From: Candidatus Parcubacteria bacterium
GTDB taxonomy: Bacteria > Patescibacteriota > Minisyncoccia > UBA6257 > 2-01-FULL-56-20
Length of the DNA stretch: 64,000 nt
NCBI GenBank assembly: GCA_027450205.1
Contig: DAIDJL010000005.1
Location: 251 to 64,250, forward strand
Reading direction: 5' to 3'
Below are positions 1-64,000 of this stretch, piece by piece. The notes below the pieces were generated by a model that was not told the DNA's origin, made no database searches, and saw only the letters and a list, made by a program, of their open reading frames with translations. Position numbers and translations under genes: made by a program. The first letter of the stretch is position 1. The number at the start of each line of letters is the position of its first letter.

Positions 1-2990
1 AAGGAGTATCCGGTATTCCCCCATTCATAGATAGGGTCGAGCATCTGCGTCGAAGCGATCTCCGACGGAAAAGGGATAAGGCTGCTCACAAGCACGCCGC
101 CCGTTCGCCCAGGCTGATCAAGCGCCTGCGCTGAGCGAATGATCACATAAGCATCGCCATTGGACCACGTCCAAGAAGGATACTGGCTGAAGCAGGTAAG
201 CGTATCCGACGCGTTTGCTCCGATTTCACAGCTGGTATCCTGCGTAATATCGATCACCGAATAGCCTGCGCCCGGCGGAGTCCACTGATTCGTCGCCCAA
301 GATTTCGTAGCGTCAATAAGCGTGCTCGTACCCGAAGATCCCGTCATAGTGCCGCTTGCATAAAGCGTGGTTCCATAGACCCGGTAGCTATCTCCTGCAT
401 TGAACGCGGTCGATGTGGTGTTTCCGCCGAGCGTTCCCGTCGATCCCGCCTGATTGCAATATGCAGAAACACACGGAGGCTCCATCCATGAAAGCGTGAG
501 CGTGGAGGTGGTATTTCCCGCTATCCCGGCAATGGCACCGGTCGATGCATCAAAAACCGAATAATAAATTGCTCCTGGGGCAAATTGGTTTGCAGCCCAT
601 GATTGACCGCTATCAGTCACCGTTCCCGTCCCCATATCGGCACTCGTGATCGTTGACGAAACGGGATTCGTCTGTCCATCGTTCATATCCCATGGAGCAG
701 TGCCATTAGCGATGCCCCACCCTGTCGGCCGATATGCTCGCCAATCGCCAATGCCAATAGCTGCGTCCCACCAAGACCCCGACGCAACGCTGAACGTATT
801 GTCAAAAATGATTCCCACGCCGCCATTCACACTTTGGAACGAAGCGCATCCGTTAGAATTGCCGCACAAAACGGTATTGCCATAACTCTCGATCTGCCGG
901 ATGTCCCTCGGCCTCCCTCCGGTCGATGTGCCGTGCGTTCCGCACATGCCCGGTGACGTCATTCCATTTATCGTATTGAAGCGGCACGTATATCGCGCGC
1001 CGCCCAACCCTCCCCCATTGGCAGGTCCCGCTTCGGTATCGACCAATTCTGCGCTATTCGAAACAACATTACTTTCAATATACAGCTGTTCTGCGGTGCC
1101 AAGCGTATCCGAAGCATTCCATGAACTATCGCCGTATGAACCAATTCCGTTCCACGCGGAATAATTGACGTCCACCAATTCAATGACGCTCGAGCTCGTA
1201 TCGTTGACGGTGTTATGGTCAATCACCCCCCATACGTTATCAGTCACGATCATTGCGCTCGAATGAGCGACAAGCCCCCCAAAACTTTTGTCAAAATTTA
1301 TATCATCGACCCTCGCACTGGGACAGCCGTTCACTATACAACTTCCATCTATGCTGATAGGCGGCGCAAGCGATCCCGTGCCGAGGCCGGTCGCCGCTTC
1401 CATGACCATGGAAGAAATCCTCGTTCCCGCACTGCCATAACTCGGCGCAAAAATGAACATATCGCCGGTATTGGTATTGCCGGTAATGTCGTCTACTAGA
1501 ATAGTTGAGCTTTCTCCCGCGCCAATCACCTGAATACCGATGCCGCTGGGTATCGTAATACCGCTCGTCCACGTACAAGTACCTGCGGGGATATTGATAA
1601 CATCGCCATTTGCCGCCGTATGAAGAGGACCATTAATGACCGCATTCACATCACTTTCATTGCATGAGGCCGCATTGAAGGTATTGAGGTTTGCGAGCGT
1701 TGCAACGCTCGCCGCGGTAGAAGTCGCAGAGACAGTGCCTACCCCGTTATAAGCCTGGACGGAATACGTGTAAGTAGTGGAAGCCGCCAAGCCGGTATCA
1801 ATATAAGAAGCTCCCGATGAGGTGGCAACTTCAGTAACAGGAGTGCATACCCCCGCACATCGAAAAATGTTATACCCCGCTATACCCGACCCTCCGCTAT
1901 CGGTACTTGAGGTCCATGCGAGGGATATTTGCGATCCGGAAATGGCGATGGCCGTGAGGCCGGCGGGGGTGGTTGGCGTCGAGGTATCAACGATGATGGA
2001 CGCTGTTGCGGTCGAGGTACCGTTTATGTTCGCAGCGGTCAGCGTATATACGGTGGTGGAGGTGGGATTCACCGTGGTCGATCCGGTAAGGGTTGACGTT
2101 GAGAGGCTAAATCCGGTAGCGGTGATCGCAACGGAAGAAGCGTTGGAGACACTCCAAGAAAGCGTTGACGTTGCACCGGGAAAAGTGGATGAAACTGGAG
2201 CAGTAAAAGAAACAATATTCGGAGGAGATGTCGCTGACTCAAAGGCGACGATATGAGCGATAGCAGTATAATCGCCCGGCAGGTTAGAAAATATGTTGGA
2301 ATACGTCCCCTTGGTGCTCACAATATCATCGGCGGTTTCCAAATAAATATTGCCATTCGATTGCTGGGCAACGCGCAGGGTCCACCCGGCCGATACCGTA
2401 GGCAGCGTTGTGGTAGCAGTGGACGGTGCATGTGCGATGAACGAATAGAGGAGATCGTTCGCATTTGTAGTTGTTACATTATTAGTGGAAAACGAGACTA
2501 TCGGATAATTCTCCGAACTGTTTTGATTTAATTTGTCGATGGGATTCCCCGCTAAAATACCAGAGTATTCACTGACCGCCATATTCACAATGTTCGGCGC
2601 GCTTGTCCAGTAAAAATTGACCGTATCGGGACCTCCTTTGATGTTCGTTGCATAATAGGTGAACGCGTCAGTGTATTGCGATCCGCTGAGAATAGTAGAA
2701 GTTGTTAGCGTAAAAATATCGCCTTGCGTATCAGAAATCGTGCCCGTTGCAATAGTGCTGGAAAGAATATTTGCCACCGAAACGACGATCAAATCCCCTG
2801 CGGTAGTGCTGGAACCAAAAGTTACCGTCGACGTACCTGTTGAGCAACAAAAACCGGAAACCGTACTCGTTCCTTGAACAAATGAAATCGCCGCGTTGGC
2901 TTTGGCTGCTCCTAATATGCTAAAAAAGAAAAAGAAACCGACGATGGCGGCCAAGGATATGGATCGATTTCTGTGAAGGTGGTAATGCAT
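1..2990 (-). CDS. giant secreted cell-surface protein, 3' end truncated by window start. It has an N-terminal signal/TM, an Ig-like repeat, an FN3 domain and a right-handed beta-helix (pectate-lyase-like) region.
   Basis: Not in the ORF track, hand-translated on the minus strand. ATG is complement(2988..2990), within the palindrome ATGCAT. The N-terminus reads MHYHLHRNRSISLAAIVGFFFFFSILGAAKANA. The frame is open through position 1. An FN3-like block reads TPTTPAGLTAIAISGSQISLAWTSSTDSGGSGIAGYNIFRCAG...TTYTYSVQAYN. The repeat ...STLSWSVSNASSVAITATGFSLSTSTLTGSTTVNPTSTTVYTLTA is near-identical in architecture to the protein at 47589..51395. Confidence 0.6.
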   Translation of the reverse strand, partial: MHYHLHRNRSISLAAIVGFFFFFSILGAAKANAAISFVQGTSTVSGFCCSTGTSTVTFGSSTTAGDLIVVSVANILSSTIATGTISDTQGDIFTLTTSTILSGSQYTDAFTYYATNIKGGPDTVNFYWTSAPNIVNMAVSEYSGILAGNPIDKLNQNSSENYPIVSFSTNNVTTTNANDLLYSFIAHAPSTATTTLPTVSAGWTLRVAQQSNGNIYLETADDIVSTKGTYSNIFSNLPGDYTAIAHIVAFESATSPPNIVSFTAPVSSTFPGATSTLSWSVSNASSVAITATGFSLSTSTLTGSTTVNPTSTTVYTLTAANINGTSTATASIIVDTSTPTTPAGLTAIAISGSQISLAWTSSTDSGGSGIAGYNIFRCAGVCTPVTEVATSSGASYIDTGLAASTTYTYSVQAYNGVGTVSATSTAASVATLANLNTFNAASCNESDVNAVINGPLHTAANGDVINIPAGTCTWTSGITIPSGIGIQVIGAGESSTILVDDITGNTNTGDMFIFAPSYGSAGTRISSMVMEAATGLGTGSLAPPISIDGSCIVNGCPSARVDDINFDKSFGGLVAHSSAMIVTDNVWGVIDHNTVNDTSSSVIELVDVNYSAWNGIGSYGDSSWNASDTLGTAEQLYIESNVVSNSAELVDTEAGPANGGGLGGARYTCRFNTINGMTSPGMCGTHGTSTGGRPRDIRQIESYGNTVLCGNSNGCASFQSVNGGVGIIFDNTFSVASGSWWDAAIGIGDWRAYRPTGWGIANGTAPWDMNDGQTNPVSSTITSADMGTGTVTDSGQSWAANQFAPGAIYYSVFDASTGAIAGIAGNTTSTLTLSWMEPPCVSAYCNQAGSTGTLGGNTTSTAFNAGDSYRVYGTTLYASGTMTGSSGTSTLIDATKSWATNQWTPPGAGYSVIDITQDTSCEIGANASDTLTCFSQYPSWTWSNGDAYVIIRSAQALDQPGRTGGVLVSSLIPFPSEIASTQMLDPIYEWGNTGYS

Positions 2991-3078
2991 ATATTCACTC
3001 AGCCAACACATGGCTGGAAAATGGGTTTTATATCCACTATATGTTTATATATTATAGTATAACTTATCCGTATAAAAA

Positions 3079-4359
3079 CTATCGCTCCGCATTATAGAGT
3101 GCCAGCACCTCTGCAGGAGAGAGCACGCGGCCGTAAACGCGGACGTCGTCAAGTGCACCACCAAACAATGTACCGGTGGTTAAATCACGTCCAATCGTCA
3201 TATCGCTGCTGTTAAGGATGGATCCCTGAAGGTTGTTACTCCAGATAGTGATTGGCAACTGATTAATGCCGTCAATATATATCGAAATTCCAGCAGCGGA
3301 AGAAGAACCATCATAGGTTACAACCACTTCGTGCCATCCCCCAGGTATGAGGGAATTATATGGACTTTCTACCTGAATGCCTTGTGTGTAACCACCTATC
3401 GGATCGGTCAAGATAACTATGACACGGTTTTGGCCGGTATTGGCGAATAATGCAAATCCCTGCATCGAACCCGTTGTAGATCTCTTTGAAAAAAACGGCA
3501 GATAGTTAATGTCACCCGGCAAAACATCTATCCACGCCACGATCGAGAACGACTGATTGCTGTCGAAATTGAGATCCGGGGCATTGCCGACGTCGACATA
3601 TTGTGAGGTCGTCCCATCAAAGGAAAGCCCGTCCTTGATCTTGCCCGAGGCCCACGTTGGATAGGGGGCGATGAGCGTTCCGGTATTCCCGTTGCCGGTC
3701 GTATCCATGGCGGTCGTGCCGGTCCCCTCGTTGAGATTCCAGTAACCGTTCAGGCCGGCGGGGTTATAGAGGGGCGACAGAGACAAGCTCGTTCCCATGG
3801 CGACGACGCCCGGGTAGTCGTTGACCATAGGGCTGTCTTGAATGGCAGTGCGCTGCTTTGTTGATTCAGGGAGGGTAGTTAATTCATACTGCGTACCGTT
3901 CGTCGTATAGGTATAGTAATAGCCGGTGGAGGTCTGATTCGCCGGGTCCACGGGGAGAGTGTTGAACGGCGATCCCAGGGATAGATTATTGAAATCGACG
4001 GGGATCCATCCGGTGCCGTCGGTCTTTAAATAAGTGGAGGACGCCGCGCAGTGGTAGGTCCATCCCGCGGGCAGAGAGAAAAGTCCCAGCCCCTGGCATT
4101 GGTCCCCCGCCGTGGAGGTCGCCTCCGGATCGGGGATGGAAACATACACCGTGCTTGTAGCCCCCATCGACCCGCCCACCGTCGACTGATATCGCTCAAC
4201 CGCGATGTTCAATGCGGTCATGTCGGACAGGCGGTTGGAATCCCGTGCCTGTGCAAATAATTGAAACGGGTTGATCACGAGGAAGACCACCAGCGCAAGT
4301 ATCGCAAGTATCGCGATGACGATCAGCAATTCAATAAGGGTGAAAGCCCGTTTGGCCAT
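3079..4359 (-). CDS. type IV pilin-like protein with a large C-terminal LamG/concanavalin-A-like lectin domain
   Basis: The prepilin N-terminus is MAKRAFTLIELLIVIAILAILALVVFLV. The C-terminal ~200 aa match the LamG_3 pattern (GYWNLNEGTGTTAMDTTGNGNTGTL...FSIVAWIDV...WHEVVVTYDGSS...ISIYIDG...IGRD...FGGALDDVRVYGRVLSPAEVLALY). The first ~150 aa are paralogous to 51475..52980. Confidence 0.75.
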   Translation of the reverse strand: MAKRAFTLIELLIVIAILAILALVVFLVINPFQLFAQARDSNRLSDMTALNIAVERYQSTVGGSMGATSTVYVSIPDPEATSTAGDQCQGLGLFSLPAGWTYHCAASSTYLKTDGTGWIPVDFNNLSLGSPFNTLPVDPANQTSTGYYYTYTTNGTQYELTTLPESTKQRTAIQDSPMVNDYPGVVAMGTSLSLSPLYNPAGLNGYWNLNEGTGTTAMDTTGNGNTGTLIAPYPTWASGKIKDGLSFDGTTSQYVDVGNAPDLNFDSNQSFSIVAWIDVLPGDINYLPFFSKRSTTGSMQGFALFANTGQNRVIVILTDPIGGYTQGIQVESPYNSLIPGGWHEVVVTYDGSSSAAGISIYIDGINQLPITIWSNNLQGSILNSSDMTIGRDLTTGTLFGGALDDVRVYGRVLSPAEVLALYNAER

Positions 4360-4404
4360 GAGCGGATTATGGATTAAGTATACTATAGCGTCAGGGGATG
4401 GAAA

Positions 4405-4812
4405 CTAACGCTCGTCCCTCTCTCTCAGTTCGGAAAGCGTGAATGGCCGGGCCCGGGGAACAACATAGTTATGGCGCGTTGTTTTATAGGGATATACGTT
4501 TCCCTCAAGCGCCCGCTTGATTATTTCCTCCTTGCCGACGGATATCCGCGCCCGGCGGGGTGAAACCAAAACCGACCCGTCCCGGAGGTAATCGACCGGC
4601 CAGCACGGGATCCTTTTTAACCCAAGCACCTTTGCCGCCCAATGCCGGTGATGCCCGTCAAGAATGGTATTCGACCGAACGTCGATCAAAATAGGGACGA
4701 TGAACTTCCCGTCCATAGCTATCTTTGCCAGAAGCAGGAACGCCCGGAACGGGTCTATCTTTTCGTGGGGATTGAGGAGGTGAGGATCGATCAATAGTGG
4801 CCCTTCATCCAT
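4405..4812 (-). CDS. ParB-like nuclease / sulfiredoxin-fold domain protein
   Basis: Contains the DGHHR motif (ILDGHHRHWAAKVLGL) typical of the ParB N-terminal/ParB-like nuclease domain. It is stand-alone at 135 aa. Confidence 0.5.
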   Translation of the reverse strand: MDEGPLLIDPHLLNPHEKIDPFRAFLLLAKIAMDGKFIVPILIDVRSNTILDGHHRHWAAKVLGLKRIPCWPVDYLRDGSVLVSPRRARISVGKEEIIKRALEGNVYPYKTTRHNYVVPRARPFTLSELRERDER

Positions 4813-5015
4813 AAAATATATTTTAACGCATTTTTTGCTTTATGCACGAATCAAAAATCCTTCGCAAAAACAGAAAAAAAATAGTGCGCGGCCTGGTGGA
4901 TGCTGCTGGAACGGCGATACGGGCGAATGATGGCCAGATCTTTATAGCTTCGATAAGGGATGTCGAATACCCCCCACATACAACCATCCCTGGCGCGGTG
5001 ATAAAAATAAACGCG

Positions 5016-5312
5016 TTACTCTGTTATTAAATCGTATATTTCTTTTAAATCAAGAGGGCGATCTATACAATCACGCAGTATCTCCTTATGTTTTTTATTC
5101 AAATCACTTTCGCTTGGTGGCAAGATGTTAGTTCCTTCCATGTGTAGCGCGGCGTAATCAGCATCTCCAACGGAAAAAACGTACCCAAATTCATGCGTGC
5201 ACTTTTCCTCGGCAAGCGTCGTCAAAGCCTCCGCCCGATGGGTAGTCATGAGCTCATGTCCCCACGCAAGTAGCACTTCCTTCTTATTCGGTTTTAATTG
5301 ATAGATCTTCAT
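5016..5312 (-). CDS. hypothetical protein
   Basis: A 98-aa ORF with an ATG start and no recognisable motif. His/Glu-rich segments (WGHELMTTHRAE, CTHEF) are not a canonical HExxH. Confidence 0.3.
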   Translation of the reverse strand: MKIYQLKPNKKEVLLAWGHELMTTHRAEALTTLAEEKCTHEFGYVFSVGDADYAALHMEGTNILPPSESDLNKKHKEILRDCIDRPLDLKEIYDLITE

Positions 5313-5323
5313 GATAGATAATC

Positions 5324-5902
5324 CTAAAATGTCTCCCCACCCTTCATCCTTATCACCATTTCCATCTCGGGTATCATTGCCCCACTTTTCATTTTAAACT
5401 TCTCGTTCTTCCACCGCTTTCCCGTATCTTCAAAACCGAGCTTCTCGTAAAAACCGATTGCTTTGGTATTATAGGTGGCCACTTGAACAATAGTGTCCTT
5501 GTCAGGGTCAAATGATTTTTGCGCCTCCTCCCATAGCATATGGCCAACGCCTCGCCCCTGATATTCTGGTAATATATAAATCGCTTGGATTTGATTATAG
5601 TCGGAATGCCTTATGGCGCGACACACGCCGATTACTTTCACGTCCTCCTTTGCAAGAATAAGATTTTCTCCTTCGGGGAGGTTAGTAGTTCGCTCTCTAC
5701 CTTTTCTTAGTGATTCTTCAGTAAAGGCATCTTTATACCTGTCCTCGATGTCATCAACGGTAATGCCAGCTTCCTCGTTCGGATAGGTATCAAGCCATGT
5801 TTTATAGAAAACCTCCGCCATGCCCCTCTCATCCTCCGGCGTTGCTGTTGCGATTTCGATTTTCTTCTCAAGATTTTCCTTGCCGGGCTCCATTTGGTTC
5901 AT
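5324..5902 (-). CDS. GNAT family N-acetyltransferase
   Basis: Acetyl-CoA binding motif QGRGVGHMLWEEAQ and the C-terminal IGFYEKLGF. The track start is a TTG, so the start was moved to the internal ATG (MNQMEPG), which is approximate. Confidence 0.6.
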   Translation of the reverse strand: MNQMEPGKENLEKKIEIATATPEDERGMAEVFYKTWLDTYPNEEAGITVDDIEDRYKDAFTEESLRKGRERTTNLPEGENLILAKEDVKVIGVCRAIRHSDYNQIQAIYILPEYQGRGVGHMLWEEAQKSFDPDKDTIVQVATYNTKAIGFYEKLGFEDTGKRWKNEKFKMKSGAMIPEMEMVIRMKGGETF

Positions 5903-6067
5903 TGAATTAAGTTTAACAGATTGGTTCAAGCATCATCCACGTTACCGTTTTTTTAACCTCATATTTGAACCAAAAAAATCCTTTTGGCATAAGGAGAAAT
6001 CGCTGAAAAAATAGTTTGCGCGGGCTGGTGGATGATGTTGGAACCGTTTTTAAGACAGATACTGCAA

Positions 6068-7027
6068 TTATTTCCTCTTTAAACCCGCCTCAATGATCAA
6101 ATCGAGCATTGCTGGGAAACTAAATCCTTTCGCTCGTGCCGCCTGGGGAAGCAGACTTGTTTCCGTCATGCCAGGAATGGTATTGGTTTCCAAAATAGAA
6201 AAGGTTGAGCCATTAAGAATGAAGTCGGAACGGGACATTCCACGACATCCAAGCGCGCGATGAGCTTCGAGCGCCATCGCCTGAATCTTTTTCGTCATCG
6301 AAGGGGACAACTTTGCCGGCGTGATTTCCAAACTGCCGCCCACTCTATATTTGGCTTTATAGTCAAAGAATTTTGATGAGCGCGGGATGATCTCTGTAGG
6401 CGGCAACGCGAACGCCATCCCTTTTTTCTCAAGTACGCCGCACGTGAATTCCCGTCCTTGCATGAATTGCTGGACCATAACGCGATCATTTTTTCGCAAT
6501 GCGTCTTTGACTACCTTTTGGAGCTCTTTTGTGGATTTCACGATAGAAACCCCGACGCTTGATCCCCCATCAACGGGTTTCACGACCGCCGGAACTTTAA
6601 AACGATGATCTGAGCTTCGCGGATATTTGCTGATTATTTTATAAGCCGGCACGTTCATGCCAAGCTCTTGATAGATTTTGTTCGAAATCCCTTTATCCAT
6701 CGCCATCGCGGAACTCAATACCCCCGATCCTGAATACGGGATGCCGATCCATTCCAAGAGCGCCTGCATCCTGCCGTCTTCACCAAAGACACCGTGCATT
6801 GCGATGAACGCGAAATCGAACAATTGAAGTTTTGCGAGCGCGGCGCCGATATCTATTGACTTCGAAGGTCCGAGCTTCCACTTTTTATCTTTTTGGATAA
6901 CCACAAGCGTCGGGGCGTAGCGCTTTCGGTCAAGTTTCTTTAACACCATCTTTGCGCTATTCAAGGAAACCTCGTGCTCGGAAGATGGGCCACCGCAGAT
7001 CACTGCAATTTTAAGAAGCTTCTTCAT
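6068..7027 (-). CDS. ddl: D-alanine--D-alanine ligase
   Basis: N-terminus KIAVICGGPSSEHEVSLNSA and the C-terminal ATP-grasp region (SDFILNGSTFSILETNTIPGMTETSLLPQAA) are typical of Ddl. Confidence 0.85.
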   Translation of the reverse strand: MKKLLKIAVICGGPSSEHEVSLNSAKMVLKKLDRKRYAPTLVVIQKDKKWKLGPSKSIDIGAALAKLQLFDFAFIAMHGVFGEDGRMQALLEWIGIPYSGSGVLSSAMAMDKGISNKIYQELGMNVPAYKIISKYPRSSDHRFKVPAVVKPVDGGSSVGVSIVKSTKELQKVVKDALRKNDRVMVQQFMQGREFTCGVLEKKGMAFALPPTEIIPRSSKFFDYKAKYRVGGSLEITPAKLSPSMTKKIQAMALEAHRALGCRGMSRSDFILNGSTFSILETNTIPGMTETSLLPQAARAKGFSFPAMLDLIIEAGLKRK

Positions 7028-7125
7028 GTTAGCCTAATATTTCCGCTTCACCGCGCTCTTTGAGTCGACGATTGATACTCTCCATGTAGAGCCATATAAG
7101 AAATGTGTGCATAAATTCAATACAA

Positions 7126-7992
7126 TTAATTCCAAGCTTCTTTAAGGTATTGAAGCAATAATTGCCTCAATCGATCTCCTCCGATCAAATCCACCCGGTT
7201 CGCCTTCGCGAGATCCCATGCTTCCTTTGTGAATCCGGAAGTCGTGATGACCATGGCTCGCGTGCAACCATAGAACTTCTGCGCGGCGGTTGCTTCCTGC
7301 ACGGCTGCATTGCCGACGTTGTTCGTATAACACTTCGCCTGGACGACGGTGCGTTGGTTGTTCATGTTTACGACGAGATCCGCACCCTGGTCACCCACCT
7401 TGCCGGTCTTCTGGACAGAATAACCCATCGCGGCGAATAAGCGATAAAGGAGTTTCTCAAAGTCGGAGCCGGAGAGGTTGGCGAAGGCACCGCCCTGTCC
7501 CATGCTAATGCTCTCGCGGGTGTAGCGCTCCTCGCGCTCTTGGATGTAGTGGTGAAGCAGTAGCGAAAGATCGCTCCAATCGTCATTACGGAGCGGCAAT
7601 CCTTTTTCGATCAGAAACTTCCGCAAATCTCTCATGCGATCCCAATCGAAGGCATAGCTACGGTACGACCATACTTTCCCCTTCTTGGGATTCATACCGA
7701 ACTGATTGATAAAATTATTGAGGTAATCTTCGAGGCCAGCGCTCCGTACTGCCGCAAGGAGTTTTTCCATTTTTTCCCGCCTCCATTTTGCACGAAGATT
7801 TACCCATGCGACCTCTCCGATGAGGATCAGGACAAGGAGGACGGTAAGGTAGCCCAACTGTTCCCAATACGCGATCCGATTGGTGTACCACAAGCCCACC
7901 ATATAAAGACCGTAGAGTGCCAAAAGACCAGCGCCCAGTTTCCATAGCAGAAAATCGTCGCTGTCCCGCCGTTGACGGCGTGTATAGCTCAT
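7126..7992 (-). CDS. membrane-anchored Mrr-like (PD-(D/E)xK) restriction endonuclease domain protein
   Basis: Two predicted N-terminal TM helices. The C-terminal Mrr_cat-like core reads GDQGADLVVNMNNQRTVVQAKCYTNNVGNAAVQEATAAQ, matching the D...QxK pattern. Confidence 0.5.
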   Translation of the reverse strand: MSYTRRQRRDSDDFLLWKLGAGLLALYGLYMVGLWYTNRIAYWEQLGYLTVLLVLILIGEVAWVNLRAKWRREKMEKLLAAVRSAGLEDYLNNFINQFGMNPKKGKVWSYRSYAFDWDRMRDLRKFLIEKGLPLRNDDWSDLSLLLHHYIQEREERYTRESISMGQGGAFANLSGSDFEKLLYRLFAAMGYSVQKTGKVGDQGADLVVNMNNQRTVVQAKCYTNNVGNAAVQEATAAQKFYGCTRAMVITTSGFTKEAWDLAKANRVDLIGGDRLRQLLLQYLKEAWN

Positions 7993-8053
7993 AGCATTAT
8001 GTTAAACCAACTCGCTTAATGATTCCACACATCCCATTCTCAATGCTTACTCA

Positions 8054-8830
8054 TTAACTCACCTCTGCAAGAATCTTCAGGGCGGCAATATAATTCTCCT
8101 TTCTGATAGTCCGTCTCTGTTCACGCAGCAACGCAAATCCGGCATCGGTTACCAATTCGTTCTTTGCCAGATTATCAGCAACATAAAGCAATGCAGCAGC
8201 CGGAACACTGAAGTGCGCCGAAACTGCAAAAAGCGTCGCCGATTCCATATCAATCCCAATATACCCCTGCCGGCTCCACTCCTTTACATCCCCCTCAGTT
8301 TCTCCCAGCATCGCCTGCACGGTCATCAACGTACCGTCATGCATAGCACTTCGATCAAGGAAATTTTCCCTGATCTTCCGTGAAAGAATGTCGTCCGCCC
8401 TATAAATAAAATCTTTATTGTCCCGCTGGTACATCCTCGTTACACTCTCGTCTCCAAAACTTGCCGATGGGATGACCGTGTCTCCGTGCATCAAATTCTC
8501 CTGCAATGCCCCGCACGAGCCAAGTAAAATATTCGCCTTGGATCCCAGTATACTGGCAACATGCGTCAGTTCGCTCAGATATGCCGCGCCATATACCACG
8601 TCAAACCAGATGCGCTTCTGGCCGATGACAACGCTCTTCACCTCCTGGAAAAATCTGTCTTCAATGGTTTCCTCCGTGTACGGCACGCCGAGCAATCGCA
8701 ACGCCTCCTCGAAGTGGGGGTATTCTTTCCGAGGTGGATGCGTACCTGATACAAGCAGTCCATCCACGCGATAATCGTCCGAAACATTGAGGACGCGACG
8801 GATATCAGAAGGGGTTAGTTGTTTGTACAT
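8054..8830 (-). CDS. nucleoside phosphorylase (PNP/UDP phosphorylase family)
   Basis: Contains the family motifs LLGSCGAL and GIDMESATLFAVSAHF. Confidence 0.6.
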   Translation of the reverse strand: MYKQLTPSDIRRVLNVSDDYRVDGLLVSGTHPPRKEYPHFEEALRLLGVPYTEETIEDRFFQEVKSVVIGQKRIWFDVVYGAAYLSELTHVASILGSKANILLGSCGALQENLMHGDTVIPSASFGDESVTRMYQRDNKDFIYRADDILSRKIRENFLDRSAMHDGTLMTVQAMLGETEGDVKEWSRQGYIGIDMESATLFAVSAHFSVPAAALLYVADNLAKNELVTDAGFALLREQRRTIRKENYIAALKILAEVS

Positions 8831-8881
8831 GGGATTAAATCCATTCTACTTAATTTAGTTTGAACTTGCTACAATAAACGC

Positions 8882-9334
8882 ATGGAATGCATCTTTTGCA
8901 AAATCGTCGCCGGAGAAGCGCCGTCGTATAAGATATGGGAAGATGCCAACTACTTGGCGTTCCTCTCTATCTTTCCCAACACCGAAGGGACGACGGTGAT
9001 CATCCCGGAGAAGCATTATTCGAGCTATCCGTTCGATCTCCCCGATGAGGTGCTGACCGGGCTCATGCTCGCCACGAAGAAGGTGGCAAAACTCCTTGAC
9101 GCAAAACTCGATGATGTCGGCCGCACCGCCATGGTGTTCGAAGGATTCGGTGTGGATCACGTGCACGCAAAACTTTTTCCGATGCACGGCACGAAAGATA
9201 TGAAAGAGTGGCGACCCATCGAGTCAAAAGTGGATAAATATTTCGAGAAATACGAAGGATATATTTCGTCGCACGATTATAAACGGGCGGATGATGGTGA
9301 ACTCGAAGAATTGGCGAAGAAAATAAAAAAATAA
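8882..9334 (+). CDS. HIT (histidine triad) family hydrolase
   Basis: The N-terminus is CIFCKIVAGE. A histidine-triad-like motif is VDHVHAKLFP. Confidence 0.7.
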   Translation: MECIFCKIVAGEAPSYKIWEDANYLAFLSIFPNTEGTTVIIPEKHYSSYPFDLPDEVLTGLMLATKKVAKLLDAKLDDVGRTAMVFEGFGVDHVHAKLFPMHGTKDMKEWRPIESKVDKYFEKYEGYISSHDYKRADDGELEELAKKIKK

Positions 9335-9348
9335 CCCGAACCGCTCAG

Positions 9349-9765
9349 ATGTCTTCTACCGATATATTCACGCGCGTCAAAACCCTCAATCTGCCGTTTG
9401 GACAATACGTTGTCGTGGGAAGTGGCACGCTGGAAGCGTTAGGAATTCGCCCGGCCCACGATCTCGATATCGCCGTAACGCGAGAGCTGTTCGGCAACCT
9501 TCGCGAAGATGGAAGTTGGATGGAAGAAAAGCGATACGAGAAAACGTTTCTCGTGAAACCAGGCATCGATATCATCCCCCAGCTTTCATGGGATGCCTAT
9601 CCTACCACGACCGCAGAGGCAATCGCCTCGGCGCTTGTGATTGCCGGAATACCTTTTATGAACCTCGAAGAACTCAAACGTTTCAAAAAAGCACTCGGAC
9701 GAGAGAAGGACATGGCCGACATAATTCTCATCGAGGAGTATGAAAAGCACCATCCAATAGAATGA
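9349..9765 (+). CDS. nucleotidyltransferase-fold (Pol-beta-like) protein
   Basis: GSGTLEALGIRPAHDLDIAV fits the GS-x(n)-DhD minimal NTase motif. A 4-bp overlap with the next gene suggests operon coupling. Confidence 0.4.
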   Translation: MSSTDIFTRVKTLNLPFGQYVVVGSGTLEALGIRPAHDLDIAVTRELFGNLREDGSWMEEKRYEKTFLVKPGIDIIPQLSWDAYPTTTAEAIASALVIAGIPFMNLEELKRFKKALGREKDMADIILIEEYEKHHPIE

Positions 9766-10484
9766 GGCACCGCGCCGCTGTATTTGTTTTGGACGATAAA
9801 AATAACGTGCTGCTTTTCCATCGCTTCAAGAACGGCGAGGAGTATTATGCTGTTCCAGGTGGAGGTGTTGAATCGAACGAAACACCCGAACGAGCCGCAG
9901 TGCGAGAGCTAAAAGAAGAGACCAATTTAGATATTACGCTTGGCGAAAAAATCGGCGAGTTTGAAGCCGACGGCAATCATCAATATTTCTATGTTGCAAA
10001 GTCGTGGAGTGGAACGCCGACCTTCGGCGGCGAGGAGATGAAACGGCAATCCCCCACTAACGTCTACCAGCTAGAATGGGTGCCAATCGGAAAATTGGGT
10101 AAAATTGATCGGCGCTATGGGAATAAAAATCTGCTCCTACGATGGCTCAGTCCCGTGTCGAGATTTCTCGGCACGAACATCACAATTACCGTCGACCGCC
10201 CGCTCGGCAGCAAACATCCGAAATGGGGCTTCGAATATCCCGTCAATTACGGCTACGTCCCCAACACCAAAAGCGGCGACGGCGAAGAAATTGATGCATA
10301 TATACTCGGCACGAATGAGCCGCTTAAAGAATTTACAGGAAAATGTATTGCGATCATCCATCGTCTGGACGACGATGATGACAAGTTGATTGTTGTCCCA
10401 GTTGGCGTGGATTTTACCGACGCAGAGATCCGCACAGCGACGGAATTTCAAGAGCGATTTTTTAAGTCGGTGATTGTGCGATAA
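9762..10484 (+). CDS. NUDIX hydrolase fused to an inorganic pyrophosphatase-like domain
   Basis: The Nudix box is GGGVESNETPERAAVRELKEETNL. The C-terminal half reads ITVDRPLGSKHPKWGFEYPVNYGYVPNTKSGDGEEIDAYIL, resembling the family I PPase core (DR...YPxNYGxxPxT...DGDPxD), with a D-G-E variant of the DxD signature. Confidence 0.6.
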   Translation: MRHRAAVFVLDDKNNVLLFHRFKNGEEYYAVPGGGVESNETPERAAVRELKEETNLDITLGEKIGEFEADGNHQYFYVAKSWSGTPTFGGEEMKRQSPTNVYQLEWVPIGKLGKIDRRYGNKNLLLRWLSPVSRFLGTNITITVDRPLGSKHPKWGFEYPVNYGYVPNTKSGDGEEIDAYILGTNEPLKEFTGKCIAIIHRLDDDDDKLIVVPVGVDFTDAEIRTATEFQERFFKSVIVR

Positions 10485-10496
10485 TTATAAGAACCA

Positions 10497-10973
10497 ATGA
10501 TTATCTTCCTCAACGGCTCCATCAATTCCGGCAAGAGCACGGTCGCAAAACTGCTGGCCAAGAAGATTCCGAATGCGGCAACCGTCGAAATCGATGCATT
10601 CCGAGAAATGATTGACTGGATGCCGATTGATACGGCTGTCCCCATCAATCTCGAGAATGCTATTGCGGTCATTCGCAATTTTACGAAGCATGGCATTTCC
10701 TGCATCGTCCCCTATCCTCTTTCCGAAAAGAACCATGCCTACATAGCAGATGCGCTTTCGGATCTTGGAACAGCGATCCACTACTTCACCCTTGCCCCGT
10801 CAATCGAAACTGCGCTTTCCGACCGAGGCGCGCGGAAACTGGACGATCCGGAGCGAGAGCGAATCAAGCACCATTATACTATTGGCATCCATACGCCATC
10901 CTTTGGAATGATTATTGATAACACCGAACAGACGCCGGAGGAAACAACGAAAGAGATCCTCAATAATATTTAA
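10497..10973 (+). CDS. P-loop kinase (CPT/zeta-toxin-like small kinase)
   Basis: Walker A is FLNGSINSGKSTVAKLL. Its size of 158 aa fits small antibiotic/nucleotide phosphotransferases. Confidence 0.5.
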   Translation: MIIFLNGSINSGKSTVAKLLAKKIPNAATVEIDAFREMIDWMPIDTAVPINLENAIAVIRNFTKHGISCIVPYPLSEKNHAYIADALSDLGTAIHYFTLAPSIETALSDRGARKLDDPERERIKHHYTIGIHTPSFGMIIDNTEQTPEETTKEILNNI

Positions 10974-11461
10974 GGACGCTTTCCAACGGCTTGAGAAATC
11001 TCCAGCCCCAATCGAAACAGCTCCTTCATATGAGGAGCTTTGAGCATCTGGAGCGCATCGTCCGCAGTAACCCAAATAATATCTTTTATCTCGGCACTCG
11101 CACGCGGTTCTTTGGTAAGATTCGATACAAGAAATAATGAGATGATGGTATTCTTCCCGGCTCGATCGGGAGGGGTGTTGTAGAGATGTTCGTATTCCTT
11201 TCTTATGTCTGTCGGCCGCACCGAATAATCAGCGGGGTCTAAATGGAGTTCCTCTTGAAGCTCGCGGTGCAAGGCAGCAAGCAGATCGGCATCTTCCGCA
11301 TCCTTACATCCGCCGGGAATGGTGAACGCGCCGGAAGGCTCTTGGGTTAAGAGGAAAAGAGGCCCGGTGGCATCTTCTTTTCGGATTATCGCACGGACGT
11401 TTTTAATGATGTCGTCAGCAAGATCGAGTGACATAGCCTCAGGATAACATAAGTTTTTCAT
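10970..11461 (-). CDS. NUDIX hydrolase
   Basis: The Nudix box is GGCKDAEDADLLAALHRELQEELHL. The track start is a TTG and was moved to the ATG (MKNLCYP). Confidence 0.6.
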   Translation of the reverse strand: MKNLCYPEAMSLDLADDIIKNVRAIIRKEDATGPLFLLTQEPSGAFTIPGGCKDAEDADLLAALHRELQEELHLDPADYSVRPTDIRKEYEHLYNTPPDRAGKNTIISLFLVSNLTKEPRASAEIKDIIWVTADDALQMLKAPHMKELFRLGLEISQAVGKRP

Positions 11462-12378
11462 CCCCAACTATAGTTTCTCAAATATTCCTGATGCAGCTTT
11501 ATTCGGGCAACGTTGAACTCCGTTAGCTCCTCAGAGTACCACGCAAGATACTGAATGACCCGGGAAAGCCAATATAGGTCCTCCAGCTTTTTCTGATCTG
11601 CGGAGAAGTTCATTAGATCGTAATAATCATGTATCGCCGCTTCGCTGAAGTTGAAATGCCACAGATACATGCGGACTCTCGCAAAGTCATAAATCGGGTC
11701 GCCAAACATCGCGTCTTCCCAATCGACGATACCGGAAATCTCGTGACTTTCCGGGTTCACAAATAAATTCCTCTGATTGAAATCGGTATGAAGCAATGAA
11801 TATTCTTTCAAGTCGAACACCGTATCTCCGATCTTCTTTTTGATCTTGGTAACCGATGCCAAAACAAGTCCTCCGTCCAACGATTTCCTGGCGGCAACTT
11901 CATTCCAGTCCATATCGCCGCCATCGAAGATTGAAAGCATTATACCCTTCCATGTCTCTCCGTCTTTTTTGTGAGCAAGTAATCCTGGGATTTCTGATTG
12001 TATTTTATGCAACTCTTTTAGATTTTTCACCATAGAAGGTACATATAGCGGCATTTCTCCCACTGGAACGGACTCGAGCAATGGGAAATTAATTCTTTTA
12101 AGAATAATTACCGGCACATCCTCAAAAATGAAAGAGGCAATGAGCGCCGGGACAGGAATATCGATCTGTTTCTTTGTGATCAATTCCAATGCAGGCACAT
12201 CTTTCATCGCGTTCGTTCCGTACTTTACGGCGCAATCTATGCCATTCGAAAGCGTTATAAAAAAGACGGAACTACTCATCCCCTGAGGAGGCAACTCAAG
12301 ACTCTTCAGTGGAAACCCTGAGTTGTACTCGCTTTCGATATATGCAACCACTCTTTTTTGAAAATCTTGGGGAGGCAT
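11458..12378 (-). CDS. aminoglycoside/choline-kinase family phosphotransferase (APH-like)
   Basis: The catalytic loop is LLHTDFNQRNLFVN and the Mg-binding region is IVDWEDAMFGDPIYDFA, i.e. Brenner motif HxDxxxxN and a DxxxxD-like region. Confidence 0.6.
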   Translation of the reverse strand: MPPQDFQKRVVAYIESEYNSGFPLKSLELPPQGMSSSVFFITLSNGIDCAVKYGTNAMKDVPALELITKKQIDIPVPALIASFIFEDVPVIILKRINFPLLESVPVGEMPLYVPSMVKNLKELHKIQSEIPGLLAHKKDGETWKGIMLSIFDGGDMDWNEVAARKSLDGGLVLASVTKIKKKIGDTVFDLKEYSLLHTDFNQRNLFVNPESHEISGIVDWEDAMFGDPIYDFARVRMYLWHFNFSEAAIHDYYDLMNFSADQKKLEDLYWLSRVIQYLAWYSEELTEFNVARIKLHQEYLRNYSWG

Positions 12379-12439
12379 ACGTCTATTCTATATCCTAATA
12401 GAATTAAAAGGCAGTCACTAAAAATTCGGCACTGAATTT

Positions 12440-12480
12440 GACAAAATACTTTTTTTTATATTATATATATACAGAAACAT
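12440..12480 (+). promoter_or_regulatory. sigma70-like promoter upstream of ndk
   Basis: TTGACA at ~12446 is followed by an AT-rich TATATTATATATA block. A perfect SD AAAGGAGGGG lies 5 nt before the ATG at 12503. Confidence 0.3.
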
Positions 12481-12502
12481 TTTTTCTTTGAAAGGAGGGG
12501 TG

Positions 12503-12925
12503 ATGAGCGAGAGCTCGTATATTATTAAGCCGCATGCGTTAGCTTTTCGAGCAGAGATCAGGACGATGATTGAATCGACCGGACTCATAATCACACAAAG
12601 CAAGCGGGTCGTGCTCCCTACGTGGGCGCTTAAAAGAATCTACTACGATCTTGCCGAAAGATACCGCAATGCAGTTTTTCGGCAATACGAGAATGCTTAT
12701 ATCGAAGCAGGACTTGTGATCGGCAAAGATGCCGTCGAGAAACTCTTGTGCATCGCGGGCAGGGAGCTTGATCCTGTCGATTGCGCTCCAGAAAGCATCC
12801 GCTTTAAATTTGGGAGTAGAGAACCTTCTATGGTCGATGGCGTCAGATGCTACGCGAACATCATCCATCGGCCGAGAAATGAATCGGAAGCCGCCGAAAG
12901 TGTGAGAATATTCCATATTCTTTAG
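12503..12925 (+). CDS. ndk: nucleoside diphosphate kinase (divergent)
   Basis: SSYIIKPHA matches the NDK N-terminal IKPD motif. NIIHRPRNESEAAESVRIFH matches the NIIHGSDS active-site His region. The track start (12488, TTG) was replaced by the ATG with a strong SD. Confidence 0.55.
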   Translation: MSESSYIIKPHALAFRAEIRTMIESTGLIITQSKRVVLPTWALKRIYYDLAERYRNAVFRQYENAYIEAGLVIGKDAVEKLLCIAGRELDPVDCAPESIRFKFGSREPSMVDGVRCYANIIHRPRNESEAAESVRIFHIL

Positions 12926-12927
12926 CC

Positions 12928-12962
12928 AGCCCGGACAGAAATACCGTCCGGGCTTTTTATTA
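12928..12962 (+). terminator. rho-independent terminator after ndk
   Basis: GCCCGGAC-agaaatacc-GTCCGGGC is followed by TTTTTATT. Confidence 0.55.
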
Positions 12963-12963
12963 A

Positions 12964-12996
12964 AAAAATGGGGGCGTCCTATTGGACGTCCCCGAG
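12964..12996 (-). terminator. rho-independent terminator after the minus-strand ATP-grasp gene
   Basis: On the minus strand, GGGGACGTCC-aata-GGACGCCCC is followed by CATTTTTTT. Confidence 0.5.
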
Positions 12997-12999
12997 AGA

Positions 13000-14244
13000 T
13001 TATTTTGTCATAATCTCGAATCGTTCATATACCTTCAACATCCTCGCCAGCACCTCTCCCGCAGTATTCCCCTTCACCTGGACCCATCCGGAACAACTCG
13101 TGTACTGCCGTTGAGATTGGATGATATCCCCCATGTTATAGTTGACGCCACCGTCAATGACTCCTTCAAGATTGCTTAGTTCATTGTAAGAAGAGATCTT
13201 GGTGATGACGCCATCGGCTAAAGGAAGGAACATATCCCCGACGCACTGCACCCCATTTGATGGCAATTCCGGAACAGTTCTTCCGACTATGACATCAATC
13301 AGTAAAGAGCAAACATCCACCCCGAAAGCGATACTGTGGTTCGAAAGCATATGCTCTCCGGGCGTACGCCATGCGAACTCACAAATAACGGGCTGCCCAT
13401 GGAAGTCGATGAATATCTCGGTGTGCATGTAGCCGTTCTTCAGACCCAGTTGATCGATTACCCCCTGGGCGACCTCCTTCCCATCAAATTTGGCAACCCT
13501 AGGAGATTCTTTGACAGTGATTTGGGCGAACTTCTCTTTTTTTTCCGCGAAGCTCAGGTTTGTATAGGGAAGCCACGCCGGAAACATCCCGATAACCTTC
13601 CCTTCCTGCACCAGCGCATCGAAACACCAAATCAGGTGTGGACAGTACGTTTCCACTATGAATCGCCCAGTAGAGTAATCGAGCTGAAGCGTTTCCAGTT
13701 GTTCCTTGTTTTCAATTTTATATACCTCCCTGGATGAAAATCCCCTGCGCCACTTCACAATGATGGGGAATCCATCATGTACATCGGCGAAGCCGACTAC
13801 TTCCTTCAATGACCCCGCTTCCTGATAGGATACGGTCGGAAGTCCGAGCTTCCGTAGCATATTCTTCATCGCAAACTTATCCCTCACGCAGAGAGCCTGA
13901 TACTCGCTCAATGCGCCGGGGAGCCCCAACAAAGAAGCAAACCGCTGGATCCGCTCCTGATGGAATTCGGAGTCGTTATAAAAGAAGTCAATTGTGATCC
14001 CATGAGCGTCACAGAAATGGACGAATCTGCGGGCTTCGTTCTCGACGTCCTCCGTTTTATCAAAAACAAAACAATGAATGTCGGCAGTGGCTGTGAGATG
14101 CGCCTTACTGAAAAGCGTGGCGCCTTTAAATCTCAGCAATACCGGGTTGATGGTCTCGTTCGATACCACCTTCCTTGAGAGAGTATTTTCATACTCTTCC
14201 ACGAAAAGCAGGGTGGGTTTTGCGACATCAAGCGCTCGCTTCAC
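13000..14244 (-). CDS. ATP-grasp domain protein
   Basis: Central ATP-grasp features are CVRDKFAMKNMLRKLGLPTVS, IIVKWRRGFSSREVYKIEN and ICEFAWRTPGEHM. The track start is a GTG immediately after the SD, so the start was moved to the second in-frame GTG 10 nt after AGGAGG. Confidence 0.55.
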   Translation of the reverse strand: MKRALDVAKPTLLFVEEYENTLSRKVVSNETINPVLLRFKGATLFSKAHLTATADIHCFVFDKTEDVENEARRFVHFCDAHGITIDFFYNDSEFHQERIQRFASLLGLPGALSEYQALCVRDKFAMKNMLRKLGLPTVSYQEAGSLKEVVGFADVHDGFPIIVKWRRGFSSREVYKIENKEQLETLQLDYSTGRFIVETYCPHLIWCFDALVQEGKVIGMFPAWLPYTNLSFAEKKEKFAQITVKESPRVAKFDGKEVAQGVIDQLGLKNGYMHTEIFIDFHGQPVICEFAWRTPGEHMLSNHSIAFGVDVCSLLIDVIVGRTVPELPSNGVQCVGDMFLPLADGVITKISSYNELSNLEGVIDGGVNYNMGDIIQSQRQYTSCSGWVQVKGNTAGEVLARMLKVYERFEIMTK

Positions 14245-14336
14245 GGAACGCACCTCCTCCTTTTGAAATGTGCATGATCCGGGAGATATCCGAATCTGTC
14301 AAGATTAAAGCACGTGATTAGCAGCTCTGTCAAATA

Positions 14337-14789
14337 TCACCGCGCTTCGGGAAATATCTCCTTTATTTTTTCTTCGGTCTCTTGGAGTTGGTTATCGAAA
14401 AGGAGGTAATTTTTAAGTGAACTCCTGGACGCCCATACATAACTTCTTACCTCATTTTTCTGAAGCAATACTTCATCATCCTCTCCTATGAAACGGAAGC
14501 CGAAGAAATACCGTTCCGAACCTTCATACTCCTGTCTGTTGCGAAGCAGCTTAATCTCTTTGAACTTGAATCGCAAGGGAAGGTCGCTCTTGCCGATCAT
14601 TTGGAGAGACGCTTTCTCGATGCCCAATTCTTCATGCACTTCGCGGTATACCGCATCCTCTAACGCTTCTCCGGGCTCAACGCCGCCTCCCGGAATCGCA
14701 AAGTATCGTTCTTTGAACGATTTTAAATTCACTAAAAGAAACTCCCCCTCTCCGTTACTTATGAGCGCCGCAACTCCTTTTCTATACAT
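14337..14789 (-). CDS. NUDIX hydrolase
   Basis: The Nudix box is GGGVEPGEALEDAVYREVHEELGI. Confidence 0.65.
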   Translation of the reverse strand: MYRKGVAALISNGEGEFLLVNLKSFKERYFAIPGGGVEPGEALEDAVYREVHEELGIEKASLQMIGKSDLPLRFKFKEIKLLRNRQEYEGSERYFFGFRFIGEDDEVLLQKNEVRSYVWASRSSLKNYLLFDNQLQETEEKIKEIFPEAR

Positions 14790-14799
14790 ATGGAATTCT

Positions 14800-15681
14800 T
14801 TATTTTAAAAATCGCCGACAAAGCACCTCTACCGCGCGCTCTTTCATTTTCTCTGGTATCCGCCTAAAATACAAATCTGGGTCGATGAGCTCCACCTCTA
14901 GAATCTCATACCGTGATCCGTTCTTTAAGAAATCAATTCTGCAAATATCGGGAGTGGCTTCGAATCTCTTCATAAAGTATTTTTTAAGCTCTACTGCTTT
15001 CTTTTGAAGCGCAGGAGAAATGGCTCCTGGACGCACATATATCGCATCTTTTTTCCCGCTCAAAATCCCGGGGAATCTCCTTATCCCATAAAGGATCTCT
15101 CCCCCGATCATAACGACCGATAATTCTCCCGCTATAATGGCCGATCGATATGGTTGAGCAATAAACCCTCCCTGCTTGTTATCCTCAATCGTGGATAGTC
15201 CTCGTGTGTTCGTCCCCGTTTTATATACAAATGTAAGATATCCGCTTTCAGATATGCGAGGTTTGACGACGATGATCCTTGCTCCCAATGTATCGCATGC
15301 CCGGGAAAGGATCCCTCGAAGTTCCGGCGGCCGTTTCACACCTTTCAATTGCAAAAGAATAGTCGGAATAGTTCCTAGTCGTGCTATTTCCCGTAAATAT
15401 TCGTACTTATCGATATTCCAGAAAACAAACGGGTAGTCATTCATCAGTTTAATCTTCTTTTTTTTAAGATCCTTTATTCGCTCAAGGAATCGCCGATAAC
15501 TTTTATGGTATCCCCAGATACTTTTCAGCATCACAAAATCGAACGACCTCGGCGCGGTCGCGATTTTCTCCAGGGGAATTATTTCCGAATGCATACCCCT
15601 AGCGATCAACGCGTCACGCACGAGGATATCCTCCGATATTTTCCCCGCATGTTTTTTTGAAGAGGCGATGTAGACGTTCAT
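14800..15681 (-). CDS. hypothetical protein, possibly ATP-grasp/RimK-like
   Basis: A 293-aa ORF with an ATG start. It has a weak resemblance to ATP-grasp ligases (GARIIVVKPRISESGYLTFVYKT, IGGEILYGIRRFPG). The call is not secure. Confidence 0.3.
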   Translation of the reverse strand: MNVYIASSKKHAGKISEDILVRDALIARGMHSEIIPLEKIATAPRSFDFVMLKSIWGYHKSYRRFLERIKDLKKKKIKLMNDYPFVFWNIDKYEYLREIARLGTIPTILLQLKGVKRPPELRGILSRACDTLGARIIVVKPRISESGYLTFVYKTGTNTRGLSTIEDNKQGGFIAQPYRSAIIAGELSVVMIGGEILYGIRRFPGILSGKKDAIYVRPGAISPALQKKAVELKKYFMKRFEATPDICRIDFLKNGSRYEILEVELIDPDLYFRRIPEKMKERAVEVLCRRFLK

Positions 15682-17246
15682 GAGAGTAATTCGATCGATC
15701 GCTTGAGTCGCAAAAATCCCGCCAATAAATCCTTGTAATCCAACGCCACAGTCGCTCTTGCGATGAGCTGATTACGGTCGGCCCAGAAAAAAGCTTTCCC
15801 AGTCAAGACCTTGATATTCCCGGATGTGTAAAGGAATTGTAGTAATGTTCTGTCGTCGACGATCTTGAATCCTTTATAAGTCTTTCCAAGCACCCTTGAT
15901 AAATCGAGGAGGGCAAAAAATCCGGACTCGGGATCAAGGACAATATCAACATCTTTGATGCCGGTCATTGCTTTGGCCGTATCAATAGCAAAACTATTAT
16001 CTCTTATGATGCTATTTAAGAGCGCCAGTTCTTCGCGTTTAAGTCGGTGCATGCCAAGCACGATAGCCTTCACAAAAATATAACGCTCGCGATATTTTTT
16101 TGTGACGGAGGCGAAATACTTCTCCCGTTTTTTTTCCTGCTTTTTCCCCGAAGGAAATGCTGCGCTCATAGCCGAGGATTGCAAGAGCGATAGCGAGTCG
16201 GATGCCTGAAAGATATTATCCCTCACCAAAGAACTAATTACTTCATCCGCGATGACGAGGCCAGACCTGATTCCCGCCAACCCATAGGATTTGGAAAGCG
16301 AATAAAGAGTGATGGTATTTTTAAACTGACCTGTCAGACTACAAATCGGTAGCGCAGGATTGCTCCTATCGTACTCCAGGCCAGCGTACGCAAGATCGTC
16401 GATCACGAACACTCCCGCCTTCCTACAAATATTTGCTATCGTCAACAAAAGAGACTTATCTTTCTCGCCATAAACTATCCCTGTAGGATTATGGGGATTC
16501 AGATTGACGAACGCTGCTACTCTTGGAGGGATATCAGAACGCCGAAACACGTATTTTCCGCGGTTCACATCGTAATCTCTTTGGAGCTCAGTGTTTATTT
16601 TTGCGATAAGTGATTCAAGTTTGTGGGAGTTTACCTTCCATCCATCAGTAGGAGACAACGGTAAAAGCCTCACCCTTCCTCCGACCCTTTCCGGGATGAA
16701 AGAAAAGAGTCCGTAATTGGGCGCGGTCATTAGCACGACATCCCCATAGTCCAATATAGCTTCCATTACAAGGGTGAATGCTTGCGTACTCGAGTGGGTA
16801 AAAATAATATTGTCCGACTTAACTTTCAAAGAATGGATGTTATTGAAGTATTTAATGATGGGCTCTTTATCGACGCCGTCCCCTGCCGCAAGTGGATAAT
16901 CGGAAAGTATCCTTCTTTCCATGGCGCTCTTCATATTAGAGATTGATAATTCGAACGGCTTGAATCGGGCGGGACTTCCGCCACCAAGCCTCACTTTCCC
17001 TACGGTCGGCCGTTTAAATCCTTTGATAAGAAGATTCAGGGAGAGGCTGTAATATTCGTATGCTTCGGCAGCCTCCTGCGTTTCGCGCGAGCTCCACGCG
17101 CCCCAAAGAGCATTGCCGATATGCGGAAGTCCCCCATAAGATAATCTGTTGACCTGGTTAGATGGATACATCCGCACCACTGATTTTATGGATCTAGGGA
17201 GGGTCTTGTCCTTGATGACTTTCTGCTTATCATTTTGCATAGCCAT
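15678..17246 (-). CDS. PLP-dependent aminotransferase, class I/II
   Basis: NLNPHNPTGIVYGEKD matches the NPxNPTG motif. YSLSKSYGLAGIRSGLVIAD matches SxSKxxGxxGxR with the PLP lysine. The track start is a TTG and was moved to ATG (MAMQNDKQ). Confidence 0.7.
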   Translation of the reverse strand: MAMQNDKQKVIKDKTLPRSIKSVVRMYPSNQVNRLSYGGLPHIGNALWGAWSSRETQEAAEAYEYYSLSLNLLIKGFKRPTVGKVRLGGGSPARFKPFELSISNMKSAMERRILSDYPLAAGDGVDKEPIIKYFNNIHSLKVKSDNIIFTHSSTQAFTLVMEAILDYGDVVLMTAPNYGLFSFIPERVGGRVRLLPLSPTDGWKVNSHKLESLIAKINTELQRDYDVNRGKYVFRRSDIPPRVAAFVNLNPHNPTGIVYGEKDKSLLLTIANICRKAGVFVIDDLAYAGLEYDRSNPALPICSLTGQFKNTITLYSLSKSYGLAGIRSGLVIADEVISSLVRDNIFQASDSLSLLQSSAMSAAFPSGKKQEKKREKYFASVTKKYRERYIFVKAIVLGMHRLKREELALLNSIIRDNSFAIDTAKAMTGIKDVDIVLDPESGFFALLDLSRVLGKTYKGFKIVDDRTLLQFLYTSGNIKVLTGKAFFWADRNQLIARATVALDYKDLLAGFLRLKRSIELLS

Positions 17247-17364
17247 ACGAAGTGTATAACTGCAGTTTACCTCATAGAGACAGCAAATCAACTTGTCGCT
17301 CGTTCAAACCCGACTGTTATGACTGAATAAAAAGAGCCCCCGAAGAAACGTTCTTTTTATACTG

Positions 17365-17439
17365 CGCGGCCGACCGGACTTGAACCGGCAACCCCCGCCG
17401 TGACAGGGCGGTGCTCTAACCAAATTGAGCTACGACCGC
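17365..17439 (-). tRNA. tRNA-Asp (anticodon GTC)
   Basis: The minus-strand sequence is GCGGTCGTAGCTCAATTTGGTTAGAGCACCGCCCTGTCACGGCGGGGGTTGCCGGTTCAAGTCCGGTCGGCCGCG. It has a 7-bp acceptor stem, a D-arm, the anticodon loop CTGTCAC (GTC), a T-arm GTTCAAG and discriminator G. No CCA is encoded. Confidence 0.85.
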
Positions 17440-17492
17440 AAATCTACCTTGAAGATTCTATAGTTTTTGTGGCGATAAATCAACCTTCTTTT

Positions 17493-19625
<2,133 letters not shown>

Positions 19626-19635
19626 TCAATGAGGG

Positions 19636-20103
19636 TTATGGATAGCTCGGAGGGCCGTTAAGGCCAAGGAAGAACGCACGCTCGGAACTGTTCGCGATGC
19701 CGCTCGATATCGCGGTGGTCGTGCTTGCGTTGCTGCAGGTCGTTGTTGCGCCGGATGCGTCGGGGGCGACGTAGCAATCAACCGTGAGCGATGGGGTTGC
19801 TCCATTCGCGGTGATAAACGAAGGCATAGGATAATCCGTACCGTTCCCATATCCGGGGCACCGGCCCGCGGCGACACAATAATGGTTAAAGAGCGTCCAT
19901 TCCACCCCCGCATCGGCGGCAAAGATCGCCTTTGCGGAATTGGCCGTGTTGGTGGTTGCGCGGATCTGGTAGAGCGTCAAAAGCCCGGCGACCGTCGTCG
20001 CGCCGAGGATGGCGCCGCCAAGCGAAAGCACCGCAATGAGCATCGCCTGCCCGGAACGGCTATCCTGCTGCCTGTTTTTTTGGACGCACGGTGTTTGCTT
20101 CAT
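19636..20103 (-). CDS. PilX-like minor pilin / pilus assembly protein (N-terminal PilX_N-like domain)
   Basis: The track ORF (253 aa) has an implausible Arg/Pro-rich N-extension. The start was moved to ATG at complement(20101..20103), giving MKQTPCVQKNRQQDSRSGQAMLIAVLSLGGAILGATTVAGLLTLYQIRATTNTANSAKAIFAADAGVEW. This resembles the PilX N-terminal pattern (hydrophobic helix ...NxxxSxxAFxAAEAGxE). Confidence 0.45.
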   Translation of the reverse strand: MKQTPCVQKNRQQDSRSGQAMLIAVLSLGGAILGATTVAGLLTLYQIRATTNTANSAKAIFAADAGVEWTLFNHYCVAAGRCPGYGNGTDYPMPSFITANGATPSLTVDCYVAPDASGATTTCSNASTTTAISSGIANSSERAFFLGLNGPPSYP

Positions 20104-20254
20104 CCCTCTATTATACCCCGCCGCAGGACGAAGTATAATAAGAAACATAAAACTATCGGGAAAACCTTCCGCGCACCTTCTCCTCCCGTGCGGCGGACAT
20201 CTCTCCATCTCGGACATGATGCGATCCAAGTTTTGGAAAACAGCGAGGAATTTT

Positions 20255-20292
20255 TTCAAATAAAAAAGCCTTGCTCGTAGTTGAGCAGGCCT
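20255..20292 (-). terminator. rho-independent terminator (minus strand)
   Basis: On the minus strand, GCCTGCTC-aactac-GAGCAAGGC is followed by TTTTTTATTTG. Confidence 0.45.
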
Positions 20293-20592
20293 CGCCAAAA
20301 AAAGTCGTTGCAAGGGCCGTTCTCGTGTGGGTAATGAATCCACTCGAAATTGGCCCTTGCGGGAGGAAATCGCTGTGCGCGGACGGTGTGTACACACCGG
20401 AAGGATCGTAGCAACCCCTTGCTACCCGGCACGCAGATCCCCGAATTCCCATATCTTGTCTCTGTCAATTCAAATCTAACCTTAGCGTAGGCGCATTGGC
20501 AAAAAATGTCAACCCCCTCAAATACCCCGTAAAACAAGGTGCCGGCAGGCACCGGACGTTTATCCGCCGCCTGCCAGCCAAGCCAAACGGGA

Positions 20593-21150
20593 CTATCGGG
20601 ACCAGATGATCCGGCCCTTATAGCCCGTTGCAAGCCTTACCTGTTGGTCTATCCGTGCGTCATTTCGTATGTTGCTGCCCGCGGCAATCGAGTTCAACGT
20701 TCCCTTTAAGAGGAGCGTTCCGATCCCGAGAGCCCGCCATCGTCCCCCACGTGCATAGAGTCTGCGGCTATAGCGGTCGATTCCGGCATTCAGGATTACA
20801 TTCGCGGCCACCGCAGTAACCGCATCCCGATTGCCGAAAACGCCTGCCCAGCCCGTCTCTTTGACGTAATAGTGAGTGAGAAAACTGCCATCACTCCTAT
20901 TCGCTGTCGTAGGGTGACTCAACCCCTGAACGGTGGTTGTCATGTCAAACGCCGTGCCTCCGGCGAGAAAAGCCTCGGAAGCCCTGAAGCCGAAACTGGT
21001 TTTTTGGACCTGCTTCGCCTCGGGTGCTTTCGGGACCTCGTCTCCTTCCGGGGAAAAGGACGTTTGAGCATATGCGGACGACGATGAGTTCATTACGCTC
21101 ATCGCCAACAACATGCCGATGAATCCGACACGGATTAGGTTAAGGTACAT
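20593..21150 (-). CDS. secreted hypothetical protein
   Basis: The N-terminal signal peptide is MYLNLIRVGFIGMLLAMSVMNSSSSAYAQT. There are no recognised domains. Confidence 0.45.
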   Translation of the reverse strand: MYLNLIRVGFIGMLLAMSVMNSSSSAYAQTSFSPEGDEVPKAPEAKQVQKTSFGFRASEAFLAGGTAFDMTTTVQGLSHPTTANRSDGSFLTHYYVKETGWAGVFGNRDAVTAVAANVILNAGIDRYSRRLYARGGRWRALGIGTLLLKGTLNSIAAGSNIRNDARIDQQVRLATGYKGRIIWSR

Positions 21151-21268
21151 TGGGGTTTTTCTCCTTCTGCACGGTCTTTTGTGCTGGAGGGAATTTTAAC
21201 ACATATCGCCAGATTTGACAAGTATCTGGCGATGTGGTTATTTCTTATTTCTAAAAATGATACCTCCT

Positions 21269-24200
21269 TTACTGCGCCCCCGGGCAGCCCGCGCCGTTCG
21301 GATTCTGTTCGCACAGGCCGGATCCGCCCACGGTCACCTGAACGGTGGAATTCACCGAATCGCTGCTGTAATTGCTGTTCACGCAGGTCAATGTGTATGT
21401 GGTGGTGACGGACGGCGTGGTGGTGGCGGTTCCGCTGATGTTCCCCGGACTCGGCGAGGCGTAAATGGGGGCAGATCCGGTAAGGTCGCCTCCCGTCAAT
21501 TGGCACTCGGTAACGTGGGAACAGCTGTACGACAAACTTGACGATTCGGGGACGACGATGGAGGACGGGCTTGCGGTGAGCACCGGATTGCAGGTGGCTT
21601 GGCAGCTGGCAGAGGTGCACGCCGGAGGAGGCGGGGTGCTTACGGTTACCAGCGTGGATCCCGATTTTGTCGGATCCTGTTTTGATGTTGCCATGATCGT
21701 CGTCATGCCGGCGGATCCCGGAGCGGTATACCCGCCCGCGGCGGTGATGGTACCCGCGCTCGCGGACCATGTCACTGCGGAGCTATATCCTCCGGCGCCG
21801 CCGACGATTGCACTGCACGTGGAAGTTCCGTTCGTATAGATAGAAGAAGGATTGCAGGTCACGGTTACCCCCGAAACGCTGCCGCTGAATCCGCATGCGG
21901 TATCGCATTGCCCCACCGTGGCGTATTGCGCGCCGGATCCCACCGAAACGCACGCGTTGCTGGAGCAGCTATATCCGGCACCGCCCGAACCGGTGACGGT
22001 AAAGGTGACGGTGAGTGTTTGGGTGGGCGAACCTGCGCCTGGATGCGAAGTGCCGAAGAAACTTATCGTCCCCGTATGCTGCCCCAAACTCAACCCCGCG
22101 GGATTCGCAGTGATAGTGACATTTTCCGATGCCTTGCCGGAAGCGCCATTCGTAAGGCCGGTATTGTCTGAAGCTGGAGAAACGGAAAGCCAGCTGGCAT
22201 TTGAACTTGCAGTCCACGTAAGCGTCGATCCCGGCGCGCCGGTGTTAGTGATGGTCACCGGCTGCGTGACTGCGACCCCGTTTGATGCCGCCGTAGGCGA
22301 CCACGTATTCTGGCTTATGCCCATGGTCGCGATCGGATCCCAGAGAATGACGTAATTTATCGATCCTCCGCCATTCGGCATGGTCAGACTCCCGACATTA
22401 TTAGGACAGCTTGTCGGAGTCGCATTGATCATGCCGCAATAGGTATATGCAAGCGCATCAGGGGAAACGATCCCCTTGCCGAACGAGAGGACAGTATCAA
22501 GCCAATTCGGCAATCGGCTGGCAATAGGAACCTGCCGCACTGAACGCAACACATATCCGCTCGGAGTCGCGGCGTTATTGATTTGAAGCGTATATGTATC
22601 TATTGCGACATTTTGATAAGTTGCATTAGTGGCGGGTGCACACCACGATGCTCCGCAGGGATTATCTTGCGCCGTATTGGCTTCCAAAAGCCACTGCGCC
22701 GTAAGCGGACCATGGGTTTGTGAATTTTCCGATGCGACCGCGATGGTGCCGTTGGCAGGAGCTCCAACCTGTATCGTCTTCGATATCGGTGATCCGAAAT
22801 TGCCGGAGCCTTTGCTGAGCATCTGCCATGTCTCGGTATAAAGTCCTGCGGTTGAAGGCGCGGTGAGTGAATTAAGCTTGAACACGGCCGTCGCACCCGG
22901 CGCGATGTTCGGATTACCCGACACCGTGCATTGGATCTGGGAGCTCCATGTGGCATTGCATCCGTTGATCCAATTTCCTCCGCATCCAGGCGAAGAACAT
23001 GACGTTGGGCTTTGGCACGTTTGACCAAAACTGCCAGTATTCGGACCGGGGCACGACCCCAGGCTGGTGCACGAACTTTGCGTGGTGCACGCGCTATTGC
23101 TGCATGCCGCCGGGCCTACCGTGCAGGTACGCTGGGTCACCTGGCTGTACTGCGCCGGATTGCTGCCGACCGTGAATGAACCGGAAATATGTTGAAGTTC
23201 AAAAACATCCGAATAATTGTTCATTGACACCGTGCACGACGTTCCCTGCGGATCGCTCGCGGAAGGCTGGGTTCCGCCGGTGCCGTTGCACGTTCCGGAT
23301 TGTGTTCCGGCGATCGGAGTCGATTGATCCGACACCCAGGCAGATCCGCCTGTGTTTGTGACGGTTATTTCCACCGGACTGCCGTTCGTACCCGTCGTGA
23401 CGTTCTGCGATACGTTCGTTGAAGCGGGAATATTATTGGATGCGCCGCTGGCGTTATACGATCCCCCGCTCATATAAATACGGAAATAGTTCGGCGTGTC
23501 GCTGAGAGCCGCCGGGTCTCCGCAATTTCCATTCGTCCATCCATATGCAAAACCGGGAGGGTAAGAGGCGTAGCCAAATGCGCCCGGATTGGTGACGGCA
23601 CTAACCCCGCCTCCGATCGGAGTGAACTCGGCGCCGTCCGGATGGGCAATGACATTCGGCGGCAATCCGGAATCGCCGGGATATTGGGGAAGAGACCCGT
23701 TTCCGCCGATCTGGTGCAAACATTGCGCACCGATGCCCGGATTGCTTGAATTATATTCAATGAACTGGATGCCGAGCTGGACATTGTTGACCACCTCCCC
23801 CGCCGGCAACGAACGGGTCTGGACGGTGATAGCCGGTATGCCGCTTGGAATGAGCCACGGCCCCGATCCGCCGCTTCCTCCCCACGGACTCCACCAGGTG
23901 GCGGCGTTCGAACTATTATATTCTGGCACATTATGCGAATCCGATATCTGGCTTGTTCCCGCAGGCGCGGCAGCACTCGCCCATGGGGTCCACAAGCATT
24001 GCGTTCCCACGGCTCCCCGCGCATCCTGCAGACATAATTCAACCCTGAAATCCTGGTTGAACGGGCCGGATCCCGATATTTTCAGCTGTCCGCCGTTGAT
24101 ATTTTGTGTTCCCGCCCCCCAATTGGAGGTGTCATATGATGGAATGAACGTGACCGTAGGAGCGCCGCTGGCAGCGGAAGCCGTCTTTGGAAGAGAATAG

Positions 24201-24283
24201 ACCACGAACGCGAAATATGCGGCGGCAAACAGCGCGACGGAGGTTCCGATGATCTTAATGATTTTTTTTGTATTCATGGTCAT
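21269..24283 (-). CDS. giant Ser/Thr/Gly/Cys-rich cell-surface protein
   Basis: The N-terminal TM/signal is MTMNTKKIIKIIGTSVALFAAAYFAFVVYSL. The 1004-aa sequence is low-complexity with many Cys pairs. The frame is open over 3 kb in 60% GC DNA. Confidence 0.6.
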   Translation of the reverse strand: MTMNTKKIIKIIGTSVALFAAAYFAFVVYSLPKTASAASGAPTVTFIPSYDTSNWGAGTQNINGGQLKISGSGPFNQDFRVELCLQDARGAVGTQCLWTPWASAAAPAGTSQISDSHNVPEYNSSNAATWWSPWGGSGGSGPWLIPSGIPAITVQTRSLPAGEVVNNVQLGIQFIEYNSSNPGIGAQCLHQIGGNGSLPQYPGDSGLPPNVIAHPDGAEFTPIGGGVSAVTNPGAFGYASYPPGFAYGWTNGNCGDPAALSDTPNYFRIYMSGGSYNASGASNNIPASTNVSQNVTTGTNGSPVEITVTNTGGSAWVSDQSTPIAGTQSGTCNGTGGTQPSASDPQGTSCTVSMNNYSDVFELQHISGSFTVGSNPAQYSQVTQRTCTVGPAACSNSACTTQSSCTSLGSCPGPNTGSFGQTCQSPTSCSSPGCGGNWINGCNATWSSQIQCTVSGNPNIAPGATAVFKLNSLTAPSTAGLYTETWQMLSKGSGNFGSPISKTIQVGAPANGTIAVASENSQTHGPLTAQWLLEANTAQDNPCGASWCAPATNATYQNVAIDTYTLQINNAATPSGYVLRSVRQVPIASRLPNWLDTVLSFGKGIVSPDALAYTYCGMINATPTSCPNNVGSLTMPNGGGSINYVILWDPIATMGISQNTWSPTAASNGVAVTQPVTITNTGAPGSTLTWTASSNASWLSVSPASDNTGLTNGASGKASENVTITANPAGLSLGQHTGTISFFGTSHPGAGSPTQTLTVTFTVTGSGGAGYSCSSNACVSVGSGAQYATVGQCDTACGFSGSVSGVTVTCNPSSIYTNGTSTCSAIVGGAGGYSSAVTWSASAGTITAAGGYTAPGSAGMTTIMATSKQDPTKSGSTLVTVSTPPPPACTSASCQATCNPVLTASPSSIVVPESSSLSYSCSHVTECQLTGGDLTGSAPIYASPSPGNISGTATTTPSVTTTYTLTCVNSNYSSDSVNSTVQVTVGGSGLCEQNPNGAGCPGAQ

Positions 24284-24284
24284 A

Positions 24285-24734
24285 TTATTTCACAAGATAT
24301 GTGATCGTCACCTGAGAACCTCCCCCGTGTGCGTTGATGGCAACCTGAACACTCGAAGAGGCATTTCCCCCGGCGATGCCCCGAAAACCGGACAAGCTAT
24401 TCATGTCGTTCGTGATCGTCCACCCGTTCGCCGGAAGATATTGTTTGTATTGCGTGTAGAGCGACACCACCGTACTCGACGAATCGTATTCTGCCGTGTA
24501 TTGGTTGGTGCTTGAGGAATAATTTATGGAGTAGCTCCCGCTGATCGCCGCATTGCTGTCAAGAATGAGCGACTTGGGGAATTGCGGCACAAGCTGACCC
24601 TGCGGCGCAAAGACCGGTGCCGGACCGGAACTCGCCGGCTGTTTTGACGACGGCCTCCAGGCAAATGCGAACACGACGGCAAGAACAACCACCACGACGC
24701 CGACCCACACCCAGATGCGCTTTGAATCTTTCAT
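24285..24734 (-). CDS. small membrane-anchored secreted protein
   Basis: The start was moved to MKDSKRIWVWVGVVVVVLAVVFAFAW, a signal/anchor. The upstream part of the track ORF is an Arg-rich artefact. Confidence 0.4.
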   Translation of the reverse strand: MKDSKRIWVWVGVVVVVLAVVFAFAWRPSSKQPASSGPAPVFAPQGQLVPQFPKSLILDSNAAISGSYSINYSSSTNQYTAEYDSSSTVVSLYTQYKQYLPANGWTITNDMNSLSGFRGIAGGNASSSVQVAINAHGGGSQVTITYLVK

Positions 24735-24825
24735 CTCTTTATAGTAACAGATGCGCGGAAAACGGGGGCTGTGGATAATCGGAGATAGAAAACGCCCCTC
24801 TCGTTGTTCTGAGAGGGGCGAAGGA

Positions 24826-26730
24826 TCACTGGTTCGGCACAAGCCCGATCTGGCTCCGCTGGGACGAAACAATGTTCGTCCCGTCAAAGCCGAGACCGAC
24901 GGAAAGGAGGGGCGACGTGCTCGTAAGCGGGGTGACCGCTCCCGATGCCGCATCCACCCAAGCGTACGCCGTCGTTGCATTCACAGGGTTTGCGTATGCA
25001 ACGAGGACGCGGCCGTTGACGTCGTCCGCAACGATGCGGAACGGAATGCCGGAGAGCTTTACGCTCTGCGTGACCGTCCACGTGCTCTCGTTCACGAGCA
25101 CAAGAAGCTGGTCATAGGTGGAAAGCACGGCAATGGTCCCGGAAGCGGGGCCGCTGTCGAACACTATCACCTGCCATCCGCCCGCGGTAACATTCGCCGC
25201 CTGCACCGCGCTTGCCGGCGTGATGCCCGGAAGCGGGAGCGCAGGCTCCTCTCCGGTATACGCATCCGACGCGCGCACCTTATGAAGCAGGGGCGACGGC
25301 GTATCGTTTACGGAGAGAACGAATGCATCGGTTTCGGTGCCGAACGTCCCCATCGCGATCGGTTCCGGATCGTTACCAAGGTTGGAAGCGGTGACAAATG
25401 GTGTTGCTCCTTGCCCCCCAGTAAGATCAAAACAATACGCTGCATTATTGGATGGTTGCGTAAAGCAGGTAAATCCATTTTTTGCAGCGGTTGCCATGAT
25501 GGTACCCGAAGGAAGGTTCTGGGCATAGGGGGTGTAAGACCTATCGCAAGATCCAGCACCACCATTTTGGGCACTTGCATCGTATGCAACTCCGTCGACG
25601 ATAAAAAACCCTGTTACATCATCTACGGCGATGCTATGCAACAACGCCCCAATATAACAATTGCTTTCCGCGGTTCCGTCGGCTTTGTATTTCCGAACGT
25701 AACCGTTTTGCCCCGACGGAGCACCCTGCGCCTGATCGAGAAAAAACCATTCCCCGGTCGAAGAAGACGCAAGATAGTTCCGCGCGCCGAGGAACGCAAG
25801 CGTTCCCGGAGTGCCGCAATTGGTGCCGTTGGAATTTTCGCAAAGATTCATGGTAATGAATCCCGGCGAATAGTGCGGGGTGTCAAAGGAAAGACTGAGA
25901 GCGATCTGGGTCGGGCTCACCACTTGAGCAATGGCTCCGCTTCCAAATACGATCCCGCTCGTGATAAACGTTTGTCCTACCGCAAAACCAGATCCGTTGA
26001 CCTGGATATTCCCCACTATGATCTCTGCGTCCGCATAGATCGTTGCAGGCACCACCGAGGTGATGTCGGGCAGAGGCGCCGCGTTCACGGTGACCGTTGC
26101 GGAAGCATTTGCGCTTCCTCCCGCTCCCGTGCATACGAGCGTGTACGTTGCCGTACCGGTGGCCGTCGGCGTCTCCGTTACGGAGCCGCTTGTGGCCTGG
26201 GTTCCGGACCACGCACCCGATGCCGTGCAGGACGTTGCGTTCGTTGAACTCCAGGTGAGCGCCGTCGTGCTTCCGAGCGTAATGACGGAAGGCGACGCCG
26301 TGATCGAGGCGGTGGGATTTTGTGCCACCGGCAGGTCTATCGTGACCGTCGCGGATCCCGTGATGTTTGTATATCCAGGAACCGTTGAGGCCGCCGTGAT
26401 GGTGGCCGTCGTGGTCGCGGTAATCGTTGAAGAAGAGGTGAATACTCCTCCCGAGGTGATCGTTCCGGCAGTTGCCGGACTGACCGACCAGGTGACCGCT
26501 TGGCTCGGGTTATCCTGCCCTGCGACCGTCGCGGTGAAGGAGATGCTATCTCCCGCCATAATGGTTTTGGTTGCCGGGCTGACCGTCACCGAAGTGACCG
26601 TGGTGGTCGTTCCGCCGCTGGAGGTATTCCCTCCGCAACCGGTGGATGTGATGGTAAAGGCGACGCCCAGGCAGAAAAACAGCCCGAGCGCAAAAGACGA
26701 TACACTGTTCGCAAAGGCAGCTCTGCGCAT
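24826..26730 (-). CDS. surface lipoprotein with bacterial Ig-like (Big_2) domains
   Basis: The signal plus a lipobox-like ITSTGC reads MRRAAFANSVSSFALGLFFCLGVAFTITSTGCGG. Big_2-like repeats read VTSVTVSPATKTIMAGDSISFTATVAG...VTWSVS. The remainder is Thr/Ser-rich and likely beta-rich. Confidence 0.6.
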   Translation of the reverse strand: MRRAAFANSVSSFALGLFFCLGVAFTITSTGCGGNTSSGGTTTTVTSVTVSPATKTIMAGDSISFTATVAGQDNPSQAVTWSVSPATAGTITSGGVFTSSSTITATTTATITAASTVPGYTNITGSATVTIDLPVAQNPTASITASPSVITLGSTTALTWSSTNATSCTASGAWSGTQATSGSVTETPTATGTATYTLVCTGAGGSANASATVTVNAAPLPDITSVVPATIYADAEIIVGNIQVNGSGFAVGQTFITSGIVFGSGAIAQVVSPTQIALSLSFDTPHYSPGFITMNLCENSNGTNCGTPGTLAFLGARNYLASSSTGEWFFLDQAQGAPSGQNGYVRKYKADGTAESNCYIGALLHSIAVDDVTGFFIVDGVAYDASAQNGGAGSCDRSYTPYAQNLPSGTIMATAAKNGFTCFTQPSNNAAYCFDLTGGQGATPFVTASNLGNDPEPIAMGTFGTETDAFVLSVNDTPSPLLHKVRASDAYTGEEPALPLPGITPASAVQAANVTAGGWQVIVFDSGPASGTIAVLSTYDQLLVLVNESTWTVTQSVKLSGIPFRIVADDVNGRVLVAYANPVNATTAYAWVDAASGAVTPLTSTSPLLSVGLGFDGTNIVSSQRSQIGLVPNQ

Positions 26731-26868
26731 GGTCGTTCCTCCTTGTTCCGTAATTCCGTGATATTCCGTTGTGATAGGCTTGCAAGAGCCTCCGCAGACT
26801 AAAACAGCCCGCAGTCGTACTGGTTACAGTTATAGCAGATAAATGGAGGAATGTAAAGGGGGGGTGGA

Positions 26869-27510
26869 TCAGCACTGCGCCGGGCTTGCTCCCGGCACGC
26901 AATCTATCGTGCGCGCGCTCACGGTGGTCTGGAGATTGATGACATCGCTTGCGACCGCCGGATCGGTGGAGCTGGGCGCTATACCGATGGAGATGGTGAC
27001 GCGCGGCGTCCAATGATCGCCTTCCACCTGTCCATAGAGCTGGAATTGCAGGTACCTCACCGATACTTCGTTGCCGGTGACGGCCTGGGCCGGGTTTGCG
27101 TTGACGGATTCCATAAGCGCGCCGGTGGTGGAAGTGGAATACAAAATATGGTTGCTTTCGGCGTCATAGAAATCAAGCGCATTGCAGGTCCATGAGCCCG
27201 ACGGGGCGGGAGGGTACGAAAGCGTACAGCCGCAATCCGGAACGGATCCCGCGGGCGTGGTGCCGAGCGCGCCGCTGCCGGTCTGCGTGTTCCCTATCGT
27301 ATTGCAGAAAAGATATCCCGTGCGGATCTGGCGCGCCATCTGCTCGAGCACGAGGCTTACGTTGCTCTGCGCCGAGATAAGCGATGAAACCTGCCGCTGG
27401 GTGCGGACCGCGTTCGTGAATCCGCCCACCGCGATCGTGATGATGATGATGAAAAGCCCCACGGTCACCATCAGCTCGACAAGCGTGAATCCTTTTTTCA
27501 TGTTATTCAT
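26869..27510 (-). CDS. type IV pseudopilin / minor pilin
   Basis: The prepilin N-terminus is MNNMKKGFTLVELMVTVGLFIIIITIAVGGF. Confidence 0.65.
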   Translation of the reverse strand: MNNMKKGFTLVELMVTVGLFIIIITIAVGGFTNAVRTQRQVSSLISAQSNVSLVLEQMARQIRTGYLFCNTIGNTQTGSGALGTTPAGSVPDCGCTLSYPPAPSGSWTCNALDFYDAESNHILYSTSTTGALMESVNANPAQAVTGNEVSVRYLQFQLYGQVEGDHWTPRVTISIGIAPSSTDPAVASDVINLQTTVSARTIDCVPGASPAQC

Positions 27511-28061
27511 GGCTGCCAGTTATAGAAATGGTCTTCAAGAGTGATGCTGTTGGAGATCCCGCCGTCGGTCCATGCGACGGTCGATTGCACGTCAAGTTCG
27601 TTGCCGTTGTTCGCGACGTAGATCGTGCGGGTAAAATTCGTTGCCACGGCCCCGGAGGGGTCAAAGCTGAAGAGGTGCGTGGTCGGATTGAAATACAGCG
27701 TGCTGCGGGCGGCGCTCGGCGGAGAAGACTGGTACTTCAGGCTTGAAGGGCTGCACGTGACCGTCTGGTAATCTATCGGATAATAATATCCCTGCCCGTG
27801 CGGAAAACAGCTCCCCCAGCTGTAGCGCGGATTTCCGGACAGGTATTCGTACACGTCGTGATCGATCAAATTTTTCGCAAGCTCGATCCCTTCCGCGGCA
27901 AGGTACGTGCCCTGCGTGTCGTACATGGTCGTACGGTTCAACTGGAACGATTTCGTAAGGAGCGTGGCGATACCGATGAATCCCGTCGTAAGAATGCTGA
28001 GTGCGACGAGCGCTTCAACGAGCGTCTGGCCGCGGCGGGAGGAATGGGCGAAAGGGCTCAT
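27507..28061 (-). CDS. PilV-like minor pilin
   Basis: RGQTLVEALVALSILTTGFIGIATL matches the PilV-type N-terminus. There is a 4-bp overlap with the downstream gene. Confidence 0.6.
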   Translation of the reverse strand: MSPFAHSSRRGQTLVEALVALSILTTGFIGIATLLTKSFQLNRTTMYDTQGTYLAAEGIELAKNLIDHDVYEYLSGNPRYSWGSCFPHGQGYYYPIDYQTVTCSPSSLKYQSSPPSAARSTLYFNPTTHLFSFDPSGAVATNFTRTIYVANNGNELDVQSTVAWTDGGISNSITLEDHFYNWQP

Positions 28062-28089
28062 GGTTACATTCTATCGCATATGGGGCATT

Positions 28090-28710
28090 CTATAAACTGA
28101 CCTGCCCCGCGGAATTGACGCCGATCGTGCGCACGGCGCTCCCGTCGGCAGTGCTCAGATAGATATATGCGGTCGGCGCGGCGGGAGTGGTGAACGACCC
28201 GAGAAAAGTGTTGTTGCTGATGTTTACGAGAGTATACGGGTCGGGAGGATAGAACAGTATGTCCTGGATGGTATCACTCGCAGCGCCGCCGTCGTGCAAT
28301 ACGACGCCCTGCGCGACGTGGACATTCCAGCTTCCATTGGCGTAAATTTTCATAGAACCCGCGCTGACCGCGCCGGCGGCGGTCGTGCTTGCAAGCGACG
28401 GGCAAATCTCCCTGCCGCCGCCGGATACCGGCTGCGCGGTATTATATTCAAAGAGCGAATAGGTGGAACTTGCATAATTAAAATGCACGCCGTATGCGCA
28501 CGTCTTGACGTTCGCGGCATAGGTCGCGACGGAAAGATCTTTCGCCTCAAGGATAAGCTCCGCGATCTTTGATTCCTCTATGGAGAGCGATATCTGGTCC
28601 TGCCCCGCGTGGGTATACACGATCGCAAGGCCCGAAAGCAGCGCCGTGATCGCGAGAACCACGAGTATCTCTATCATGGTAAAACCGTTCTTGTTCATCC
28701 GTATATCCAT
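28090..28710 (-). CDS. type IV pseudopilin (GspH/FimT-like)
   Basis: The prepilin N-terminus is MNKNGFTMIEILVVLAITALLSGLAI. Confidence 0.65.
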   Translation of the reverse strand: MDIRMNKNGFTMIEILVVLAITALLSGLAIVYTHAGQDQISLSIEESKIAELILEAKDLSVATYAANVKTCAYGVHFNYASSTYSLFEYNTAQPVSGGGREICPSLASTTAAGAVSAGSMKIYANGSWNVHVAQGVVLHDGGAASDTIQDILFYPPDPYTLVNISNNTFLGSFTTPAAPTAYIYLSTADGSAVRTIGVNSAGQVSL

Positions 28711-28731
28711 TCTATCACTTTGGCGGCATCT

Positions 28732-29589
28732 TCACCGGATCCCGAGCAGCGAGAAGTACCAGCTGAAGATCGGCGCTCCCCAGAAAAACAACGTCGCCGC
28801 ACCAAGCGCGAGGAACGGCCCGAATGGCAGCGTGCCCTTCATGCTGTTCTTCCCACGCACGATGGCGAGCACGCCGACCGCGGCGCCGGCGACGAACGCG
28901 AACACCAGCACGAAAACAATGTCCGGCCAGCCGAAGACGAGCCCGAGCGGGATGGCAAGCTTGAGGTCTCCCATACCCATCCCCCTGCCGCGCGTGGCGG
29001 CAATGAGCAGGGCGAAGAACGCGCCGGCGCCGACCGCGCCGACGGCCCTCGCGAGGATCGCGCTCCCCTGCGCGCCGAAGATCGCGGCATACGGGCCGAG
29101 GAACGACTGGTTCGCCGGGCCGAAATATCCGACAGAAACGATCGCAAGAAAAACGCCGATCACGCCGAGAAAGATGTTGATCTCGTCCGGGATGATGCCA
29201 AGCCGGATATCTATCGCCGCCATGACGAGCAGCGCCTCGAACACGGCGACCCACAACGCGGCGATAGCGATGAGCGGCGCGGCACCGGTTCCCAGCACAA
29301 GCGGCACGAACGCGAAGACCGACCCCGAGAGCAATTCAACGATGGGATACTGGATGTTCAGCCGCGCTTTGCAGCGCCGGCAGCGGCCGCCCTGCAATAA
29401 AAAGCTGAAAAGCGGCACCAATTCGAACCATCGCAGCGTTTGCCTGCAATGCATGCAATGCGACCGGCCGCCGATCATCTTCGCATCCAATAAAAAATGC
29501 TCACCGTCATAGCGCAGTATGACGACGTTCAAAAAACTTCCGATCGCGATGCCGAAAATGAAAAGTGTGACCAATGTCAGCGGATCCAT
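28732..29589 (-). CDS. pilD: prepilin peptidase (A24 family)
   Basis: It has N-terminal Cys pairs (HCMHCRQ...CRRCK) and is polytopic. The catalytic Asp region is GMGMGDLKLAIPLG. Confidence 0.85.
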   Translation of the reverse strand: MDPLTLVTLFIFGIAIGSFLNVVILRYDGEHFLLDAKMIGGRSHCMHCRQTLRWFELVPLFSFLLQGGRCRRCKARLNIQYPIVELLSGSVFAFVPLVLGTGAAPLIAIAALWVAVFEALLVMAAIDIRLGIIPDEINIFLGVIGVFLAIVSVGYFGPANQSFLGPYAAIFGAQGSAILARAVGAVGAGAFFALLIAATRGRGMGMGDLKLAIPLGLVFGWPDIVFVLVFAFVAGAAVGVLAIVRGKNSMKGTLPFGPFLALGAATLFFWGAPIFSWYFSLLGIR

Positions 29590-29710
29590 CCATAGTATGA
29601 TAGCAGAAAACGCCGGCCGTTACTTTAAAAATATATTGATCGTCCCGCCGGGCGCATCAAAAAACCCGCCGAAGCGGGATTTTGAGGAATGTTCCAAAAA
29701 CAGGGAATGC

Positions 29711-30187
29711 CTACAGCGAAACGCAGAACTGCTGTGCGGTCTGGGTGCAGGTAAGCGTCGCGCCATCCGTTATGCCCGCTGCCGTAAAGTTCGTCGGAGG
29801 GGCATAATTGGTCCATTCTGAACCGTTCGCGCTTTCCATGTTTGCTCCAAGCTCATAGGTGGTAGCCCCCGTATTCCAGGCATAAATATAGTTCTTTCCG
29901 CTGCTCGGATCGTTCGGAACGGAATTCACCCCGATACCCGCGCCGGTAAGCGTCGTCTGGAACGTGGCCCACGTGGCAGGATTTGGAATTGGATATGCTC
30001 CATTTTTGTTATAGTAGAGCTCCAAGCCGTTCTGCACCTCGTGCAAGTCGGAAAGCCGCCGCGCGTCCCTGCCTGCCTGCTGGGTCGGGCCGAGACCAAC
30101 CAATACGACCGACGCCAAAATGGCGATGATCGCAACGACGATCAAGATTTCAATCAGGGTAAAGCCCTTTCTTTCGTTTTTAATCAT
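29711..30187 (-). CDS. pilA: type IV pilin (major pilin candidate)
   Basis: MIKNERKGFTLIEILIVVAIIAILASVVLV. The size is 158 aa and it has a C-terminal Cys pair (CTQTAQQFC). Confidence 0.7.
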   Translation of the reverse strand: MIKNERKGFTLIEILIVVAIIAILASVVLVGLGPTQQAGRDARRLSDLHEVQNGLELYYNKNGAYPIPNPATWATFQTTLTGAGIGVNSVPNDPSSGKNYIYAWNTGATTYELGANMESANGSEWTNYAPPTNFTAAGITDGATLTCTQTAQQFCVSL

Positions 30188-30247
30188 GTTCTTTTAGAGG
30201 GAAATCTTCTCGACCTTTTGATAATATCAACTTAATCATTATAGCAT

Positions 30248-31459
30248 TTAGTGGATGCTGTCCGTGAGGTTGTATATGGGGATAAGAATTGAGGCGAAAA
30301 GAAGGCCCACCATAAGGCCGATGCCGATCATAAGCACCGGCTGGATGAGATCCACCAGATTATTGGTGATCTCGTTCGCTTCGCGGGTATAAATGCCGGA
30401 AAGGCGCATGAACATCTCCTCTATTTTTCCCGTCGTCTCCCCCACCGCCACCATCTGGGAAACAAGGGGCGGGAAGAACTGCGGATATTTTGCGATGCTC
30501 TGGGAAAGGAGCGATCCCTGGCGCACGTCTTCCGCAATATCGTGCACGACGTCACGGTACAGCGAATTCCCCACCATGTGCCCGATGATCTCCAGCGCCT
30601 GCGCGATGGGAATGCCGCCGTGCACCAGGAGCGCCGCCGAGTTGCCGAACCGCGCCATGATCACCGGCGAATATACTTTCTTTACGATCGGCAAGCGGAT
30701 CTTCGCCTCGTCCAGCAATGCCTGGCCTTCGTCCGTCTGGGAATAATTGATGCCCAACACGCCGAGTATGATGACGGCGACGATGACGGCGATCCACCAC
30801 GCATGCAGGAAATTCCCGGTATTCAGGAGCACCTGCGTGTACCACGGAAGCGCGACACCGTTTTGCGCAAACACGCTGCCGAGCGACGGATACACGAATG
30901 TGACAAGGATGAACGCGACGATGATGAACAGCCCGATGACGATGCCCGGATAGACGAGCGCGGATGCCGCCTTGCTTGCAAGATCGCCTTCCTTTTCCGT
31001 GTAGTCGGCAAGGAACGCCGCGACCTCGTTCAGGTTGCCGGTGACCTCCGCCGCGCGGATCATTTCAATATAGTAATCGGGGAACACCTTGCCCTGCCGT
31101 GCCATCGCCTGCGAGAAAGAAATGCCCGCGTCGATGTCTTCCGTCACCTGCGAGACGGCGCCTTTAAGGGTCTGGCTTGCGGTCTGTTCAAAAAGGATCT
31201 TGAGCGCGTTATTGAGCGGCAGCCGCGCCTCAAGCAACGTCGCCAGCTGGCGCGTGAAGACGATGAGGTCCTTGCGGCTTACGCGGTTGAAAAATCCCGC
31301 GATATTATCGAATGCGGTCGGCGGACGTACGGCGACGACGCTCAGCACGAAAAGGTCATGGCTCGAGAGGATCGCGCTCGCCGCATCGCGGTCCGATGCC
31401 TCCACAAATCCGACCTGCGCCGCCCCTTCTTTTGTTTTGGCCTGATACTTGAACTTCAT
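30248..31459 (-). CDS. pilC: type IV pilus inner-membrane platform protein (GspF/PilC family)
   Basis: There are two T2SSF repeats and three TM segments, with a typical LLxxGxPLxxAL motif (403 aa). Confidence 0.85.
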   Translation of the reverse strand: MKFKYQAKTKEGAAQVGFVEASDRDAASAILSSHDLFVLSVVAVRPPTAFDNIAGFFNRVSRKDLIVFTRQLATLLEARLPLNNALKILFEQTASQTLKGAVSQVTEDIDAGISFSQAMARQGKVFPDYYIEMIRAAEVTGNLNEVAAFLADYTEKEGDLASKAASALVYPGIVIGLFIIVAFILVTFVYPSLGSVFAQNGVALPWYTQVLLNTGNFLHAWWIAVIVAVIILGVLGINYSQTDEGQALLDEAKIRLPIVKKVYSPVIMARFGNSAALLVHGGIPIAQALEIIGHMVGNSLYRDVVHDIAEDVRQGSLLSQSIAKYPQFFPPLVSQMVAVGETTGKIEEMFMRLSGIYTREANEITNNLVDLIQPVLMIGIGLMVGLLFASILIPIYNLTDSIH

Positions 31460-31472
31460 AGGAATTTCACCT

Positions 31473-32546
31473 TTAGGTTCTTTCCAGCAAGATCCTCAGC
31501 TCGGCCGGGTTCAGCGAATACAGCTCCGCATTGTCCAACGTCACCTCTTTGTTCTTTATAAGATTCACCAGCGAGCGGTTGAGCGTGACCATTCCCTCCT
31601 GCAGGCTCGTTTCAATGACGAGATCGATCTGGTAGGTCTTCCGTTCGCGGATAAGGTTGCGGATGGCGGGATTGACGATCATGATCTCCATCGCCGGAAT
31701 GCGGCCGCCGGAGATGCGCGGGAGCAACCGGATGGAAACGATCGCCACGAGCGTGGCGGCGAGCTGGGACGTCACCTGCCCCTGCTGCTCGGCCGGGAAC
31801 GAATCGATGATGCGGTCGATCGTCTGCGCCGCGGAGTTGGTGTGCAGCGTGGATACCACGAGGTGGCCCGTCTCGGACGCGGTCATGGCCGTGCCGATGG
31901 ATACCGCGTCGCGCATCTCGCCGATCATCACGACGTCGGGGTCCTGGCGCAGCACCGTGCGGAGCGCGGCATGGAAGCTCGTCGTGTCGCTCCCCACCTC
32001 CCTTTGCGAGACGATGCATTTGTCCTGCGTGAAAAGATATTCCACCGGATCCTCGATGGTAATGATATGATCGGTGCGCGTGTGGTTGATCTCGTCTACG
32101 ATAGCCGCAAGCGTAGATGACTTGCCGTGCCCGGCGGGGCCCACCACAAGGACGAATCCCTGCGAGAGCTGGGCGAAATCATGGAGCAACGGCGGAAGAT
32201 TCAGCTCCTCTATGGTTTTGATGCGCGTGGGGATAAGGCGCAACGCCGCGGCGAGGTATCCGCGCTGGAAATATACGTTCACGCGGAAGCGCGCTTTTTC
32301 CTCGAAACTGTATGCAAAGTCGATCTGCCGCTGGGTGAGCAATTTTGCCTTCTGCTCCGGCGTGAGCATCTGCGATATGATCCCTTCCGCGGAATCCGGC
32401 GTCATAACCGGTTCTTTTTGGAGCGGCACAAGCACTCCGTCAATGCGCAACGTCGGGCGGCGCCCCACCGAAAGATGGAGGTCCGACGCATTTTGTTTCG
32501 CGGTCGTCGTCAGGAGATCATCCAACTGCTGTTTATATTCGTTCAT
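31473..32546 (-). CDS. pilT: twitching-motility retraction ATPase
   Basis: Walker A is VVGPAGHGKSSTLAA. It also has the Asp box, a Walker B (TIEDPVEY) and a His box, in a 357-aa PilT-size protein. Confidence 0.8.
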   Translation of the reverse strand: MNEYKQQLDDLLTTTAKQNASDLHLSVGRRPTLRIDGVLVPLQKEPVMTPDSAEGIISQMLTPEQKAKLLTQRQIDFAYSFEEKARFRVNVYFQRGYLAAALRLIPTRIKTIEELNLPPLLHDFAQLSQGFVLVVGPAGHGKSSTLAAIVDEINHTRTDHIITIEDPVEYLFTQDKCIVSQREVGSDTTSFHAALRTVLRQDPDVVMIGEMRDAVSIGTAMTASETGHLVVSTLHTNSAAQTIDRIIDSFPAEQQGQVTSQLAATLVAIVSIRLLPRISGGRIPAMEIMIVNPAIRNLIRERKTYQIDLVIETSLQEGMVTLNRSLVNLIKNKEVTLDNAELYSLNPAELRILLERT

Positions 32547-32653
32547 ATGTTCATATTACCACAACGAGGCAGCCAGGGAGAAGTATGGTACTGGAAAGGC
32601 ACGCCGTTCTTGGCGACATTTGCGTTTCCGGCATCGTGCTTCCCTCTCTTCGC

Positions 32654-34372
32654 CTACGAGTCGTCCGTCTCTCTGATGATCTCCTCCATGGAAACCCTTC
32701 CGCGGAGCGCTTTCACGGTGCCGTCCTGGCGGAGCGTGATCATCCCCTGCTTCCGCGCCTGCGCCGTGATCTTTTGCGTCGTGGCGCCTTCGTTGATGAT
32801 CGTCTCTATCTGCGGCGTCACGAGTAAAGCCTCGTAGATCCCCGTCCGGTCAACGATGCCGCGCCCCTTGCAGGTGGCACATCCTTTGGCATGGTAGATC
32901 TTATATGGCGCGGTGTATTGCGAAACGACCTCCGCGGGAAGTCCTTCGAGCGCCGCCTTGATGACCGCCTGCATTTCCGCCGGAGCTTCTTCCGGTTTCT
33001 TGCAGTCCGGGCACAGGACGCCCACGAGGCGCTGGGCGATGATCAGGTTGAGGGACACGGGCAGAAGGAACGGTTCCACCTTAAGGTCGATGAGGCGCGG
33101 GATGACGCCCGCCGCGTTGTTCGTGTGGAGCGTGGAAAGCACGACGTGTCCGGTAAGCGCGGCCTGTACCGCAAGTCCGGCGGTCTCGCCGTCGCGGATC
33201 TCGCCAACCATGATGATATCCGGGTCCTGGCGCAGGATCTGGCGGAGTCCCGATGCAAAGTCGTATCCGATCTCCGGCCGCACCTGCGACTGATTAATGC
33301 CGGCCACAAAATACTCCACCGGATCCTCGAGCGAGACGATGTTCACGTCCTCGGTGTTCAGCGATTGCAGGAATGCATAGAGCGTCGTGGTCTTACCGGA
33401 GCCGGTAGGGCCGGTGATGAGCACCATGCCGTACGGCTTTGCGAGACCCTTCTTGATCGTCGCGCGCGTGGGGTCAAGCAAGTCGAGGTTCTCGAAGCTC
33501 TTGAGGCCGGACGTGGGATCGAGCACGCGGATCACGATCTTTTCGCCGAGCGGCGTCGGGAACGTGGCGACGCGGAAATCGATATCGCGGTCGAAAAGCT
33601 TTGCGCGGAAGCGGCCGTCCTGCGGAATACGCGTCTCGTCGATCTTAAGATTGGATATCACTTTGACGCGCGAGGTGATCGGCTGGGCAAGTTCCTGCGG
33701 CAACGACGCCACTTCCTGCAGATCGCCCTGGATGCGGAAGCGGATACGCAGCGTCTTCTGCTGCGGTTCGATATGCACATCCGACGCTTTGTTCATCACC
33801 GCTTCTTTGAATGTGTCCGCGACGATCTTGATGATCGGCGCATCCGCGCTGTCTCCGCCTTCAAGCTCGATCACCTGCTGGCCGCCCGAACCCTCCTTGA
33901 CGTTCAACGACCGCACCGCCGCCGCGACCTCCGCGCGATACGGGGAATATTTTCGCAATGCCGCCTGAAGATCTTCGTATGAAATGAGATAGACGCCGAG
34001 ATTGAAATGGTTCTGCCGCGCGATGAACTTCAGCGCATCCTGCGCTTTCGTATCGTCGGGATGCAGCATGCCGACGATAAGCAGCCCATCCTGCATGCTG
34101 ATAGGAACAGCATGATACGTCCGCGCGGTCTCCTCGGGAACGATTCCCATAAGCTGTTCGGTGAGCGCCTCCGGATCTATTTTTTTATACGGCACCTTGA
34201 GCAGCTCGCTCTTCAGCGCCGCCACCTGCTCGTCGGGAACGATCCGCTCCCTCCCGATAATGTCTTCGGGCGACTCGCCGCTTACGATCGCGTCGCGCTT
34301 AAGACGCGTCGCGATCGCGTCGGTGATCATCCCGCGCGCCTGAAGTTGCTGCAGTAGTTCGTCGCTGGTCAT
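32654..34372 (-). CDS. pilB: type IV pilus assembly ATPase (GspE/PilB family)
   Basis: Walker A is GPTGSGKTTTLYAFL. The C-terminal tetracysteine is CPDCK...CATCKG. It has an N1 domain. Confidence 0.85.
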   Translation of the reverse strand: MTSDELLQQLQARGMITDAIATRLKRDAIVSGESPEDIIGRERIVPDEQVAALKSELLKVPYKKIDPEALTEQLMGIVPEETARTYHAVPISMQDGLLIVGMLHPDDTKAQDALKFIARQNHFNLGVYLISYEDLQAALRKYSPYRAEVAAAVRSLNVKEGSGGQQVIELEGGDSADAPIIKIVADTFKEAVMNKASDVHIEPQQKTLRIRFRIQGDLQEVASLPQELAQPITSRVKVISNLKIDETRIPQDGRFRAKLFDRDIDFRVATFPTPLGEKIVIRVLDPTSGLKSFENLDLLDPTRATIKKGLAKPYGMVLITGPTGSGKTTTLYAFLQSLNTEDVNIVSLEDPVEYFVAGINQSQVRPEIGYDFASGLRQILRQDPDIIMVGEIRDGETAGLAVQAALTGHVVLSTLHTNNAAGVIPRLIDLKVEPFLLPVSLNLIIAQRLVGVLCPDCKKPEEAPAEMQAVIKAALEGLPAEVVSQYTAPYKIYHAKGCATCKGRGIVDRTGIYEALLVTPQIETIINEGATTQKITAQARKQGMITLRQDGTVKALRGRVSMEEIIRETDDS

Positions 34373-34390
34373 ACTGTATTCTATATACTA

Positions 34391-34690
34391 TTACGGTGCG
34401 ATGAACGGGTTCGGCCGCCCCACTGCCGCAGGGCCCTGCGGCGTCGGCAGCGTGACTGTGGATTTCAGCACCGCGAATGCCGGACTTTGTATCACCGTCT
34501 CCGGATGCAATGACAGCTGCGTGATGGGAGCGATGGTGCTCAGGCTGCCGGTTGAAGGGATGGCCACCAGCTCCGGCTGGGCAAAAAATACATAGTAGAT
34601 GGCGGCGCCGGCGATGCCCAAAAACACCAGCCATCCGATGACGCCCAGGAGATTCGTCTTTTTTTCCCCTTCTTCAACGATGATTGCCAT
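34391..34690 (-). CDS. small single-pass membrane protein (pilus-operon associated)
   Basis: A 99-aa protein with a TM helix (LLGVIGWLVFLGIAGAAIYYVFF), located between pilB and pilO-like genes. Confidence 0.35.
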   Translation of the reverse strand: MAIIVEEGEKKTNLLGVIGWLVFLGIAGAAIYYVFFAQPELVAIPSTGSLSTIAPITQLSLHPETVIQSPAFAVLKSTVTLPTPQGPAAVGRPNPFIAP

Positions 34691-34701
34691 AGTATTTTTT
34701 A

Positions 34702-35334
34702 TTACGGTGCCTGATAGTACGTTACGACCGTTACGGTAAAGGTGAACATGTCCTGGTTTGCCGCCTGCCCTTTCACGGTAACGGTCGCGGCGGGCTGGAG
34801 CGATGCAGCGGTGACATCCAGAATCCTGATGTTCGTCTCAAGCCCCTGGAGGAAAAGCTTGAACGCCTCGTAGCTTCCCGATCCGGTGACTTGGAATGAG
34901 ACCGTGCCGGTGGGCTTGATGACCGACCCCGCCGCCGCCGCACTCCCTATCTGGCTGCCGCTGGCAGGCGCCGGCGGCATGGCCGTCTGCAGCGCCTGGA
35001 TCGCGATCGACGTTCCCTGTATCGCAACGCCCGCATTCGCCGCAATGCCGTATATCTGCGCCAATGCCCCCGATACGTCCGGACCCACCGGCAAAGCCAA
35101 TGTCACCGCCTGGCTTGACGATGCATCGCTTTGGTACGCGGCAAGCAAGCTCTTCCCCTTACTCACGATCTGATTCTCGTTATTGTAGAGCGTCGCTTCG
35201 CTTTCTTGCTGCCCCTTGATGGTCTCAAGGTTCGCGTAGGCCGGCACGATAAATTCAAAGTAGACCACCAACGCCGCGGCAATGATAAGTGCCGCGATGA
35301 TAAGACTGGATAAGCGTTTGGTTTCTTGTTTCAT
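34702..35334 (-). CDS. PilO-like pilus assembly protein
   Basis: An N-terminal TM is followed by a coiled region and an Ala/Gly-rich periplasmic domain. Its position after the pilN-like gene supports the call. Confidence 0.4.
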   Translation of the reverse strand: MKQETKRLSSLIIAALIIAAALVVYFEFIVPAYANLETIKGQQESEATLYNNENQIVSKGKSLLAAYQSDASSSQAVTLALPVGPDVSGALAQIYGIAANAGVAIQGTSIAIQALQTAMPPAPASGSQIGSAAAAGSVIKPTGTVSFQVTGSGSYEAFKLFLQGLETNIRILDVTAASLQPAATVTVKGQAANQDMFTFTVTVVTYYQAP

Positions 35335-35338
35335 AGTA

Positions 35339-35902
35339 TTATTTGCCGGACACCCCGAATACCGAGGGGTTCATGATCAGCGTCGCGCTGAAATCCCATC
35401 CGCTGCCGGAAAGCTGCGGAGCCGTCACGTTGGATACCGTCACCGCTGAGACCTGGGGGGAATTTTCAAATATGGCAACCTGCTGGTTCACATCAGCTTC
35501 GGACTTTGCCACGCCGGAAAGCGTGATGCGGCCACCGGCCGCAAGCGTGAATGATTGATAATAGACGTTCGCCTCGGTGTTCTGTTCAAGCCATGAGAAA
35601 AACTGGGAAGTGAGCACATGGTTCTTCAACAGTGCCTGAAGGTTCGATATCTGCGAATAAAAATCTATCAGCTGGGATTGTTCGCCCGTGGAAATGGAAT
35701 TGTCCAGCGCACTCACCTTGTTTTGCGCATCGGTAAGCTGCGATTGCAGATATGGCGCATAGCCGAACGAGAGCCCGGCATAGATCACGATGGAAAGAAA
35801 AAGGATGCCGCCGGAAAAAAGCAGGGCGCCGACGGCCCACCCTTCCGTCCCGGACGACGGATCCCTGCCCAATTGTTCTATTACTTTTTCTGGAAGTGGC
35901 AT
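35339..35902 (-). CDS. PilN-like pilus assembly protein
   Basis: Single TM (GALLFSGGILFLSIVIYAGL) followed by a periplasmic domain, immediately downstream of pilM. Confidence 0.45.
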   Translation of the reverse strand: MPLPEKVIEQLGRDPSSGTEGWAVGALLFSGGILFLSIVIYAGLSFGYAPYLQSQLTDAQNKVSALDNSISTGEQSQLIDFYSQISNLQALLKNHVLTSQFFSWLEQNTEANVYYQSFTLAAGGRITLSGVAKSEADVNQQVAIFENSPQVSAVTVSNVTAPQLSGSGWDFSATLIMNPSVFGVSGK

Positions 35903-35931
35903 TGGCTGGTTGCTGATTATTGGAAACCTGG

Positions 35932-37014
35932 CTACCTGGCGAATTGCTTCATGCCGAGACCGAGCGCCACCGTCATCGGAGCTCCAAGTTCCGGAATGAA
36001 CGGACCGATCTCGTCGGGAACCTCGAACCGTGAAAAGGGCGTCGCCTTTACCACCGGAATGCCGAAATCCCTCTCAAAATATTTTTCGATACCGGACAAG
36101 TTGGCGCCGCCGCCGGCGAGGACGACGCGTTCCGTCTTTGCCGCCGTAGGAAATTGCTGGCGATAAGTATACTCCGCCTTCTTTACCTCATTAACTATAG
36201 CATCCAAAAACGGCATCATTATTGTGGATAACTCGTAGTTTGGCCCGGTGCCCAGGATCCCCCGCTGCTTCTTGAGCTCTTCGGCGCGCATGGGATTGAT
36301 CCCAAGACTCGTCGCGAGCGCCTGAGTGAGCGATGCCGCGGCAATATCGCTCTGCGCACTCCACACGAGCACGCCTTTTTCCATGAAAATGATGTTCGTG
36401 GACCTGGAGCCGATATCCACGATGGTCGTCGCGGTCGGATCGCCGGCGAAAATGCGCGCAATGGAGAGCGATTCTATCTCGAGCGCGCGCAGGCGCAATC
36501 CCGCTGCCTGGAACATATGCTGATATTTCTTTATCTGCTCCTGCGGAACGGAGATCAGCAAGATCTTCTGGTGTGCGAATCCTTTGTCATCCACGTAATC
36601 CGCGACCCTCATCCAATCGAGCGCAACCTCGCTGAGCGGCATGGGAACATATTGCTTGGCCTGGTACACGAGCGCCTTGGCAATCTCCTTTTCCTCCATG
36701 GCGGGAAAATCCACAAGCGTCATGAACACGTCGAATGGAGGCAGTGACGCGATGGCGTCCTTCGTCGTCGTGCCAAGTTCACGGATGAGCGCCTTCAACA
36801 GCGCCACCGCATCCTTTTCAAATATTTTAAGGCCGCTCGTTTGCAGCGCCTGATTGGCCCGCGTAAGATACCCGCTCGATTCAAGGAAGCCGTAATTGGT
36901 GACGCGCGGCGCCTTTTTGCCGGCTTTCACCTCCACCATCTTGATGGAGGTCGTACCGATATCAACGCCGAGATACGCATCGGTCGGGAAAAATGAAGAA
37001 AATGGGTTGTTCAT
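35932..37014 (-). CDS. pilM: type IV pilus assembly ATPase-fold protein
   Basis: The actin-like fold N-terminus is YLGVDIGTTSIKMVEVK. The size of 360 aa fits PilM. Confidence 0.75.
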   Translation of the reverse strand: MNNPFSSFFPTDAYLGVDIGTTSIKMVEVKAGKKAPRVTNYGFLESSGYLTRANQALQTSGLKIFEKDAVALLKALIRELGTTTKDAIASLPPFDVFMTLVDFPAMEEKEIAKALVYQAKQYVPMPLSEVALDWMRVADYVDDKGFAHQKILLISVPQEQIKKYQHMFQAAGLRLRALEIESLSIARIFAGDPTATTIVDIGSRSTNIIFMEKGVLVWSAQSDIAAASLTQALATSLGINPMRAEELKKQRGILGTGPNYELSTIMMPFLDAIVNEVKKAEYTYRQQFPTAAKTERVVLAGGGANLSGIEKYFERDFGIPVVKATPFSRFEVPDEIGPFIPELGAPMTVALGLGMKQFAR

Positions 37015-37075
37015 GAAAAAGCTGATGACCTTCCGCTTAAGATCTTTTTAATGCACGTTATTCTACTATAATAGC

Positions 37076-37762
37076 ATGAATTTCAACTTCTTCGGAGACG
37101 TTTTTTTCCCGCCGGCGTGCGTCGCCTGCGGCGATTCCATCCCCGGCGGCATCATTTGCGATGCATGCAAAAACAGCATCGATGGATTTGACACCCTTTT
37201 CTGCGGCATCTGCGCGGCGCGGCTTCCCGACCAAAAGAAGATCTGCCATACGGACGCGCCGTTCCTGTTGGGCGCCGCCGCGGCATACGACGGCAACGCG
37301 CTTCGCGCGCTCATTCACGCGCTCAAGTTCCAGGGGATCGCCGCGGCGGCGGAACCGCTCGCCGCACTCCTCGTCCGCTACGTTGCGCGCATCCATCTCT
37401 CCCTCGACGGATTCACCGTGACGCCGCTGCCGCTCTCGCCGCAACGGGCGCGGGCACGCGGATTCAATCAGTCCGCGCTCATCGCGCGCCCCTTCGCGGC
37501 GGCAGCCGGGCTCCCGTTCGAAGAACGCCTGCTTGCGCGCGTCCAGCATCGCAAACCCCAAAGCGACACCGAAGATATCTTCGAGCGCCGTGAAAATATC
37601 AAAGGGTGCTTTGCCCCCGCGCCCGGCGCCGCGATCGCCGGCAAAAAAATCGTCCTCATGGACGACGTTACCACTTCCGGCACCACCTTTACCGAGGCCG
37701 CGCGCGTCCTCAGGCGCGCGGGCGCCAAAAAAATAATCGCCCTCGCGGCGGCGAAGGCGTAA
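37076..37762 (+). CDS. comFC: ComF family protein (Zn-finger + phosphoribosyltransferase)
   Basis: The N-terminal Cys pairs are CVACGD...CDAC...CGIC. The PRTase motif is KKIVLMDDVTTSGTTF. Confidence 0.75.
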   Translation: MNFNFFGDVFFPPACVACGDSIPGGIICDACKNSIDGFDTLFCGICAARLPDQKKICHTDAPFLLGAAAAYDGNALRALIHALKFQGIAAAAEPLAALLVRYVARIHLSLDGFTVTPLPLSPQRARARGFNQSALIARPFAAAAGLPFEERLLARVQHRKPQSDTEDIFERRENIKGCFAPAPGAAIAGKKIVLMDDVTTSGTTFTEAARVLRRAGAKKIIALAAAKA

Positions 37763-37780
37763 GCAGGATGATATGCCGCG

Positions 37781-38581
37781 CTACTGCGGGAGGATCTTGC
37801 TGATCAACGTGCTCACAGTGAAGAACCCCTGATAGGCATCCGACAGCGAACCAAGCGATTGCTTGATAAGCGCGAGCGACTGGTCCGGCGAAAGATTCTG
37901 CATGAGCGCCGCCTTCGCCGCAGCATTTTCATTTTCCGCATCGTTGAATGACGCCTGCGCACCGTCGAACGCGGCCTGGAGATCGGCATTCGGCGAAGCG
38001 CTTTCAAGGAACGACACCGCGCGCTCCGTCTGCGTCATCCGCGCCTGCGCCGTATCAAAAAGATCCTGGTTCTGCGCCCACAGGATAAAATTGTTCACGT
38101 TCTCGCTGAGCGGGAGAAATGTTCCCTGCCGCCACGCAAGCATTTCCCGCGCGATGGCCTCGCTGCCGGCGATGCCGACGACATTCAGCTTTGCCGATTC
38201 CGAATCATAAAATCCCGCCGCTTCTCCGAGTCTTCCCAGTAGCTGCGACTGCAGCGGTTGGGCATCGCCCGGAACGGTGGTGCTCGCCAGGTTCGCCCGG
38301 AACGTCTGTACTTCCTGCTGGGCGCAGGAGATCGTCTTGCCAACCAGCTGCTTGCGCAATGCAAGTTCCTGTTTTATTTCGTCGGCATAGCTCAGCGTCG
38401 GATCGTTCTGGATCGCCGATATTTTTGCGATGTCCGTGGTGGTGATGCCGCACTCGGCCGCATGCGCGACCGGGGCGCGAAAGAATCCGGAAACAAAAAC
38501 CACGCCTGCGACGGCAAGCAGGATGCTTGAGGGCAACAGGATGGAAGATGCGCCCGTGGCGAATGCCTTTAGATGTTTCAT
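37781..38581 (-). CDS. secreted hypothetical protein
   Basis: The start was moved to MKHLKAFATGASSILLPSSILLAVAGVVFVSG (signal). The 80-aa Arg/Pro-rich N-extension in the track is rejected. Confidence 0.4.
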   Translation of the reverse strand: MKHLKAFATGASSILLPSSILLAVAGVVFVSGFFRAPVAHAAECGITTTDIAKISAIQNDPTLSYADEIKQELALRKQLVGKTISCAQQEVQTFRANLASTTVPGDAQPLQSQLLGRLGEAAGFYDSESAKLNVVGIAGSEAIAREMLAWRQGTFLPLSENVNNFILWAQNQDLFDTAQARMTQTERAVSFLESASPNADLQAAFDGAQASFNDAENENAAAKAALMQNLSPDQSLALIKQSLGSLSDAYQGFFTVSTLISKILPQ

Positions 38582-38603
38582 CTTATAGGCGGTCAATGAA
38601 AAT

Positions 38604-39140
38604 TTAATGTGAAAGCTGCTGGAGCGCCTGGTCGACGGAGAGCGTGGTGGAGGCGGTGGTCGACGCGGTCGATGTCGATCCATCGGTGCCTGCGGCCGTC
38701 GTGGAAGCGGATGAGGTTGCCTGCACGCCGAGCGCGGCGGCGAAAACTTTGGTGAGCGCCGCAGGCGATGCGGCGACCGATCCCATCGCGGCAGTGGATG
38801 CCACCTGCGGATATTCAATATCCGCAAGCTGGATCTGCATATCGATCGCCTGCGCCTCCGCGTGCAATCCCTGCGGATCGATCACCGAATATTGGATGGG
38901 CGCAATGGAACTTGCCGGAGCAAAACCGTTCGTCAAAATAAGTATGAAAAATCCGGCGAGGGCGACGGCGGCCCCCGTTTCAAGCAGATGCAAAAAGGCG
39001 AACACCCCGCGCATCGTCATCCGCTCGCTTCGCGGAGAGAGCAAAATCTCCCGCTTGGAGCGCTGCGAAAATTGAGCGTCGGGCTCGATATTCCTGAATT
39101 GTTTAAGAATGTCAGATAATTTCATCGTCGTTGCTTTCAT
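38604..39140 (-). CDS. putative anti-sigma factor (membrane protein)
   Basis: Immediately downstream of, and overlapping, the ECF sigma gene. It has a single TM (VFAFLHLLETGAAVALAGFFILIL). Confidence 0.4.
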   Translation of the reverse strand: MKATTMKLSDILKQFRNIEPDAQFSQRSKREILLSPRSERMTMRGVFAFLHLLETGAAVALAGFFILILTNGFAPASSIAPIQYSVIDPQGLHAEAQAIDMQIQLADIEYPQVASTAAMGSVAASPAALTKVFAAALGVQATSSASTTAAGTDGSTSTASTTASTTLSVDQALQQLSH

Positions 39141-39675
39141 CACCCAGTTTCTTTTTTAACTCCCTGACGGCGCGATGCTGGGCAAGCTTCACTGCGCCTT
39201 CGGATTTTTTGAGGATCGCCGCGGCTTCCTTGAGCGGCAGATCTTCGATGAACCGCAGGATGATCACATCCTGATAGTCCGGCTTGAGCTCGGCGATCGC
39301 ACGATGCACATTCTCAAGCTGCATTTTTGTTGCGAGGTCGAACTGCGCGGCGGCGGGAATAATGGATGACTCCGGGTCAAGCTTGTCGAGACTCACATCG
39401 TCCTTCTTTGAACGATAGTGGTCGATCACCATGTTCCGCGCGATCTGGTAGAGCCAGCTCGAGAACGGATGCCCGCGGTGCCGGTAAGTGCGCACCTTCT
39501 GCCAGGCGGACAAAAACACGTGATGGGTGATATCCTCGGCTTCCTCACGGCTGCCGACCTTGACCACGATAAAACGGTAAATTGCCGGTTGATAGCGGTC
39601 ATAGAGAGAGCCAAAAGCCGAGGAATCGCCCCCGACGGCTGACCGAATGAGTTTTTCTTCCTCACCGTCTATCAT
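39112..39675 (-). CDS. ECF-type RNA polymerase sigma-70 factor
   Basis: Sigma region 2 (YQPAIYRFIVVKV...ITHHVFLSAWQKVRTY...FSSWLYQIARNMVIDHYR) and region 4 (IILRFIEDLPLKEAAAIL) are present. The track TTG start was moved to ATG. Confidence 0.75.
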   Translation of the reverse strand: MIDGEEEKLIRSAVGGDSSAFGSLYDRYQPAIYRFIVVKVGSREEAEDITHHVFLSAWQKVRTYRHRGHPFSSWLYQIARNMVIDHYRSKKDDVSLDKLDPESSIIPAAAQFDLATKMQLENVHRAIAELKPDYQDVIILRFIEDLPLKEAAAILKKSEGAVKLAQHRAVRELKKKLGDESNDDEII

Positions 39676-39840
39676 GTACAACGTGAATTATGTGGATAAG
39701 TTACTCGTCTCTAGCAAAAATGCCCCACACAACATAGGGCACTCTTTATACGTTCAGTATAGCTCTTTGGGGTCGGGCAGGCAAAGCAGGGAGACCTTTT
39801 CTTTGCCTGCCCGCCGCCGCTCCCCTATACTATAGAAACT

Positions 39841-40521
39841 ATGCCTGGAAAATTCATTGTTATAGAGGGGCCGGACGGGTCGGGAAAAAGCGAGCAATTA
39901 AAAAGACTTATCGCAAGGATTCCTTCGGGAACCATGGCGCATGCTATCCACTTTCCGCAATACGAAGAGCCCTCTTCCTATTTTGTACGGGAGTATCTTG
40001 CGGGAAATTACGGAACGCTCGATGTCATGGGCCCTTATGAAACGTCTCTTTTTTATGCGATGGACCGCTATGACGCAAGCGTAAAGCGCCTGATCCCGTG
40101 GCTTCTCGCAAATGAAACGATCATCCTTGACCGCTTCGTCGGTTCGAACATGGGCCATCAGGGATCGAAATTAGAAGATAAAAACGAACGGATACGATTT
40201 TTTAAATGGCTTTATGACCTTGAATACGGGATATTGAAGATCCCCAAGCCGGATCTGAACATCATCCTGCACATGCCGGCGGAACTGTCGCTTGAGCTCA
40301 GGAAAAAAAGGGCGGCCCGGGAAACAGCGCCGCTAAAAAAAGATATTCACGAAGCGGATCTGCCCCATCTTCAAAGAACGGAAAAGATATACCTTGAGAT
40401 CGCGGAGTTGTTCCCCGACGATTTTACCGTCGTGGAATGCGTGGAGAACGGCCAGCTGCTTTCCATCGACGCGGTGCACGAAAAAGTGTGGGCGATCGCA
40501 TCTAAAACGCTCGGGCTGTAA
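39841..40521 (+). CDS. tmk: thymidylate kinase
   Basis: The P-loop is FIVIEGPDGSGKSEQ and the DRF-like motif is ILDRF. Confidence 0.85.
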   Translation: MPGKFIVIEGPDGSGKSEQLKRLIARIPSGTMAHAIHFPQYEEPSSYFVREYLAGNYGTLDVMGPYETSLFYAMDRYDASVKRLIPWLLANETIILDRFVGSNMGHQGSKLEDKNERIRFFKWLYDLEYGILKIPKPDLNIILHMPAELSLELRKKRAARETAPLKKDIHEADLPHLQRTEKIYLEIAELFPDDFTVVECVENGQLLSIDAVHEKVWAIASKTLGL

Positions 40522-40542
40522 CGCGGCGCTTCGGCCTATCTC

Positions 40543-42225
40543 TTACTCGCCCTTCCCCCGCAATCGATTCCTCAATTTCTCTTCTTTTGCGAGAATGGCC
40601 TCTTCCGTGCCGCGGCGGGCAAAGCTGTAATCGTTCATATCCACGATCATCGCTTTGCTGATGAGCGGAAGTTTTTCCTTCAGTAACCGAAATTTTTCCT
40701 GCTCAATAAAGCGGTAGTTCGGATGGCCCTGCGGTCCGGTGCGAAGCTCCGCCTCCCAGAAGAACTGGCGCAGGTTCTGGTATTGCTGGAACCGCACGCG
40801 GTACGCAAGCGGGACGACGTATTGCGCGAGTTCCGGAGAAGATGCTTCTAATTTCTTGAATAACGGCACGATCGATTCCAGTGCCGCACGATACCGCTCT
40901 TCAAGTCCGGCCCATGCGATCTCCTGCGGCATATCGTATCCATGGCGCACGCTGAAGAGTTGGCGCTCCTGCGTCATCATGCGATGGCGGTGCAGGTCGC
41001 GATACGCACCGATGTCCATTAAAATATCAAAACGCACATAGCTGTTCTCAAATGCGCGACCCACCTTGTGCCAGCGCGCAGTGCGGCCGTGCATATACGC
41101 ACCAAGCAATTTCTCTTTTTCTTCCGGCAAAAGTTTTTTCGCTTTCATCAGGGACGTTTCCCAGCCTGCATGGCTTGCCGCATAAAGGATCCCCGCAATC
41201 ACTTTTTCTTCCGCATCGGCGTCATATTCCACAAGCTTCACCACCGGCCCCGTCGCGGGTGTCGCCTCATCGGCGGGCACAAGATCTGCGTACGTCGCCT
41301 TTACGAAATCACGCGTGATCTGCATGCGATGCCCCAGATATTCCTGATACTGCTTTGACTTCTCATCCTGCAAACGAAGCAGCAATGACGGGATCTCCTT
41401 ATCCAGTTCCCCTTTCAAGGTATCCGCGATCCACCGGAATTCGCCCAGTTCGTGCGCGGCCATCCGGTTCACCGCATATTCCAGCGCCTGGGCGTTGCCG
41501 CGGAATCCGACCTGGCCAAGCGTTGCCATCGGCAACATGCCGCGCAACGTATCAAACGCCTTCTTCTCGAGCACGCCCTCCTTTTCTTCATAGTTCGCCT
41601 TCAGCCACACCTTTAGCTCCTCAATGAGCGCGGCGTATTCTTCAAAAAGATTATCAAGTGCAGTCTTATATTCCGCGAGTAAGCCCAGCTTCTCAAGATC
41701 CGGCTTTGGCGTGTAATACAGATAATTTCCGCCGATCTTTTTTGCAAAGCTCACATAGCGGGTGGATTTCTCGATCGGTTCCAAGCCGATACGCTGGTCC
41801 TCCAGATACTTCATCGCCACCTGCGAGATGCCCCAGAACGCCACGTGCGTTCCCGTCATCTGCGCGATGGAATCATCGCCGTACTGCGAGAGCCACTTCA
41901 CGTAGAACGACTGCGCGCGCTGATTGTTCAAAATATTCTTGAACCCGTGCGTGTTCAGCGATTCGATCGTCGCCTTCAGCTCCTCGCCAAGCTTCGGATC
42001 GCTGTCAATGATCGGCTTCAGATATTCGTCATGGAGGATGCGCACGAGCGACCCGCTTGCGCGGCTCGCGCGGGAACAGAGCGCGCCCACGATCTCCGGC
42101 GGCAGATTGCGCAGGACGGAAATGAATCCGTCGAGGTCGCTTACGAACGGACCAAGAAGGAATCGCTCCTGGTCGGTCCACTGCTCTGCGGGAAAATCAG
42201 GACGGTATGCTTCGTTCTCTTTCAT
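40543..42225 (-). CDS. thyX: FAD-dependent thymidylate synthase, long (tandem-duplicated) form
   Basis: The ThyX signature RHRMMTQERQ is present. At ~560 aa it is about twice canonical ThyX. It sits in a tmk-thyX-dcd context. The track TTG start was moved to ATG (MKENEAY). Confidence 0.65.
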   Translation of the reverse strand: MKENEAYRPDFPAEQWTDQERFLLGPFVSDLDGFISVLRNLPPEIVGALCSRASRASGSLVRILHDEYLKPIIDSDPKLGEELKATIESLNTHGFKNILNNQRAQSFYVKWLSQYGDDSIAQMTGTHVAFWGISQVAMKYLEDQRIGLEPIEKSTRYVSFAKKIGGNYLYYTPKPDLEKLGLLAEYKTALDNLFEEYAALIEELKVWLKANYEEKEGVLEKKAFDTLRGMLPMATLGQVGFRGNAQALEYAVNRMAAHELGEFRWIADTLKGELDKEIPSLLLRLQDEKSKQYQEYLGHRMQITRDFVKATYADLVPADEATPATGPVVKLVEYDADAEEKVIAGILYAASHAGWETSLMKAKKLLPEEKEKLLGAYMHGRTARWHKVGRAFENSYVRFDILMDIGAYRDLHRHRMMTQERQLFSVRHGYDMPQEIAWAGLEERYRAALESIVPLFKKLEASSPELAQYVVPLAYRVRFQQYQNLRQFFWEAELRTGPQGHPNYRFIEQEKFRLLKEKLPLISKAMIVDMNDYSFARRGTEEAILAKEEKLRNRLRGKGE

Positions 42226-42235
42226 GGGCGCATTT

Positions 42236-42829
42236 TTATTTCCCAAACCTCATCCACTGGTTGTTCTTCTTGAAGTTCTTCCAATACTGCGACGCCTGCG
42301 GTTTCATCGCGCCATAATATTTGCTGCCGAGCGCTTTCTTGCCGTACGGATGATCAGCGGGCGAGGAAAGCGGCGTGAACGACATCTGGGCGATCGGCAT
42401 TTTATAGTAAAGTTTGATCGGCAGCGGTGAAACGTTATGGAGCTCCAGCGTCATCTTAAGCTTGTTGCCCGGATCGAGATAGCCGGCGGTCGCGTGGATG
42501 ATGAGACCGATGCGCCCGAGCGACGACTTGCCTTCCAGGCGTCCCACCATATCATCGCCGACGCCCACCACTTCGTAGATCATGCCGAGCGCGAACTCGC
42601 CGGGATGGATGACGAACTGCTTCTTCTCGTTGATCTCCGCTTTCTCCATGATGTGGTCGATCGGCTCTTTCGGATCGATGCACACCTGGTCGTTCGTGCG
42701 GAACACCAAAAAATCTTTGCCAAGGTGGAGGTCGATGGACGCCGGCTGGATCGCATGCGGGAACAGTGGTTCGACCGAAATCCTTCCGCTTTTGAGTGAT
42801 TTTTTTATGTCGCGGTCGGAGAGGATCAT
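42236..42829 (-). CDS. dcd: dCTP deaminase
   Basis: ILSDRDIKK...GRLEGKSSLGRIGLIIHATAGYLDPG is typical of Dcd/dUTPase-fold proteins. Confidence 0.85.
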   Translation of the reverse strand: MILSDRDIKKSLKSGRISVEPLFPHAIQPASIDLHLGKDFLVFRTNDQVCIDPKEPIDHIMEKAEINEKKQFVIHPGEFALGMIYEVVGVGDDMVGRLEGKSSLGRIGLIIHATAGYLDPGNKLKMTLELHNVSPLPIKLYYKMPIAQMSFTPLSSPADHPYGKKALGSKYYGAMKPQASQYWKNFKKNNQWMRFGK

Positions 42830-42930
42830 TGCTATAGATTGTACTCTATAGAAAAATATCCTGCAAAAACCCCGCCCCCCTGGCCTAACCGGCCACCACT
42901 GGATTTATAACAATATTTCTGCTAGATTCT

Positions 42931-43278
42931 TTGAAGCATTTCCCGGAAAGGATCCCTGAGATCAGTATGCAAATACCATTGAACTATCTCTGCAGCCAGT
43001 GCAAGGCCATATGGTGCCGGCTTTGGTTCATAAATGCACCGATCCACTCCATCAACACCGCACTTTTCTGCGTAAACTGCGCCGAAAAGAATGAAAAAAG
43101 AAACCACGGCTTTTTTTGGAAAAGCGACCGCAGGAAAGGGAAAGGCGACACCATCGGGCAATACGTTCCCGCCCTTCCCACGGGAGACAGGTCCGGATAT
43201 TGGGATTTCCACAATGCCCCGCCCGAAGCGCACGCATGGTGGAAAAGCCTCCGGGAGAATCCCCGAAGTTCAAACTAA
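42931..43278 (+). CDS. small Cys-rich hypothetical protein (possible zinc ribbon)
   Basis: It has CSQCK...CVNCAEK Cys pairs and is followed by a strong intrinsic terminator. Confidence 0.3.
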   Translation: MKHFPERIPEISMQIPLNYLCSQCKAIWCRLWFINAPIHSINTALFCVNCAEKNEKRNHGFFWKSDRRKGKGDTIGQYVPALPTGDRSGYWDFHNAPPEAHAWWKSLRENPRSSN

Positions 43279-43294
43279 GCCGTTTCGCGCCATC

Positions 43295-43345
43295 CCCCGG
43301 ACGACAAAACCATTTCGTCCGGGGGATTTTTACTATAAATTTTTT
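43295..43345 (+). terminator. rho-independent terminator
   Basis: CCCCCGGACG-acaaaaccatttc-GTCCGGGGG is followed by ATTTTTACT. Confidence 0.55.
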
Positions 43346-43852
43346 CTGTCGATGAGCGGGTAAGGGGAGTCGGACCCCTGTCGTCTGATTGGCAACCAGA
43401 TGTAATACCGTTATACGATACCCGCTTTACGGATTCATTATATAGAGCTCCGCAAAAAAATCAATCTCACCGCGGCCTCTTTTGCTGCTGTTGTGCCCCT
43501 GAACGAAAGATACATCGAACTTCAGACGCACCCGTCGCGCAACTCATCTCGCGGCTCTGTGAGTACTTTACGCAGAACCCCGGCACACTCGACTTCTCGA
43601 TTATGGACTTGTGATCCGTAGTTTTGAAGACGCGTTTTCCCCTCGTGAGGGAGGGGCCCACGCCCGCAGCAATGCGAGCGTGGATCGGTGTGCATAAGTA
43701 GACCACCATGTCTTCCCCACGTGATTCAAGGTGCATGGCTGGGCAGCTGCTGACTCGTTCCTCGCTACAATAAACTGCTCAAAGTAACTCGCAATTCGAC
43801 AAACTCACACTACGTTAGTGACTTAGTCGCTTGTTTGTGGTACTGTGCGCGC

Positions 43853-44275
43853 ATGGGGAAGGTCGAATCAGGAGAGAACAAGCGGAAGCACCTTGAGTTT
43901 ATCCAAGGCGTGATCAACCGCATGGCGGGCAATTTGTTCTTTTTGAAGGGATGGGCGATCACTTTGATCGCGGGTCTTTTTGCCTTGGCCGCCAAGGACG
44001 CCAATACCAAATTCTTTGCCCTCGCCTTCGGGGTGGCGGTCGTGCTTTGGGCGCTCGATGGGTATTTCCTGAGGCAGGAGCGCCTGTTCAGGAGCCTCTA
44101 TGACCACGTGAGAAATCTTGACGAAATGGAGATCGATTTTTCGCAGGATACCCGTCCATTCAAGAGAGAACCAAAGAACAAATGGTATCGATGCGTCATC
44201 TCCGCATCACTACTTTTGTTTTACGTACCACTCCTTAGTCTCATGATCTTCGTGATGAGGTTCTTGAGCAGTTAA
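43853..44275 (+). CDS. small multi-pass membrane protein (candidate pore/effector of the adjacent TIR module)
   Basis: Has 2-3 predicted TM helices (AITLIAGLFALAA; FALAFGVAVVLWALDGYFL; VISASLLLFYVPLLSLMIFV). The start was moved from the TTG to ATG (MGKVESG). It lies 2 nt upstream of the first TIR-like gene. Confidence 0.45.
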   Translation: MGKVESGENKRKHLEFIQGVINRMAGNLFFLKGWAITLIAGLFALAAKDANTKFFALAFGVAVVLWALDGYFLRQERLFRSLYDHVRNLDEMEIDFSQDTRPFKREPKNKWYRCVISASLLLFYVPLLSLMIFVMRFLSS

Positions 44276-44277
44276 CG

Positions 44278-44970
44278 ATGCCCAGGTCAATCTTTGTCAG
44301 CTACAAATACGGTGATGCGGATGTGCAGGCTCTGAGGCCGTCGGGAGGCGGGCTCGTTTCCTTGGTCCCCACTACGGCACGCCATTACGTTGACGAACTC
44401 ACGCGATGGCTGGACGCGAATGACCATATCTATAAAGGCGAGAACGACGGAGAAAGCCTCGCTGGATTCAAAAACGAGACCATCGAGTCGAAGCTGCGGG
44501 ACAAGATTTTCGGTACGAGCATCACCATTGTCCTCATTTCGAAAAACATGAAAGACCCGTCGATGCTCGAAGAGGATCAATGGATTCCGTGGGAGATTTC
44601 GTACTCGCTGAAGGAAATGACAAAGAATAACAGGACGAGCAGGACGAACGGCATGCTGGCCGTCGTACTGCCAGATCGCAACGGGAGCTACGACTACTTC
44701 GTGAAAACGATTTGCCAAAATGGCTGCATGACCTGGTACACAAGTTCAACCTTTGGCATCATTTCGAAAAATATGTTCAACCGCAAAAGCCCTGATACGT
44801 TTTTCTGCACGAACCATCCCAACTCAGGCCGCGTCCACAGGGGCACCAATCATTCATACATCTATCCGGTGAAATGGGACGATTTCATCACAAATATGAA
44901 TTGGTACATCAATATCGCGGCCCAGATGAGCCAGAAAGTGAACGACTTCGAAATCACGAAGACGAATTGA
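44278..44970 (+). CDS. TIR-like domain protein (DUF1863-like)
   Basis: The N-terminal beta-strand SIFVSYKYGD is like TIR (hFhSYxxxD). The second strand is TIVLISKN. Confidence 0.45.
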   Translation: MPRSIFVSYKYGDADVQALRPSGGGLVSLVPTTARHYVDELTRWLDANDHIYKGENDGESLAGFKNETIESKLRDKIFGTSITIVLISKNMKDPSMLEEDQWIPWEISYSLKEMTKNNRTSRTNGMLAVVLPDRNGSYDYFVKTICQNGCMTWYTSSTFGIISKNMFNRKSPDTFFCTNHPNSGRVHRGTNHSYIYPVKWDDFITNMNWYINIAAQMSQKVNDFEITKTN

Positions 44971-44975
44971 TTGCC

Positions 44976-45467
44976 ATGGCGCGCAGAGTTTTCTTCAGTT
45001 TCCATTTCGAGAGGGACATCTGGCGGGCCAGCCAGGTGCGTAATAGTTGGGTTACCAAGCCAGACCGCGAGGAGGCAGGCTTTTGGGATGCCGCGGAATG
45101 GGAGAAGGTCAAGAAGGAAGGTGATGAGGCCATCAAGCGCTGGATCAATAAACAGCTCGATGGAACCTCGGTCACTGTCGTCCTTATTGGCGCGGAGGCC
45201 TCAAATCGCGAGTGGGTCAAATACGAGGTCAAGAGGAGTTATGAACGCGGCAATGGCATGCTTGGAATTTACATCCACAACATGAAGGACCAGAGCGGGA
45301 ATAAGGATAAGGCTGGTGACAGCCTTTTCGGCGAACTTGGCAAAGATAGGTCCGGCGATCCCGTCTATTTCTTCCAGCACTACCCGACTTACGACTGGAT
45401 CAACGATGACGGCTACAACAAGTTGGGAGAGTGGGTGGAAAAGGCTGCTAAGAAAGCCGGGAAATAG
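44976..45467 (+). CDS. ThsB-like TIR domain protein
   Basis: The start was moved to MARRVFFSFHFERDIWRASQVRNSWVTK. Downstream motifs are TSVTVVLIGAEASNREWVKYEV, GMLGIYIH and YDWINDDGYNKLGEWV. It resembles Thoeris ThsB from memory only, not verified. Confidence 0.55.
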   Translation: MARRVFFSFHFERDIWRASQVRNSWVTKPDREEAGFWDAAEWEKVKKEGDEAIKRWINKQLDGTSVTVVLIGAEASNREWVKYEVKRSYERGNGMLGIYIHNMKDQSGNKDKAGDSLFGELGKDRSGDPVYFFQHYPTYDWINDDGYNKLGEWVEKAAKKAGK

Positions 45468-45747
45468 TACACAGGGTGGTCTGAGTCGGATTCGGTCACG
45501 AAAACTCAGCGCAGCAGTTTTCATCTTTCGCGACCGCCCTCAACACCTCATCCAGAGCATACCCACAGAAGAAGCCTCAGATTAGCAGGAGTTCCCGAGG
45601 CCGCACTGATCCCCGCTGGGGAATACCGCACAGAATGCCTGGAAAACTTGCTGTTTAGCGCAGGTTCTCGCGTCTTGAGTGCATCCGTGTTCACGCTACC
45701 CTTAAAGCAAAGGTCGCAAAAGCAGAGGTCTTTGACAGCTCGCACAT

Positions 45748-46113
45748 ATGGAGTCCCAACCTGCGGCAAGCTACCTCCGGATGTACCGCAAAAAGTCCGG
45801 GCTCAGCCAGCGTGAATTGGCAGAGGTGCTCGGACTGATCACGGAATGGCGCATATCTGAGCATGAACGGTCGATCACGGTCCCGCGCCTCCTTACCGCG
45901 ATCAGTTACGAGGTCGTCTTCAATGCTCCGCTTGCTAAGTTGTTCCCCGGAATCTATGAGACCGTCCGAGGAAACATCGAGTCCCGATTGGCAGAACTTG
46001 AGTCCCGGCTGCAGGAGAGCGATGCCAAAGGGCGCGCCGCAATACCGATCGCTCGGAAGCTGGAATGGATTTGCGAACGAAAGAATCTTGCAGCCGACGA
46101 AGTCCCCGCGTAA
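45748..46113 (+). CDS. XRE-family helix-turn-helix transcriptional regulator
   Basis: The HTH is LRMYRKKSGLSQRELAEVLGLITEWRISEHER. Confidence 0.6.
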   Translation: MESQPAASYLRMYRKKSGLSQRELAEVLGLITEWRISEHERSITVPRLLTAISYEVVFNAPLAKLFPGIYETVRGNIESRLAELESRLQESDAKGRAAIPIARKLEWICERKNLAADEVPA

Positions 46114-46142
46114 CGCTCGGGATCAATAGCCGCATTTTGGCG

Positions 46143-46622
46143 ATGGAACTTCGCTTTCGCCGGTGTGGCTTCGCCGCGATGGAGGTACCGAGAGAGCTGC
46201 TCGATACCGGGGTGAGAACGTTTCGTTCTGCGGCCGAGATCGCCGGAGTGCTCGGGCCCCTCGTCAAGCTCTTCGCCCCTTCGGTGATCGTTATCAAGGT
46301 CGCCGCTCACCATGACAAGCGCTATCGCGATGGCATGGTTGCCAACGTCAGGCGTCTCCGTCAAGAGGCGTCCGCGCATTCCATTCCGGTTGATCGCATA
46401 TCTGCGGATTGGGTACGCAGCGCGCTTGGCGGGAGTGCGATGAACAAAGAACAGATCGCCCGAATGTTGATCCGGACCTTCCCCGCGCTTGGTTGGAAAT
46501 TGCCGCCCACGCGTGAGCGCAAGCCGTGGGTCAGCGAAGGATGGAATATGGCGATCTTCGACGCCGTCGCCATCGGGCTCGCATATCTTGAAAATGCACC
46601 GGTGGACGTGCCGGGATGTTGA
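46143..46622 (+). CDS. hypothetical protein
   Basis: A 160-aa ORF after the HTH gene with no recognisable motif. The start was chosen at the ATG after the HTH stop. Confidence 0.3.
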   Translation: MELRFRRCGFAAMEVPRELLDTGVRTFRSAAEIAGVLGPLVKLFAPSVIVIKVAAHHDKRYRDGMVANVRRLRQEASAHSIPVDRISADWVRSALGGSAMNKEQIARMLIRTFPALGWKLPPTRERKPWVSEGWNMAIFDAVAIGLAYLENAPVDVPGC

Positions 46623-46748
46623 ACCACGCCGGTAGATGGAACCCTTTCGCCGGTCCCTCCTCAGTTGGCCTAGGAAATTGCGATTCCGCCAAATGAAATA
46701 ACAATGAGGGACCGACGAAAGGGCTTGGACTGCGTTCTTAGCCGATGG

Positions 46749-47516
46749 CTACGGCATCGGCTCATCGTCCGACAAGCGAATGGCATCCAAGTTTTCGATC
46801 AGTATTTCGAACGCGAATTTGCCGAGGTACCATGCGCCTTGATTGAACTTGAATGCCGAGACTCCATACTCCTCGCATGCCCTTAAGATGTTCTCCCGGA
46901 CCATCTCTTCCGACAATTTCTCGTCGCCGATGATGCCGATCGAGAAGGCGACTCGACGGACCCAAACGTCGATTGGCTGGAGGAACCCGAGGTCGTCCTG
47001 TCGCAGCGCATCTTCGAGGTCGTAGAGGTCAACCAGGTCTCGCAAGTAGAACGAGGCAATCTTCGGGCCGATCTGCGTGATACCCATCAGGGCGTCATAG
47101 AGGTTTCGGACGTTGCCGCGCCTGATCTCTGCAATGCTGTACCGCGTCAGATTTTCGTCAGGTAGTCCTTTGACGAACTGCAGGATTCCGACGATCATCT
47201 GTACATCTCTCGCCTTCCCAATCTTGCCCTTGCCGATGACCGTGGAAAGGTCGGAAGAAACGGCATTGAGATCACACCTCGCGAGCGTTGCGAAATCGGT
47301 GTTTTTGAAATGCGCATCAAGCACCGGCATTGCCGCCTTTTCCACTTCCTCAGACACTTCATCCCGTCTTCCCTGGTAAAAGGAGTGCGAGAGAAGGAGC
47401 GAAAGGCCGCCGTACCAATTGGCCTCGAGGCTGGCAGTGGGAAAGTCGCGCGCAAGGATTACCGTCTTGTAACGGTCCCCGAAGCGCACTATCTGATTCA
47501 TCAATCGCCCATTCAT
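46749..47516 (-). CDS. HhH-GPD superfamily DNA glycosylase-like protein
   Basis: The HhH is LMGITQIGPKIASFYLRDL. It is followed by LQPIDVWVRRVAFSIGI, matching the FPVDTHVxRVxxRLG catalytic-Asp region of Nth/AlkA-type glycosylases. There is no C-terminal Fe-S Cys cluster. The track TTG start was moved to ATG. Confidence 0.5.
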   Translation of the reverse strand: MNGRLMNQIVRFGDRYKTVILARDFPTASLEANWYGGLSLLLSHSFYQGRRDEVSEEVEKAAMPVLDAHFKNTDFATLARCDLNAVSSDLSTVIGKGKIGKARDVQMIVGILQFVKGLPDENLTRYSIAEIRRGNVRNLYDALMGITQIGPKIASFYLRDLVDLYDLEDALRQDDLGFLQPIDVWVRRVAFSIGIIGDEKLSEEMVRENILRACEEYGVSAFKFNQGAWYLGKFAFEILIENLDAIRLSDDEPMP

Positions 47517-47588
47517 AACCGATTGCGCCCGTCCTCCAACTTCTCCGTTGACCTCCAATTCTATGCGGACCGATCTGGTGGTCGAGGT

Positions 47589-50500
47589 TCAGTGCTCCGC
47601 AATCCACGCCCGTGTGAGGGGGCCGAAGTAGCCGGTGGCAGGGATGCCATGGGAGGCCTGAAACTTCTCCAAGGCGAGCTTCGTGTCCATGCCGAAGTAT
47701 TCCGTCTCGTAGCCTAGGGAACCGGCATATGTGGGGACGGAGACTACTGGGAAGCCGTTGGTGTTGAGGTAGTGCTGGAGGCTACGCACCTCAGGGTCCC
47801 GCATGCCGAGGAAGAGGTTTTTCGTGAAGCTCGGGGTCCCTCCACAGAGGGAGGATGCTGATGCGGAGATCGCGATTCCTTTGGTCTCCGCCTCCGTTAC
47901 AAGGGAACAGAGGGCATTGACCAGCATGGTGAGGGTGAGGAGCGGAGAGGAGGAGGACGAGACGATCGTGGAGGAGCTCACGATAAGAAGGGCGCCGTTT
48001 CCTGAAGAGGAAGAGGATGCCGTGGAGGAGGAGGGCGCGGGGGCGAAGTAGGAGCCACCACCACCCGATGAATAGACGATGCCTCCTCCAGTTCCTCCAC
48101 CACTAGTCGCTTTGGAGCTCTTCGAAATCACATAAATATGGACCGCCGAGTCGCTAAAGGTGTCCGTGAAGACGCCGTTCGTCACAGGCACCGAGCGGCT
48201 TTCGTTGTATACTACGGCGTCGCCGGTCGGATTGGCACCGTTGATCGTAATCGTCGTCGAGAGCGGCGTACTGCTCTCGTTAACGTCGGTGAGGCGCGCA
48301 GCGAACACATAGATGTTGTTCGCATCCTCACGCACCATGACATCCACACGGTTGTCAGCGCTATCTCCGGTGCGATTCGTTGACACCGAAAGGGTCGTGC
48401 TGCTCAGGATGACGCTCGAGAAATGCTCCGTGTCCGTCACGAACTGAGAGAGGACGCTATAATCCTGCGGAGTCTCATCGGTCCATCCTGCAGGGCCCCA
48501 CCAAGAGACGCCCTTCATACCGTGGATGACCGCAAGCCATGCCTCCATGTTTACCTGCGCCGCGGTTGGACCATATCCGGAGCACGGTTGCGAACTATCG
48601 CAAAGACCAGCTTCGATGAATGCAATCCGCGGTACCAGATTGTAGGTGTAAGCCGCGATCGCGTCCCAATTGGTCACTTCGTCAGCGACCGTCCATCCGC
48701 TCGTTTGGTAAATAAATGGATAAATATCCGAGGCATACACATCAGTGAACATCGGGGTGCTGTTTGGAACGATTGAAAAATACCAACCGTTCTGGCGATC
48801 GGCTATGGGATAATAGCCCGCCAAGTTTGTGACAACTGGATGGTTGGGGTCATTCTCGTTCGTTGCCTGCGTAAGGGCAAGCATCCTACTTGGCAACACA
48901 TGCCCTGGCGTGGGACCAATATCTGGTTCATCCATCCATGTCCACATGAACAAATTCGGATTGCTGCGATCATTATTCACATAGCTGATGGTGGTAGTTA
49001 CGGCATTTGGATCGTTCGCGGCATATGTTGAGGAGGTTTGTCCGGTCCAATTCCCATCTGGACCGATAAATGGCGCTCCTACTGTGTCCATGCAGGTATT
49101 GAATTCGGTGTAGTTATACGCATAATTATTCTCCCAACAATCGCTCCATCCATAAGCGTTCACCGATGAGCTCGCAAGCCATTGATTAACCCATGCAGCG
49201 CTCCCATCGATAAAAGGAGTGACGGGGAAATAAGGCTGTCCGTTGAGGTAGATGTCATTGTTAGCGTCAATGTAGACGCCACTCGGCAGACCGTTTGTGT
49301 ACTTTGTGATTGTCCCATTGTAGACGGCTTTCTGCGTGCCGTTCGCGTTCTCCAGTTGGACCTCGAAGGAATGATTGCCCGCGGCAAGCGAACTTACGTC
49401 GACCGAGAGCCGCTCATGGTTCGTCATCGAACCGTTTTGCGTATAGACCCTGGTGCCGTCAATGCTTGCAGTGAGAATATCGGTGGGCGACTCCCCCCAC
49501 ATCGTCACGTCAATGGGGATGGCGCTTCGGTCTGCTGCATCGGGATAGCGGACGGTGATATTGGCGGTGGGTGTAGCAATCGGCGCATTTGAAAGGTCGA
49601 AGTCGTCGAAATATGCCGATCCGGTTTGCGTCCCGTCAGCATCATCGAATCCAAGGTAGACCCGCGTAAAGGGGCCAGCGATAGTTTGACCCGCTAGATA
49701 GATATCCTGCGCTCCATCGAGGATCACCGATTCGATCCCATCCCCACTCCCCGCAACCGTATGCACCTCAACAGAATGCCACGCCCCTTTCGAGACGGCA
49801 ATCGCCCCCCTATTGCCATTGCTGTCCTGAAGATAAAACGAGCCTCCACTGCAGGCCAACCATAATTGCGTGGTTCCCTCATAGATCACGACCGGATTCG
49901 TTTCGGTGTATGCAGGATCAATATAGAAGTAGAAGCGGGCATAAAGGGCCGTGGAGGTGGGTATGTTTTCGAGAAGTTTTACAGAGCCGCCACTGACAGG
50001 CAGGGTTGCTCTGAATGAATACTGGCCCGAATGGACAGTCGAAGTGGATATCGCATACTCGCCATTCAAATAGACGGCATCCGAAGTAGTGGCCGATCCC
50101 GTGCCTGACCAAGCACTGAAGTCGCCCGTTTCAAAATCATCAAAGAAAAGAATGCTGGAACTCGGCGTGGTTACCTGGATACTAGTGGAAGTGACCGATG
50201 CCAGTCCCGAGGTATCGAATGCCTGGACAGAATATGTATAGGTCGTACTTGCGGTGACGCTCGTGTCGATAAAAGTTGGAATCGACGAAGAGGCAATGCT
50301 CGAGGTAGGCGTACAGGAACCTATACATCGAAAGATAGTGTATCCCCCGAGGCCGGGACCCGAAGGATCGGTAGAGGTCGCCCATGAAAGATTGACGGTG
50401 CCCGCGTCCATTGCTGCGCCCACAACGCTCGTGGGGGTGGTAGGCGGTATGCTGTCGATCGTAACCGTCTGGGTCGAGGTTGCGCTACCACCGGGGTTTG

Positions 50501-51395
50501 TGGCGGTGAGAGTGTAGATGGTGGTACTTGTGGGGTTTACCGTGATGGAACCGGAAAGGGTGGTCGTAGATAGCGCGAATCCACCAACGTTCGCGGCGAT
50601 CCCCACGGAGGATGCGTTATTGACAGACCAGGAAAGTGTCGATGAGCCACCCGAGAGGATGAATGCTGACGAAACCGAGAAGGAAGCGATAGAGGGGACC
50701 GCGACGCTATCCGTCGCTTCAAAGGTAGCGATGCCATTGTACGCGACAGACGGCGATGACGTTGCATAAGCGGTGGCACTATAACCTCCGGCGAGACTTG
50801 CTACCTTGTATTCGAGAAGACCTGCGTTTGTAGCCGGGCCTGGCATGGCAACGAGGGTAGACCAGGTGCCAGTCGGCGCGAAGACATCATATCCATCATT
50901 AAAATGTCCGATCAGTAGCTCATCGGTGGCGGAAGTGAATACTGTCGGCGTGGAGGTTGGCGATGTTGAGGTCGCCACTTTGTCGAGTGGAATACTTGAT
51001 ATCCCAGAAAATGATGCAAAGAGACAACCTCCGGACCCGTTCGAGTTCGCTCTCGTGCATGTTATTGAATCCGGTCCAGTAGACGTAGCGATTGCATAAA
51101 ATACTTCCTGTTGCCCTCCTGAGGTTGTCGAAGAATACGGCTCCGCGACCTGGAATACACTCCCTAGACTGCTTGACGCGCCGTAAAAGGTCTGTCCCGC
51201 GCCACTTTCTATCCACACGTACATGAGATTGCCGGCGGTAGAAGTCACGTTCATCGTGCAGCTTGTGCTTCCAATGCTGCATGTTGAAGTTGCGACGAGC
51301 GAAATCGTTGCTTTCACTTGCCCGGCCATCCCGAAAAACACGTACAATAAACAACCTGTTACGAGCGCATTTATTAGGAGTCGCCGCAATGTCAT
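47589..51395 (-). CDS. giant secreted cell-surface protein with an Ig-like repeat, an FN3 domain, a putative glycoside-hydrolase-like central region and a C-terminal peptidoglycan-binding domain
   Basis: The signal is MTLRRLLINALVTGCLLYVFFGMAG. The Ig-like repeat is STLSWSVNNASSVGIAANVGGFALSTTTLSGSITVNPTSTTIYTLTATN. The FN3 is PPTTPTSVVGAAMDAGTVNLSWATSTDPSGPGLGGYTIFRCIG...TTYTYSVQAFD. The C-terminus (RSLQHYLNTNGFPVV...LALEKFQASHGIPATGYFGPLT) is PG_binding_1-like. It is paralogous to 1..2990. Confidence 0.7.
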   Translation of the reverse strand: MTLRRLLINALVTGCLLYVFFGMAGQVKATISLVATSTCSIGSTSCTMNVTSTAGNLMYVWIESGAGQTFYGASSSLGSVFQVAEPYSSTTSGGQQEVFYAIATSTGPDSITCTRANSNGSGGCLFASFSGISSIPLDKVATSTSPTSTPTVFTSATDELLIGHFNDGYDVFAPTGTWSTLVAMPGPATNAGLLEYKVASLAGGYSATAYATSSPSVAYNGIATFEATDSVAVPSIASFSVSSAFILSGGSSTLSWSVNNASSVGIAANVGGFALSTTTLSGSITVNPTSTTIYTLTATNPGGSATSTQTVTIDSIPPTTPTSVVGAAMDAGTVNLSWATSTDPSGPGLGGYTIFRCIGSCTPTSSIASSSIPTFIDTSVTASTTYTYSVQAFDTSGLASVTSTSIQVTTPSSSILFFDDFETGDFSAWSGTGSATTSDAVYLNGEYAISTSTVHSGQYSFRATLPVSGGSVKLLENIPTSTALYARFYFYIDPAYTETNPVVIYEGTTQLWLACSGGSFYLQDSNGNRGAIAVSKGAWHSVEVHTVAGSGDGIESVILDGAQDIYLAGQTIAGPFTRVYLGFDDADGTQTGSAYFDDFDLSNAPIATPTANITVRYPDAADRSAIPIDVTMWGESPTDILTASIDGTRVYTQNGSMTNHERLSVDVSSLAAGNHSFEVQLENANGTQKAVYNGTITKYTNGLPSGVYIDANNDIYLNGQPYFPVTPFIDGSAAWVNQWLASSSVNAYGWSDCWENNYAYNYTEFNTCMDTVGAPFIGPDGNWTGQTSSTYAANDPNAVTTTISYVNNDRSNPNLFMWTWMDEPDIGPTPGHVLPSRMLALTQATNENDPNHPVVTNLAGYYPIADRQNGWYFSIVPNSTPMFTDVYASDIYPFIYQTSGWTVADEVTNWDAIAAYTYNLVPRIAFIEAGLCDSSQPCSGYGPTAAQVNMEAWLAVIHGMKGVSWWGPAGWTDETPQDYSVLSQFVTDTEHFSSVILSSTTLSVSTNRTGDSADNRVDVMVREDANNIYVFAARLTDVNESSTPLSTTITINGANPTGDAVVYNESRSVPVTNGVFTDTFSDSAVHIYVISKSSKATSGGGTGGGIVYSSGGGGSYFAPAPSSSTASSSSSGNGALLIVSSSTIVSSSSSPLLTLTMLVNALCSLVTEAETKGIAISASASSLCGGTPSFTKNLFLGMRDPEVRSLQHYLNTNGFPVVSVPTYAGSLGYETEYFGMDTKLALEKFQASHGIPATGYFGPLTRAWIAEH

Positions 51396-51474
51396 TGAGG
51401 TGTGGAATAAATAATAGATATAATGGCGGAGGGTTCGAGTTACTCTGTTTTAATTATACTAAATAATATGAAAC

Positions 51475-52980
51475 CTAACGAGCACAGCGAAAGCCAATAT
51501 AATAATCAGGGCCGGAAGCTCCCCAGTTGACACTCAGCATAAAGAGTCCGCTCGTCCACCCACTGTTATAGTCGTTGCCGCGATCAAAATCCCATGTGCC
51601 CTGATTGCCACCGTTGAGATACGTCAGAAGCGCTCCCATTCCTTGTCCAGAATTCCAGCTATTCGGAGGCGCTACTTCGTTTTGGGGGACATCCGATGTC
51701 CAGTTCGATACATTGGTGAATTCGCACCAGCTCCAGGTCGCACCTCCCCCTGAACAGGAAGGCACGTTCATGGTATTCGTGGCGTCACCTTGATCCATCG
51801 TGCTTCGTTGTACGTGCTCATCCACATTTCCCGCCAAATCCCAAATGACCGAGCCATCGGAAAGTACGAGTGTGCGGCGCTGATTTTGAGCAGCAGAACC
51901 GCCGGTTCCTGTACCACCGCCTGAAGTCGGACCGTCGGTGCCTGTATATCCATCAGCATCATTCGGGCCCGCCGGAGAAACTGCATTGGGGATACCGTCG
52001 TTATGGCCGGAATACACATACCCGGAGCCGACCGATCCGCCCGACCAGTTCGCCGCCTGCCCAACTGCATTCATGGCGATCGTCATATACTCATCGTTCG
52101 TGAGAAGATGCGCACCGATGGAATCGCAGTATTGCTTTGCGGTAGGTTCGCTCACAAATCCAATGGGCCATCCACCGGGCAGTGATGAAATTTGACGACC
52201 GTTGGCAGTGCTGCATGCATAAGATGCATCGTCATACGTGTCATATCCGGAATTGTAGTCATTCAAATAATTCCCTTTACCGTCAGAACACACTGCGTCG
52301 TATTTCATCACCCAGAATGCGGGCGTCCCATACGTCGGGTTGCCGGGAACCAAGACCCAGTTCCGCCCACCCGCAATAGTCTGGCTGCTCCCGCTCCGGA
52401 ACAGATTGGGATTTGCCCCGGTGGCTGCGATCTGTTTCTGTGATTCAGGCACCGCGATCAGTTTAAAGTTCGTTCCGTCGGTCAGATACTCGTAATACAG
52501 ATTGGTCGAGGTCTGATTTGAGGGATCGACGGGCAGCGATCCCAGCGGAGACCCGCTTGATATGTTTTTGAAATCCACCGGGATCCATCCCGTGCCGTCT
52601 ACGTTCCGATACGTTGAGCTCGCCGCGCAATGGAAATATCCTCCCGAAGGGAAGCCCAGCCCCGAACAATCCGTGCCAGCGGAGCTGGTAGCGGTGGGAT
52701 CGGGGATGGAGATATATGCAACATTAGGGGTACCCAGAGAGTAAGAACTATTTCCGCTCTGGTCAGCCATATATGTCTGAATTGCATTGGTCAGAGTATT
52801 AAGGTCAGATAAGCGATTGACATCCCGTGATTGCTTCAGAAGCTCGGCGGGATTGAGGACGAGAACGACGACCACGGCAAGGATGGCGAGGATGGCGATG
52901 ACGACGAGAAGCTCGATGAGGGTGAAGGCCCTCTCGCTATTCCTCCGCTCCGCATGGTATGAAGAGGATGGTGCGGCCAT
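51475..52980 (-). CDS. type IV pilin-like protein with a C-terminal FGE-sulfatase (C-type lectin fold) domain
   Basis: The prepilin N-terminus is ERAFTLIELLVVIAILAILAVVVVLV. The first ~150 aa are paralogous to 3079..4359. The C-terminus GNDYNSGWTSGLFMLSVNWGASGPDYYIGFRCAR carries the FGE-sulfatase signature (GGSW...YIGFRCA). Confidence 0.7.
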   Translation of the reverse strand: MAAPSSSYHAERRNSERAFTLIELLVVIAILAILAVVVVLVLNPAELLKQSRDVNRLSDLNTLTNAIQTYMADQSGNSSYSLGTPNVAYISIPDPTATSSAGTDCSGLGFPSGGYFHCAASSTYRNVDGTGWIPVDFKNISSGSPLGSLPVDPSNQTSTNLYYEYLTDGTNFKLIAVPESQKQIAATGANPNLFRSGSSQTIAGGRNWVLVPGNPTYGTPAFWVMKYDAVCSDGKGNYLNDYNSGYDTYDDASYACSTANGRQISSLPGGWPIGFVSEPTAKQYCDSIGAHLLTNDEYMTIAMNAVGQAANWSGGSVGSGYVYSGHNDGIPNAVSPAGPNDADGYTGTDGPTSGGGTGTGGSAAQNQRRTLVLSDGSVIWDLAGNVDEHVQRSTMDQGDATNTMNVPSCSGGGATWSWCEFTNVSNWTSDVPQNEVAPPNSWNSGQGMGALLTYLNGGNQGTWDFDRGNDYNSGWTSGLFMLSVNWGASGPDYYIGFRCAR

Positions 52981-53063
52981 CAGTGAGATAGCTTAATCTT
53001 AGCATTTTGACTGTACGATGAGTTATCCATGCATAAGTGAGCCAAGTATCCTACGATAGGCCC

Positions 53064-54359
53064 TCAGTTTCTAGGTAAGCCCATGCGAGCAACCACCTGA
53101 CGAAATCGCGGCTCTTCGCGAACCAAATCCCAGCGTATATCGACGTTGAGATGGATCAGCCAATCGCATCTCTGATCGAATGCTCGTTCGAGACACTGAA
53201 GCGCCTCTTCCTTCTTTCCAAGCCCAAGAAATACTAACGCCTCATTCCAAGCAGACACGTAAACGGCAGATTTGAGGTTGCGCAACTTGTTAAGGCAAGC
53301 CAACGCAGACTTTGTATCACCTTGTTTCCCGTATGCGTAGCCGAGGCTTCCGTAGGCGCCCGGTGACTCTGCGATTTCGAGCGAGCGCTTGAATTCCTTG
53401 ATCGCGGTGGATTCGTCGCCCGCCACTTCCCAAACGTAGCCGGACATCATATGGCCCACCGCAAATGGTCCAAAATCGATGAGTGCCCGTTCGGATTCGG
53501 CAAGGGCCTCTTCCGTGCGCTTGGCGAATCCAAGCATCCACGGCAGGGTGAAGACAGTCATAGGGGAACGCCAGTCCAAGTCGGCGGCCCGCCGTGCATG
53601 AGCGATCCCATCGTCGAATCGACCGCGCGCGATGTCAAAATGCGCTTGGATGAGATGCGCATATTCGTCATCTGCATTCAGTTCGAAGGCTCTTGCGAGG
53701 TCCTTCTCCGCTCCTGTCCAGTCGCGGTCGTAGGTCGCACGGGTGAGGCCGTAGATCGCGTACGCGGAGGAGAATTTCGGATAATGAACCAAGGCTTCCT
53801 GCAAGACGGCTCTTGCCCGTTGAACGCTTCGCTGAGGAAAATCGAGGCAGAATCCTGAATGTCCTTGATTGATGTAATTGATGGCGAGACACGCATAGGC
53901 GTCAGCATCAGGCCCATGCCGCAAAACCTCCTCATAGCGCTGTACGGCTGTTCGAAGTGCGGGGAGGGTAAAAACGTTCATGCGATCGAGGGCGATCGCC
54001 TTCAATCGTTCCGCTTGGCTTACCGAAGGACCGTCAACCTCGGTAACGGGAACCCCCGAAGCAAGGTGATAGCCTCGCCCGCGAGCAGTGGCTATAAATT
54101 TTCGGGGAAGCTTGCGACGAAGCTCCTTGATGACATCATCGACGGGATGGCGATTCCATTTCGCCGGAGCACGATTCCAGGGAGTGAACTCTTCCCGAAG
54201 GATCACTCCGCCTTTTCGCGCCGCGAGTTGGAGCAATACCTCGAATTCAACCCCGGTCAGCTCAACGATCACTCCGCCCATCCGTGCCTCACGCAGATGG
54301 GCGTCGAGGAATAACGGGCCGACTCTGAAAGACGGTTGCGGGTCATTCGAGAGCGTCAT
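53064..54359 (-). CDS. winged-helix (OmpR/CadC-type trans_reg_C) + TPR-repeat transcriptional regulator
   Basis: The N-terminal trans_reg_C pattern is FRVGPLFLDAHLREARMGGVIVELTGVEFEVLLQLAARKGGVILREEF...VIKELRRKL...IATARGRGYHL. The C-terminal ~280 aa have TPR-like Ala/Tyr/Gly periodicity. Confidence 0.55.
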   Translation of the reverse strand: MTLSNDPQPSFRVGPLFLDAHLREARMGGVIVELTGVEFEVLLQLAARKGGVILREEFTPWNRAPAKWNRHPVDDVIKELRRKLPRKFIATARGRGYHLASGVPVTEVDGPSVSQAERLKAIALDRMNVFTLPALRTAVQRYEEVLRHGPDADAYACLAINYINQGHSGFCLDFPQRSVQRARAVLQEALVHYPKFSSAYAIYGLTRATYDRDWTGAEKDLARAFELNADDEYAHLIQAHFDIARGRFDDGIAHARRAADLDWRSPMTVFTLPWMLGFAKRTEEALAESERALIDFGPFAVGHMMSGYVWEVAGDESTAIKEFKRSLEIAESPGAYGSLGYAYGKQGDTKSALACLNKLRNLKSAVYVSAWNEALVFLGLGKKEEALQCLERAFDQRCDWLIHLNVDIRWDLVREEPRFRQVVARMGLPRN

Positions 54360-54520
54360 AGCAGGTGAGCGGCTCCCCTACAAAACTCCTACAAATCCTA
54401 CAGTTTTCGGGACCATCAACTCTTCCATGTTCGCCGTAAAGTAAGCCAGATGCAACCGGATTCCACATCGAGGCCCCGCAAAGGACCTCGGCGGACGGGA
54501 AGCCGGGGAAGGAGGTGGAT

Positions 54521-54847
54521 ATGGAGCGGGAGGCCATCATCATCGATTCGGACATGAGTCACGCCACTGAACTGCAGCATGCGCTGAAGTCTATCGGCTG
54601 CAAGGCAATGGTATACAGCGACAACAAGATTGCCTTGGAAATGATCGAGCGGCATCGTCCCGATCTGGTGATCGTGGTCCCTCGCTCCCCGATGACGCTG
54701 GCTGACGCGCTTCTGTCTGTACGGACAGCCGTGAAGCATCTGGAAATCCAACCGGAACTCCTTTTTGTGCTCAGGTGGACGCCTCGGGGACCGGCAGAGC
54801 GTCTCTTGGGTGATCGATGGAAGGTGCAGGTGGTCTATGAACGATAG
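54521..54847 (+). CDS. receiver (REC)-like domain protein
   Basis: AIIIDSD...PDLVIVV resembles the CheY-like acidic pocket. The SD GGAAGGAGG lies 5 nt before the ATG. The call is weak. Confidence 0.3.
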   Translation: MEREAIIIDSDMSHATELQHALKSIGCKAMVYSDNKIALEMIERHRPDLVIVVPRSPMTLADALLSVRTAVKHLEIQPELLFVLRWTPRGPAERLLGDRWKVQVVYER

Positions 54848-55373
54848 GGAACCGATCGTTCGGGTTGTCGAGGAAGTCGAGTACCTGCTTGCACGACGGA
54901 AGCGCATGGCGCAAGAACGCCCGCGCCTGGAGGTCGTGCACGGCTATCACCAATTGGGAACGATTTGCGTTCCCGGGGAAACAATCGACGGATGTTTTCT
55001 CCGGTTTTCCGAGCGGGAGATCCCGATTCCCCTCTCCCTGCCGGGTCTCATGCTCTGTGACTGCCTGGTGCGGCATCGTCACACGCCGCTCAGCATCGCG
55101 CGTCTTGAGCGCATTCTGACCAATGACCCCTTCTACCGGCGTCTCGGTGCAAATTCATTCGAGCATATCGTGGAGACGCCCATGTTCACGCGCGTTTCGC
55201 TCAGAGTCTACATCGCACGGCTGCGCGAGCAAATTGCGAAGGCAATGAGAAAGGGCGGATCGACGCTTTCGCCGGACGACGCGCTGGTAGCGGATACGAC
55301 GGACTCGAACGTGGTGGTGCATCGCATCACTCTGCCGGTTGCAACAGTCCACCGAACGGCGAAGCTCAAGTAA
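54840..55373 (+). CDS. hypothetical protein with a possible winged-helix DNA-binding C-terminus
   Basis: There is a 4-bp overlap with the upstream REC-like gene. VYIARLREQIAKAM resembles the OmpR-type wing helix. Confidence 0.3.
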   Translation, partial: NDREPIVRVVEEVEYLLARRKRMAQERPRLEVVHGYHQLGTICVPGETIDGCFLRFSEREIPIPLSLPGLMLCDCLVRHRHTPLSIARLERILTNDPFYRRLGANSFEHIVETPMFTRVSLRVYIARLREQIAKAMRKGGSTLSPDDALVADTTDSNVVVHRITLPVATVHRTAKLK

Positions 55374-55405
55374 TCCCGCGAAACTCGACGCGGAGAGGGA
55401 TCGAC

Positions 55406-55654
55406 ATGTACCGGATCGTCACGGAAGACAAGAACGTGGAAGGGATCAAGGCGGCGCTCATCGCCTTTGATCTCGACTTCACGCTCTTCCGTGGCATCGG
55501 ATCGTGGCGGGGTAGAGAGGAGCCAAGCCTCGCGGTCGAGCTCGACCGCATTTCCCGGGAAACTGCGGAAAGCGTCGCCCTCAGCATCAAGGCGATGAAC
55601 GATCAGGAGGCGGTCCTCCTGCAAGAGTTTCCTATCAAGACGGACCTCCTCTAG
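55406..55654 (+). CDS. small hypothetical protein
   Basis: An 82-aa ORF with an ATG start and no motif. A competing minus-strand ORF exists. Confidence 0.2.
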   Translation: MYRIVTEDKNVEGIKAALIAFDLDFTLFRGIGSWRGREEPSLAVELDRISRETAESVALSIKAMNDQEAVLLQEFPIKTDLL

Positions 55655-55878
55655 GAAGTCACTCTTCGAAGACCCCTCTGTTGGGTCTGTTGCAGTGTAA
55701 TTTTTTCTGTATGTAATCAGCTTCTTTGCAGGGAGTATCGGCATGATGCCGTCTAGAAATCCTGTCAGATTTGCGTGAGGGCATCGACCGCTACAAAATC
55801 GACTACATCGATGTAGCGGGAAAAAGCAGATGCGTGGCCGGAATCGGTCATATCAGATGAAATATCTAAGGTTTACGA

Positions 55879-55930
55879 TGGTCGGGGCGGAGGGATTCGA
55901 ACCCCCGACCCTCTGCTCCCAAAGCAGAAT
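55879..55930 (-). other. 3' fragment of a tRNA-Pro(TGG) gene (anticodon arm through CCA), a likely att-site remnant of an integrative element
   Basis: The minus strand reads TCTGC-TTTGGGA-GCAGA-GGGTC-GGGGG-TTCGAAT-CCCTC-CGCCCCG-A-CCA. It has a perfect anticodon arm (loop UUUGGGA, as in E. coli proM), a T-arm and an acceptor 3' strand with encoded CCA. The upstream 5' half (needs CGGGGCG + D-arm) is absent. Confidence 0.55.
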
Positions 55931-56004
55931 AAGGCGGCTATGGTTCCTTGTGGAAATCTGCTGCGTGGTTGTGCTTTGGATTGAATGGGTTAGAGTATCG
56001 CTAC

Positions 56005-57285
56005 TTACCCTTGTTGATCGTTGTGGCTCTCGGAGGCTTTGACCGCTACAAAATCATCTACATTCAGGATTTCTCGTTGTATCGGCAAAAGGGGCGACCA
56101 GAGGAAAGCTCCGCCGGAAACCGGAGACGAATCACAAAGGTTTATCGCCTCAACCCACGTCATCGCGACGGCAAGTAGCCCAAGCGACGGTGCAGTCGCT
56201 TGGATATTCTCGAACATGACCCGACCACAATCCCCGGGCCCATCGCCGAGTGTTTCGGCAAACTGCGGTGCGGTGTTCGTGTTCATTGGCTCGGTAAAGA
56301 TGACCTTCGCGATCTCACGACTTGGCGGAAGCGAATGCCAGCTTATGCGGGGCCGACAGAAATTCGTACCAACACCGCACTCGACGAGCCAAGGGAAGCC
56401 CGCCTCCACTGCAATTCGCCTAGCATCCATATTGTCGAAGCCGAGAAAGGCAAACGCAGACTGCAATTTACCGCACTTCCAACCCCATTTGATTTCACGT
56501 TGTTCTTCGGTGACGACCCATCCCCAGCCTCGGCAGAGCGCGGCAAGATATTCGACCTTAGGTTTATTGCGCCAAAGTTCTAATGCTTGCTCTTCTAGGA
56601 GTATCTGAGTCCGCTGGTTACAATCCTCAAACGGATCCTTATCGAGGAGATGAACCCGAAGTCTCTGCCCATTCGCCAAAAAGAATGCCAAGGCCAGAAA
56701 CGCTTGCCCGACCTGCCCGGCGCCTAAGACTGAAAATGGGGGTAAAACGATCTCTGAGGGCACGATTGGGAGACTGACCGAGTTTTGGACCCACGCCTCG
56801 CGGAAGGGAGGGATACCAACGGCTTGTGCAAGCGCAGAAAATGCCAAGTAACCGGATATTGCGCACGCGCAGATCGGATGAGCCGGATTATGTCCCGGCA
56901 GTGTCGTTCCGTAAGCAATCTCATTACCACGCGCATCTCCCCTGATTTCGATTCCGTGCCCTTGCTCGCCTGGTATGTCGCCGAGGAGGATGCGAATGCC
57001 ACCTTCCGGTTCACCGCTTCGAAGCTCGCACCGAGGTCCTAGCGCGACCGGTGCCGATGGCATCTGGTCTAATCCCGCATGGATGAGAATCCGTCCGGTG
57101 AACTGACGCTCGAGGGCCGAAGCCAGAAACCAAACACACGGCCAAAGGTCATTCGCAGTCGCTCTCGTCGGTTCGACGATGATTGAGACATCTTTAGCGA
57201 GACGACGATCAAGCTCTTCAGACGTCAATGCATCGATATCGGCCTTCAGAAGCCCGTTGATAATCCGATCATTATGGCGTTCCAT
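56005..57285 (-). CDS. E1-like (ThiF/MoeB/UBA superfamily) ubiquitin-activating-like enzyme
   Basis: The Rossmann motif is FSVLGAGQVGQAFLALAFFLA, in a 426-aa protein. It is last in a 4-gene minus-strand operon with JAB, E2-like and Ubl-like genes. Confidence 0.65.
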   Translation of the reverse strand: MERHNDRIINGLLKADIDALTSEELDRRLAKDVSIIVEPTRATANDLWPCVWFLASALERQFTGRILIHAGLDQMPSAPVALGPRCELRSGEPEGGIRILLGDIPGEQGHGIEIRGDARGNEIAYGTTLPGHNPAHPICACAISGYLAFSALAQAVGIPPFREAWVQNSVSLPIVPSEIVLPPFSVLGAGQVGQAFLALAFFLANGQRLRVHLLDKDPFEDCNQRTQILLEEQALELWRNKPKVEYLAALCRGWGWVVTEEQREIKWGWKCGKLQSAFAFLGFDNMDARRIAVEAGFPWLVECGVGTNFCRPRISWHSLPPSREIAKVIFTEPMNTNTAPQFAETLGDGPGDCGRVMFENIQATAPSLGLLAVAMTWVEAINLCDSSPVSGGAFLWSPLLPIQREILNVDDFVAVKASESHNDQQG

Positions 57286-57293
57286 GCTGAGCC

Positions 57294-57875
57294 TTATACA
57301 AGTACGACGCGTCGGCCAATTTCTGATCCACGAAATTCATGCCAGCCGTCGTTAGTTCGCGCATGAATCCCAATTCGCGCTAAATCCCACGGCTCTCGAC
57401 CGTACCAAGGCACCACAAGCGACCAGAACCCGATCCGTGAGCATATCTGGTTGTCTTCATCGACCGCACTTAGTCCGACCCAGTCTCGCGGATGCGTATG
57501 AATGAGCGAAACGATCTTTTGGCCTTTTGTCGCAAGCGTACGATACAGTTCGAATTTCGCTCGCTCCGAGAGCTCAAGCGAGAGCGGTCCAGCATTGTCT
57601 TCGCAAAGTTCGTGGTGATAAAGCACGTCGGAGGCGATCGCGTCGTCGCCATCCAATGACCCGATCCAGATTGCCGCGCTTTCCCGCCATCCGGCGCTCC
57701 GGTCAGCCAATTGCCGGAGCGTTCTCTCGAATAACGACTGTGGAACCAGCAGTCGAGTATGCTTTAGCTCTTCCGGTTGTACCCGCGCCCGGGAACGTGA
57801 AGCATCGTCCTCAGAAAATCGAGGTATCCCACGATTTGGTTTTCCTTTTTTTGCCATGCTCGGCTTTGTCTCCAT
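57294..57875 (-). CDS. JAB/MPN (JAMM) metallopeptidase, deubiquitinase-like
   Basis: The JAMM motif is HTHPRDWVGLSAVDEDN (HxHx7Sx2D), with an upstream Glu. The track TTG start was moved to ATG (METKPSMAKK). Confidence 0.65.
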   Translation of the reverse strand: METKPSMAKKGKPNRGIPRFSEDDASRSRARVQPEELKHTRLLVPQSLFERTLRQLADRSAGWRESAAIWIGSLDGDDAIASDVLYHHELCEDNAGPLSLELSERAKFELYRTLATKGQKIVSLIHTHPRDWVGLSAVDEDNQICSRIGFWSLVVPWYGREPWDLARIGIHARTNDGWHEFRGSEIGRRVVLV

Positions 57876-58198
57876 TCTGGGTGGTGGTGAATCCCTTGGC
57901 GATCTTGATCCCAACAGATAAACCCAGGTGACGACCTAAATTTGATTGTGCCTTCAAAAGTCACATCGCCATCGGGCCATACTTGCGGACTACCGCACGG
58001 GATGAACGAGCAGCTGATCGGCTCATTCCAATATCCAGTACAATCGAACCGCGCCAAGAACCCTCGACCATCGGGGGCGTTCAGACGTACTTGCACTACG
58101 TCGCCATCTCGCCCCGCGAGTTCCCAGAAACCCTGATCTACACCGGCCCGAAATTCCGGGGATGCAACGTCGCGCGTGAGCCGTTCGCCGCTATCCAT
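57764..58198 (-). CDS. candidate E2-like (UBC-fold?) conjugating enzyme
   Basis: A 144-aa Cys-containing protein (FICWDQDRQGIHHHPEW) sits between the Ubl-like and JAB genes. The assignment rests mainly on operon position. It overlaps the upstream gene by 8 bp. The 57764 end overlaps the JAB coding region, so the true stop may differ. Confidence 0.3.
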   Translation of the reverse strand: MDSGERLTRDVASPEFRAGVDQGFWELAGRDGDVVQVRLNAPDGRGFLARFDCTGYWNEPISCSFIPCGSPQVWPDGDVTFEGTIKFRSSPGFICWDQDRQGIHHHPEWRQSRAWQKKENQIVGYLDFLRTMLHVPGRGYNRKS

Positions 58199-58682
58199 TT
58201 CTTTCCGGTCCCGGCTTCACGAGCCACACCGTCTTGCAGCCCTCAAAGCTTCCGATGTGTTTGTTCTCGTTGATCGCGGGGCCTTCCGGACTGCCCTCTC
58301 GCATCTCAAGATTGGCGCTCGCGGTGTGCGCGATCTTGAAGTGCTTGCACGCCCACTGAAATACGTGCTTCCACTTGGCACGGGCGGGAAAGTGGTGGGT
58401 CGCAGACTCACTTTCAAAGTGGATATCAACGCACTCCAGCTTGAGTTTGCCGTGGTGCCGACCTGGATGGTAGCACTCGGCTTCGGCGGTGAATTCCTCG
58501 ACGAGTTCTTCTGTTCCGAGGGCGAGCACCGAAGCCAACTTCTCGGCTAGGTGCCTGTGGTTGGGTTCCACATCGCACTCGACCTTTACGCTTTCCACCG
58601 GCCTGCCGTGACGATGGACTTCAATCGTCACGACTACCGCTTCCCCGGCGGAACCTCCTTCGCTAAGCTGCTGGTTTTCCAT
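58191..58682 (-). CDS. candidate ubiquitin-like (tandem beta-grasp?) protein ending in Gly
   Basis: It is the first gene of the operon. The start was moved from the GTG to ATG (MENQQLSEGG) with an SD-like AAAGGAAAA. The C-terminus is ...LVKPGPERNG*. VVVTIEVHRHGRPVESVKVECDV and KLKLECVDIHFESE look like beta-grasp strands. Confidence 0.3.
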   Translation of the reverse strand: MENQQLSEGGSAGEAVVVTIEVHRHGRPVESVKVECDVEPNHRHLAEKLASVLALGTEELVEEFTAEAECYHPGRHHGKLKLECVDIHFESESATHHFPARAKWKHVFQWACKHFKIAHTASANLEMREGSPEGPAINENKHIGSFEGCKTVWLVKPGPERNG

Positions 58683-58818
58683 AGGTTGTAGTTTTCCTTT
58701 CTGTCTCCGCACTTGACGGAGCGACAGGATGACCTTATCCTGTAATAGGAAGTCTAGCGAATCGCCCCGTAGGTGTCAACACCATCAGGATGTGAATATC
58801 CTGTGCAAGGACAAAACC

Positions 58819-59184
58819 ATGAGCATTTACGAACAAATCGGAGCGAAAATAAGAGAACTTCGGGTGCATCACCTCGGAAAGGGAATCAGCCAGGAAACCC
58901 TTGCCGAAGCGATGAACACTACCCCCAACACGATTTCCCGATGGGAAACCGCCACATATAAACCATCCATTGAGGATTTGGAGAAATTGGCACGGTATTT
59001 CGGAACCACCATCGGGGTATTCTTTCCAAACATCGATCCGGGGGCACGCGTTCAGGCACTCCTCAGTGCTACAGGCGACCTCGACGATGATGACCTTGAC
59101 GAGCTTACCCGTTACGCACAGTTTCGTCGGGCCAGGAAGGAGTTGGATCAGGCGAAGAAACGAGGGAAGCGAAAAGCGCTATGA
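58819..59184 (+). CDS. XRE-family HTH regulator (CapH-like)
   Basis: The HTH is LGKGISQETLAEAMNTTPNTISRWET. The start was moved to ATG (MSIYEQIGAK). It is divergent from the Ubl operon and overlaps the downstream peptidase gene by 4 bp. Confidence 0.6.
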   Translation: MSIYEQIGAKIRELRVHHLGKGISQETLAEAMNTTPNTISRWETATYKPSIEDLEKLARYFGTTIGVFFPNIDPGARVQALLSATGDLDDDDLDELTRYAQFRRARKELDQAKKRGKRKAL

Positions 59185-59819
59185 TGGCGAATCCAAACTA
59201 CGCATCACTAAAGGAGCTTGCGCGAGCGAAGAGGGCGCAATACGGTGTGACTACCGAGGCTCTCAACCTGATCGTAGTGAGGAAGATTTACTCAGACGAA
59301 GGGATTCGCATCGACAATTGGGAGTTCCCGCGAACCATCCGCGCTGCCTACATGAGCGATGACGCGGACCCTTCGGTCGCGATCAACAAGACACTGCCGA
59401 GAGAACCGCGTCTCTTCTCACTAGTGCATGAGCTGAAGCACCACTACGTTGACCGGCCGAAGATCGAGCAGGGGCAAATCAAGTGCGGCGACTACAACGA
59501 GAACCAGACAATTGAAATTGGAGCTGAGGTGTTCGCCGCCGAATTTATCTATCCGGAAACCGAGTTTCTGGAACGGCTGCAACTCCTGAATATCGAACCG
59601 GGACAATGCTCGCCCGAGGATGTTGTACGCCTCAAGCGCGAATGCAGGGCCTGCGTCAGCTATCAGTTTCTAAGGAAACGGCTCGTGCGGCTGGGATTCG
59701 CCATGCCTCACGCCTTCGATAAAATCCAGTTTCAAAAACTCGAAGAACAACTGTATGGGCCGCCGATCTACAAGCAGAAATGGTTCCAGCGGCGGCGTGG
59801 TCGTGCCCAGGCAAAATAG
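59181..59819 (+). CDS. ImmA/IrrE-family zinc metallopeptidase (CapP-like, DUF955)
   Basis: The HEXXH motif is VHELKHHYVD, with a downstream Glu/Cys-rich region. Confidence 0.65.
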   Translation: MMANPNYASLKELARAKRAQYGVTTEALNLIVVRKIYSDEGIRIDNWEFPRTIRAAYMSDDADPSVAINKTLPREPRLFSLVHELKHHYVDRPKIEQGQIKCGDYNENQTIEIGAEVFAAEFIYPETEFLERLQLLNIEPGQCSPEDVVRLKRECRACVSYQFLRKRLVRLGFAMPHAFDKIQFQKLEEQLYGPPIYKQKWFQRRRGRAQAK

Positions 59820-59957
59820 CTGGACCAATGTCATTTGCCAAATGCATGTGGATGAGTTTTATTTCACTCGCCGGGGCAGAGGATGTCGTTCCTTCACACT
59901 CAGCAACCTCAACGCTGGCGCTTTGGGCTTGATGCTCTCTGACCCTACAGAGTAGTG

Positions 59958-61334
59958 TTACCTGTCACGTCTTCTTGGCCCTTTTCTACTTGCTCCTTTG
60001 CGCTCTGGTTCATCAAGTTTCAGACTCTGAATGCGCTGGAGTAGCTGCGCGGCGGATTCGTAGGACCGGCCTTCGCGCGCAGCAAGATCGGCTTCGGTGG
60101 GCACCAACTCGCCACGGAAGGCCTTGGCGAGAATAGATTGTGGAAGACGATCTATTTGCTGTTGGGTCGCTTTGTAGTGTGCCTCGATCTTGTCTGCGAG
60201 TGCGAATAATACGTTAACACGCCGCACGATCTCCTCTTGCTCTTCGATCAAGGGAAGATTGGCTTCATACTCTTCAAGAAGATCTTTGCGCACCCCATCC
60301 TGCCCAACGGTTCGCTCAGATGAGCTGATTACATAATTGCGTAGCGGCGGATCTTGCAGCAGAATAAAGAGAAAATCGTTATTCAATTCATTAGATGAGA
60401 TCGGCACCGCTTTCATGAGAGCGACGTTGTATGCACCTTCAATTCCCCGCAGAATCTGAAACAGTGGTGGACCATATCGCCCTATCATCACATCAGTCTT
60501 CCTGCAAAGGCGTCGCGCCATATCTTTTGGTATATAGGTCAGGTTGTTATCCGATTTGTAGTCGCGAATTTGAATGAAACGGATATAACCCTCCTGCGCC
60601 TTATAGGCAAAATGCTTCTTCGGTGGTTGACTGCCGCCGATAATCTCACATATGGAACCTATTGTCTTAGTGCCCCAACTTGCAAAATCGATCTCATGCT
60701 CCTCCCGCCAGTCGGCGGTGAGGCGGCCGGAGCAGGCTGCTGCGAGAACGGATTGACGGAAGCGCTTGAGCAGCACTGGAATCTTCGCCATGCGCTCCTT
60801 GCACTGCTCAACTTCCGCGAGGAGCTTCTCCAGCCTTTCCGCGATTCTCCACTGCTCGGCGGAAGGCGGCACCGGGATACATAGTGTTTTTATAAACTCA
60901 GTCGGAACACGAAGCTGCCCCGCCGTACCTGTGAAATTCTCCTTTGCCTGACGACGAACACTGCTCTGTGACAGATATCGATAAACATAAAGCGGGCTAA
61001 TGCCCGACAATGGCCGGGCAACATGCACTTCAGTCGTGCCGCATCCAAGGCCATTCCGTAGATTTCGTGCAACCGCGCCCTTGCCGTTTTCCATACAGGG
61101 AGTGATCTTTGCGAAGAGGACATCGCCGTCTGCAAAATGGGTAAACCCTTTTCGAACATCACCCAAAGGACGCTCTTCTCGAAAAAGAAAATCGGGGGAA
61201 TCTTCGCTGATTGCGGCCATAGGAGCAAACGTAACCATTGTTTTGTCGTCAATGGTTTTGTCATGACGGGGGTTGATTGCTGAAACATCGACGAGTGCAG
61301 CAATATCCCAGCCCTCGGGAAGTTCGTCTGTCAT
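59958..61334 (-). CDS. hsdS: type I restriction-modification specificity subunit
   Basis: There are two target-recognition domains with conserved central/C-terminal helical repeats (LPLIEEQEEIVRRVNVLFALADKIEA). The size is 458 aa. There is a 4-bp overlap with hsdM. Confidence 0.75.
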   Translation of the reverse strand: MTDELPEGWDIAALVDVSAINPRHDKTIDDKTMVTFAPMAAISEDSPDFLFREERPLGDVRKGFTHFADGDVLFAKITPCMENGKGAVARNLRNGLGCGTTEVHVARPLSGISPLYVYRYLSQSSVRRQAKENFTGTAGQLRVPTEFIKTLCIPVPPSAEQWRIAERLEKLLAEVEQCKERMAKIPVLLKRFRQSVLAAACSGRLTADWREEHEIDFASWGTKTIGSICEIIGGSQPPKKHFAYKAQEGYIRFIQIRDYKSDNNLTYIPKDMARRLCRKTDVMIGRYGPPLFQILRGIEGAYNVALMKAVPISSNELNNDFLFILLQDPPLRNYVISSSERTVGQDGVRKDLLEEYEANLPLIEEQEEIVRRVNVLFALADKIEAHYKATQQQIDRLPQSILAKAFRGELVPTEADLAAREGRSYESAAQLLQRIQSLKLDEPERKGASRKGPRRRDR

Positions 61335-62746
61335 GCTTCCACGCCTTCCTCTTTTTCCACGAGGGCGACAATCTCGCGCAGGCTATCCACAATGGCTTCG
61401 AGTTCCGTGATCGCTTCGGCGGCAAGCTCCTGCGGTTCCGGCAGGTCGTCGGAATCTTCGAGGGATTCATCTTTCAGCCAGGTCACGTCAAGCTTGTAGC
61501 CGCGTTCCTTGATGGCCACGAGCGGGAAACTGCGGAAGCGTCCGGTCTCTCCCCCATCCGTTCGCTTACTCTGCCCGTTCGGGTCCTTGCCGTAGGCCTT
61601 TTCGAACTCGGCGAAGTGCTCGCGGGTGAGCGGGCGGTCTTTCTTGGTGATGCCGGGCACGTTGGAGCGGGCGTCGAAAATCCAGACCCTTTCCGTCGGC
61701 AGGCCTTTCTGGAAGAAGATGACGTTTGCCTTGACGCCCTGGCTATAGGGAGTGAATGTTCCGCGCGGAAGGCGCAGCACGGTATGCAGATTGCAGTCCT
61801 GCATGAGGATTTCAAAGACTTCGCCCGCCTTGTCCTCAAAGAGGCAGTTGTCTGGCAACACAATGGCGGCACGGCCGCCCGGCTTGAGCGTATTTACGAC
61901 GTGCTGCACGAAGTTGAGCTGCTTGTTGCTGGTTTCGATGGTGAAGTCTTCGCGCTCGGGTGCCTGGTTAGCCCCCTTGGTGCCAAACGGCGGATTGGTG
62001 AGTACGACATCGTAGCGCTCGCCACGGTCCGGCTCATAGAGCGTGTCGCCGAGATAAATACGCGGCTGGACGCCATGCAGGTAGAGATTCATGAGCGCAA
62101 GGCGGCGCGGGCGGGCGACGAGGTCCTGTCCGTAATACGTCTGCGTGCGGATGCGCTTTGCGTCGGCGCGGTCAAAGACCCCCTTGCTCTCGGCCACGAG
62201 CCATTCGTAGGCGCTCACGAGGAATCCGCCAGTGCCGCACGCCGGATCGGCGATGGTGAAATCCTTGCGTCCGCGCGGATCGGGCTTCATCACGCGACAG
62301 ATGGTCTGGATGAGCACGCGCGGCGTAAAGTATTGGCCCGCGCCCTTCTTGCCTTCGCTTGCGGCCTTCTCAAGCAGTCCTTCAAAGGCGGCGCCTTTCA
62401 CGTCCACGTCGAGAGAGGACCATTCCTCTTCATCGATCATGTCGATCAGGCGGCGGAGATTGACGGGATTGTTGAAACGCGAGGTGGCCTGGGTAAAGAT
62501 GTCGCCGAGCAGCCCTTCGGCGGAGCGCAGCTTGCGCAGCACGTCGTTGTAATGATCGGTGAGGTCGGTGCCGGAGAGTTTCTTCAGAGTGTCCCAGTCA
62601 CATCCTTTGGGTATCTCCACCCCCTTTTCTTCGGCCATCTTCAAAAAGAGCAAATAGGTAAGCTGCTCGATGTAGTCGCCGTAGTCCACGCCGTCGTGGC
62701 GCAGCGTGTGGCAGAAGCCCCAGAGTTTTTGAACGATATCACTCAT
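61331..62746 (-). CDS. hsdM: type I R-M N6-adenine DNA methyltransferase subunit
   Basis: Motif IV is VLTNPPFGTKG and motif I is DPACGTGGFL. The N-terminal HsdM_N helix bundle is present. Confidence 0.85.
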   Translation of the reverse strand: MSDIVQKLWGFCHTLRHDGVDYGDYIEQLTYLLFLKMAEEKGVEIPKGCDWDTLKKLSGTDLTDHYNDVLRKLRSAEGLLGDIFTQATSRFNNPVNLRRLIDMIDEEEWSSLDVDVKGAAFEGLLEKAASEGKKGAGQYFTPRVLIQTICRVMKPDPRGRKDFTIADPACGTGGFLVSAYEWLVAESKGVFDRADAKRIRTQTYYGQDLVARPRRLALMNLYLHGVQPRIYLGDTLYEPDRGERYDVVLTNPPFGTKGANQAPEREDFTIETSNKQLNFVQHVVNTLKPGGRAAIVLPDNCLFEDKAGEVFEILMQDCNLHTVLRLPRGTFTPYSQGVKANVIFFQKGLPTERVWIFDARSNVPGITKKDRPLTREHFAEFEKAYGKDPNGQSKRTDGGETGRFRSFPLVAIKERGYKLDVTWLKDESLEDSDDLPEPQELAAEAITELEAIVDSLREIVALVEKEEGVEA

Positions 62747-64000
62747 GCAGCGATGGCCTCATTGATTTTTTGTACGAGCGCGGGAAGGCGACCCTCGAAG
62801 ACCTTGGCGGCTTTCCCCCATCCGCCAAAATCGCTCAAAACCGGCTGACTGTCGAAGTCATCCTGATCGATGGAGAGATTCTCCTGCAGGTGCGTCCGGA
62901 TGCGGTCGAGCCAGACGAGTTGATCGGCGGTGAAGGCGTTGCCATTTTGGATGGCGTGCATGGCCCGGTCCGCGCGTTCTGAGGCGTTGAGGAGCGGGTT
63001 TTGGGTATCGGCGGCGTTCTTCACCATGGAGATGATGTCGGCAAGTGCCTTGTGGCGGCGCAGTTCAAAGGCTTTTTGGAGATTGGGCACGGTGAACCGC
63101 TGCGGCGTGGCGGCCAGCGTGTCGCGCAAGGACTTGAGCGCGTCGGGGTTCCAATTCTGCGGATGCTTGAGCAGGATCGCAATGGCGTCGATGTCCGACT
63201 GATGGTCGGCGACGTAGGCGGCAAAGGCGGCGAGATAGTTATCGGGCTTATATTCTTTGCCGTCCAGTCCGCGCACGAGCCATTCGGACGAGACCTCATC
63301 CTGCGCCGTATGGGCGACGAAAAAGACGCGGGGTTTGCGCTTGTAATCCTGGAGCAGGCGCTGGAAGTCAGGATTGCGCAGCAGGCCCATCGTGGGAGTG
63401 AAGTTCTTCTGGAGGGCCGCAGCGAGAGTTTTTGCGAGTGCGGCGAGATCGCCTTCAGGCACGAAGGCGGCAAAATCCGCGCGGGCATCGCCGTGCATTT
63501 CCTTATCAATGCGCTGGAGACGCTTGGTGAGGCAGCGAATGTTGTATTCCCGGTCCCGATTGGCCCAGATGTCCTCGACGATCTCAGGGATAGTGCGCGT
63601 GACTCCGGCGGGCGGATCGGCGGTCATGGCCGTCGATTGGCGGAAGTATTCGAGCAGGGTTCCGTCGAAGCAATCGAAGACGACGAAATGCGATTTGTCG
63701 GGATACTTTTCGCCTTTGCGCGTGCCACGCCCCAACATCTGCTCGAAGAGGATGCGGGACTTTACGGGGCGCAAAAAGACAATGAATTCGAGATCGGGGA
63801 TGTCCACGCCGGTGGTGAGCATATCCACGGAGACCACAATCCCGGGATTGGGGCGGTTGCGGAACTCTCGGATGCGCTGAAGCGGGCGGTCCACGGTTGG
63901 GCTGCCGGTGATCTTCTGGACGAAGGAGTCTCCCCTGCCGAAGACATCCCGCGCCTGGTCCACGAGTTGGTCCGCATGGGAGGTGTGCGGAAGGTCGTTC
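62743..64000 (-). CDS. hsdR: type I restriction enzyme R subunit (C-terminal part; 5' end beyond window)
   Basis: Helicase motif VI is VDMLTTGVDIPDLEFIVFLRPVKSRILFEQMLGRGTR. The frame is open to the window end (the track start GTG is not real). There is a 4-bp overlap with hsdM. Confidence 0.75.
   Translation of the reverse strand, partial: NDLPHTSHADQLVDQARDVFGRGDSFVQKITGSPTVDRPLQRIREFRNRPNPGIVVSVDMLTTGVDIPDLEFIVFLRPVKSRILFEQMLGRGTRKGEKYPDKSHFVVFDCFDGTLLEYFRQSTAMTADPPAGVTRTIPEIVEDIWANRDREYNIRCLTKRLQRIDKEMHGDARADFAAFVPEGDLAALAKTLAAALQKNFTPTMGLLRNPDFQRLLQDYKRKPRVFFVAHTAQDEVSSEWLVRGLDGKEYKPDNYLAAFAAYVADHQSDIDAIAILLKHPQNWNPDALKSLRDTLAATPQRFTVPNLQKAFELRRHKALADIISMVKNAADTQNPLLNASERADRAMHAIQNGNAFTADQLVWLDRIRTHLQENLSIDQDDFDSQPVLSDFGGWGKAAKVFEGRLPALVQKINEAIAA

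Follow-up and report, generated by a model that had tools for sequence, protein, structure and literature searches.

We describe a 50-nt 3′ portion of a tRNA-Pro(UGG) gene, lying at positions 55879-55928 (minus strand) of a 64,000-nt stretch of DNA (hereafter, the window), which we consider likely to have been displaced by an integrative element situated to its right. The terminus of this element, designated here the P arm, adjoins the fragment, and the site is probably the junction of two tandem elements, the left one of which would have decayed. The source contig (64,342 bp) ends just past the window, and the right end of the element is predicted from syntenic relatives.

The fragment can be read directly. 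The minus strand at 55879-55928 is TCTGCTTTGGGAGCAGAGGGTCGGGGGTTCGAATCCCTCCGCCCCGACCA, corresponding to the last 50 of the 77 nt of the gene, and it resolves into TCTGC-TTTGGGA-GCAGA-GGGTC-GGGGG-TTCGAAT-CCCTC-CGCCCCG-A-CCA, that is, the anticodon stem-loop (anticodon TGG), variable loop, T arm, acceptor 3′ strand, discriminator base and CCA, in that order. The sequence upstream of the fragment (...CCGCCTTAT) is not tRNA: identity with intact genes extends over exactly 50 nt (nt 28-77 of the 77-nt gene), and the base preceding the identity block is T in the window vs A in intact tRNA-Pro genes. When up to 3 mismatches are allowed, the window has a single copy of the 50-mer (0 expected from 100 shuffles) and, under the same tolerance, no tRNA-Pro 5′ half anywhere. 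ARAGORN and Rfam called no tRNA at the fragment, as expected for half a gene, detecting only tRNA-Asp (17364-17439) and tRNA-Gly (43354-43425) in the window; Rfam returned only noise at the fragment site, both at the gathering threshold and at E≤10. Direct reading and mismatch scans of the window thus bear out the preliminary description of an exact minus-strand tRNA 3′ portion lacking its 5′ half, but the 52-nt span it proposed (55879-55930) must be shortened, because positions 55929-55930 do not belong to the tRNA. Its observation that the truncated side faces higher coordinates, with cargo close by, also holds: the stop codon of bilD, the E1 gene, is at 56005, 76 bp away.

The same 50 nt occur in many other genomes. 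An exact 50-mer scan with one genome per species returned at least 120 loci, mostly from Acidobacteriaceae (Terracidiphilus, Granulicella, Edaphobacter and others) and a few from Verrucomicrobiota. Among the matches listed, 118 of 120 are intact 77-nt tRNA-Pro(TGG) genes, in which the 50-mer is preceded by the 5′ half CGGGGCGTAGCGCAGyCTGGTAGCGCA; at one locus (L054) the contig starts inside the tRNA-Pro gene, and a truncated copy like that of the window was found, among the matches listed, only in L074, as well as in a viral contig (L001). At Acidobacteriaceae loci that also match the window flank, a divergent tRNA-His and often a tRNA-Arg(TCT) lie 5′ of tRNA-Pro. An integrase family of phage type, distinct from that of the element discussed below, directly adjoins the intact tRNA-Pro in four loci (L098, L096, L043 and L052), identifying the gene as an active integration target. 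In the prophage contig L001, a tyrosine integrase of this family faces the same 50-nt fragment from the opposite end, so that at least two element families make use of the site.

The truncated side of the fragment is occupied by a conserved sequence of 135 bp (55929-56063), the P arm, which ends in TTGACCGCTACAAAATCATCTACAT (56038-56063). Scanning metagenomes with a degenerate pattern across the fragment/arm junction yielded at least 120 loci, so that the arm and the same fragment recur together in no fewer than 120 contigs of metagenomes, for the most part sampled from peat and soil. The window region comprising the fragment and the 135 bp (55873-56062) aligns with the corresponding units in L095, L051, L124 (two copies) and L123, and all aligned copies diverge right after the motif TTGACCGCTACAAAATCGACTACA. 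In an alignment of the 116 unique copies among the matches listed, running from the anticodon-arm core through ~147 nt, the median pairwise identity is 68% within the arm vs 27%, the random level, past the motif. An nhmmer profile built from the 115 other copies, leaving the window out, matches window positions 55908-56063 over its full length (E=2.5e-31). The terminus thus lies on the truncated side of the fragment with cargo beyond it, in agreement with the rightward direction of the island given in the preliminary description.

This recurrence bears on whether any site-specific recombination took place at all. The fragment might instead be a tRNA pseudogene generated by ordinary deletion or rearrangement, or the product of a chimeric assembly; the contig does come from a draft assembly, and GC content is flat across the junction, which also counts against displacement by an integrative element. 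An identical breakpoint followed by the same 135-bp sequence in at least 120 independent contigs, together with the occurrence of the same 50-nt fragment opposite a tyrosine integrase in the viral contig, makes this explanation extremely improbable. We likewise regard it as very improbable that the fragment and the 135 bp constitute a non-coding RNA gene or a small coding gene rather than a recombination site. Their strong conservation and the open reading frames that cross the unit in at least 41 loci could be taken in this sense, but RNAalifold returned no consensus structure of the arm on either strand beyond the anticodon stem, no Rfam family matches the unit, and column entropies within the arm show no clear 3-nt periodicity (0.95, 0.90 and 0.87). 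With neither an RNA fold nor a coding signal, the fragment and P arm are best understood as a conserved DNA site.

The profile has a second match (E=4.8e-5) in the window, at 55774-55809, which corresponds to the terminal motif, and a 29-nt imperfect direct repeat is found on both sides of the fragment (55780-55808 and 56035-56063). Aside from this motif copy, the window contains no second fragment (up to 3 mismatches) or arm (profile E≤10). Its presence on both arms designates the terminal motif as a putative arm-type protein-binding site. In viral contigs the motif gave six matches, all of them chance matches within coding sequence and without arm context. An IS481-like transposase with an rve domain lies beside the arm in at least 14 loci and was considered as the recombinase of the element, but was rejected because its distance to the arm varies. 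We also set aside a model in which the crossover takes place at the terminal motif and not in the anticodon arm, since it leaves the tRNA fragment inside the unit unexplained. In at least 23 units the core is reduced to 18 nt of the anticodon arm, and three TCAACA repeats precede it at a spacing of 11 bp; these units suggest that some elements may integrate into existing fragments and not into the live tRNA gene.

To the right of the P arm, the window encodes a set of predicted defence genes. Four adjacent minus-strand genes match all four PADLOC Bil profiles in operon order and therefore qualify as a Bil system: bilD (E1-like; 56005-57285; BilD, 6e-23), bilC (JAB-type; 57294-57914; BilC, 3.2e-20), bilB (E2-like; 57764-58198; BilB, 2.5e-15, and Pfam DUF7665, 2.1e-12) and bilA (ubiquitin-like; 58191-58712; BilA, 3.4e-8). 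The BilC match aligns from residue 51, and the true start of bilC probably lies downstream of the listed TTG. On the opposite strand, starting 17 bp from the bilA start and thus divergent from the Bil operon, lies a pair that qualifies as CapH/CapP-like, with modest PADLOC scores: an HTH regulator (58729-59184, plus strand; Pfam HTH_3, 2e-14; capH, 7.9e-7) and an M78 peptidase (59181-59819, plus strand; Pfam Peptidase_M78, 1.2e-10; capP, 1.3e-9). A type I restriction-modification system follows on the minus strand, its three genes being found together: hsdS (59958-61334; Pfam Methylase_S, 7.3e-19), hsdM (61331-62746; Pfam N6_Mtase, 3.1e-62, and HsdM_N), with homologues 85-99% identical in many Acidobacteriaceae contigs, and the 3′ part of hsdR (62743-64000; Pfam EcoEI_R_C and Helicase_C), the frame of which is open to the window end with no stop codon.

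The boundary between arm and cargo can be located through bilD. The window protein is 80% identical to the BilD of L124 up to residue 407 and then diverges, because the native last 9 codons have been replaced by 19 codons encoded by the P arm. It follows that the cargo starts precisely where the arm motif stops on its outer side.

Syntenic relatives indicate what lies beyond the contig end. Four loci (L251-L254) share 93.65% nucleotide identity with window positions 61308-64000 (2,693 nt, hsdR-hsdM), and L255 shares 87.6%. L251 and L255 present a backbone composed, in order, of MethyltransfD12, a DUF87/TrwB-like ATPase, Replic_Relax, two small genes, Phage_integrase (373-391 aa) and five small genes, after which come hsdR (898-904 aa; 904 aa in L251), hsdM, hsdS, variable cargo, the P arm and the tRNA-Pro fragment; L252 and L253 cover shorter stretches with the same gene order. 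Phage_integrase lies 2.8 kb upstream of the hsdR start in L251-L253 and L255, and the P arm profile matches L251, L252, L253 and L255 with E-values of 1e-34 to 5e-40. L124 carries the same backbone at 65-70% nucleotide identity to L251 and L255, has its hsdRMS genes deleted but for a 115-nt remnant of the hsdS 3′ end, and bears a Bil and CapH/CapP cargo 86% identical to window 56072-59820. In L256, the same slot is occupied by CapH/CapP with a Multi_ubiq/ThiF/BubE operon, and in L257-L259 by an RHS protein. These differing contents define the region from the last small gene of the backbone to the P-arm motif as a variable cargo region, and the island cargo listed in the preliminary description (Bil operon, CapH/CapP-like pair and type I restriction-modification) is supported, all of it falling within this region, between the terminus and the mobile backbone. 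At the far (attL) end of L256-L259, neither a tRNA nor an arm was found within 10 kb of the ATPase gene, implying that the element is large.

Searches of the window with tblastn, using two integrase queries, found no integrase, nor was any integrase domain detected in a scan of ORFs from 44 to 64 kb; a stretch of low GC content that follows tRNA-Asp likewise holds no integrase, only biosynthetic genes. Searches with the hsdM and hsdS of the window yielded no contig that would extend the sequence. From the gene order of the relatives, the hsdR start should be near 65.5 kb and the tyrosine integrase at ~68.3-69.4 kb in window coordinates, and we infer that the element of the window would keep both its integrase and an intact tRNA-Pro to the right, in line with the preliminary description, which expected both beyond 64 kb.

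Loci in which both ends of an island are visible put this expectation into perspective. In seven of them (L132, L168, L197, L222, L229, L051 and L095), the unit is accompanied, at a distance of 1.7-6.4 kb on the cargo side, by an intact tRNA-Pro(TGG) in the same orientation, which is followed by tRNA-His in L095, L132, L168 and L229 and by tRNA-Arg in L132 and L168. Such an arrangement is what the preliminary description had predicted. None of the seven has an integrase between the two ends, and we conclude from these short islands that many members of the family have decayed. Among the genes they carry are a cytochrome bc operon, a peptidase, Sel1-repeat proteins, fragments of RHS toxins, an insertion sequence and Y1-type transposases. 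The island of the window could by the same token be a decayed, integrase-less remnant of CIME type, its fragment and arm being fossils with nothing functional past the contig end. All seven of these loci agree with such a view, as does the loss of 9 codons from bilD at the arm, yet we consider it unlikely, because the hsdR-hsdM segment of the window is 93.65% identical to that of relatives in which the integrase backbone directly follows hsdR, and L255 and L124 have the same order.

A complete arrangement is found on contig DAIDLI010000118.1 (77,009 bp), on which both L013 and L255 are located. L013 contains intact tRNA-Arg, tRNA-His and tRNA-Pro genes, and L255 (contig positions 51449-72864) contains the backbone, integrase, hsdRMS, cargo, P arm and fragment (17853-17901 in L255). 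The intact tRNA-Pro and the fragment are on the same strand with the integrase between them, in canonical order. Genome loci were defined as 8-kb blocks; given that the L013 block does not overlap L255, the tRNA can lie no further along the contig than position 44,382, which gives an island of at least 24.9 kb.

The left flank of the fragment is less easily reconciled with a simple boundary between island and chromosome. Over the 100 bp that adjoin the CCA end (55780-55878), it shares 83-89% identity with the DNA that directly follows intact tRNA-Pro in ~20 Acidobacteriaceae loci among the matches listed, a similarity that puts the organism within or close to this family. In L132, L229 and L222, for which both ends are available, the flank at the intact tRNA matches window 55774-55878 with 70-79% identity (shuffled sequences: mean 56%, maximum 63%), whereas the flanks at the fragments show only background identity (54-58%). 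In standard integration, the sequence adjoining the regenerated tRNA is derived from the element, and since this type of flank adjoins the intact tRNA in these three loci, we identify the sequence type at 55774-55878, on the 3′ side of the fragment, as the P′ arm of the family. The window thus contains at 55774-56063 a P-core-P′ module of ~290 bp, in which the fragment forms the core of the attachment site, with the same motif in direct orientation at both ends, the motif copies (55774-55809 on the P′ side) lying ~100-115 bp either side of the anticodon loop.

Beyond the P′-type arm are three small conserved plus-strand genes (54643-55654) with 72-87% nucleotide identity to L262 and L263: a response-regulator-like gene (~107-120 aa), p178 (listed as a 202-aa ORF, 54765-55373) and p82 (55406-55654). 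Searches for the function of p82 and p178 gave no Pfam match and one weak PHROG match, of unknown function. L260 has the order integrase, Replic_Relax, DUF87, MTaseD12, serine recombinase, six small genes, p178, kinase cassette, P′ flank and tRNA, which places p178 inside the element, at its tRNA-proximal end. The equal size of the longest contigs, in four cases, suggests that homologues of p178 and of the backbone ATPase occur on shared contigs.

On these grounds, the genes at 54643-55654 probably represent the tRNA-proximal portion of an earlier member of this element family. With the P arm to the right of the fragment and a P′-type arm to its left, the element-like character of the left flank and its genes suggests that the fragment probably joins two accreted islands, representing an internal junction of a composite island and not an island/core border, although no second fragment or P arm occurs further left in the window. 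The most economical history would have the older, left element regenerate the tRNA, the second integrate there on the right, and the older one since lose its backbone.

The island boundary placed at the fragment in the preliminary description therefore stands as far as the integration scar and the island to its right are concerned, but not in its left side, which carries a P′-type arm and genes of the family instead of plain chromosome. Alternatively, the left flank together with p178 and p82 could be native chromosome, the P′ arm resembling the host flank through past capture and the fragment being a simple border between island and core. We consider this possible, though the less probable reading. 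The order of p178, p82, flank and fragment is constant in L262 and L044, although the inserted island differs; L013 has the intact tRNA and the flank followed by a p178 homologue 1.3 kb away; and the left part of the window has no second fragment or arm. Against it, an element-like flank on the supposedly chromosomal side counts against the simple island/core picture: this flank type is clearly element-borne in L132, L229 and L222, p178 lies between the backbone and the flank with its tRNA, hence inside the element, in L260, and the sequence past the flank in L251 is unrelated to the window.

Two contigs from a single sample offer a view of a similar composite. L263, in which p178 is 91% identical to that of the window, comes from the same sample as L124 and has a CBASS cassette (S24 LexA-like protein, CD-NTase and Cap15) inserted between the equivalents of window positions 55679 and 55785, abutting the motif. 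The end of L263 and the start of L124 both fall inside the tRNA T arm, with overlapping sequences, and the two are probably adjacent contigs. Joined, they would read p178, p82, CBASS, P′, fragment, P arm, kinase cassette, fragment, P arm, Bil, CapH/CapP and backbone, an architecture that would be that of the window plus extra cassettes.

The presence of the fragment beside the P arm would be accounted for by the following sequence of events. An integrative element would recombine with the tRNA-Pro(UGG) gene at the anticodon arm, presumably within the anticodon loop, supplying a tRNA 3′ portion of its own; an intact gene would be restored at the far end, and the original 3′ part would remain at the near end, adjoining the P arm of the element (55929-56063). 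Starting from the fragment, the element would comprise BilABCD, the CapH/CapP-like regulators and the type I hsdS-hsdM-hsdR genes. Beyond hsdR, the syntenic relatives predict five small genes, the tyrosine integrase, two small genes and Replic_Relax, and then the DUF87/TrwB-like ATPase, the D12 methyltransferase, a large serine recombinase and further genes. The far end would consist of the P′ arm and an intact tRNA-Pro, followed by tRNA-His and tRNA-Arg as in the relatives.

Most of these features have precedents among known islands. The Islander survey recognizes an island by a tDNA, a 3′ fragment lying downstream of it in the same orientation and an intervening tyrosine integrase gene; of its 3919 islands, 3760 had 3′ fragments and 2083 had anticodon-centred sites, while tandem arrays were reported in 125 and attP measured ~250 bp (PMC4383910). 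As in those islands, the window has a 3′ tDNA fragment outside any full-length tRNA gene, with an identity block running from the anticodon stem to the tRNA 3′ end as in the anticodon-centred class A; the truncated side faces an element arm and the 3′ side matches sequence found downstream of intact tRNA-Pro; the conserved module (~290 bp) is attP-sized; and the relatives carry a tyrosine integrase within the island, with the fragment direct with respect to the regenerated gene. The present case departs from them in that the integrase and intact tDNA of this copy are off the contig, and in that both arms end in the same 24-34 nt direct repeat, with variable cargo abutting it exactly. Tandem accretion is in turn known for ICE, IME and CIME elements, ICESt1 being a type case (review PMC5704250). 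Two fragment and arm units in direct orientation are likewise found in each of L124, L187, L180 and L242, segments bounded by att sites lack integrases, and the window junction has element arms on both sides; unlike ICESt1-type accretion, the process proposed here has Acidobacteriaceae as hosts and involves a backbone of no known ICE or IME family.

The gene content invites similar comparisons. The window resembles the ubiquitin-like conjugation defence system BilABCD (bioRxiv 10.1101/2023.09.04.556158) in having four adjacent genes in operon order, but in its bilD the element arm has taken the place of the native last 9 codons, and its defence function is a prediction. CapH and CapP are two-protein regulators of immune operons (bioRxiv 10.1101/2022.04.27.489752), and the window similarly has an HTH protein and an M78 peptidase divergent beside a defence operon; here, however, the pair lies beside Bil and not CBASS, and in L256 a similar pair lies beside the Multi_ubiq/ThiF/BubE operon. 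With its tyrosine integrase, Replic_Relax and DUF87/TrwB_AAD_bind ATPase, the backbone of the relatives may resemble AICE-like small integrative elements, which have an integrase, a replication-relaxation protein and a single FtsK/TrwB-like ATPase. The backbone further includes a D12 methyltransferase and a large serine recombinase, and the hosts here are Acidobacteriota.

The features of the arms would fit arm-type protein-binding sites kept by selection, and they would also be compatible with an active role in cassette exchange. In the latter case, the 24-34 nt motif ending both arms (CTCGGAGGnnnnGACCGCTACAAAATCGACTACAG) would be an active cassette-exchange site, served by the tyrosine integrase of the backbone or by the large serine recombinase, and the Acidobacteriaceae family would act as an integron-like platform for defence systems. 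We put this forward as a speculative and rather doubtful proposal; if true, whole defence systems, among them Bil, Bub, CBASS, type I restriction-modification, RHS toxins and toxin-antitoxin pairs, would be swapped at two slots beside the tRNA-Pro attachment site.

The mechanism of integration is an ordinary and well known one; what is new is a family of elements in Acidobacteriaceae, together with the arms that its sequence defines and the slots in which it carries defence cargo. For the DNA under study, one end of a defence island is fixed and the content past the contig end can be predicted. More broadly, the elements that target tRNA-Pro emerge as a family widespread among the Acidobacteriaceae of soil and peat, of which we found no description, with about 1,950 homologues of the backbone ATPase at E≤1e-80. 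Because the arms are defined by sequence, the ends of these islands can be located precisely even in fragmented metagenome assemblies, and the cargo region between arm and backbone is a natural place to search for further anti-phage systems in a phylum from which few pairs of phage and host have been cultured.

Cargo occupies two intervals, one on either side of the tRNA-Pro(UGG) 3′ fragment. L263, to which the window's left side is most closely related, carries a CBASS cassette composed of an S24 LexA-like protein, a CD-NTase and Cap15 (L263 5292-7876) between the small conserved gene p82 and the direct-repeat motif of the P′ arm, at the position equivalent to window 55679|55785, where the window itself has just 105 nt. 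The interval between p82 and the P′ motif is a further slot for cargo, delimited by the motif that also bounds the first slot; that one lies between the backbone genes and the P arm. In L256, which shares the same backbone, that first slot contains a CapP/CapH-like pair beside a Multi_ubiq/ThiF/BubE operon, Vsr and an HNH gene (L256 16786-20240), so that a different ubiquitin-like system occupies the position held by Bil in the window.

At window 56005-56071, the junction of cargo and P arm (55929-56063) falls within bilD, the final 19 codons of which are encoded by the arm. The native final 9 codons of the gene, present in the Bil-bearing relative L124, are missing from the window, as are YdjM and the genes for DUF3892 and a 95-aa protein that lie 3′ of bilD in both L124 and L123. 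Among the matches listed, an antitoxin/RelE-like pair is found at a constant distance past the P arm in 9 metagenome loci, and an IS481-like rve transposase, 346 aa long, near the P arm in 14; these loci include L146, L165, L209, L226, L168 and L187.

Besides the tyrosine integrase, the backbone carries a large serine recombinase as a constant neighbour of the D12 methyltransferase. It combines Resolvase and Recombinase domains in L257 (5220-6797), with an additional Zn_ribbon_recom domain in L256 (5354-6829) and L260 (5552-6904). A gene of 235-242 aa directly adjoins the P′ arm in L197 (3487-4215) and L180 (1861-2568; coordinates on re-oriented copies) and, judged by its sequence motifs, is read as Y1/IS200-like (RAYT-like). 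The CTAC/GTAG hairpin elements within the arm motif recall REP sequences.

Elsewhere in the window, two ThsB-like TIR genes (44278-44970 and 44874-45467; PADLOC 1e-79 and 4e-70) are situated 5′ of tRNA-Gly(GCC) (43354-43425), as is an HTH gene (45748-46113). Region 47589-52980 encodes two neighbouring proteins, each a singleton in the protein collection at 90% identity: one of 1268 aa, which has a peptidoglycan-binding domain at its C terminus, and one of 501 aa, which has an N-terminal methylation motif of the prepilin type. GC content is 0.43-0.50 at approximately 5000-17300 versus 0.55-0.60 elsewhere, and this low-GC stretch is located directly downstream of tRNA-Asp (17364-17439, minus strand), with aminotransferase, NUDIX and ATP-grasp genes alongside; no integrase was found next to the tRNA.

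Among the matches listed, 23 copies of the unit (tRNA-Pro fragment plus P arm) have only an 18-nt anticodon-arm core, including those in L139, L142, L144, L187 (two copies) and L242, together with L123. Three TCAACA repeats with 11-bp spacing precede this core in place of the T arm and acceptor strand of the tRNA, and such units may be attachment sites for elements entering existing fragments. A prophage-type tyrosine integrase of a separate family uses the same tRNA-Pro site in L001, L098, L096, L043 and L052, and its C-terminal remnants adjoin P-arm units in L152 and L247, providing evidence of mixed tandem arrays.

What the first reader, a model, noticed from the sequence alone, without database searches (positions are those of the whole stretch)
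56005..58682. Four-gene Ubl - E2-like - JAB - E1 operon (Bil-like bacterial ubiquitination-type antiphage system)
Seen in sequence:
- A minus-strand operon has overlapping or adjacent genes.
- An ORF ending ...ERNG is the candidate Ubl with a C-terminal Gly.
- A 144-aa Cys-containing protein is the candidate E2.
- A JAB/MPN protein carries the canonical HTHPRDWVGLSAVD JAMM motif.
- A 426-aa ThiF/E1-like protein carries GAGQVGQ.

Established: E1-E2-JAB-Ubl operons (the BilABCD order is Ubl, E2, DUB, E1) conjugate a ubiquitin-like protein to phage tail proteins and act in defense.

Inference: gene order and sizes match Bil. The E2 and Ubl assignments rest on context and are not confirmed by motifs. 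The operon sits in an island flanked by a tRNA fragment and a type I R-M system.
Basis: partly seen in the sequence, partly recalled or inferred. Interest (0 to 1): 0.75.

Follow-up and report, generated by a model that had tools for sequence, protein, structure and literature searches.

The report
Bil ubiquitin-like antiphage operon, regulated
This is an intact bacterial ubiquitin-like conjugation operon (BilABCD: Ubl, E2, deubiquitinase, E1) of a kind already shown to block phage assembly, here from a divergent, mostly acidobacterial branch, with its own repressor/protease switch, at the edge of a mobile island.

Summary
Four intact minus-strand genes (bilA 58191-58682, bilB 57764-58198, bilC 57294-57857, bilD 56005-57285) match the PADLOC BilA/B/C/D models.

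both now hold. The AlphaFold model of the 163-aa protein is closest to the solved Ubl(BilA), then SUMO, ISG15 and ubiquitin. The model of the 144-aa protein is closest to the solved E2(BilB), then eukaryotic E2s.
- **Conserved residues:** the terminal Gly163, E2 Cys95, the JAMM motif, and in the E1 Arg7, GxGxxG and Cys353 are invariant or line up with reference Bil proteins.
- **Type:** the system belongs to a small, discrete, mostly Acidobacteriota clade. It is homologous over the full E1 length to Type I Bil but distant from it, and it is not Type II Bil or Bub.
a divergent CapH/CapP-like HTH + M78 peptidase pair with conserved operators around the bil promoter. Some HTH + M78 pair lies upstream of bilA in nearly all related loci.
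- **Mobility:** the six-gene cassette lies at the distal end of a tRNA-integrated mobile element, next to a type I R-M system.

Antiphage function and the tail-fibre target are inferred, not shown. This is a new member of a known kind, of modest interest.

The parts
58191..58682 (-). bilA: ubiquitin-like protein, 163 aa, ending in Gly163 with no residues to trim
57764..58198 (-). bilB: E2-like conjugating enzyme, 144 aa, candidate catalytic Cys95 (FICWDQDR) with nearby His105/106
57294..57857 (-). bilC: JAB/JAMM deubiquitinase, 187 aa from the ATG at 57857 (ORF open to 57914). Motif residues in the 206-aa ORF numbering are Glu78, His140, His142, Ser150, Asp153.
   Evidence: PADLOC BilC 3.2e-20. 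phmmer to solved DUB(BilC) 8tyx_B 2.9e-8, with E78 aligned to catalytic E33. Motif lines up with Type I and II BilC. Start codon placement.
56005..57285 (-). bilD: E1-like activating enzyme, 426 aa. Conserved Arg7, G188xG190xxG193, Asp215, Asp284, Arg289 and candidate catalytic Cys353. The last ~20 codons lie in the att-like unit.
   Evidence: PADLOC BilD 6e-23. hhalign to a Type I BilD profile: prob 99.9%, E 1e-35, columns 7-393. C353 is 100% conserved in 113 sequences. Profile hits MccB/ThiF/E1 adenylation domains.
58819..59184 (+). capH-like HTH repressor, 121 aa from the ATG at 58819 (the ORF also opens at the ATG at 58729, 151 aa)
   Evidence: Pfam HTH_3 2e-14; PADLOC capH 7.9e-7. Homologues are 115-131 aa and align from residue ~31.
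59181..59819 (+). capP-like M78 (ImmA/IrrE-type) zinc peptidase, 212 aa, H83-E84-x-x-H87, overlapping the capH stop by 4 nt
   Evidence: Pfam Peptidase_M78 1.2e-10; PADLOC capP 1.3e-9, peptidase domain only.
58751..58779 (-). sigma-70-type promoter for bilABCD: TTGACA-17-TAGACT
   Evidence: Scan, 10 of 12 matches. The -35 hexamer is invariant, or nearly so, in the aligned intergenic regions of related loci.
58738..58811 (.). two TCCT-N5-AGGA palindromes (58799-58811 and 58738-58750) bracketing the promoter; candidate repressor operators
   Evidence: Read from the alignment of intergenic regions. Both palindromes are kept in L001, L003, L005 and L021. The second abuts the -10 hexamer.
55873..56062 (-). 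about 190-nt att-like unit ending in a tRNA 3' part (55879-55935; anticodon-loop-like TTTGGGA, T-arm, acceptor ...CCGACCA); marks the distal end of an integrated element
   Evidence: Exact tRNA 3' motif found once. The unit recurs twice in L003 and is partly repeated at 55785-55820 in the window.

Best explanation
The locus is a complete, apparently functional BilABCD ubiquitin-like conjugation system from a divergent clade related to Type I Bil.

Inferred mechanism, by homology with characterised Bil systems:
1. BilD (E1) adenylates the C-terminal Gly163 of BilA and takes it as a thioester on Cys353.
2. BilA is passed to Cys95 of BilB (E2).
3. BilA is ligated to lysines of a target, expected to be a phage tail-tip protein, which spoils virion assembly and infectivity.
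4. BilC (JAMM peptidase) reverses or edits conjugates. In relatives whose Ubl carries 1-8 residues after the Gly, it would also trim those residues.

Expression is probably held off by the divergent HTH repressor bound to TCCT-N5-AGGA operators around the bil promoter. It would be released when the adjacent M78 peptidase cleaves the repressor in response to a damage or infection signal, as in CapH/CapP.

The six-gene cassette travels on tRNA-integrating mobile elements.

Shown here: gene content, folds, motifs, conservation and context. Inferred: the chemistry, the target, the inducing signal and the defence phenotype.
For: - All four PADLOC Bil models hit, in Bil gene order.
- BilA and BilB models are closest to the solved BilA and BilB structures. 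BilC matches solved BilC by sequence, with the catalytic Glu aligned.
- The BilD profile aligns over its full length to Type I BilD (99.9%, E 1e-35). Arg7, GxGxxGQ, Asp215, Asp284 and Cys353 fall on Type I invariant columns. Cys353 is 100% conserved.
- Gly163 is invariant. Cys95 and His106 are invariant.
- Operon order is conserved in about 20 loci from Acidobacteriota, Rokubacteria and Gammaproteobacteria.
- Neighbours are defence or mobile-element genes.
- An HTH + M78 pair lies upstream of bilA in the window and in 14 related places: L001/L002 (one place), L003, L005, L009, L010, L012, L014, L016-L019, L021, L023 and the P0048 place. L007 and L022 instead carry an HTH gene plus an unassigned 341-aa ORF.
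- The promoter and palindromes are conserved.
- The cassette is 86% nt-identical to one on an integrase/relaxase-bearing element.
- Mechanism taken from bioRxiv 10.1101/2023.09.04.556158, 10.1101/2023.09.26.559546 and 10.1101/2022.04.27.489752.
Against: - No experiment: conjugation, target and phage defence are all inferred.
- Similarity to canonical Type I is low. PADLOC E-values are 1e-8 to 1e-23, against 1e-37 to 1e-164 for two canonical operons. BilA shows no pairwise similarity to Type I BilA.
- The BilB model has low confidence (pLDDT <50) across residues 73-96, which include Cys95. Cys95 sits 3 residues away from the Type I Cys in the alignment.
- The N-terminal half of BilA is predicted as two strands plus two helices, not clearly a full beta-grasp.
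- BilD's C-terminal tail is replaced by att-unit sequence.
- The CapP-like protein matches only the peptidase domain of CapP. The GAF domain was not verified.
Confidence: 0.8

Rival explanations
1. The operon is a Ubl-conjugation system, but its role is a DNA-damage or stress response, or control of the mobile element that carries it, not phage defence. Its targets would then be host or element proteins, not a phage tail protein.
For: - It is controlled by an ImmR/ImmA- or CapH/CapP-type switch, which typically responds to DNA damage.
- It sits at the end of a tRNA-integrated element. Its closest relative lies on an element with integrase, relaxase and a coupling-protein-like gene.
- A gene matching Pfam YdjM follows bilD in L003/L004 and at the P0048 place. 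That YdjM belongs to the SOS regulon is my own recollection, not tested here.
- A canonical Type I operon on a Paraburkholderia plasmid sits next to an SOS-response peptidase and an error-prone polymerase.
- The literature itself leaves non-defence roles open for Bil and Bub relatives.
Against: - Type I Bil has been shown experimentally to defend against phages by modifying the central tail fibre.
- The cassette with its regulator also occurs in chromosomal places where no integrase or relaxase gene was called within 8-10 kb (L001, L023).
- Neighbours are mostly defence genes: type I R-M here, and HamA/helicase, TIR, OLD-like and MmeI/Eco57I-type R-M elsewhere.
- CapH/CapP-type control is itself typical of defence operons.
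Confidence: 0.12
2. The genes form a sulfur-carrier or cofactor pathway of the ThiF/MoeB-ThiS/MoaD type with a JAB peptidase (as in CysO/Mec+). They would make a thiocarboxylate and not conjugate proteins.
For: - The E1 profile weakly matches ThiF and MccB adenylation domains.
- Some homologues carry a precomputed ThiF Pfam hit, and one is named an adenylyltransferase by its source.
Against: - An E2-fold protein with an invariant Cys is always present between the Ubl and JAB genes.
- BilA's best structural matches are BilA, SUMO and ISG15, ahead of MoaD.
- BilD is homologous over its full length to Bil E1, with an invariant catalytic Cys on the same column.
- No thiamin, molybdopterin or cysteine biosynthesis operon adjoins bil in any place examined.
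Confidence: 0.02
3. The operon is a decaying remnant. The deletion that joined bilD to the att-like unit has inactivated the E1, or the system is otherwise non-functional.
For: - Homology to the nearest cassette breaks at bilD codon ~405, and the last ~20 residues come from att-unit sequence.
- The genes that follow bilD in L003 (YdjM, DUF3892) are missing here.
Against: - All four ORFs are intact and every conserved catalytic residue is present.
- BilD C-terminal tails beyond the conserved LLPxxR are variable in length and sequence among homologues, so the replaced part is not conserved.
- The promoter and operators are intact.
Confidence: 0.06

Closest known systems
Type I BilABCD (Bacterial ISG15-like system; Collimonas sp. 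OK412 prototype)
   Same: - Gene order Ubl-E2-JAB-E1.
- BilA of 163 aa ending in Gly, the same length as the prototype.
- No Pfam Prok-E2_C domain on the E1.
- All four PADLOC (Type I-derived) models hit.
- BilD is homologous over its full length to Type I BilD, with the Arg, GxGxxGQ, Asp and catalytic Cys columns shared.
   Different: - Large sequence distance. An exhaustive search shows a gap from E<=1e-65 within the clade to about 1e-9 for 440-480-aa Type I-like E1s.
- Pairwise scores to two canonical operons: BilD 40-56 bits, BilB about 21 bits, BilA 0.
- The E1 is about 40 aa shorter.
- Many clade members carry 1-8 residues after the Gly.
- bilC starts inside bilB.
- The N-terminal half of BilA is not clearly a full beta-grasp.
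Type II BilABCD (CEHH/6C operons; Ensifer aridi TW10, solved structures 8TYX-8TYZ)
   Same: - Same four functions and gene order.
- The solved BilA and BilB are the best structural matches of the window's models.
- BilC is similar by sequence (2.9e-8).
- A C-terminal extension after the Gly in many relatives recalls the Type II pre-processing by BilC.
- CapH/CapP association is reported for 15% of Type II operons.
   Different: - No sequence similarity for BilA, BilB or BilD to a Type II operon from S. fredii NGR234.
- No PF14459 domain on the E1.
- The E1 is 426 aa, against 519.
- No conserved 4-Cys zinc site: only Cys353 is conserved.
- The Ubl is a 163-aa two-part protein, not a ~98-aa single beta-grasp.
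CapH/CapP (and ImmR/ImmA, DdrO/IrrE) two-protein repressor/peptidase switches
   Same: - A small HTH protein followed by an M78 HExxH peptidase, encoded next to and divergent from a defence operon.
- PADLOC capH 7.9e-7 and capP 1.3e-9.
- Palindromic sites around the regulated promoter.
   Different: - Only the peptidase domain of CapP is matched (residues 9-134).
- The 212-aa protein is about 30 aa shorter than the 242-position CapP model.
- The C-terminal GAF domain and ssDNA activation were not verified.
- Different, non-orthologous HTH/M78 pairs occupy the same position in other clade members.
Bub operons (6E/DUF6527)
   Same: They also encode bacterial Ubl, E2, E1 and peptidase functions, and are often under CapH/CapP or CapW control.
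   Different: Bub systems have a DUF6527 serine protease and fused Ubl-E2, JAB-E1 or E2-E1 proteins. The window has four separate genes and no DUF6527-like gene.

Membership tests
BilABCD (any type) | Four genes in the order Ubl - E2 - JAB/JAMM peptidase - E1 | tested here: met
   ORFs and PADLOC BilA/B/C/D hits in that order on the minus strand. The same order is found in about 20 related loci.
BilABCD (any type) | Ubl with a beta-grasp fold and a conserved C-terminal (or near-terminal) glycine | tested here: met
BilABCD (any type) | E2 (UBC-like) fold with a conserved catalytic Cys and adjacent His | tested here: inconclusive
BilABCD (any type) | JAMM motif E...HxHx7Sx2D in BilC | tested here: met
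   HTHPRDWVGLSAVD is read directly. Glu78 aligns with the catalytic E33 of solved BilC. All motif residues line up with Type I and II BilC.
BilABCD (any type) | E1 with N-terminal inactive and C-terminal active adenylation domains, a glycine-rich ATP loop, an N-terminal Arg and a catalytic Cys | tested here: met
   By sequence only: hhalign to Type I BilD gives 99.9%, E 1e-35, over columns 7-393. R7, G188/G190/G193, D215, D284 and C353 are conserved. No structure model was made for BilD.
BilABCD (any type) | Ubl~E1 thioester, Ubl-lysine conjugation to a phage tail protein, protection against phage | not testable with these tools
   Known only for the Collimonas (Type I) and E. aridi (Type II) systems.
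Type I Bil | Protein sequences group with the Type I set (types are defined by sequence) | tested here: inconclusive
   The window is closer to Type I than to Type II, but it is separated by a clear gap. It also scores far below two canonical operons on the Type I HMMs. No full phylogeny was built.
Type I Bil | BilA with two beta-grasp domains (ISG15-like) | tested here: inconclusive
   The C-terminal domain is a clear beta-grasp. The N-terminal part (residues 16-72) is predicted as two strands plus two helices. The PADLOC BilA match spans model positions 20-145 of 162.
Type II Bil (CEHH/6C) | E1 with Pfam PF14459 (Prok-E2_C) N-terminal domain; E2 with the CEHH motif; sequence similarity to the Type II set | tested here: not met
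   No Pfam hit on BilD. phmmer gives 0 bits for BilA, BilB and BilD against the S. fredii NGR234 Type II operon. No PDB sequence hit to E. aridi BilD, BilA or BilB.
Bub (6E/DUF6527) | DUF6527 serine protease gene and fused Ubl-E2, JAB-E1 or E2-E1 proteins | tested here: not met
   There are four separate ORFs. The only genes flanking the operon within 1 kb are the HTH and M78 genes on one side; the other side has only the att-like unit.
CapH/CapP regulator | HTH repressor plus HExxH M78 peptidase encoded next to the regulated operon | tested here: met
   Pfam HTH_3 2e-14 and Peptidase_M78 1.2e-10; PADLOC capH 7.9e-7 and capP 1.3e-9. HELKH is read at residues 83-87.
CapH/CapP regulator | CapP C-terminal GAF domain; ssDNA-stimulated cleavage of CapH in its dimerisation helix | not tested
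   The PADLOC match covers only the peptidase domain (residues 9-134 of 212).
ThiF/MoeB-ThiS/MoaD sulfur-carrier pathways | E1-like enzyme plus beta-grasp carrier without an E2, set among cofactor biosynthesis genes | tested here: not met
   An E2-fold gene is always present. No thiamin, molybdopterin or cysteine biosynthesis operon adjoins bil in any place examined.

The most novel reading that the evidence does not exclude
The window represents a third, so far unnamed sequence type of Bil system, centred on Acidobacteriota. It combines a Type I-like two-part Ubl and short E1 with Type II-like Ubl pre-processing (residues after the Gly in many members). It also has a bilC start embedded in an invariant Trp codon of bilB and near-obligatory control by an HTH/M78 repressor-peptidase switch. 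That would make it an inducible Ubl-conjugation module carried as a six-gene cassette by tRNA-integrating elements, not a constitutive one. Its targets could differ from the tail fibre hit by the Collimonas system.
Probability: 0.3. Interest if true: 0.45.

Novelty: new member of a known kind. Interest (0 to 1): 0.3.

Why it matters
Bil systems are the clearest bacterial counterparts of eukaryotic ubiquitin/ISG15 conjugation, and only a few have been studied, all from Proteobacteria.

- **Range:** this locus extends the family into soil Acidobacteriota with a discrete, distant clade. The clade keeps every catalytic residue, which helps separate essential residues from lineage-specific ones.
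- **Regulation:** the near-universal pairing with an HTH/M78 switch and conserved operators gives a testable case of how a Ubl-conjugation system is kept silent until needed.
- **Annotation:** the bilB/bilC overlap makes gene callers drop or truncate one of the two genes. BilB of this contig is absent from a 15-billion-protein collection that holds its BilA and BilD. Defence-system finders that need all four proteins will therefore under-count this clade.

Tried and rejected
- **Programmed -1 frameshifting from bilB into bilC.** The window has the classic slippery heptamer A AAA AAG right at the bilC ATG, and bilC is in the -1 frame. The heptamer is not conserved in related loci, whereas the embedded ATG (NNA TGG at the invariant Trp115) is. 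Rejected in favour of independent initiation. One relative (L008) has a true BilB-BilC fusion ORF, but it joins a full-length BilB to BilC residue ~32, which is not what a frameshift here would produce.
- **Sequence searches of the PDB.** BilA, BilB (profiles) and BilD (single sequence) found nothing. The top BilD-profile hit, a cytochrome c trimer, is a spurious repeated CG...AP match.
- **The tRNA fragment** does not match either intact tRNA in the window. Rfam at permissive thresholds recognises only the T-arm. The intact tRNA partner should lie beyond the contig end.
- **Source record.** A look-up of the source contig through BilD gave no record.
- **Unavailable or exhausted tools.** The fold search against afdb50 was not available.
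- **tblastn and a window-seeded HMM** missed the regulators in more distant loci. Pfam on the upstream ORFs then found M78 peptidases there.
Full report
**1. Observation**

The region 56005-58682 carries four intact minus-strand ORFs.
- The first ORF is 163 aa from the ATG at 58682 and ends ...KPGPERNG.
- The second is 144 aa. Its ATG overlaps the previous stop by 8 nt.
- The third is a JAB ORF containing HTHPRDWVGLSAVD, an exact H-x-H-x7-S-x2-D JAMM motif.
- The fourth is 426 aa and contains GAGQVGQ.

The PADLOC Bil models hit all four in the right order: BilA 3.4e-8, BilB 2.5e-15, BilC 3.2e-20 and BilD 6e-23, the last over residues 183-388 only. Pfam recognises only the E2 (PF24702, DUF7665, now named BilB-like). 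NCBIfam recognises none of the four.

**2.

*BilA.* An alignment of 28 homologues shows an invariant KPGPExNG tail with Gly163 invariant. The window's protein stops at that Gly. Many relatives carry 1-8 further residues.
- The AlphaFold2 model has mean pLDDT 87.
- The N-terminal part (residues 16-72) is predicted as two strands plus two helices. Whether it is a full second beta-grasp is open.

*BilB.*
- Seventeen homologues share an invariant Cys95 in FICWDQDR, His106 and a WPDG(N/D) element upstream.
- The model is weaker (pLDDT 72; below 50 across residues 73-96).

**3. BilC and BilD**

*BilC.*
- It matches the solved DUB(BilC) 8tyx_B by sequence (2.9e-8), with Glu78 on the catalytic Glu33.
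- Glu, HxH, Ser and Asp line up with Type I and Type II BilC.

*BilD.*
- It has no PDB hit as a single sequence.
- A 48-sequence profile reaches the adenylation domains of MccB (1e-4), ThiF (0.03) and UBA1/UBA3 (0.7-0.9) over residues 172-288.
- In 113 homologues, Cys353 (pgdCG) is 100% conserved and is the only conserved Cys. Arg7, G188xG190xxG193, Asp215, Lys243, Asp284 and Arg289 are invariant or nearly so.
- A profile-profile comparison with 30 Type I-like BilD proteins gives 99.9% probability, E 1e-35, over columns 7-393 against 10-419. The homology therefore covers the N-terminal domain too. Arg7, the glycine loop, Asp215, Asp284 and Cys353 fall on the invariant Type I columns R12, G218/G220/G223, D247, D312 and C391.
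- This matches the published picture of an inactive domain supplying an Arg, plus an active adenylation domain with a mobile Cys. No model of BilD was made here.

**4. Which Bil**

The literature distinguishes two types.
- Type I: Collimonas prototype; BilA of 163 aa with two Ubl domains and a terminal Gly; E1 of about 53 kDa.
- Type II: CEHH/6C operons; E. aridi prototype; a ~98-aa single beta-grasp Ubl trimmed by BilC; E1 with a Prok-E2_C domain and a zinc site.

I fetched two canonical Type I operons (Paraburkholderia caffeinilytica p1, Aminobacter pSR7) and one Type II operon (S. fredii NGR234 pNGR234a).
- The Type I operons score 1e-37 to 1e-164 on the PADLOC models. The window's scores are far weaker.
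- Pairwise phmmer scores:

| Protein | Window clade vs Type I (bits) | Window clade vs Type II (bits) |
|---|---|---|
| BilD | 40-56 | 0 |
| BilB | about 21 | 0 |
| BilC | 27-36 | 22-34 |
| BilA | 0 | 0 |

- An exhaustive phmmer search of 1.84 billion representatives found 131 hits. Full-length relatives (38-56% identity, 409-435 aa) score E <= 1e-65. A clean gap follows, to E about 1e-9, for 440-480-aa proteins matched only in the C-terminal half.

The window therefore belongs to a small, discrete clade related to Type I and distant from it. It is not Type II or Bub. Named relatives are mostly Acidobacteriota MAGs (Terracidiphilus, Edaphobacter, Sulfotelmatobacter, Pyrinomonadaceae, Terriglobia), with a few from Rokubacteria and Gammaproteobacteria.

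**5.

Divergent from bilA lie an HTH gene and an M78 peptidase gene.
- HTH gene: Pfam HTH_3 2e-14, PADLOC capH 7.9e-7. The most likely start is 58819, giving 121 aa.
- M78 peptidase gene: 59181-59819; Pfam 1.2e-10; PADLOC capP 1.3e-9 on the peptidase domain only; HELKH at residues 83-87.

The 136-bp intergenic region holds a sigma-70-type promoter, TTGACA-17-TAGACT, facing bilA. Two TCCT-N5-AGGA palindromes flank it, one abutting the -10 hexamer. The promoter and both palindromes are conserved in L001, L003, L005 and L021.

An HTH + M78 pair sits upstream of bilA in the window and in 14 related places.
- With an HTH + M78 pair: L001/L002 (one place), L003, L005, L009, L010, L012, L014, L016-L019, L021, L023 and the P0048 place.
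- In the more distant members these pairs are often non-orthologous versions.
- Without an M78 hit: L007 and L022 have an HTH gene plus an unassigned 341-aa protein.

By analogy with CapH/CapP, where ssDNA-stimulated CapP cleaves the repressor CapH, the operon is probably silent until a damage or infection signal arrives. The published rate of CapH/CapP association for Type II Bil is 15%.

**6. Mobility and the tRNA fragment**

- Window 59820..56072 is 86% identical at the nucleotide level to a metagenomic contig (L003). There, the same six genes lie on an element with an integrase, a relaxase and a TrwB-like protein.
- Homology stops at bilD codon ~405. The next ~190 nt (56062..55873) is an att-like unit ending in a tRNA 3' part: an anticodon-loop-like TTTGGGA, a T-arm and the acceptor ...CCGACCA at 55879. 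The unit occurs twice in L003 and is begun a third time at 55785-55820 in the window.
- The window's bilD therefore ends inside this unit. Its tail ILNVDDFVAVKASESHNDQQG is unlike any homologue's, and the YdjM and DUF3892 genes that follow bilD in L003 are absent.
- The orientation of the fragment places the island on the high-coordinate side (Bil, regulator, type I R-M). The intact tRNA and integrase would lie beyond the contig end.
- The replaced tail lies after the last conserved BilD motif, so loss of function is unlikely.

**7. Context test**

Genes near related operons:
- type I R-M in the window;
- a TIR protein;
- integrase, relaxase and a methyltransferase;
- RHS and OLD-like nuclease genes;
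- HamA + helicase and a PRTRC Ub/E2/ThiF set;
- an integrase plus MmeI/Eco57I-type R-M.

No thiamin, molybdopterin or cysteine biosynthesis operon adjoins bil in any place examined. The lysine-pathway genes near two loci are separate opposite-strand or downstream clusters.

**8. Mechanism and confidence**

The most likely mechanism is the canonical Bil cascade.
1. BilD adenylates Gly163 of BilA and takes it as a thioester on Cys353.
2. BilA is transferred to Cys95 of BilB.
3. BilA is ligated to a lysine of a phage tail-tip protein.
4. BilC edits conjugates and, in relatives whose Ubl carries extra C-terminal residues, matures the Ubl.

The whole system would be under a repressor/peptidase switch. 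Folds, motifs, conservation and context are shown here. The chemistry, the target, the inducing signal and the phenotype are inferred. I put 0.8 on this reading. The main rival (0.12) is a conjugation system serving stress response or mobile-element biology.

**9. Verdict**

This is a new member of a known kind of system. Points of modest added interest are the discrete acidobacterial clade, the near-obligatory regulator and the overlap-induced annotation gap. Interest 0.3.

Noticed in passing
window 57764-57857 (bilB/bilC overlap); L001, L003-L007, L009, L010, L012-L016, L018, L021, L022: The bilC ATG is embedded in the invariant Trp115 codon of bilB (NNA TGG, -1 frame). This gives an overlap of 94 nt in the window (91-109 nt in the loci measured), kept across most acidobacterial relatives. 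Gene callers then drop bilB or truncate bilC. The window's BilB sequence is absent from the 15-billion-protein collection, although BilA and BilD of the same contig are present.
   Followed up: yes
window 57847-57853: The classic -1 slippery heptamer A AAA AAG sits in the bilB frame directly after the embedded bilC ATG. It is not conserved in related loci, so frameshifting is not supported.
   Followed up: yes
L008 1532-2458: In a Pyrinomonadaceae MAG, bilB and bilC form a single 308-aa ORF (an E2-JAB fusion). It could also be an assembly frameshift.
   Followed up: partly
window 55780-55820 and 56035-56063: A 29-nt direct repeat (86% identical) flanks the tRNA fragment. The second copy is the start of another att-like unit and matches 23/23 nt of a unit in L003. 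This suggests tandem or successive integrations at this tRNA site.
   Followed up: partly
L024 2308-2802 (Paraburkholderia caffeinilytica plasmid p1): This canonical Type I BilB (PADLOC 1.5e-46) has no Cys at the aligned catalytic position: YHPYDR, where Aminobacter has LPCDR. Its only cysteines are near the C-terminus. This could be an alignment problem or an inactive E2.
   Followed up: no
L021 1881-5195: Directly beside a related Bil cassette lies a second, unrelated ubiquitin-like gene set (PRTRC_E, Prok_Ub, Prok-E2_D, ThiF), and next to it a HamA + helicase (Hachiman-type) pair.
   Followed up: no
L003 12672-13369; L004; P0048 place: A YdjM-family gene (and, in L003/L004, a DUF3892 gene) follows bilD in the closest relatives. 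Both are missing in the window, where bilD is joined directly to the att-like unit.
   Followed up: partly
window 51475-52980: A 501-aa protein with a prepilin-type N-terminal signal (FTLIELLVV) lies in the flank on the other side of the tRNA fragment. It is unrelated to the finding.
   Followed up: no

Follow-up and report, generated by a model that had tools for sequence, protein, structure and literature searches.

A CapH/CapP-type repressor-peptidase pair as the probable switch of a divergent Bil ubiquitin-like operon

In the window (the whole stretch of DNA analyzed, being 64 kb in length), a minus-strand operon and a plus-strand gene pair face away from each other across a divergent regulatory region of 136 bp (58683..58818), an architecture that is conserved in relatives. 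The divergence of the pair from a ubiquitin-like (Ubl) operon, as described in the earlier note, therefore stands, while its length of approximately 135 bp is to be read as 136 bp, since bilA starts at position 58682 rather than 58683. All four proteins specified by the minus-strand operon match the PADLOC models of BilA to BilD, in the order bilA-bilB-bilC-bilD. The first of these genes, bilA (58191..58682, minus strand), encodes a ubiquitin-like protein of 163 aa (PADLOC BilA, 2.9e-8) whose C-terminus, ...PERNG, ends in a Gly residue, and is followed by bilB (57764..58198, minus strand), encoding an E2-like protein of 144 aa (Pfam DUF7665/BilB-like, 2.1e-12; PADLOC BilB, 2.5e-15). Next, bilC (57294..57914, minus strand) specifies a JAB deubiquitinase (PADLOC BilC, 3.2e-20 over residues 51-202) with the motif HTHP...S..D in its translation; considering that the longest bilC open reading frame overlaps bilB by 150 nt, the true start of this gene is probably internal. 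The E1-like protein of 426 aa encoded by bilD (56005..57285, minus strand; PADLOC BilD, 6e-23) is 50-80% identical to the BilD proteins of loci L006, L081 and L082. Just past bilD a weak match to a tmRNA 3' fragment was observed, and ARAGORN retrieved neither a tRNA nor a tmRNA beside this gene. On the other side of the locus, the pair is followed by the type I restriction-modification genes hsdS, hsdM and hsdR, as is also the case in locus L012.

The first gene of the plus-strand pair (58819..59184) encodes a CapH-like repressor of 121 aa, in which an XRE HTH (residues 1-68; Pfam HTH_3, E=1.2e-14, in agreement with the earlier assignment of an XRE-HTH gene to these positions) precedes a predicted two-helix C-terminal element. 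The ATG at 58819 is backed by an identical 121-aa NCBI gene call (P0121), agrees with the length of HTH homologues (116-122 aa) and has an AAGGA ribosome-binding site 8 nt on its 5' side, while an alternative HTH reading frame of 151 aa, beginning at 58729, is probably unused. The PADLOC capH profile matches residues 3-100 (3.5e-7), and hhalign, for which the Thauera CapP and CapH sequences were taken from plasmid pTX1, pairs residues 6-70 with the HTH domain of Thauera CapH (probability 94%, E=9.5e-8). The C-terminal element comprises helices 74-84 and 90-120 (AF2 secondary structure) and contains the conserved residues L81, S83, A84, T85, Y99, A100, R103 and R106, the last four of which are invariant; in this region hhalign returned no alignment with Thauera CapH. 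A Foldseek search with the repressor model matched generic XRE regulators, DdrO being among them, and does not discriminate.

The second gene (59181..59819, plus strand) shares 4 bp with the first (ATGA, 59181-59184) and encodes a CapP-like M78 zinc peptidase of 212 aa (Pfam Peptidase_M78, PF06114, formerly DUF955; E=1.2e-10, exceeding the gathering score), so that both the overlap and the HEXXH DUF955-type peptidase seen previously are upheld. The sequence VHELKHHYVD corresponds to residues 82-91. The HEXXH...E triad, whose absence had been set beforehand as a refuting outcome, is present: H83, E84, H87 and the third zinc ligand E112 are invariant across 37 members of the peptidase family, and so are Cys102 and D104. 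In the hhalign comparison with Thauera CapP, H83/E84/H87 are paired with H96/E97/H100 and E112 with E129, while Cys102 lies opposite the cysteine-switch residue Cys113 and Asp104 opposite Asp115; the loop carrying Cys102 is six residues shorter than that of Thauera CapP and is modelled with lower pLDDT than the rest of an AF2 model scoring 91.9. The best matches of this model among solved structures, as retrieved by Foldseek, are IrrE (3dti, 1.5e-5), PprI bound to ssDNA (8sln, 1.8e-5) and CapP (7t5t). Together with the PADLOC matches to capH (3.5e-7), capP (1.3e-9) and BilA-D, these bear out the earlier description of a CapH/CapP-like pair facing a Bil operon.

The similarity nevertheless covers only part of the peptidase. 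The PADLOC capP match extends over profile positions 4-123 of 242, i.e. the N-terminal half only, and the hhalign pairing with CapP is confined to residues 78-133, representing approximately 55 residues of the peptidase core. The profile comparison proposed in the earlier note gave alignments of the HTH domain with CapH and of the peptidase core with CapP, and none for the C-terminal domain of the repressor. The peptidase model, with its 212 aa against 288-289 aa for CapP, contains no GAF domain: past residue 135 only helices and no beta-sheet are predicted by AF2, of which helices 145-154 and 161-170 come after the peptidase domain, the place at which CapP has a central HTH-like linker. Foldseek TM-scores normalized to the target do not exceed 0.47, and the alignments with IrrE and CapP extend over 165-182 columns, exceeding the approximately 135-residue peptidase domain. 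In the C-terminal tail, G193, P195, Y197, K198, W201, F202 and R206 are strictly conserved, and the family as a whole has more than 1000 members of uniformly ~210 aa. When the peptidase, its core, the family profile and the HTH protein were compared by sequence with PDB chains, no significant match to CapP, IrrE, CapH or DdrO was retrieved (phmmer gave no match against the PDB, and the family profile scores 7t5t at E=2.1). Sequence similarity to characterized CapP and CapH is therefore marginal, and the link to CapP, IrrE and CapH required fold searching and hhalign.

An inverted-repeat operator, which the earlier note had suggested looking for, was found in the divergent region, and its position is conserved across relatives. 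The 136-bp region contains two exact 18-bp palindromes of the form CAGGAT-N6-ATCCTG, spaced 61 bp apart: a distal operator candidate, CAGGATGACCTTATCCTG (58725..58742), which is 43 bp away from the start codon of bilA and at -94 relative to that of the HTH gene, and a proximal operator candidate, CAGGATGTGAATATCCTG (58786..58803), located at about -33/-34 from the HTH ATG. Allowing for at most one mismatch, the palindrome occurs three times in the whole window against 0.09 expected; the third occurrence, at 39256 and weighed as an additional operator, lies within a sigma-factor coding sequence. Across 58 related loci (919 kb), 56 of 79 matches to AGGA-N8-TCCT are located in the interval from -100 to -30 relative to the HTH start, the operator core being found at about -94 and -34 in relatives of many phyla. 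Both sites, 61 bp apart, are present in each of the eight Bil loci that possess the HTH-peptidase pair and in none of the six Bil loci without it.

The arrangement of predicted promoters around these sites was assessed by a consensus scan. A predicted bil promoter (TTGACA-17-TAGACT, 58751..58779, minus strand), matching the consensus at 10 of 12 positions, is situated between both operators, and its outward-facing -35 hexamer (TGTCAA on the plus strand, seen as TGTCAAC beside the proximal site) is conserved in relatives. A predicted promoter for the HTH-peptidase pair (TTGACG-17-TATCCT, 58713..58741, plus strand; 9 of 12 positions) has its -10 hexamer inside the distal operator, and a TTGAC sequence 12 bp to the left of the distal site is conserved in those Bil loci that carry the pair. 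Both promoters, being consensus matches, are prediction only.

Of 80 related loci, about 68 have the HTH and peptidase genes side by side, and the nearest copies of the pair are found in Terriglobia/Acidobacteriota assemblies. The pair is a modular cassette that occurs beside Bub-type Ubl/E1, SMODS, TIR, DUF2188 and DUF3892 cargos, the cargo being mostly immediately adjacent and divergent; JAB-E1/multiubiquitin (Bub/6E-type) operons are likewise found with members of the short peptidase family. In locus L081, a cassette of 94% identity is found near integrase, relaxase and TrwB-like genes. A search for phage relatives of the pair produced no match among 50,697 phage records, and its identity as a prophage immunity module was consequently rejected.

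The mechanism of CapH/CapP has been characterized for the CBASS systems of E. coli MS115-1 and Thauera sp. K11 (Lau et al. 2022, 10.1101/2022.04.27.489752; see also the preprint of Calloji et al., 10.64898/2026.05.16.725639). The present locus resembles these systems in the 4-bp overlap between HTH and M78 genes and in the divergence of the pair from a defence operon, the Thauera pTX1 locus being laid out alike, and furthermore in the HEXXH+E and cysteine-switch Cys residues that align with those of CapP, in a repressor composed of an XRE HTH and a predicted two-helix C-terminal element, and in an operator located just upstream of the predicted cargo -35, as described for CapH. It differs from CapH/CapP CBASS in having Bil as its cargo, in a repressor C-terminal domain that is unalignable, and in two operators 61 bp apart, as opposed to the single 22-bp site described for CapH. 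CapP consists of peptidase, HTH-like and GAF domains (Lau et al. 2022), of which the GAF domain forms, in both CapP and IrrE, one wall of the ssDNA groove opposite the peptidase domain (10.64898/2026.05.16.725639) and is also where CapH docks on CapP, whereas the 212-aa peptidase of the present locus has no such domain. A cysteine-switch loop, situated between HEXXH and the third zinc ligand, is present in ~33% of CBASS CapPs. The locus resembles DdrO/IrrE (PprI) of Deinococcus in that IrrE and PprI are the best structural matches of its peptidase, and in a candidate cut of the repressor between a hydrophobic residue and an Arg; IrrE, however, has a GAF domain and is without cysteine switch, and DdrO controls a chromosomal regulon rather than an adjacent cargo operon. 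ImmA of the Bacillus element ICEBs1 and of phage phi105 is likewise a short M78 peptidase without GAF domain, and it cuts the adjoining HTH repressor upon DNA damage. The ImmR/ImmA pair controls excision of a mobile element, in contrast to the defence-type neighbours and the absence of matches among phage records found for the present pair.

Control of Bil operons by a CapH/CapP-type pair is known in the literature, and the finding is for this reason unsurprising to a specialist, the locus being a well-supported ordinary case. In two surveys, which identified the regulators by Pfam PF01381 and PF06114, divergent CapH/CapP genes are reported upstream of 15% of type II Bil operons (Chambers et al. 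2023/2024, 10.1101/2023.09.26.559546) and of 31% of Bub operons (Ye et al., PMC11601596). The type II Bil organization of Chambers et al. is also that of the present locus (bilA-bilB-bilC-bilD, preceded on the other strand by capH and capP, with a common promoter region), although the latter stems from an uncultured soil-type lineage and not from Rhizobiaceae. The informative value that the earlier note saw in such a pairing for a ubiquitin-like conjugation system was accordingly anticipated (10.1101/2023.09.26.559546, PMC11601596). Operators and the absence of GAF, both noted at the present locus, are undescribed in the accessible text of these surveys, and it is the 18-bp operator, the two-site layout, the predicted promoters, the candidate cleavage site and the GAF-less regulator family that extend beyond it. 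As an instance of a ubiquitin-like defence operon that is probably gated by stress, the locus is clean and backed by comparative evidence.

We consider it likely that the pair is a CapH/CapP-type cassette which represses the divergent bilABCD operon and itself until a stress signal is received. Acting as a dimer or a dimer-of-dimers, the repressor of 121 aa would bind the palindromes at 58725-58742 and 58786-58803, which are predicted to flank the bil promoter, the proximal site abutting its -35 and the distal site covering its start site. Since the distal site also includes the -10 of the promoter predicted for the pair itself, occupancy of the sites would silence both transcription units, and a spacing of 61 bp between operators would permit looping. 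By homology, Cys102 would be positioned on the catalytic zinc and keep the 212-aa peptidase inactive as a 'cysteine switch', until the enzyme is freed upon DNA damage or infection by a phage, with ssDNA as the probable signal. The repressor would then be cut in its C-terminal oligomerization element, with F102|R103 as a candidate position (a guess, considering that this domain is unalignable to that of Thauera CapH), DNA binding would be lost and bilABCD would be transcribed, whereupon BilABCD would attach its ubiquitin-like protein, BilA, to structural proteins of the phage, as is established for other Bil systems. The repressor-cleavage logic is well supported, while the ssDNA trigger for the short peptidase is only an extrapolation: CapP and IrrE bind ssDNA between their peptidase and GAF domains, and CapH also docks on GAF, because of which neither the trigger nor the docking mode is simply transferable. 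As regards the earlier proposal of damage- or infection-triggered control of Bil, the proposal is thus partly supported, namely in its repressor/peptidase configuration, the ssDNA or DNA-damage trigger being hypothetical for a peptidase without GAF domain. Should ssDNA activate the short peptidase, the minimal sensing unit would be smaller than hitherto assumed; otherwise, the same switch would have a second trigger. On a tentative view, the ~210-aa GAF-less peptidases, with their invariant Cys102 loop and invariant basic/aromatic C-terminal tail (Y197, K198, W201, F202 and R206), may form a distinct CapP/IrrE sensor class with another ssDNA surface or another signal. Peptidase, repressor, both operators and the outward-facing cargo promoter would then move together as a single plug-in cassette that, in many phyla, was repeatedly attached to operons of the Bil, Bub, CBASS-like, TIR, DUF2188 and DUF3892 types.

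The same repressor/peptidase logic could also respond to a trigger other than CapP/IrrE-style ssDNA, such as a protein partner (in the manner of RecA or RapI with ImmA of Bacillus), redox or zinc effects on Cys102, or a nucleic acid bound via the basic/aromatic tail, which we regard as possible rather than probable. Such a trigger would be consistent with the lack of a GAF domain, with a strictly conserved C-terminal tail that has no CapP counterpart, and with a family of more than 1000 members whose uniform length of ~210 aa indicates a stable design, as opposed to a truncated protein. The conservation of the switch Cys and its adjacent Asp, which in CapP couple ssDNA sensing to activation, argues in the opposite direction, as do the Bub, CBASS-like, DUF2188 and DUF3892 cargos, these being the ones listed for CapH/CapP-like regulators (10.1101/2022.04.27.489752). 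That the pair is a self-contained, self-regulating addiction or TA-like module (an Xre antitoxin with a COG2856-type peptidase), with Bil a mere neighbour in a defence island, appears improbable. The HTH-first order of overlapping genes, the mobility of the pair among many different neighbours and the fixed distance between operators and HTH start irrespective of cargo would all suit a module of this kind; against it, the conserved -35 TGTCAA between the operators faces the cargo, the cargo is usually adjacent and divergent, the operators are missing from Bil loci without the pair, and deletion of CapH derepresses the adjoining operon in the characterized system (10.1101/2022.04.27.489752).

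The preferred reading, in which a CapH/CapP-type pair controls Bil, was furthermore weighed against two explanations that place the target of the switch elsewhere. It is very unlikely that the pair is an ImmR/ImmA-type switch for excision or transfer of a carrier mobile element: across 80 loci neither an integrase nor an excisionase is a regular neighbour, the phage collection of 50,697 records is without match, and the integrase, relaxase and TrwB-like genes close to the L081 cassette, which together with the tmRNA-like 3' fragment past bilD speak for this explanation, are convergent and several genes away. Hardly any credence is given to a role of the HTH protein in controlling, in the manner of a C-protein, the type I restriction-modification genes located downstream. 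Fold and profile matches to restriction-modification controller proteins do exist, and hsdS, hsdM and hsdR follow the pair both here and in L012, yet such adjacency is found in only two of about 58 loci and C-proteins are without peptidase partners. Since the restriction-modification genes are convergent with the pair, their promoter would be located beyond hsdR, far from the operators, and it is on this gene orientation that the identity of the HTH protein as a restriction-modification controller was rejected.

The association of a CapH/CapP-type pair with Bil and Bub operons is already known from two surveys, in which CapH/CapP were found on 25 of 162 type II BilABCD operons, upstream and divergent with a common promoter region in all cases but one (Chambers et al., 10.1101/2023.09.26.559546), and CapH plus CapP on 31% of Bub operons (Ye et al., PMC11601596). 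The present locus is therefore an additional case of a known configuration and its overall significance is modest; what is added here is a candidate operator with a two-site architecture, the portability of the entire cassette, and a widespread regulator subfamily which, as judged by sequence, appears to possess the cysteine switch while being devoid of a GAF domain.

The pair consists of a plus-strand HTH gene, running from its ATG at 58819 to its stop at 59184 (121 aa; Pfam HTH_3, XRE-type helix-turn-helix, E=1.2e-14), and a plus-strand peptidase gene at 59181-59819 (212 aa; Pfam Peptidase_M78, previously DUF955, E=1.2e-10), the product of which contains VHELKHHYVD. The ORFs at 58819-59184 and 59181-59819 reproduce the coordinates given for both genes in an earlier note, and the 4-bp overlap reported there corresponds to the tetranucleotide ATGA (59181-59184) shared by the HTH stop and the peptidase start. 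A mechanical ORF list also contains a 151-aa HTH form from 58729; the 121-aa start is favoured because the NCBI gene call (P0121) is identical to it, several hundred HTH homologues have lengths of 116-122 aa, and AAGGA is located 8 nt upstream. On the minus strand, four genes match PADLOC BilA, BilB, BilC and BilD (E=2.9e-8 to 6e-23), namely bilA (58191-58682), bilB (57764-58198; also Pfam DUF7665/BilB-like), bilC (57294-57914) and bilD (56005-57285). The longest bilC ORF (TTG at 57914) shares 150 nt with bilB (57764-57914); since the PADLOC BilC match starts at residue 51 of this ORF, the true bilC start is probably close to the bilB end. The divergent gap previously put at approximately 135 bp is present, its exact size being 136 bp (58683-58818) because bilA starts at 58682.

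A search of this region for an inverted-repeat operator, as had been suggested in the earlier note, retrieved two perfect 18-bp palindromes, named by their distance from the HTH start: the distal site CAGGATGACCTTATCCTG at 58725-58742 and, 61 bp beyond it, the proximal site CAGGATGTGAATATCCTG at 58786-58803. Allowing at most one mismatch, three occurrences of CAGGAT-N6-ATCCTG were counted over all 64 kb of the window, compared with 0.09 expected from shuffled sequence. The third copy, CAGGATGATCACATCCTG (39256-39273), is likewise perfect and lies 19.5 kb away within a sigma-70/ECF-type gene (39112-39681, minus strand), where it codes for ...QDVIIL...; 64 kb of random sequence would contain about 0.004 exact 12-base matches, the odds at 39256-39273 being raised by common codons. 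Comparative evidence for the putative operators is stronger than this count within the window. When every exact AGGA-N8-TCCT was counted in 919 kb from 58 related loci carrying the same HTH-peptidase pair, 56 of the 79 matches were located at -100 to -30 of the HTH start codon, in two peaks around -94 and -34. All eight Bil operons associated with the pair (the window and the relatives' loci L006, L081, L082, L084, L088, L093 and L094) possess the two sites, separated by exactly 61 bp and with variable spacers, and a site of the AGGA-N8-TCCT type is absent from the 500 bp upstream of bilA in each of six same-clade Bil operons without the pair (L089, L092, L097, L098, L099 and L101). Residues N37, T38, S40, R41, W42 and E43 of the recognition helix are invariant in the repressor family, which would fit the invariant half-site core. 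It is on grounds of conservation that the two palindromes are regarded as probable operators.

A consensus scan predicted a bil promoter (TTGACA-17-TAGACT, 58779-58751, minus strand) between both sites, and a promoter for the pair (TTGACG-17-TATCCT, 58713-58741, plus strand) with its -10 within the distal site. Considering that relatives retain TGTCAA beside the proximal site and TTGAC to the left of the distal one, these promoter-like elements are read as two face-to-face promoters, both assignments being predictions. The proximal operator would thereby adjoin the -35 of the predicted bil promoter, and the distal operator would overlie both the -10 of the promoter serving the regulator itself and the point at which bil transcription starts.

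A database search with the peptidase returned over 1000 homologues; the top 120 are 58-94% identical and nearly all 200-220 aa in length. In an alignment of 37 members, H83, E84, H87, H88, C102, G103, D104, Y105, N106, E112, E116, P125 and E126 of the catalytic region are invariant, as are G193, P195, Y197, K198, W201, F202 and R206 of the C-terminal tail. The confident AlphaFold2 model (pLDDT 91.9) comprises a peptidase domain to approximately residue 135, followed by helices at 145-154, 161-170, 184-192 and 200-211, and contains no terminal beta-sheet domain. Top-ranked Foldseek matches in the PDB were IrrE (3dti, E=1.5e-5), PprI with bound ssDNA (8sln), Thauera CapP (7t5t, E=3e-4) and a mycobacterial HTH-peptidase regulator, in alignments of 165-182 columns with a TM-score of about 0.5 by the query and of only 0.36-0.47 by the longer targets.

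As comparators, the experimentally studied CapP and CapH of Thauera sp. K11 were taken from plasmid pTX1, where capH and capP likewise overlap by 4 bp and again face away from their cargo (the operon divergent from the pair), in this case a CBASS operon. Alignment of the family profile to Thauera CapP by hhalign was confined to residues 78-133 (with 91-150; E=1.8e-4) and equates H83, E84 and H87 with H96, E97 and H100, Cys102 with the cysteine-switch residue Cys113, Asp104 with Asp115, and Glu112 with the zinc ligand Glu129. Owing to these matches, the HEXXH...E triad on which the proposed CapP-like assignment depended is present (H83/E84/H87 and Glu112), and the 212-aa peptidase very probably possesses the cysteine switch. 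A GAF domain is absent, as a protein of 212 aa with a helical C-terminus cannot accommodate one; the match to the PADLOC capP profile does not extend past position 123 of 242. The E. coli CapP chain is divided into a peptidase (1-141), an HTH-like (142-182) and a GAF (182-288) domain; in CapP, ssDNA is held in the peptidase/GAF groove, and the GAF domain also touches the CapH HTH domain (10.64898/2026.05.16.725639; 10.1101/2022.04.27.489752).

Residues 6-70 of the repressor align to the HTH domain of Thauera CapH (hhalign, probability 94%), while the C-terminal domains of the two proteins do not align; the PADLOC capH match spans residues 3-100 (E=3.5e-7), and a fold search with the monomer returned generic XRE regulators. 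The AlphaFold2 model shows a high-confidence HTH domain (1-68), a short linker, and two helices (74-84 and a long 90-120) of lower confidence, as would be expected for an element folding upon oligomerisation. CapH has a two-helix C-terminal domain, in which it is cut by CapP between F82 and R83 (10.1101/2022.04.27.489752). The most conserved C-terminal motif of the repressor is Y99-A-x-F102-R103-x-A-R106, and by analogy the F102/R103 bond is proposed as a candidate cleavage site.

A scan for the peptidase family, using one genome per species, yielded 80 loci from Acidobacteriota, Nitrospira, Alpha- and Gammaproteobacteria, Planctomycetota, Cyanobacteria and candidate-phyla-radiation lineages, with an HTH gene immediately upstream in about 68 and an adjacent Bil operon in only one (L006, from Terracidiphilus). 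Based on neighbour clustering and Pfam annotation, the commonest divergent cargo is a JAB-E1 fusion with Prok-E2_E, Multiubiquitin or DUF6527 partners (6E/Bub type; at 18 of 54 loci on crude gene calling), further cargos being SMODS nucleotidyltransferases, a SAVED protein, ThsB-type TIR proteins, and DUF2188 or DUF3892. Nostoc plasmid pNsp_c is annotated with multiubiquitin, hypothetical and ThiF genes divergent from HTH and ImmA/IrrE genes. Lau et al. (10.1101/2022.04.27.489752) name the same cargo classes for regulators of the CapH/CapP-like type. Among 50,697 phage records the peptidase family had no match, and 72,556 plasmids gave no more than two significant ones (E <= 1e-5). At L081, genes for an integrase, a relaxase and a coupling protein neighbour a 94%-identical cassette with bilABCD, a setting suggestive of an integrative mobilisable element. 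Given these varied cargos and hosts, the pair, with its operators and outward predicted promoter, behaves as a portable regulatory cassette.

Regulation of bilABCD by the pair is well supported. The pair could alternatively represent a self-contained TA-like module or the ImmR/ImmA switch of a mobile element, or its HTH protein could be an R-M controller; all three readings are disfavoured, as the conserved outward-facing -35, the adjacency statistics, the lack of phage relatives and the gene orientation jointly count against them. For the preferred reading, control of the Bil operon, de-repression likely proceeds through cutting of the repressor by the peptidase. The signal may be ssDNA held in the manner of CapP or IrrE, but this is a tentative extrapolation, made weaker by the absence of a GAF domain; the invariant basic/aromatic tail of the peptidase is, speculatively, a candidate substitute nucleic-acid surface.

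A metagenome scan with BilD identified 19 loci, and among those with sufficient upstream sequence the pair is present in four. Loci L089 and L092 carry another, co-directional pair directly upstream of bilA, composed of an HTH gene and a weak-M78 partner of 233-235 aa (L089:3399-4492; L092:3475-4532). In L097 and L098 a divergent CI-like HTH gene (139 aa) overlaps that of a 341-aa protein lacking any Pfam match (L097:2992-4433; L098:2939-4380), perhaps a sensor partner not yet described. Just as one regulator is combined with different cargos, one cargo, the Bil operon, is thus found beside exchanged regulators. In the closest relatives, DUF3892 and a 95-aa gene come after bilD (L081:4306-5318; L082:5773-6381), L081 also having YdjM; the genes adjoining the L081 cassette encode an integrase, a Replic_Relax relaxase and a TrwB-like ATPase (L081:12264-16253).

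Directly past bilD, a tRNA/tmRNA-like 3' end (GGTCGGGGGTTCGAATCCCTCCGCCCCGACCA, minus strand) is found within 55780-56063. The Rfam tmRNA model matches 55879-56001 weakly (E=0.007, under the gathering score), and ARAGORN found no tRNA or tmRNA there. A 29-nt direct repeat flanks this 3' end (55780-55808 and 56035-56063), the latter copy lying within the final bilD codons, where the BilD of the window (426 aa) departs from its 416-aa relatives; together, these features resemble the boundary of an island or the remains of an attachment site. Between the island and genes for pilin-like and large secreted proteins, a minus-strand gene (53064-54359) encodes a 431-aa protein with an OmpR-type winged-helix DNA-binding domain (Trans_reg_C) and TPR repeats. 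On the other side, a type I restriction-modification operon (59958-63963), convergent with the peptidase gene, comprises hsdS (59958-61334), hsdM (61331-62746) and a partial hsdR from 62743; the order HTH, peptidase, hsdS/M/R families recurs in L012, a Bryobacteraceae locus with a JAB-E1 fusion as cargo, and a similar R-M adjacency was noted for CapK/CapS (2026; PMC13373217). The G+C content is 0.45-0.49 in most of positions 1-18000 (0.54 in the initial 2 kb) and 0.52-0.60 in 18001-64000, with a tRNA-Asp gene (17364-17439) close to the shift.
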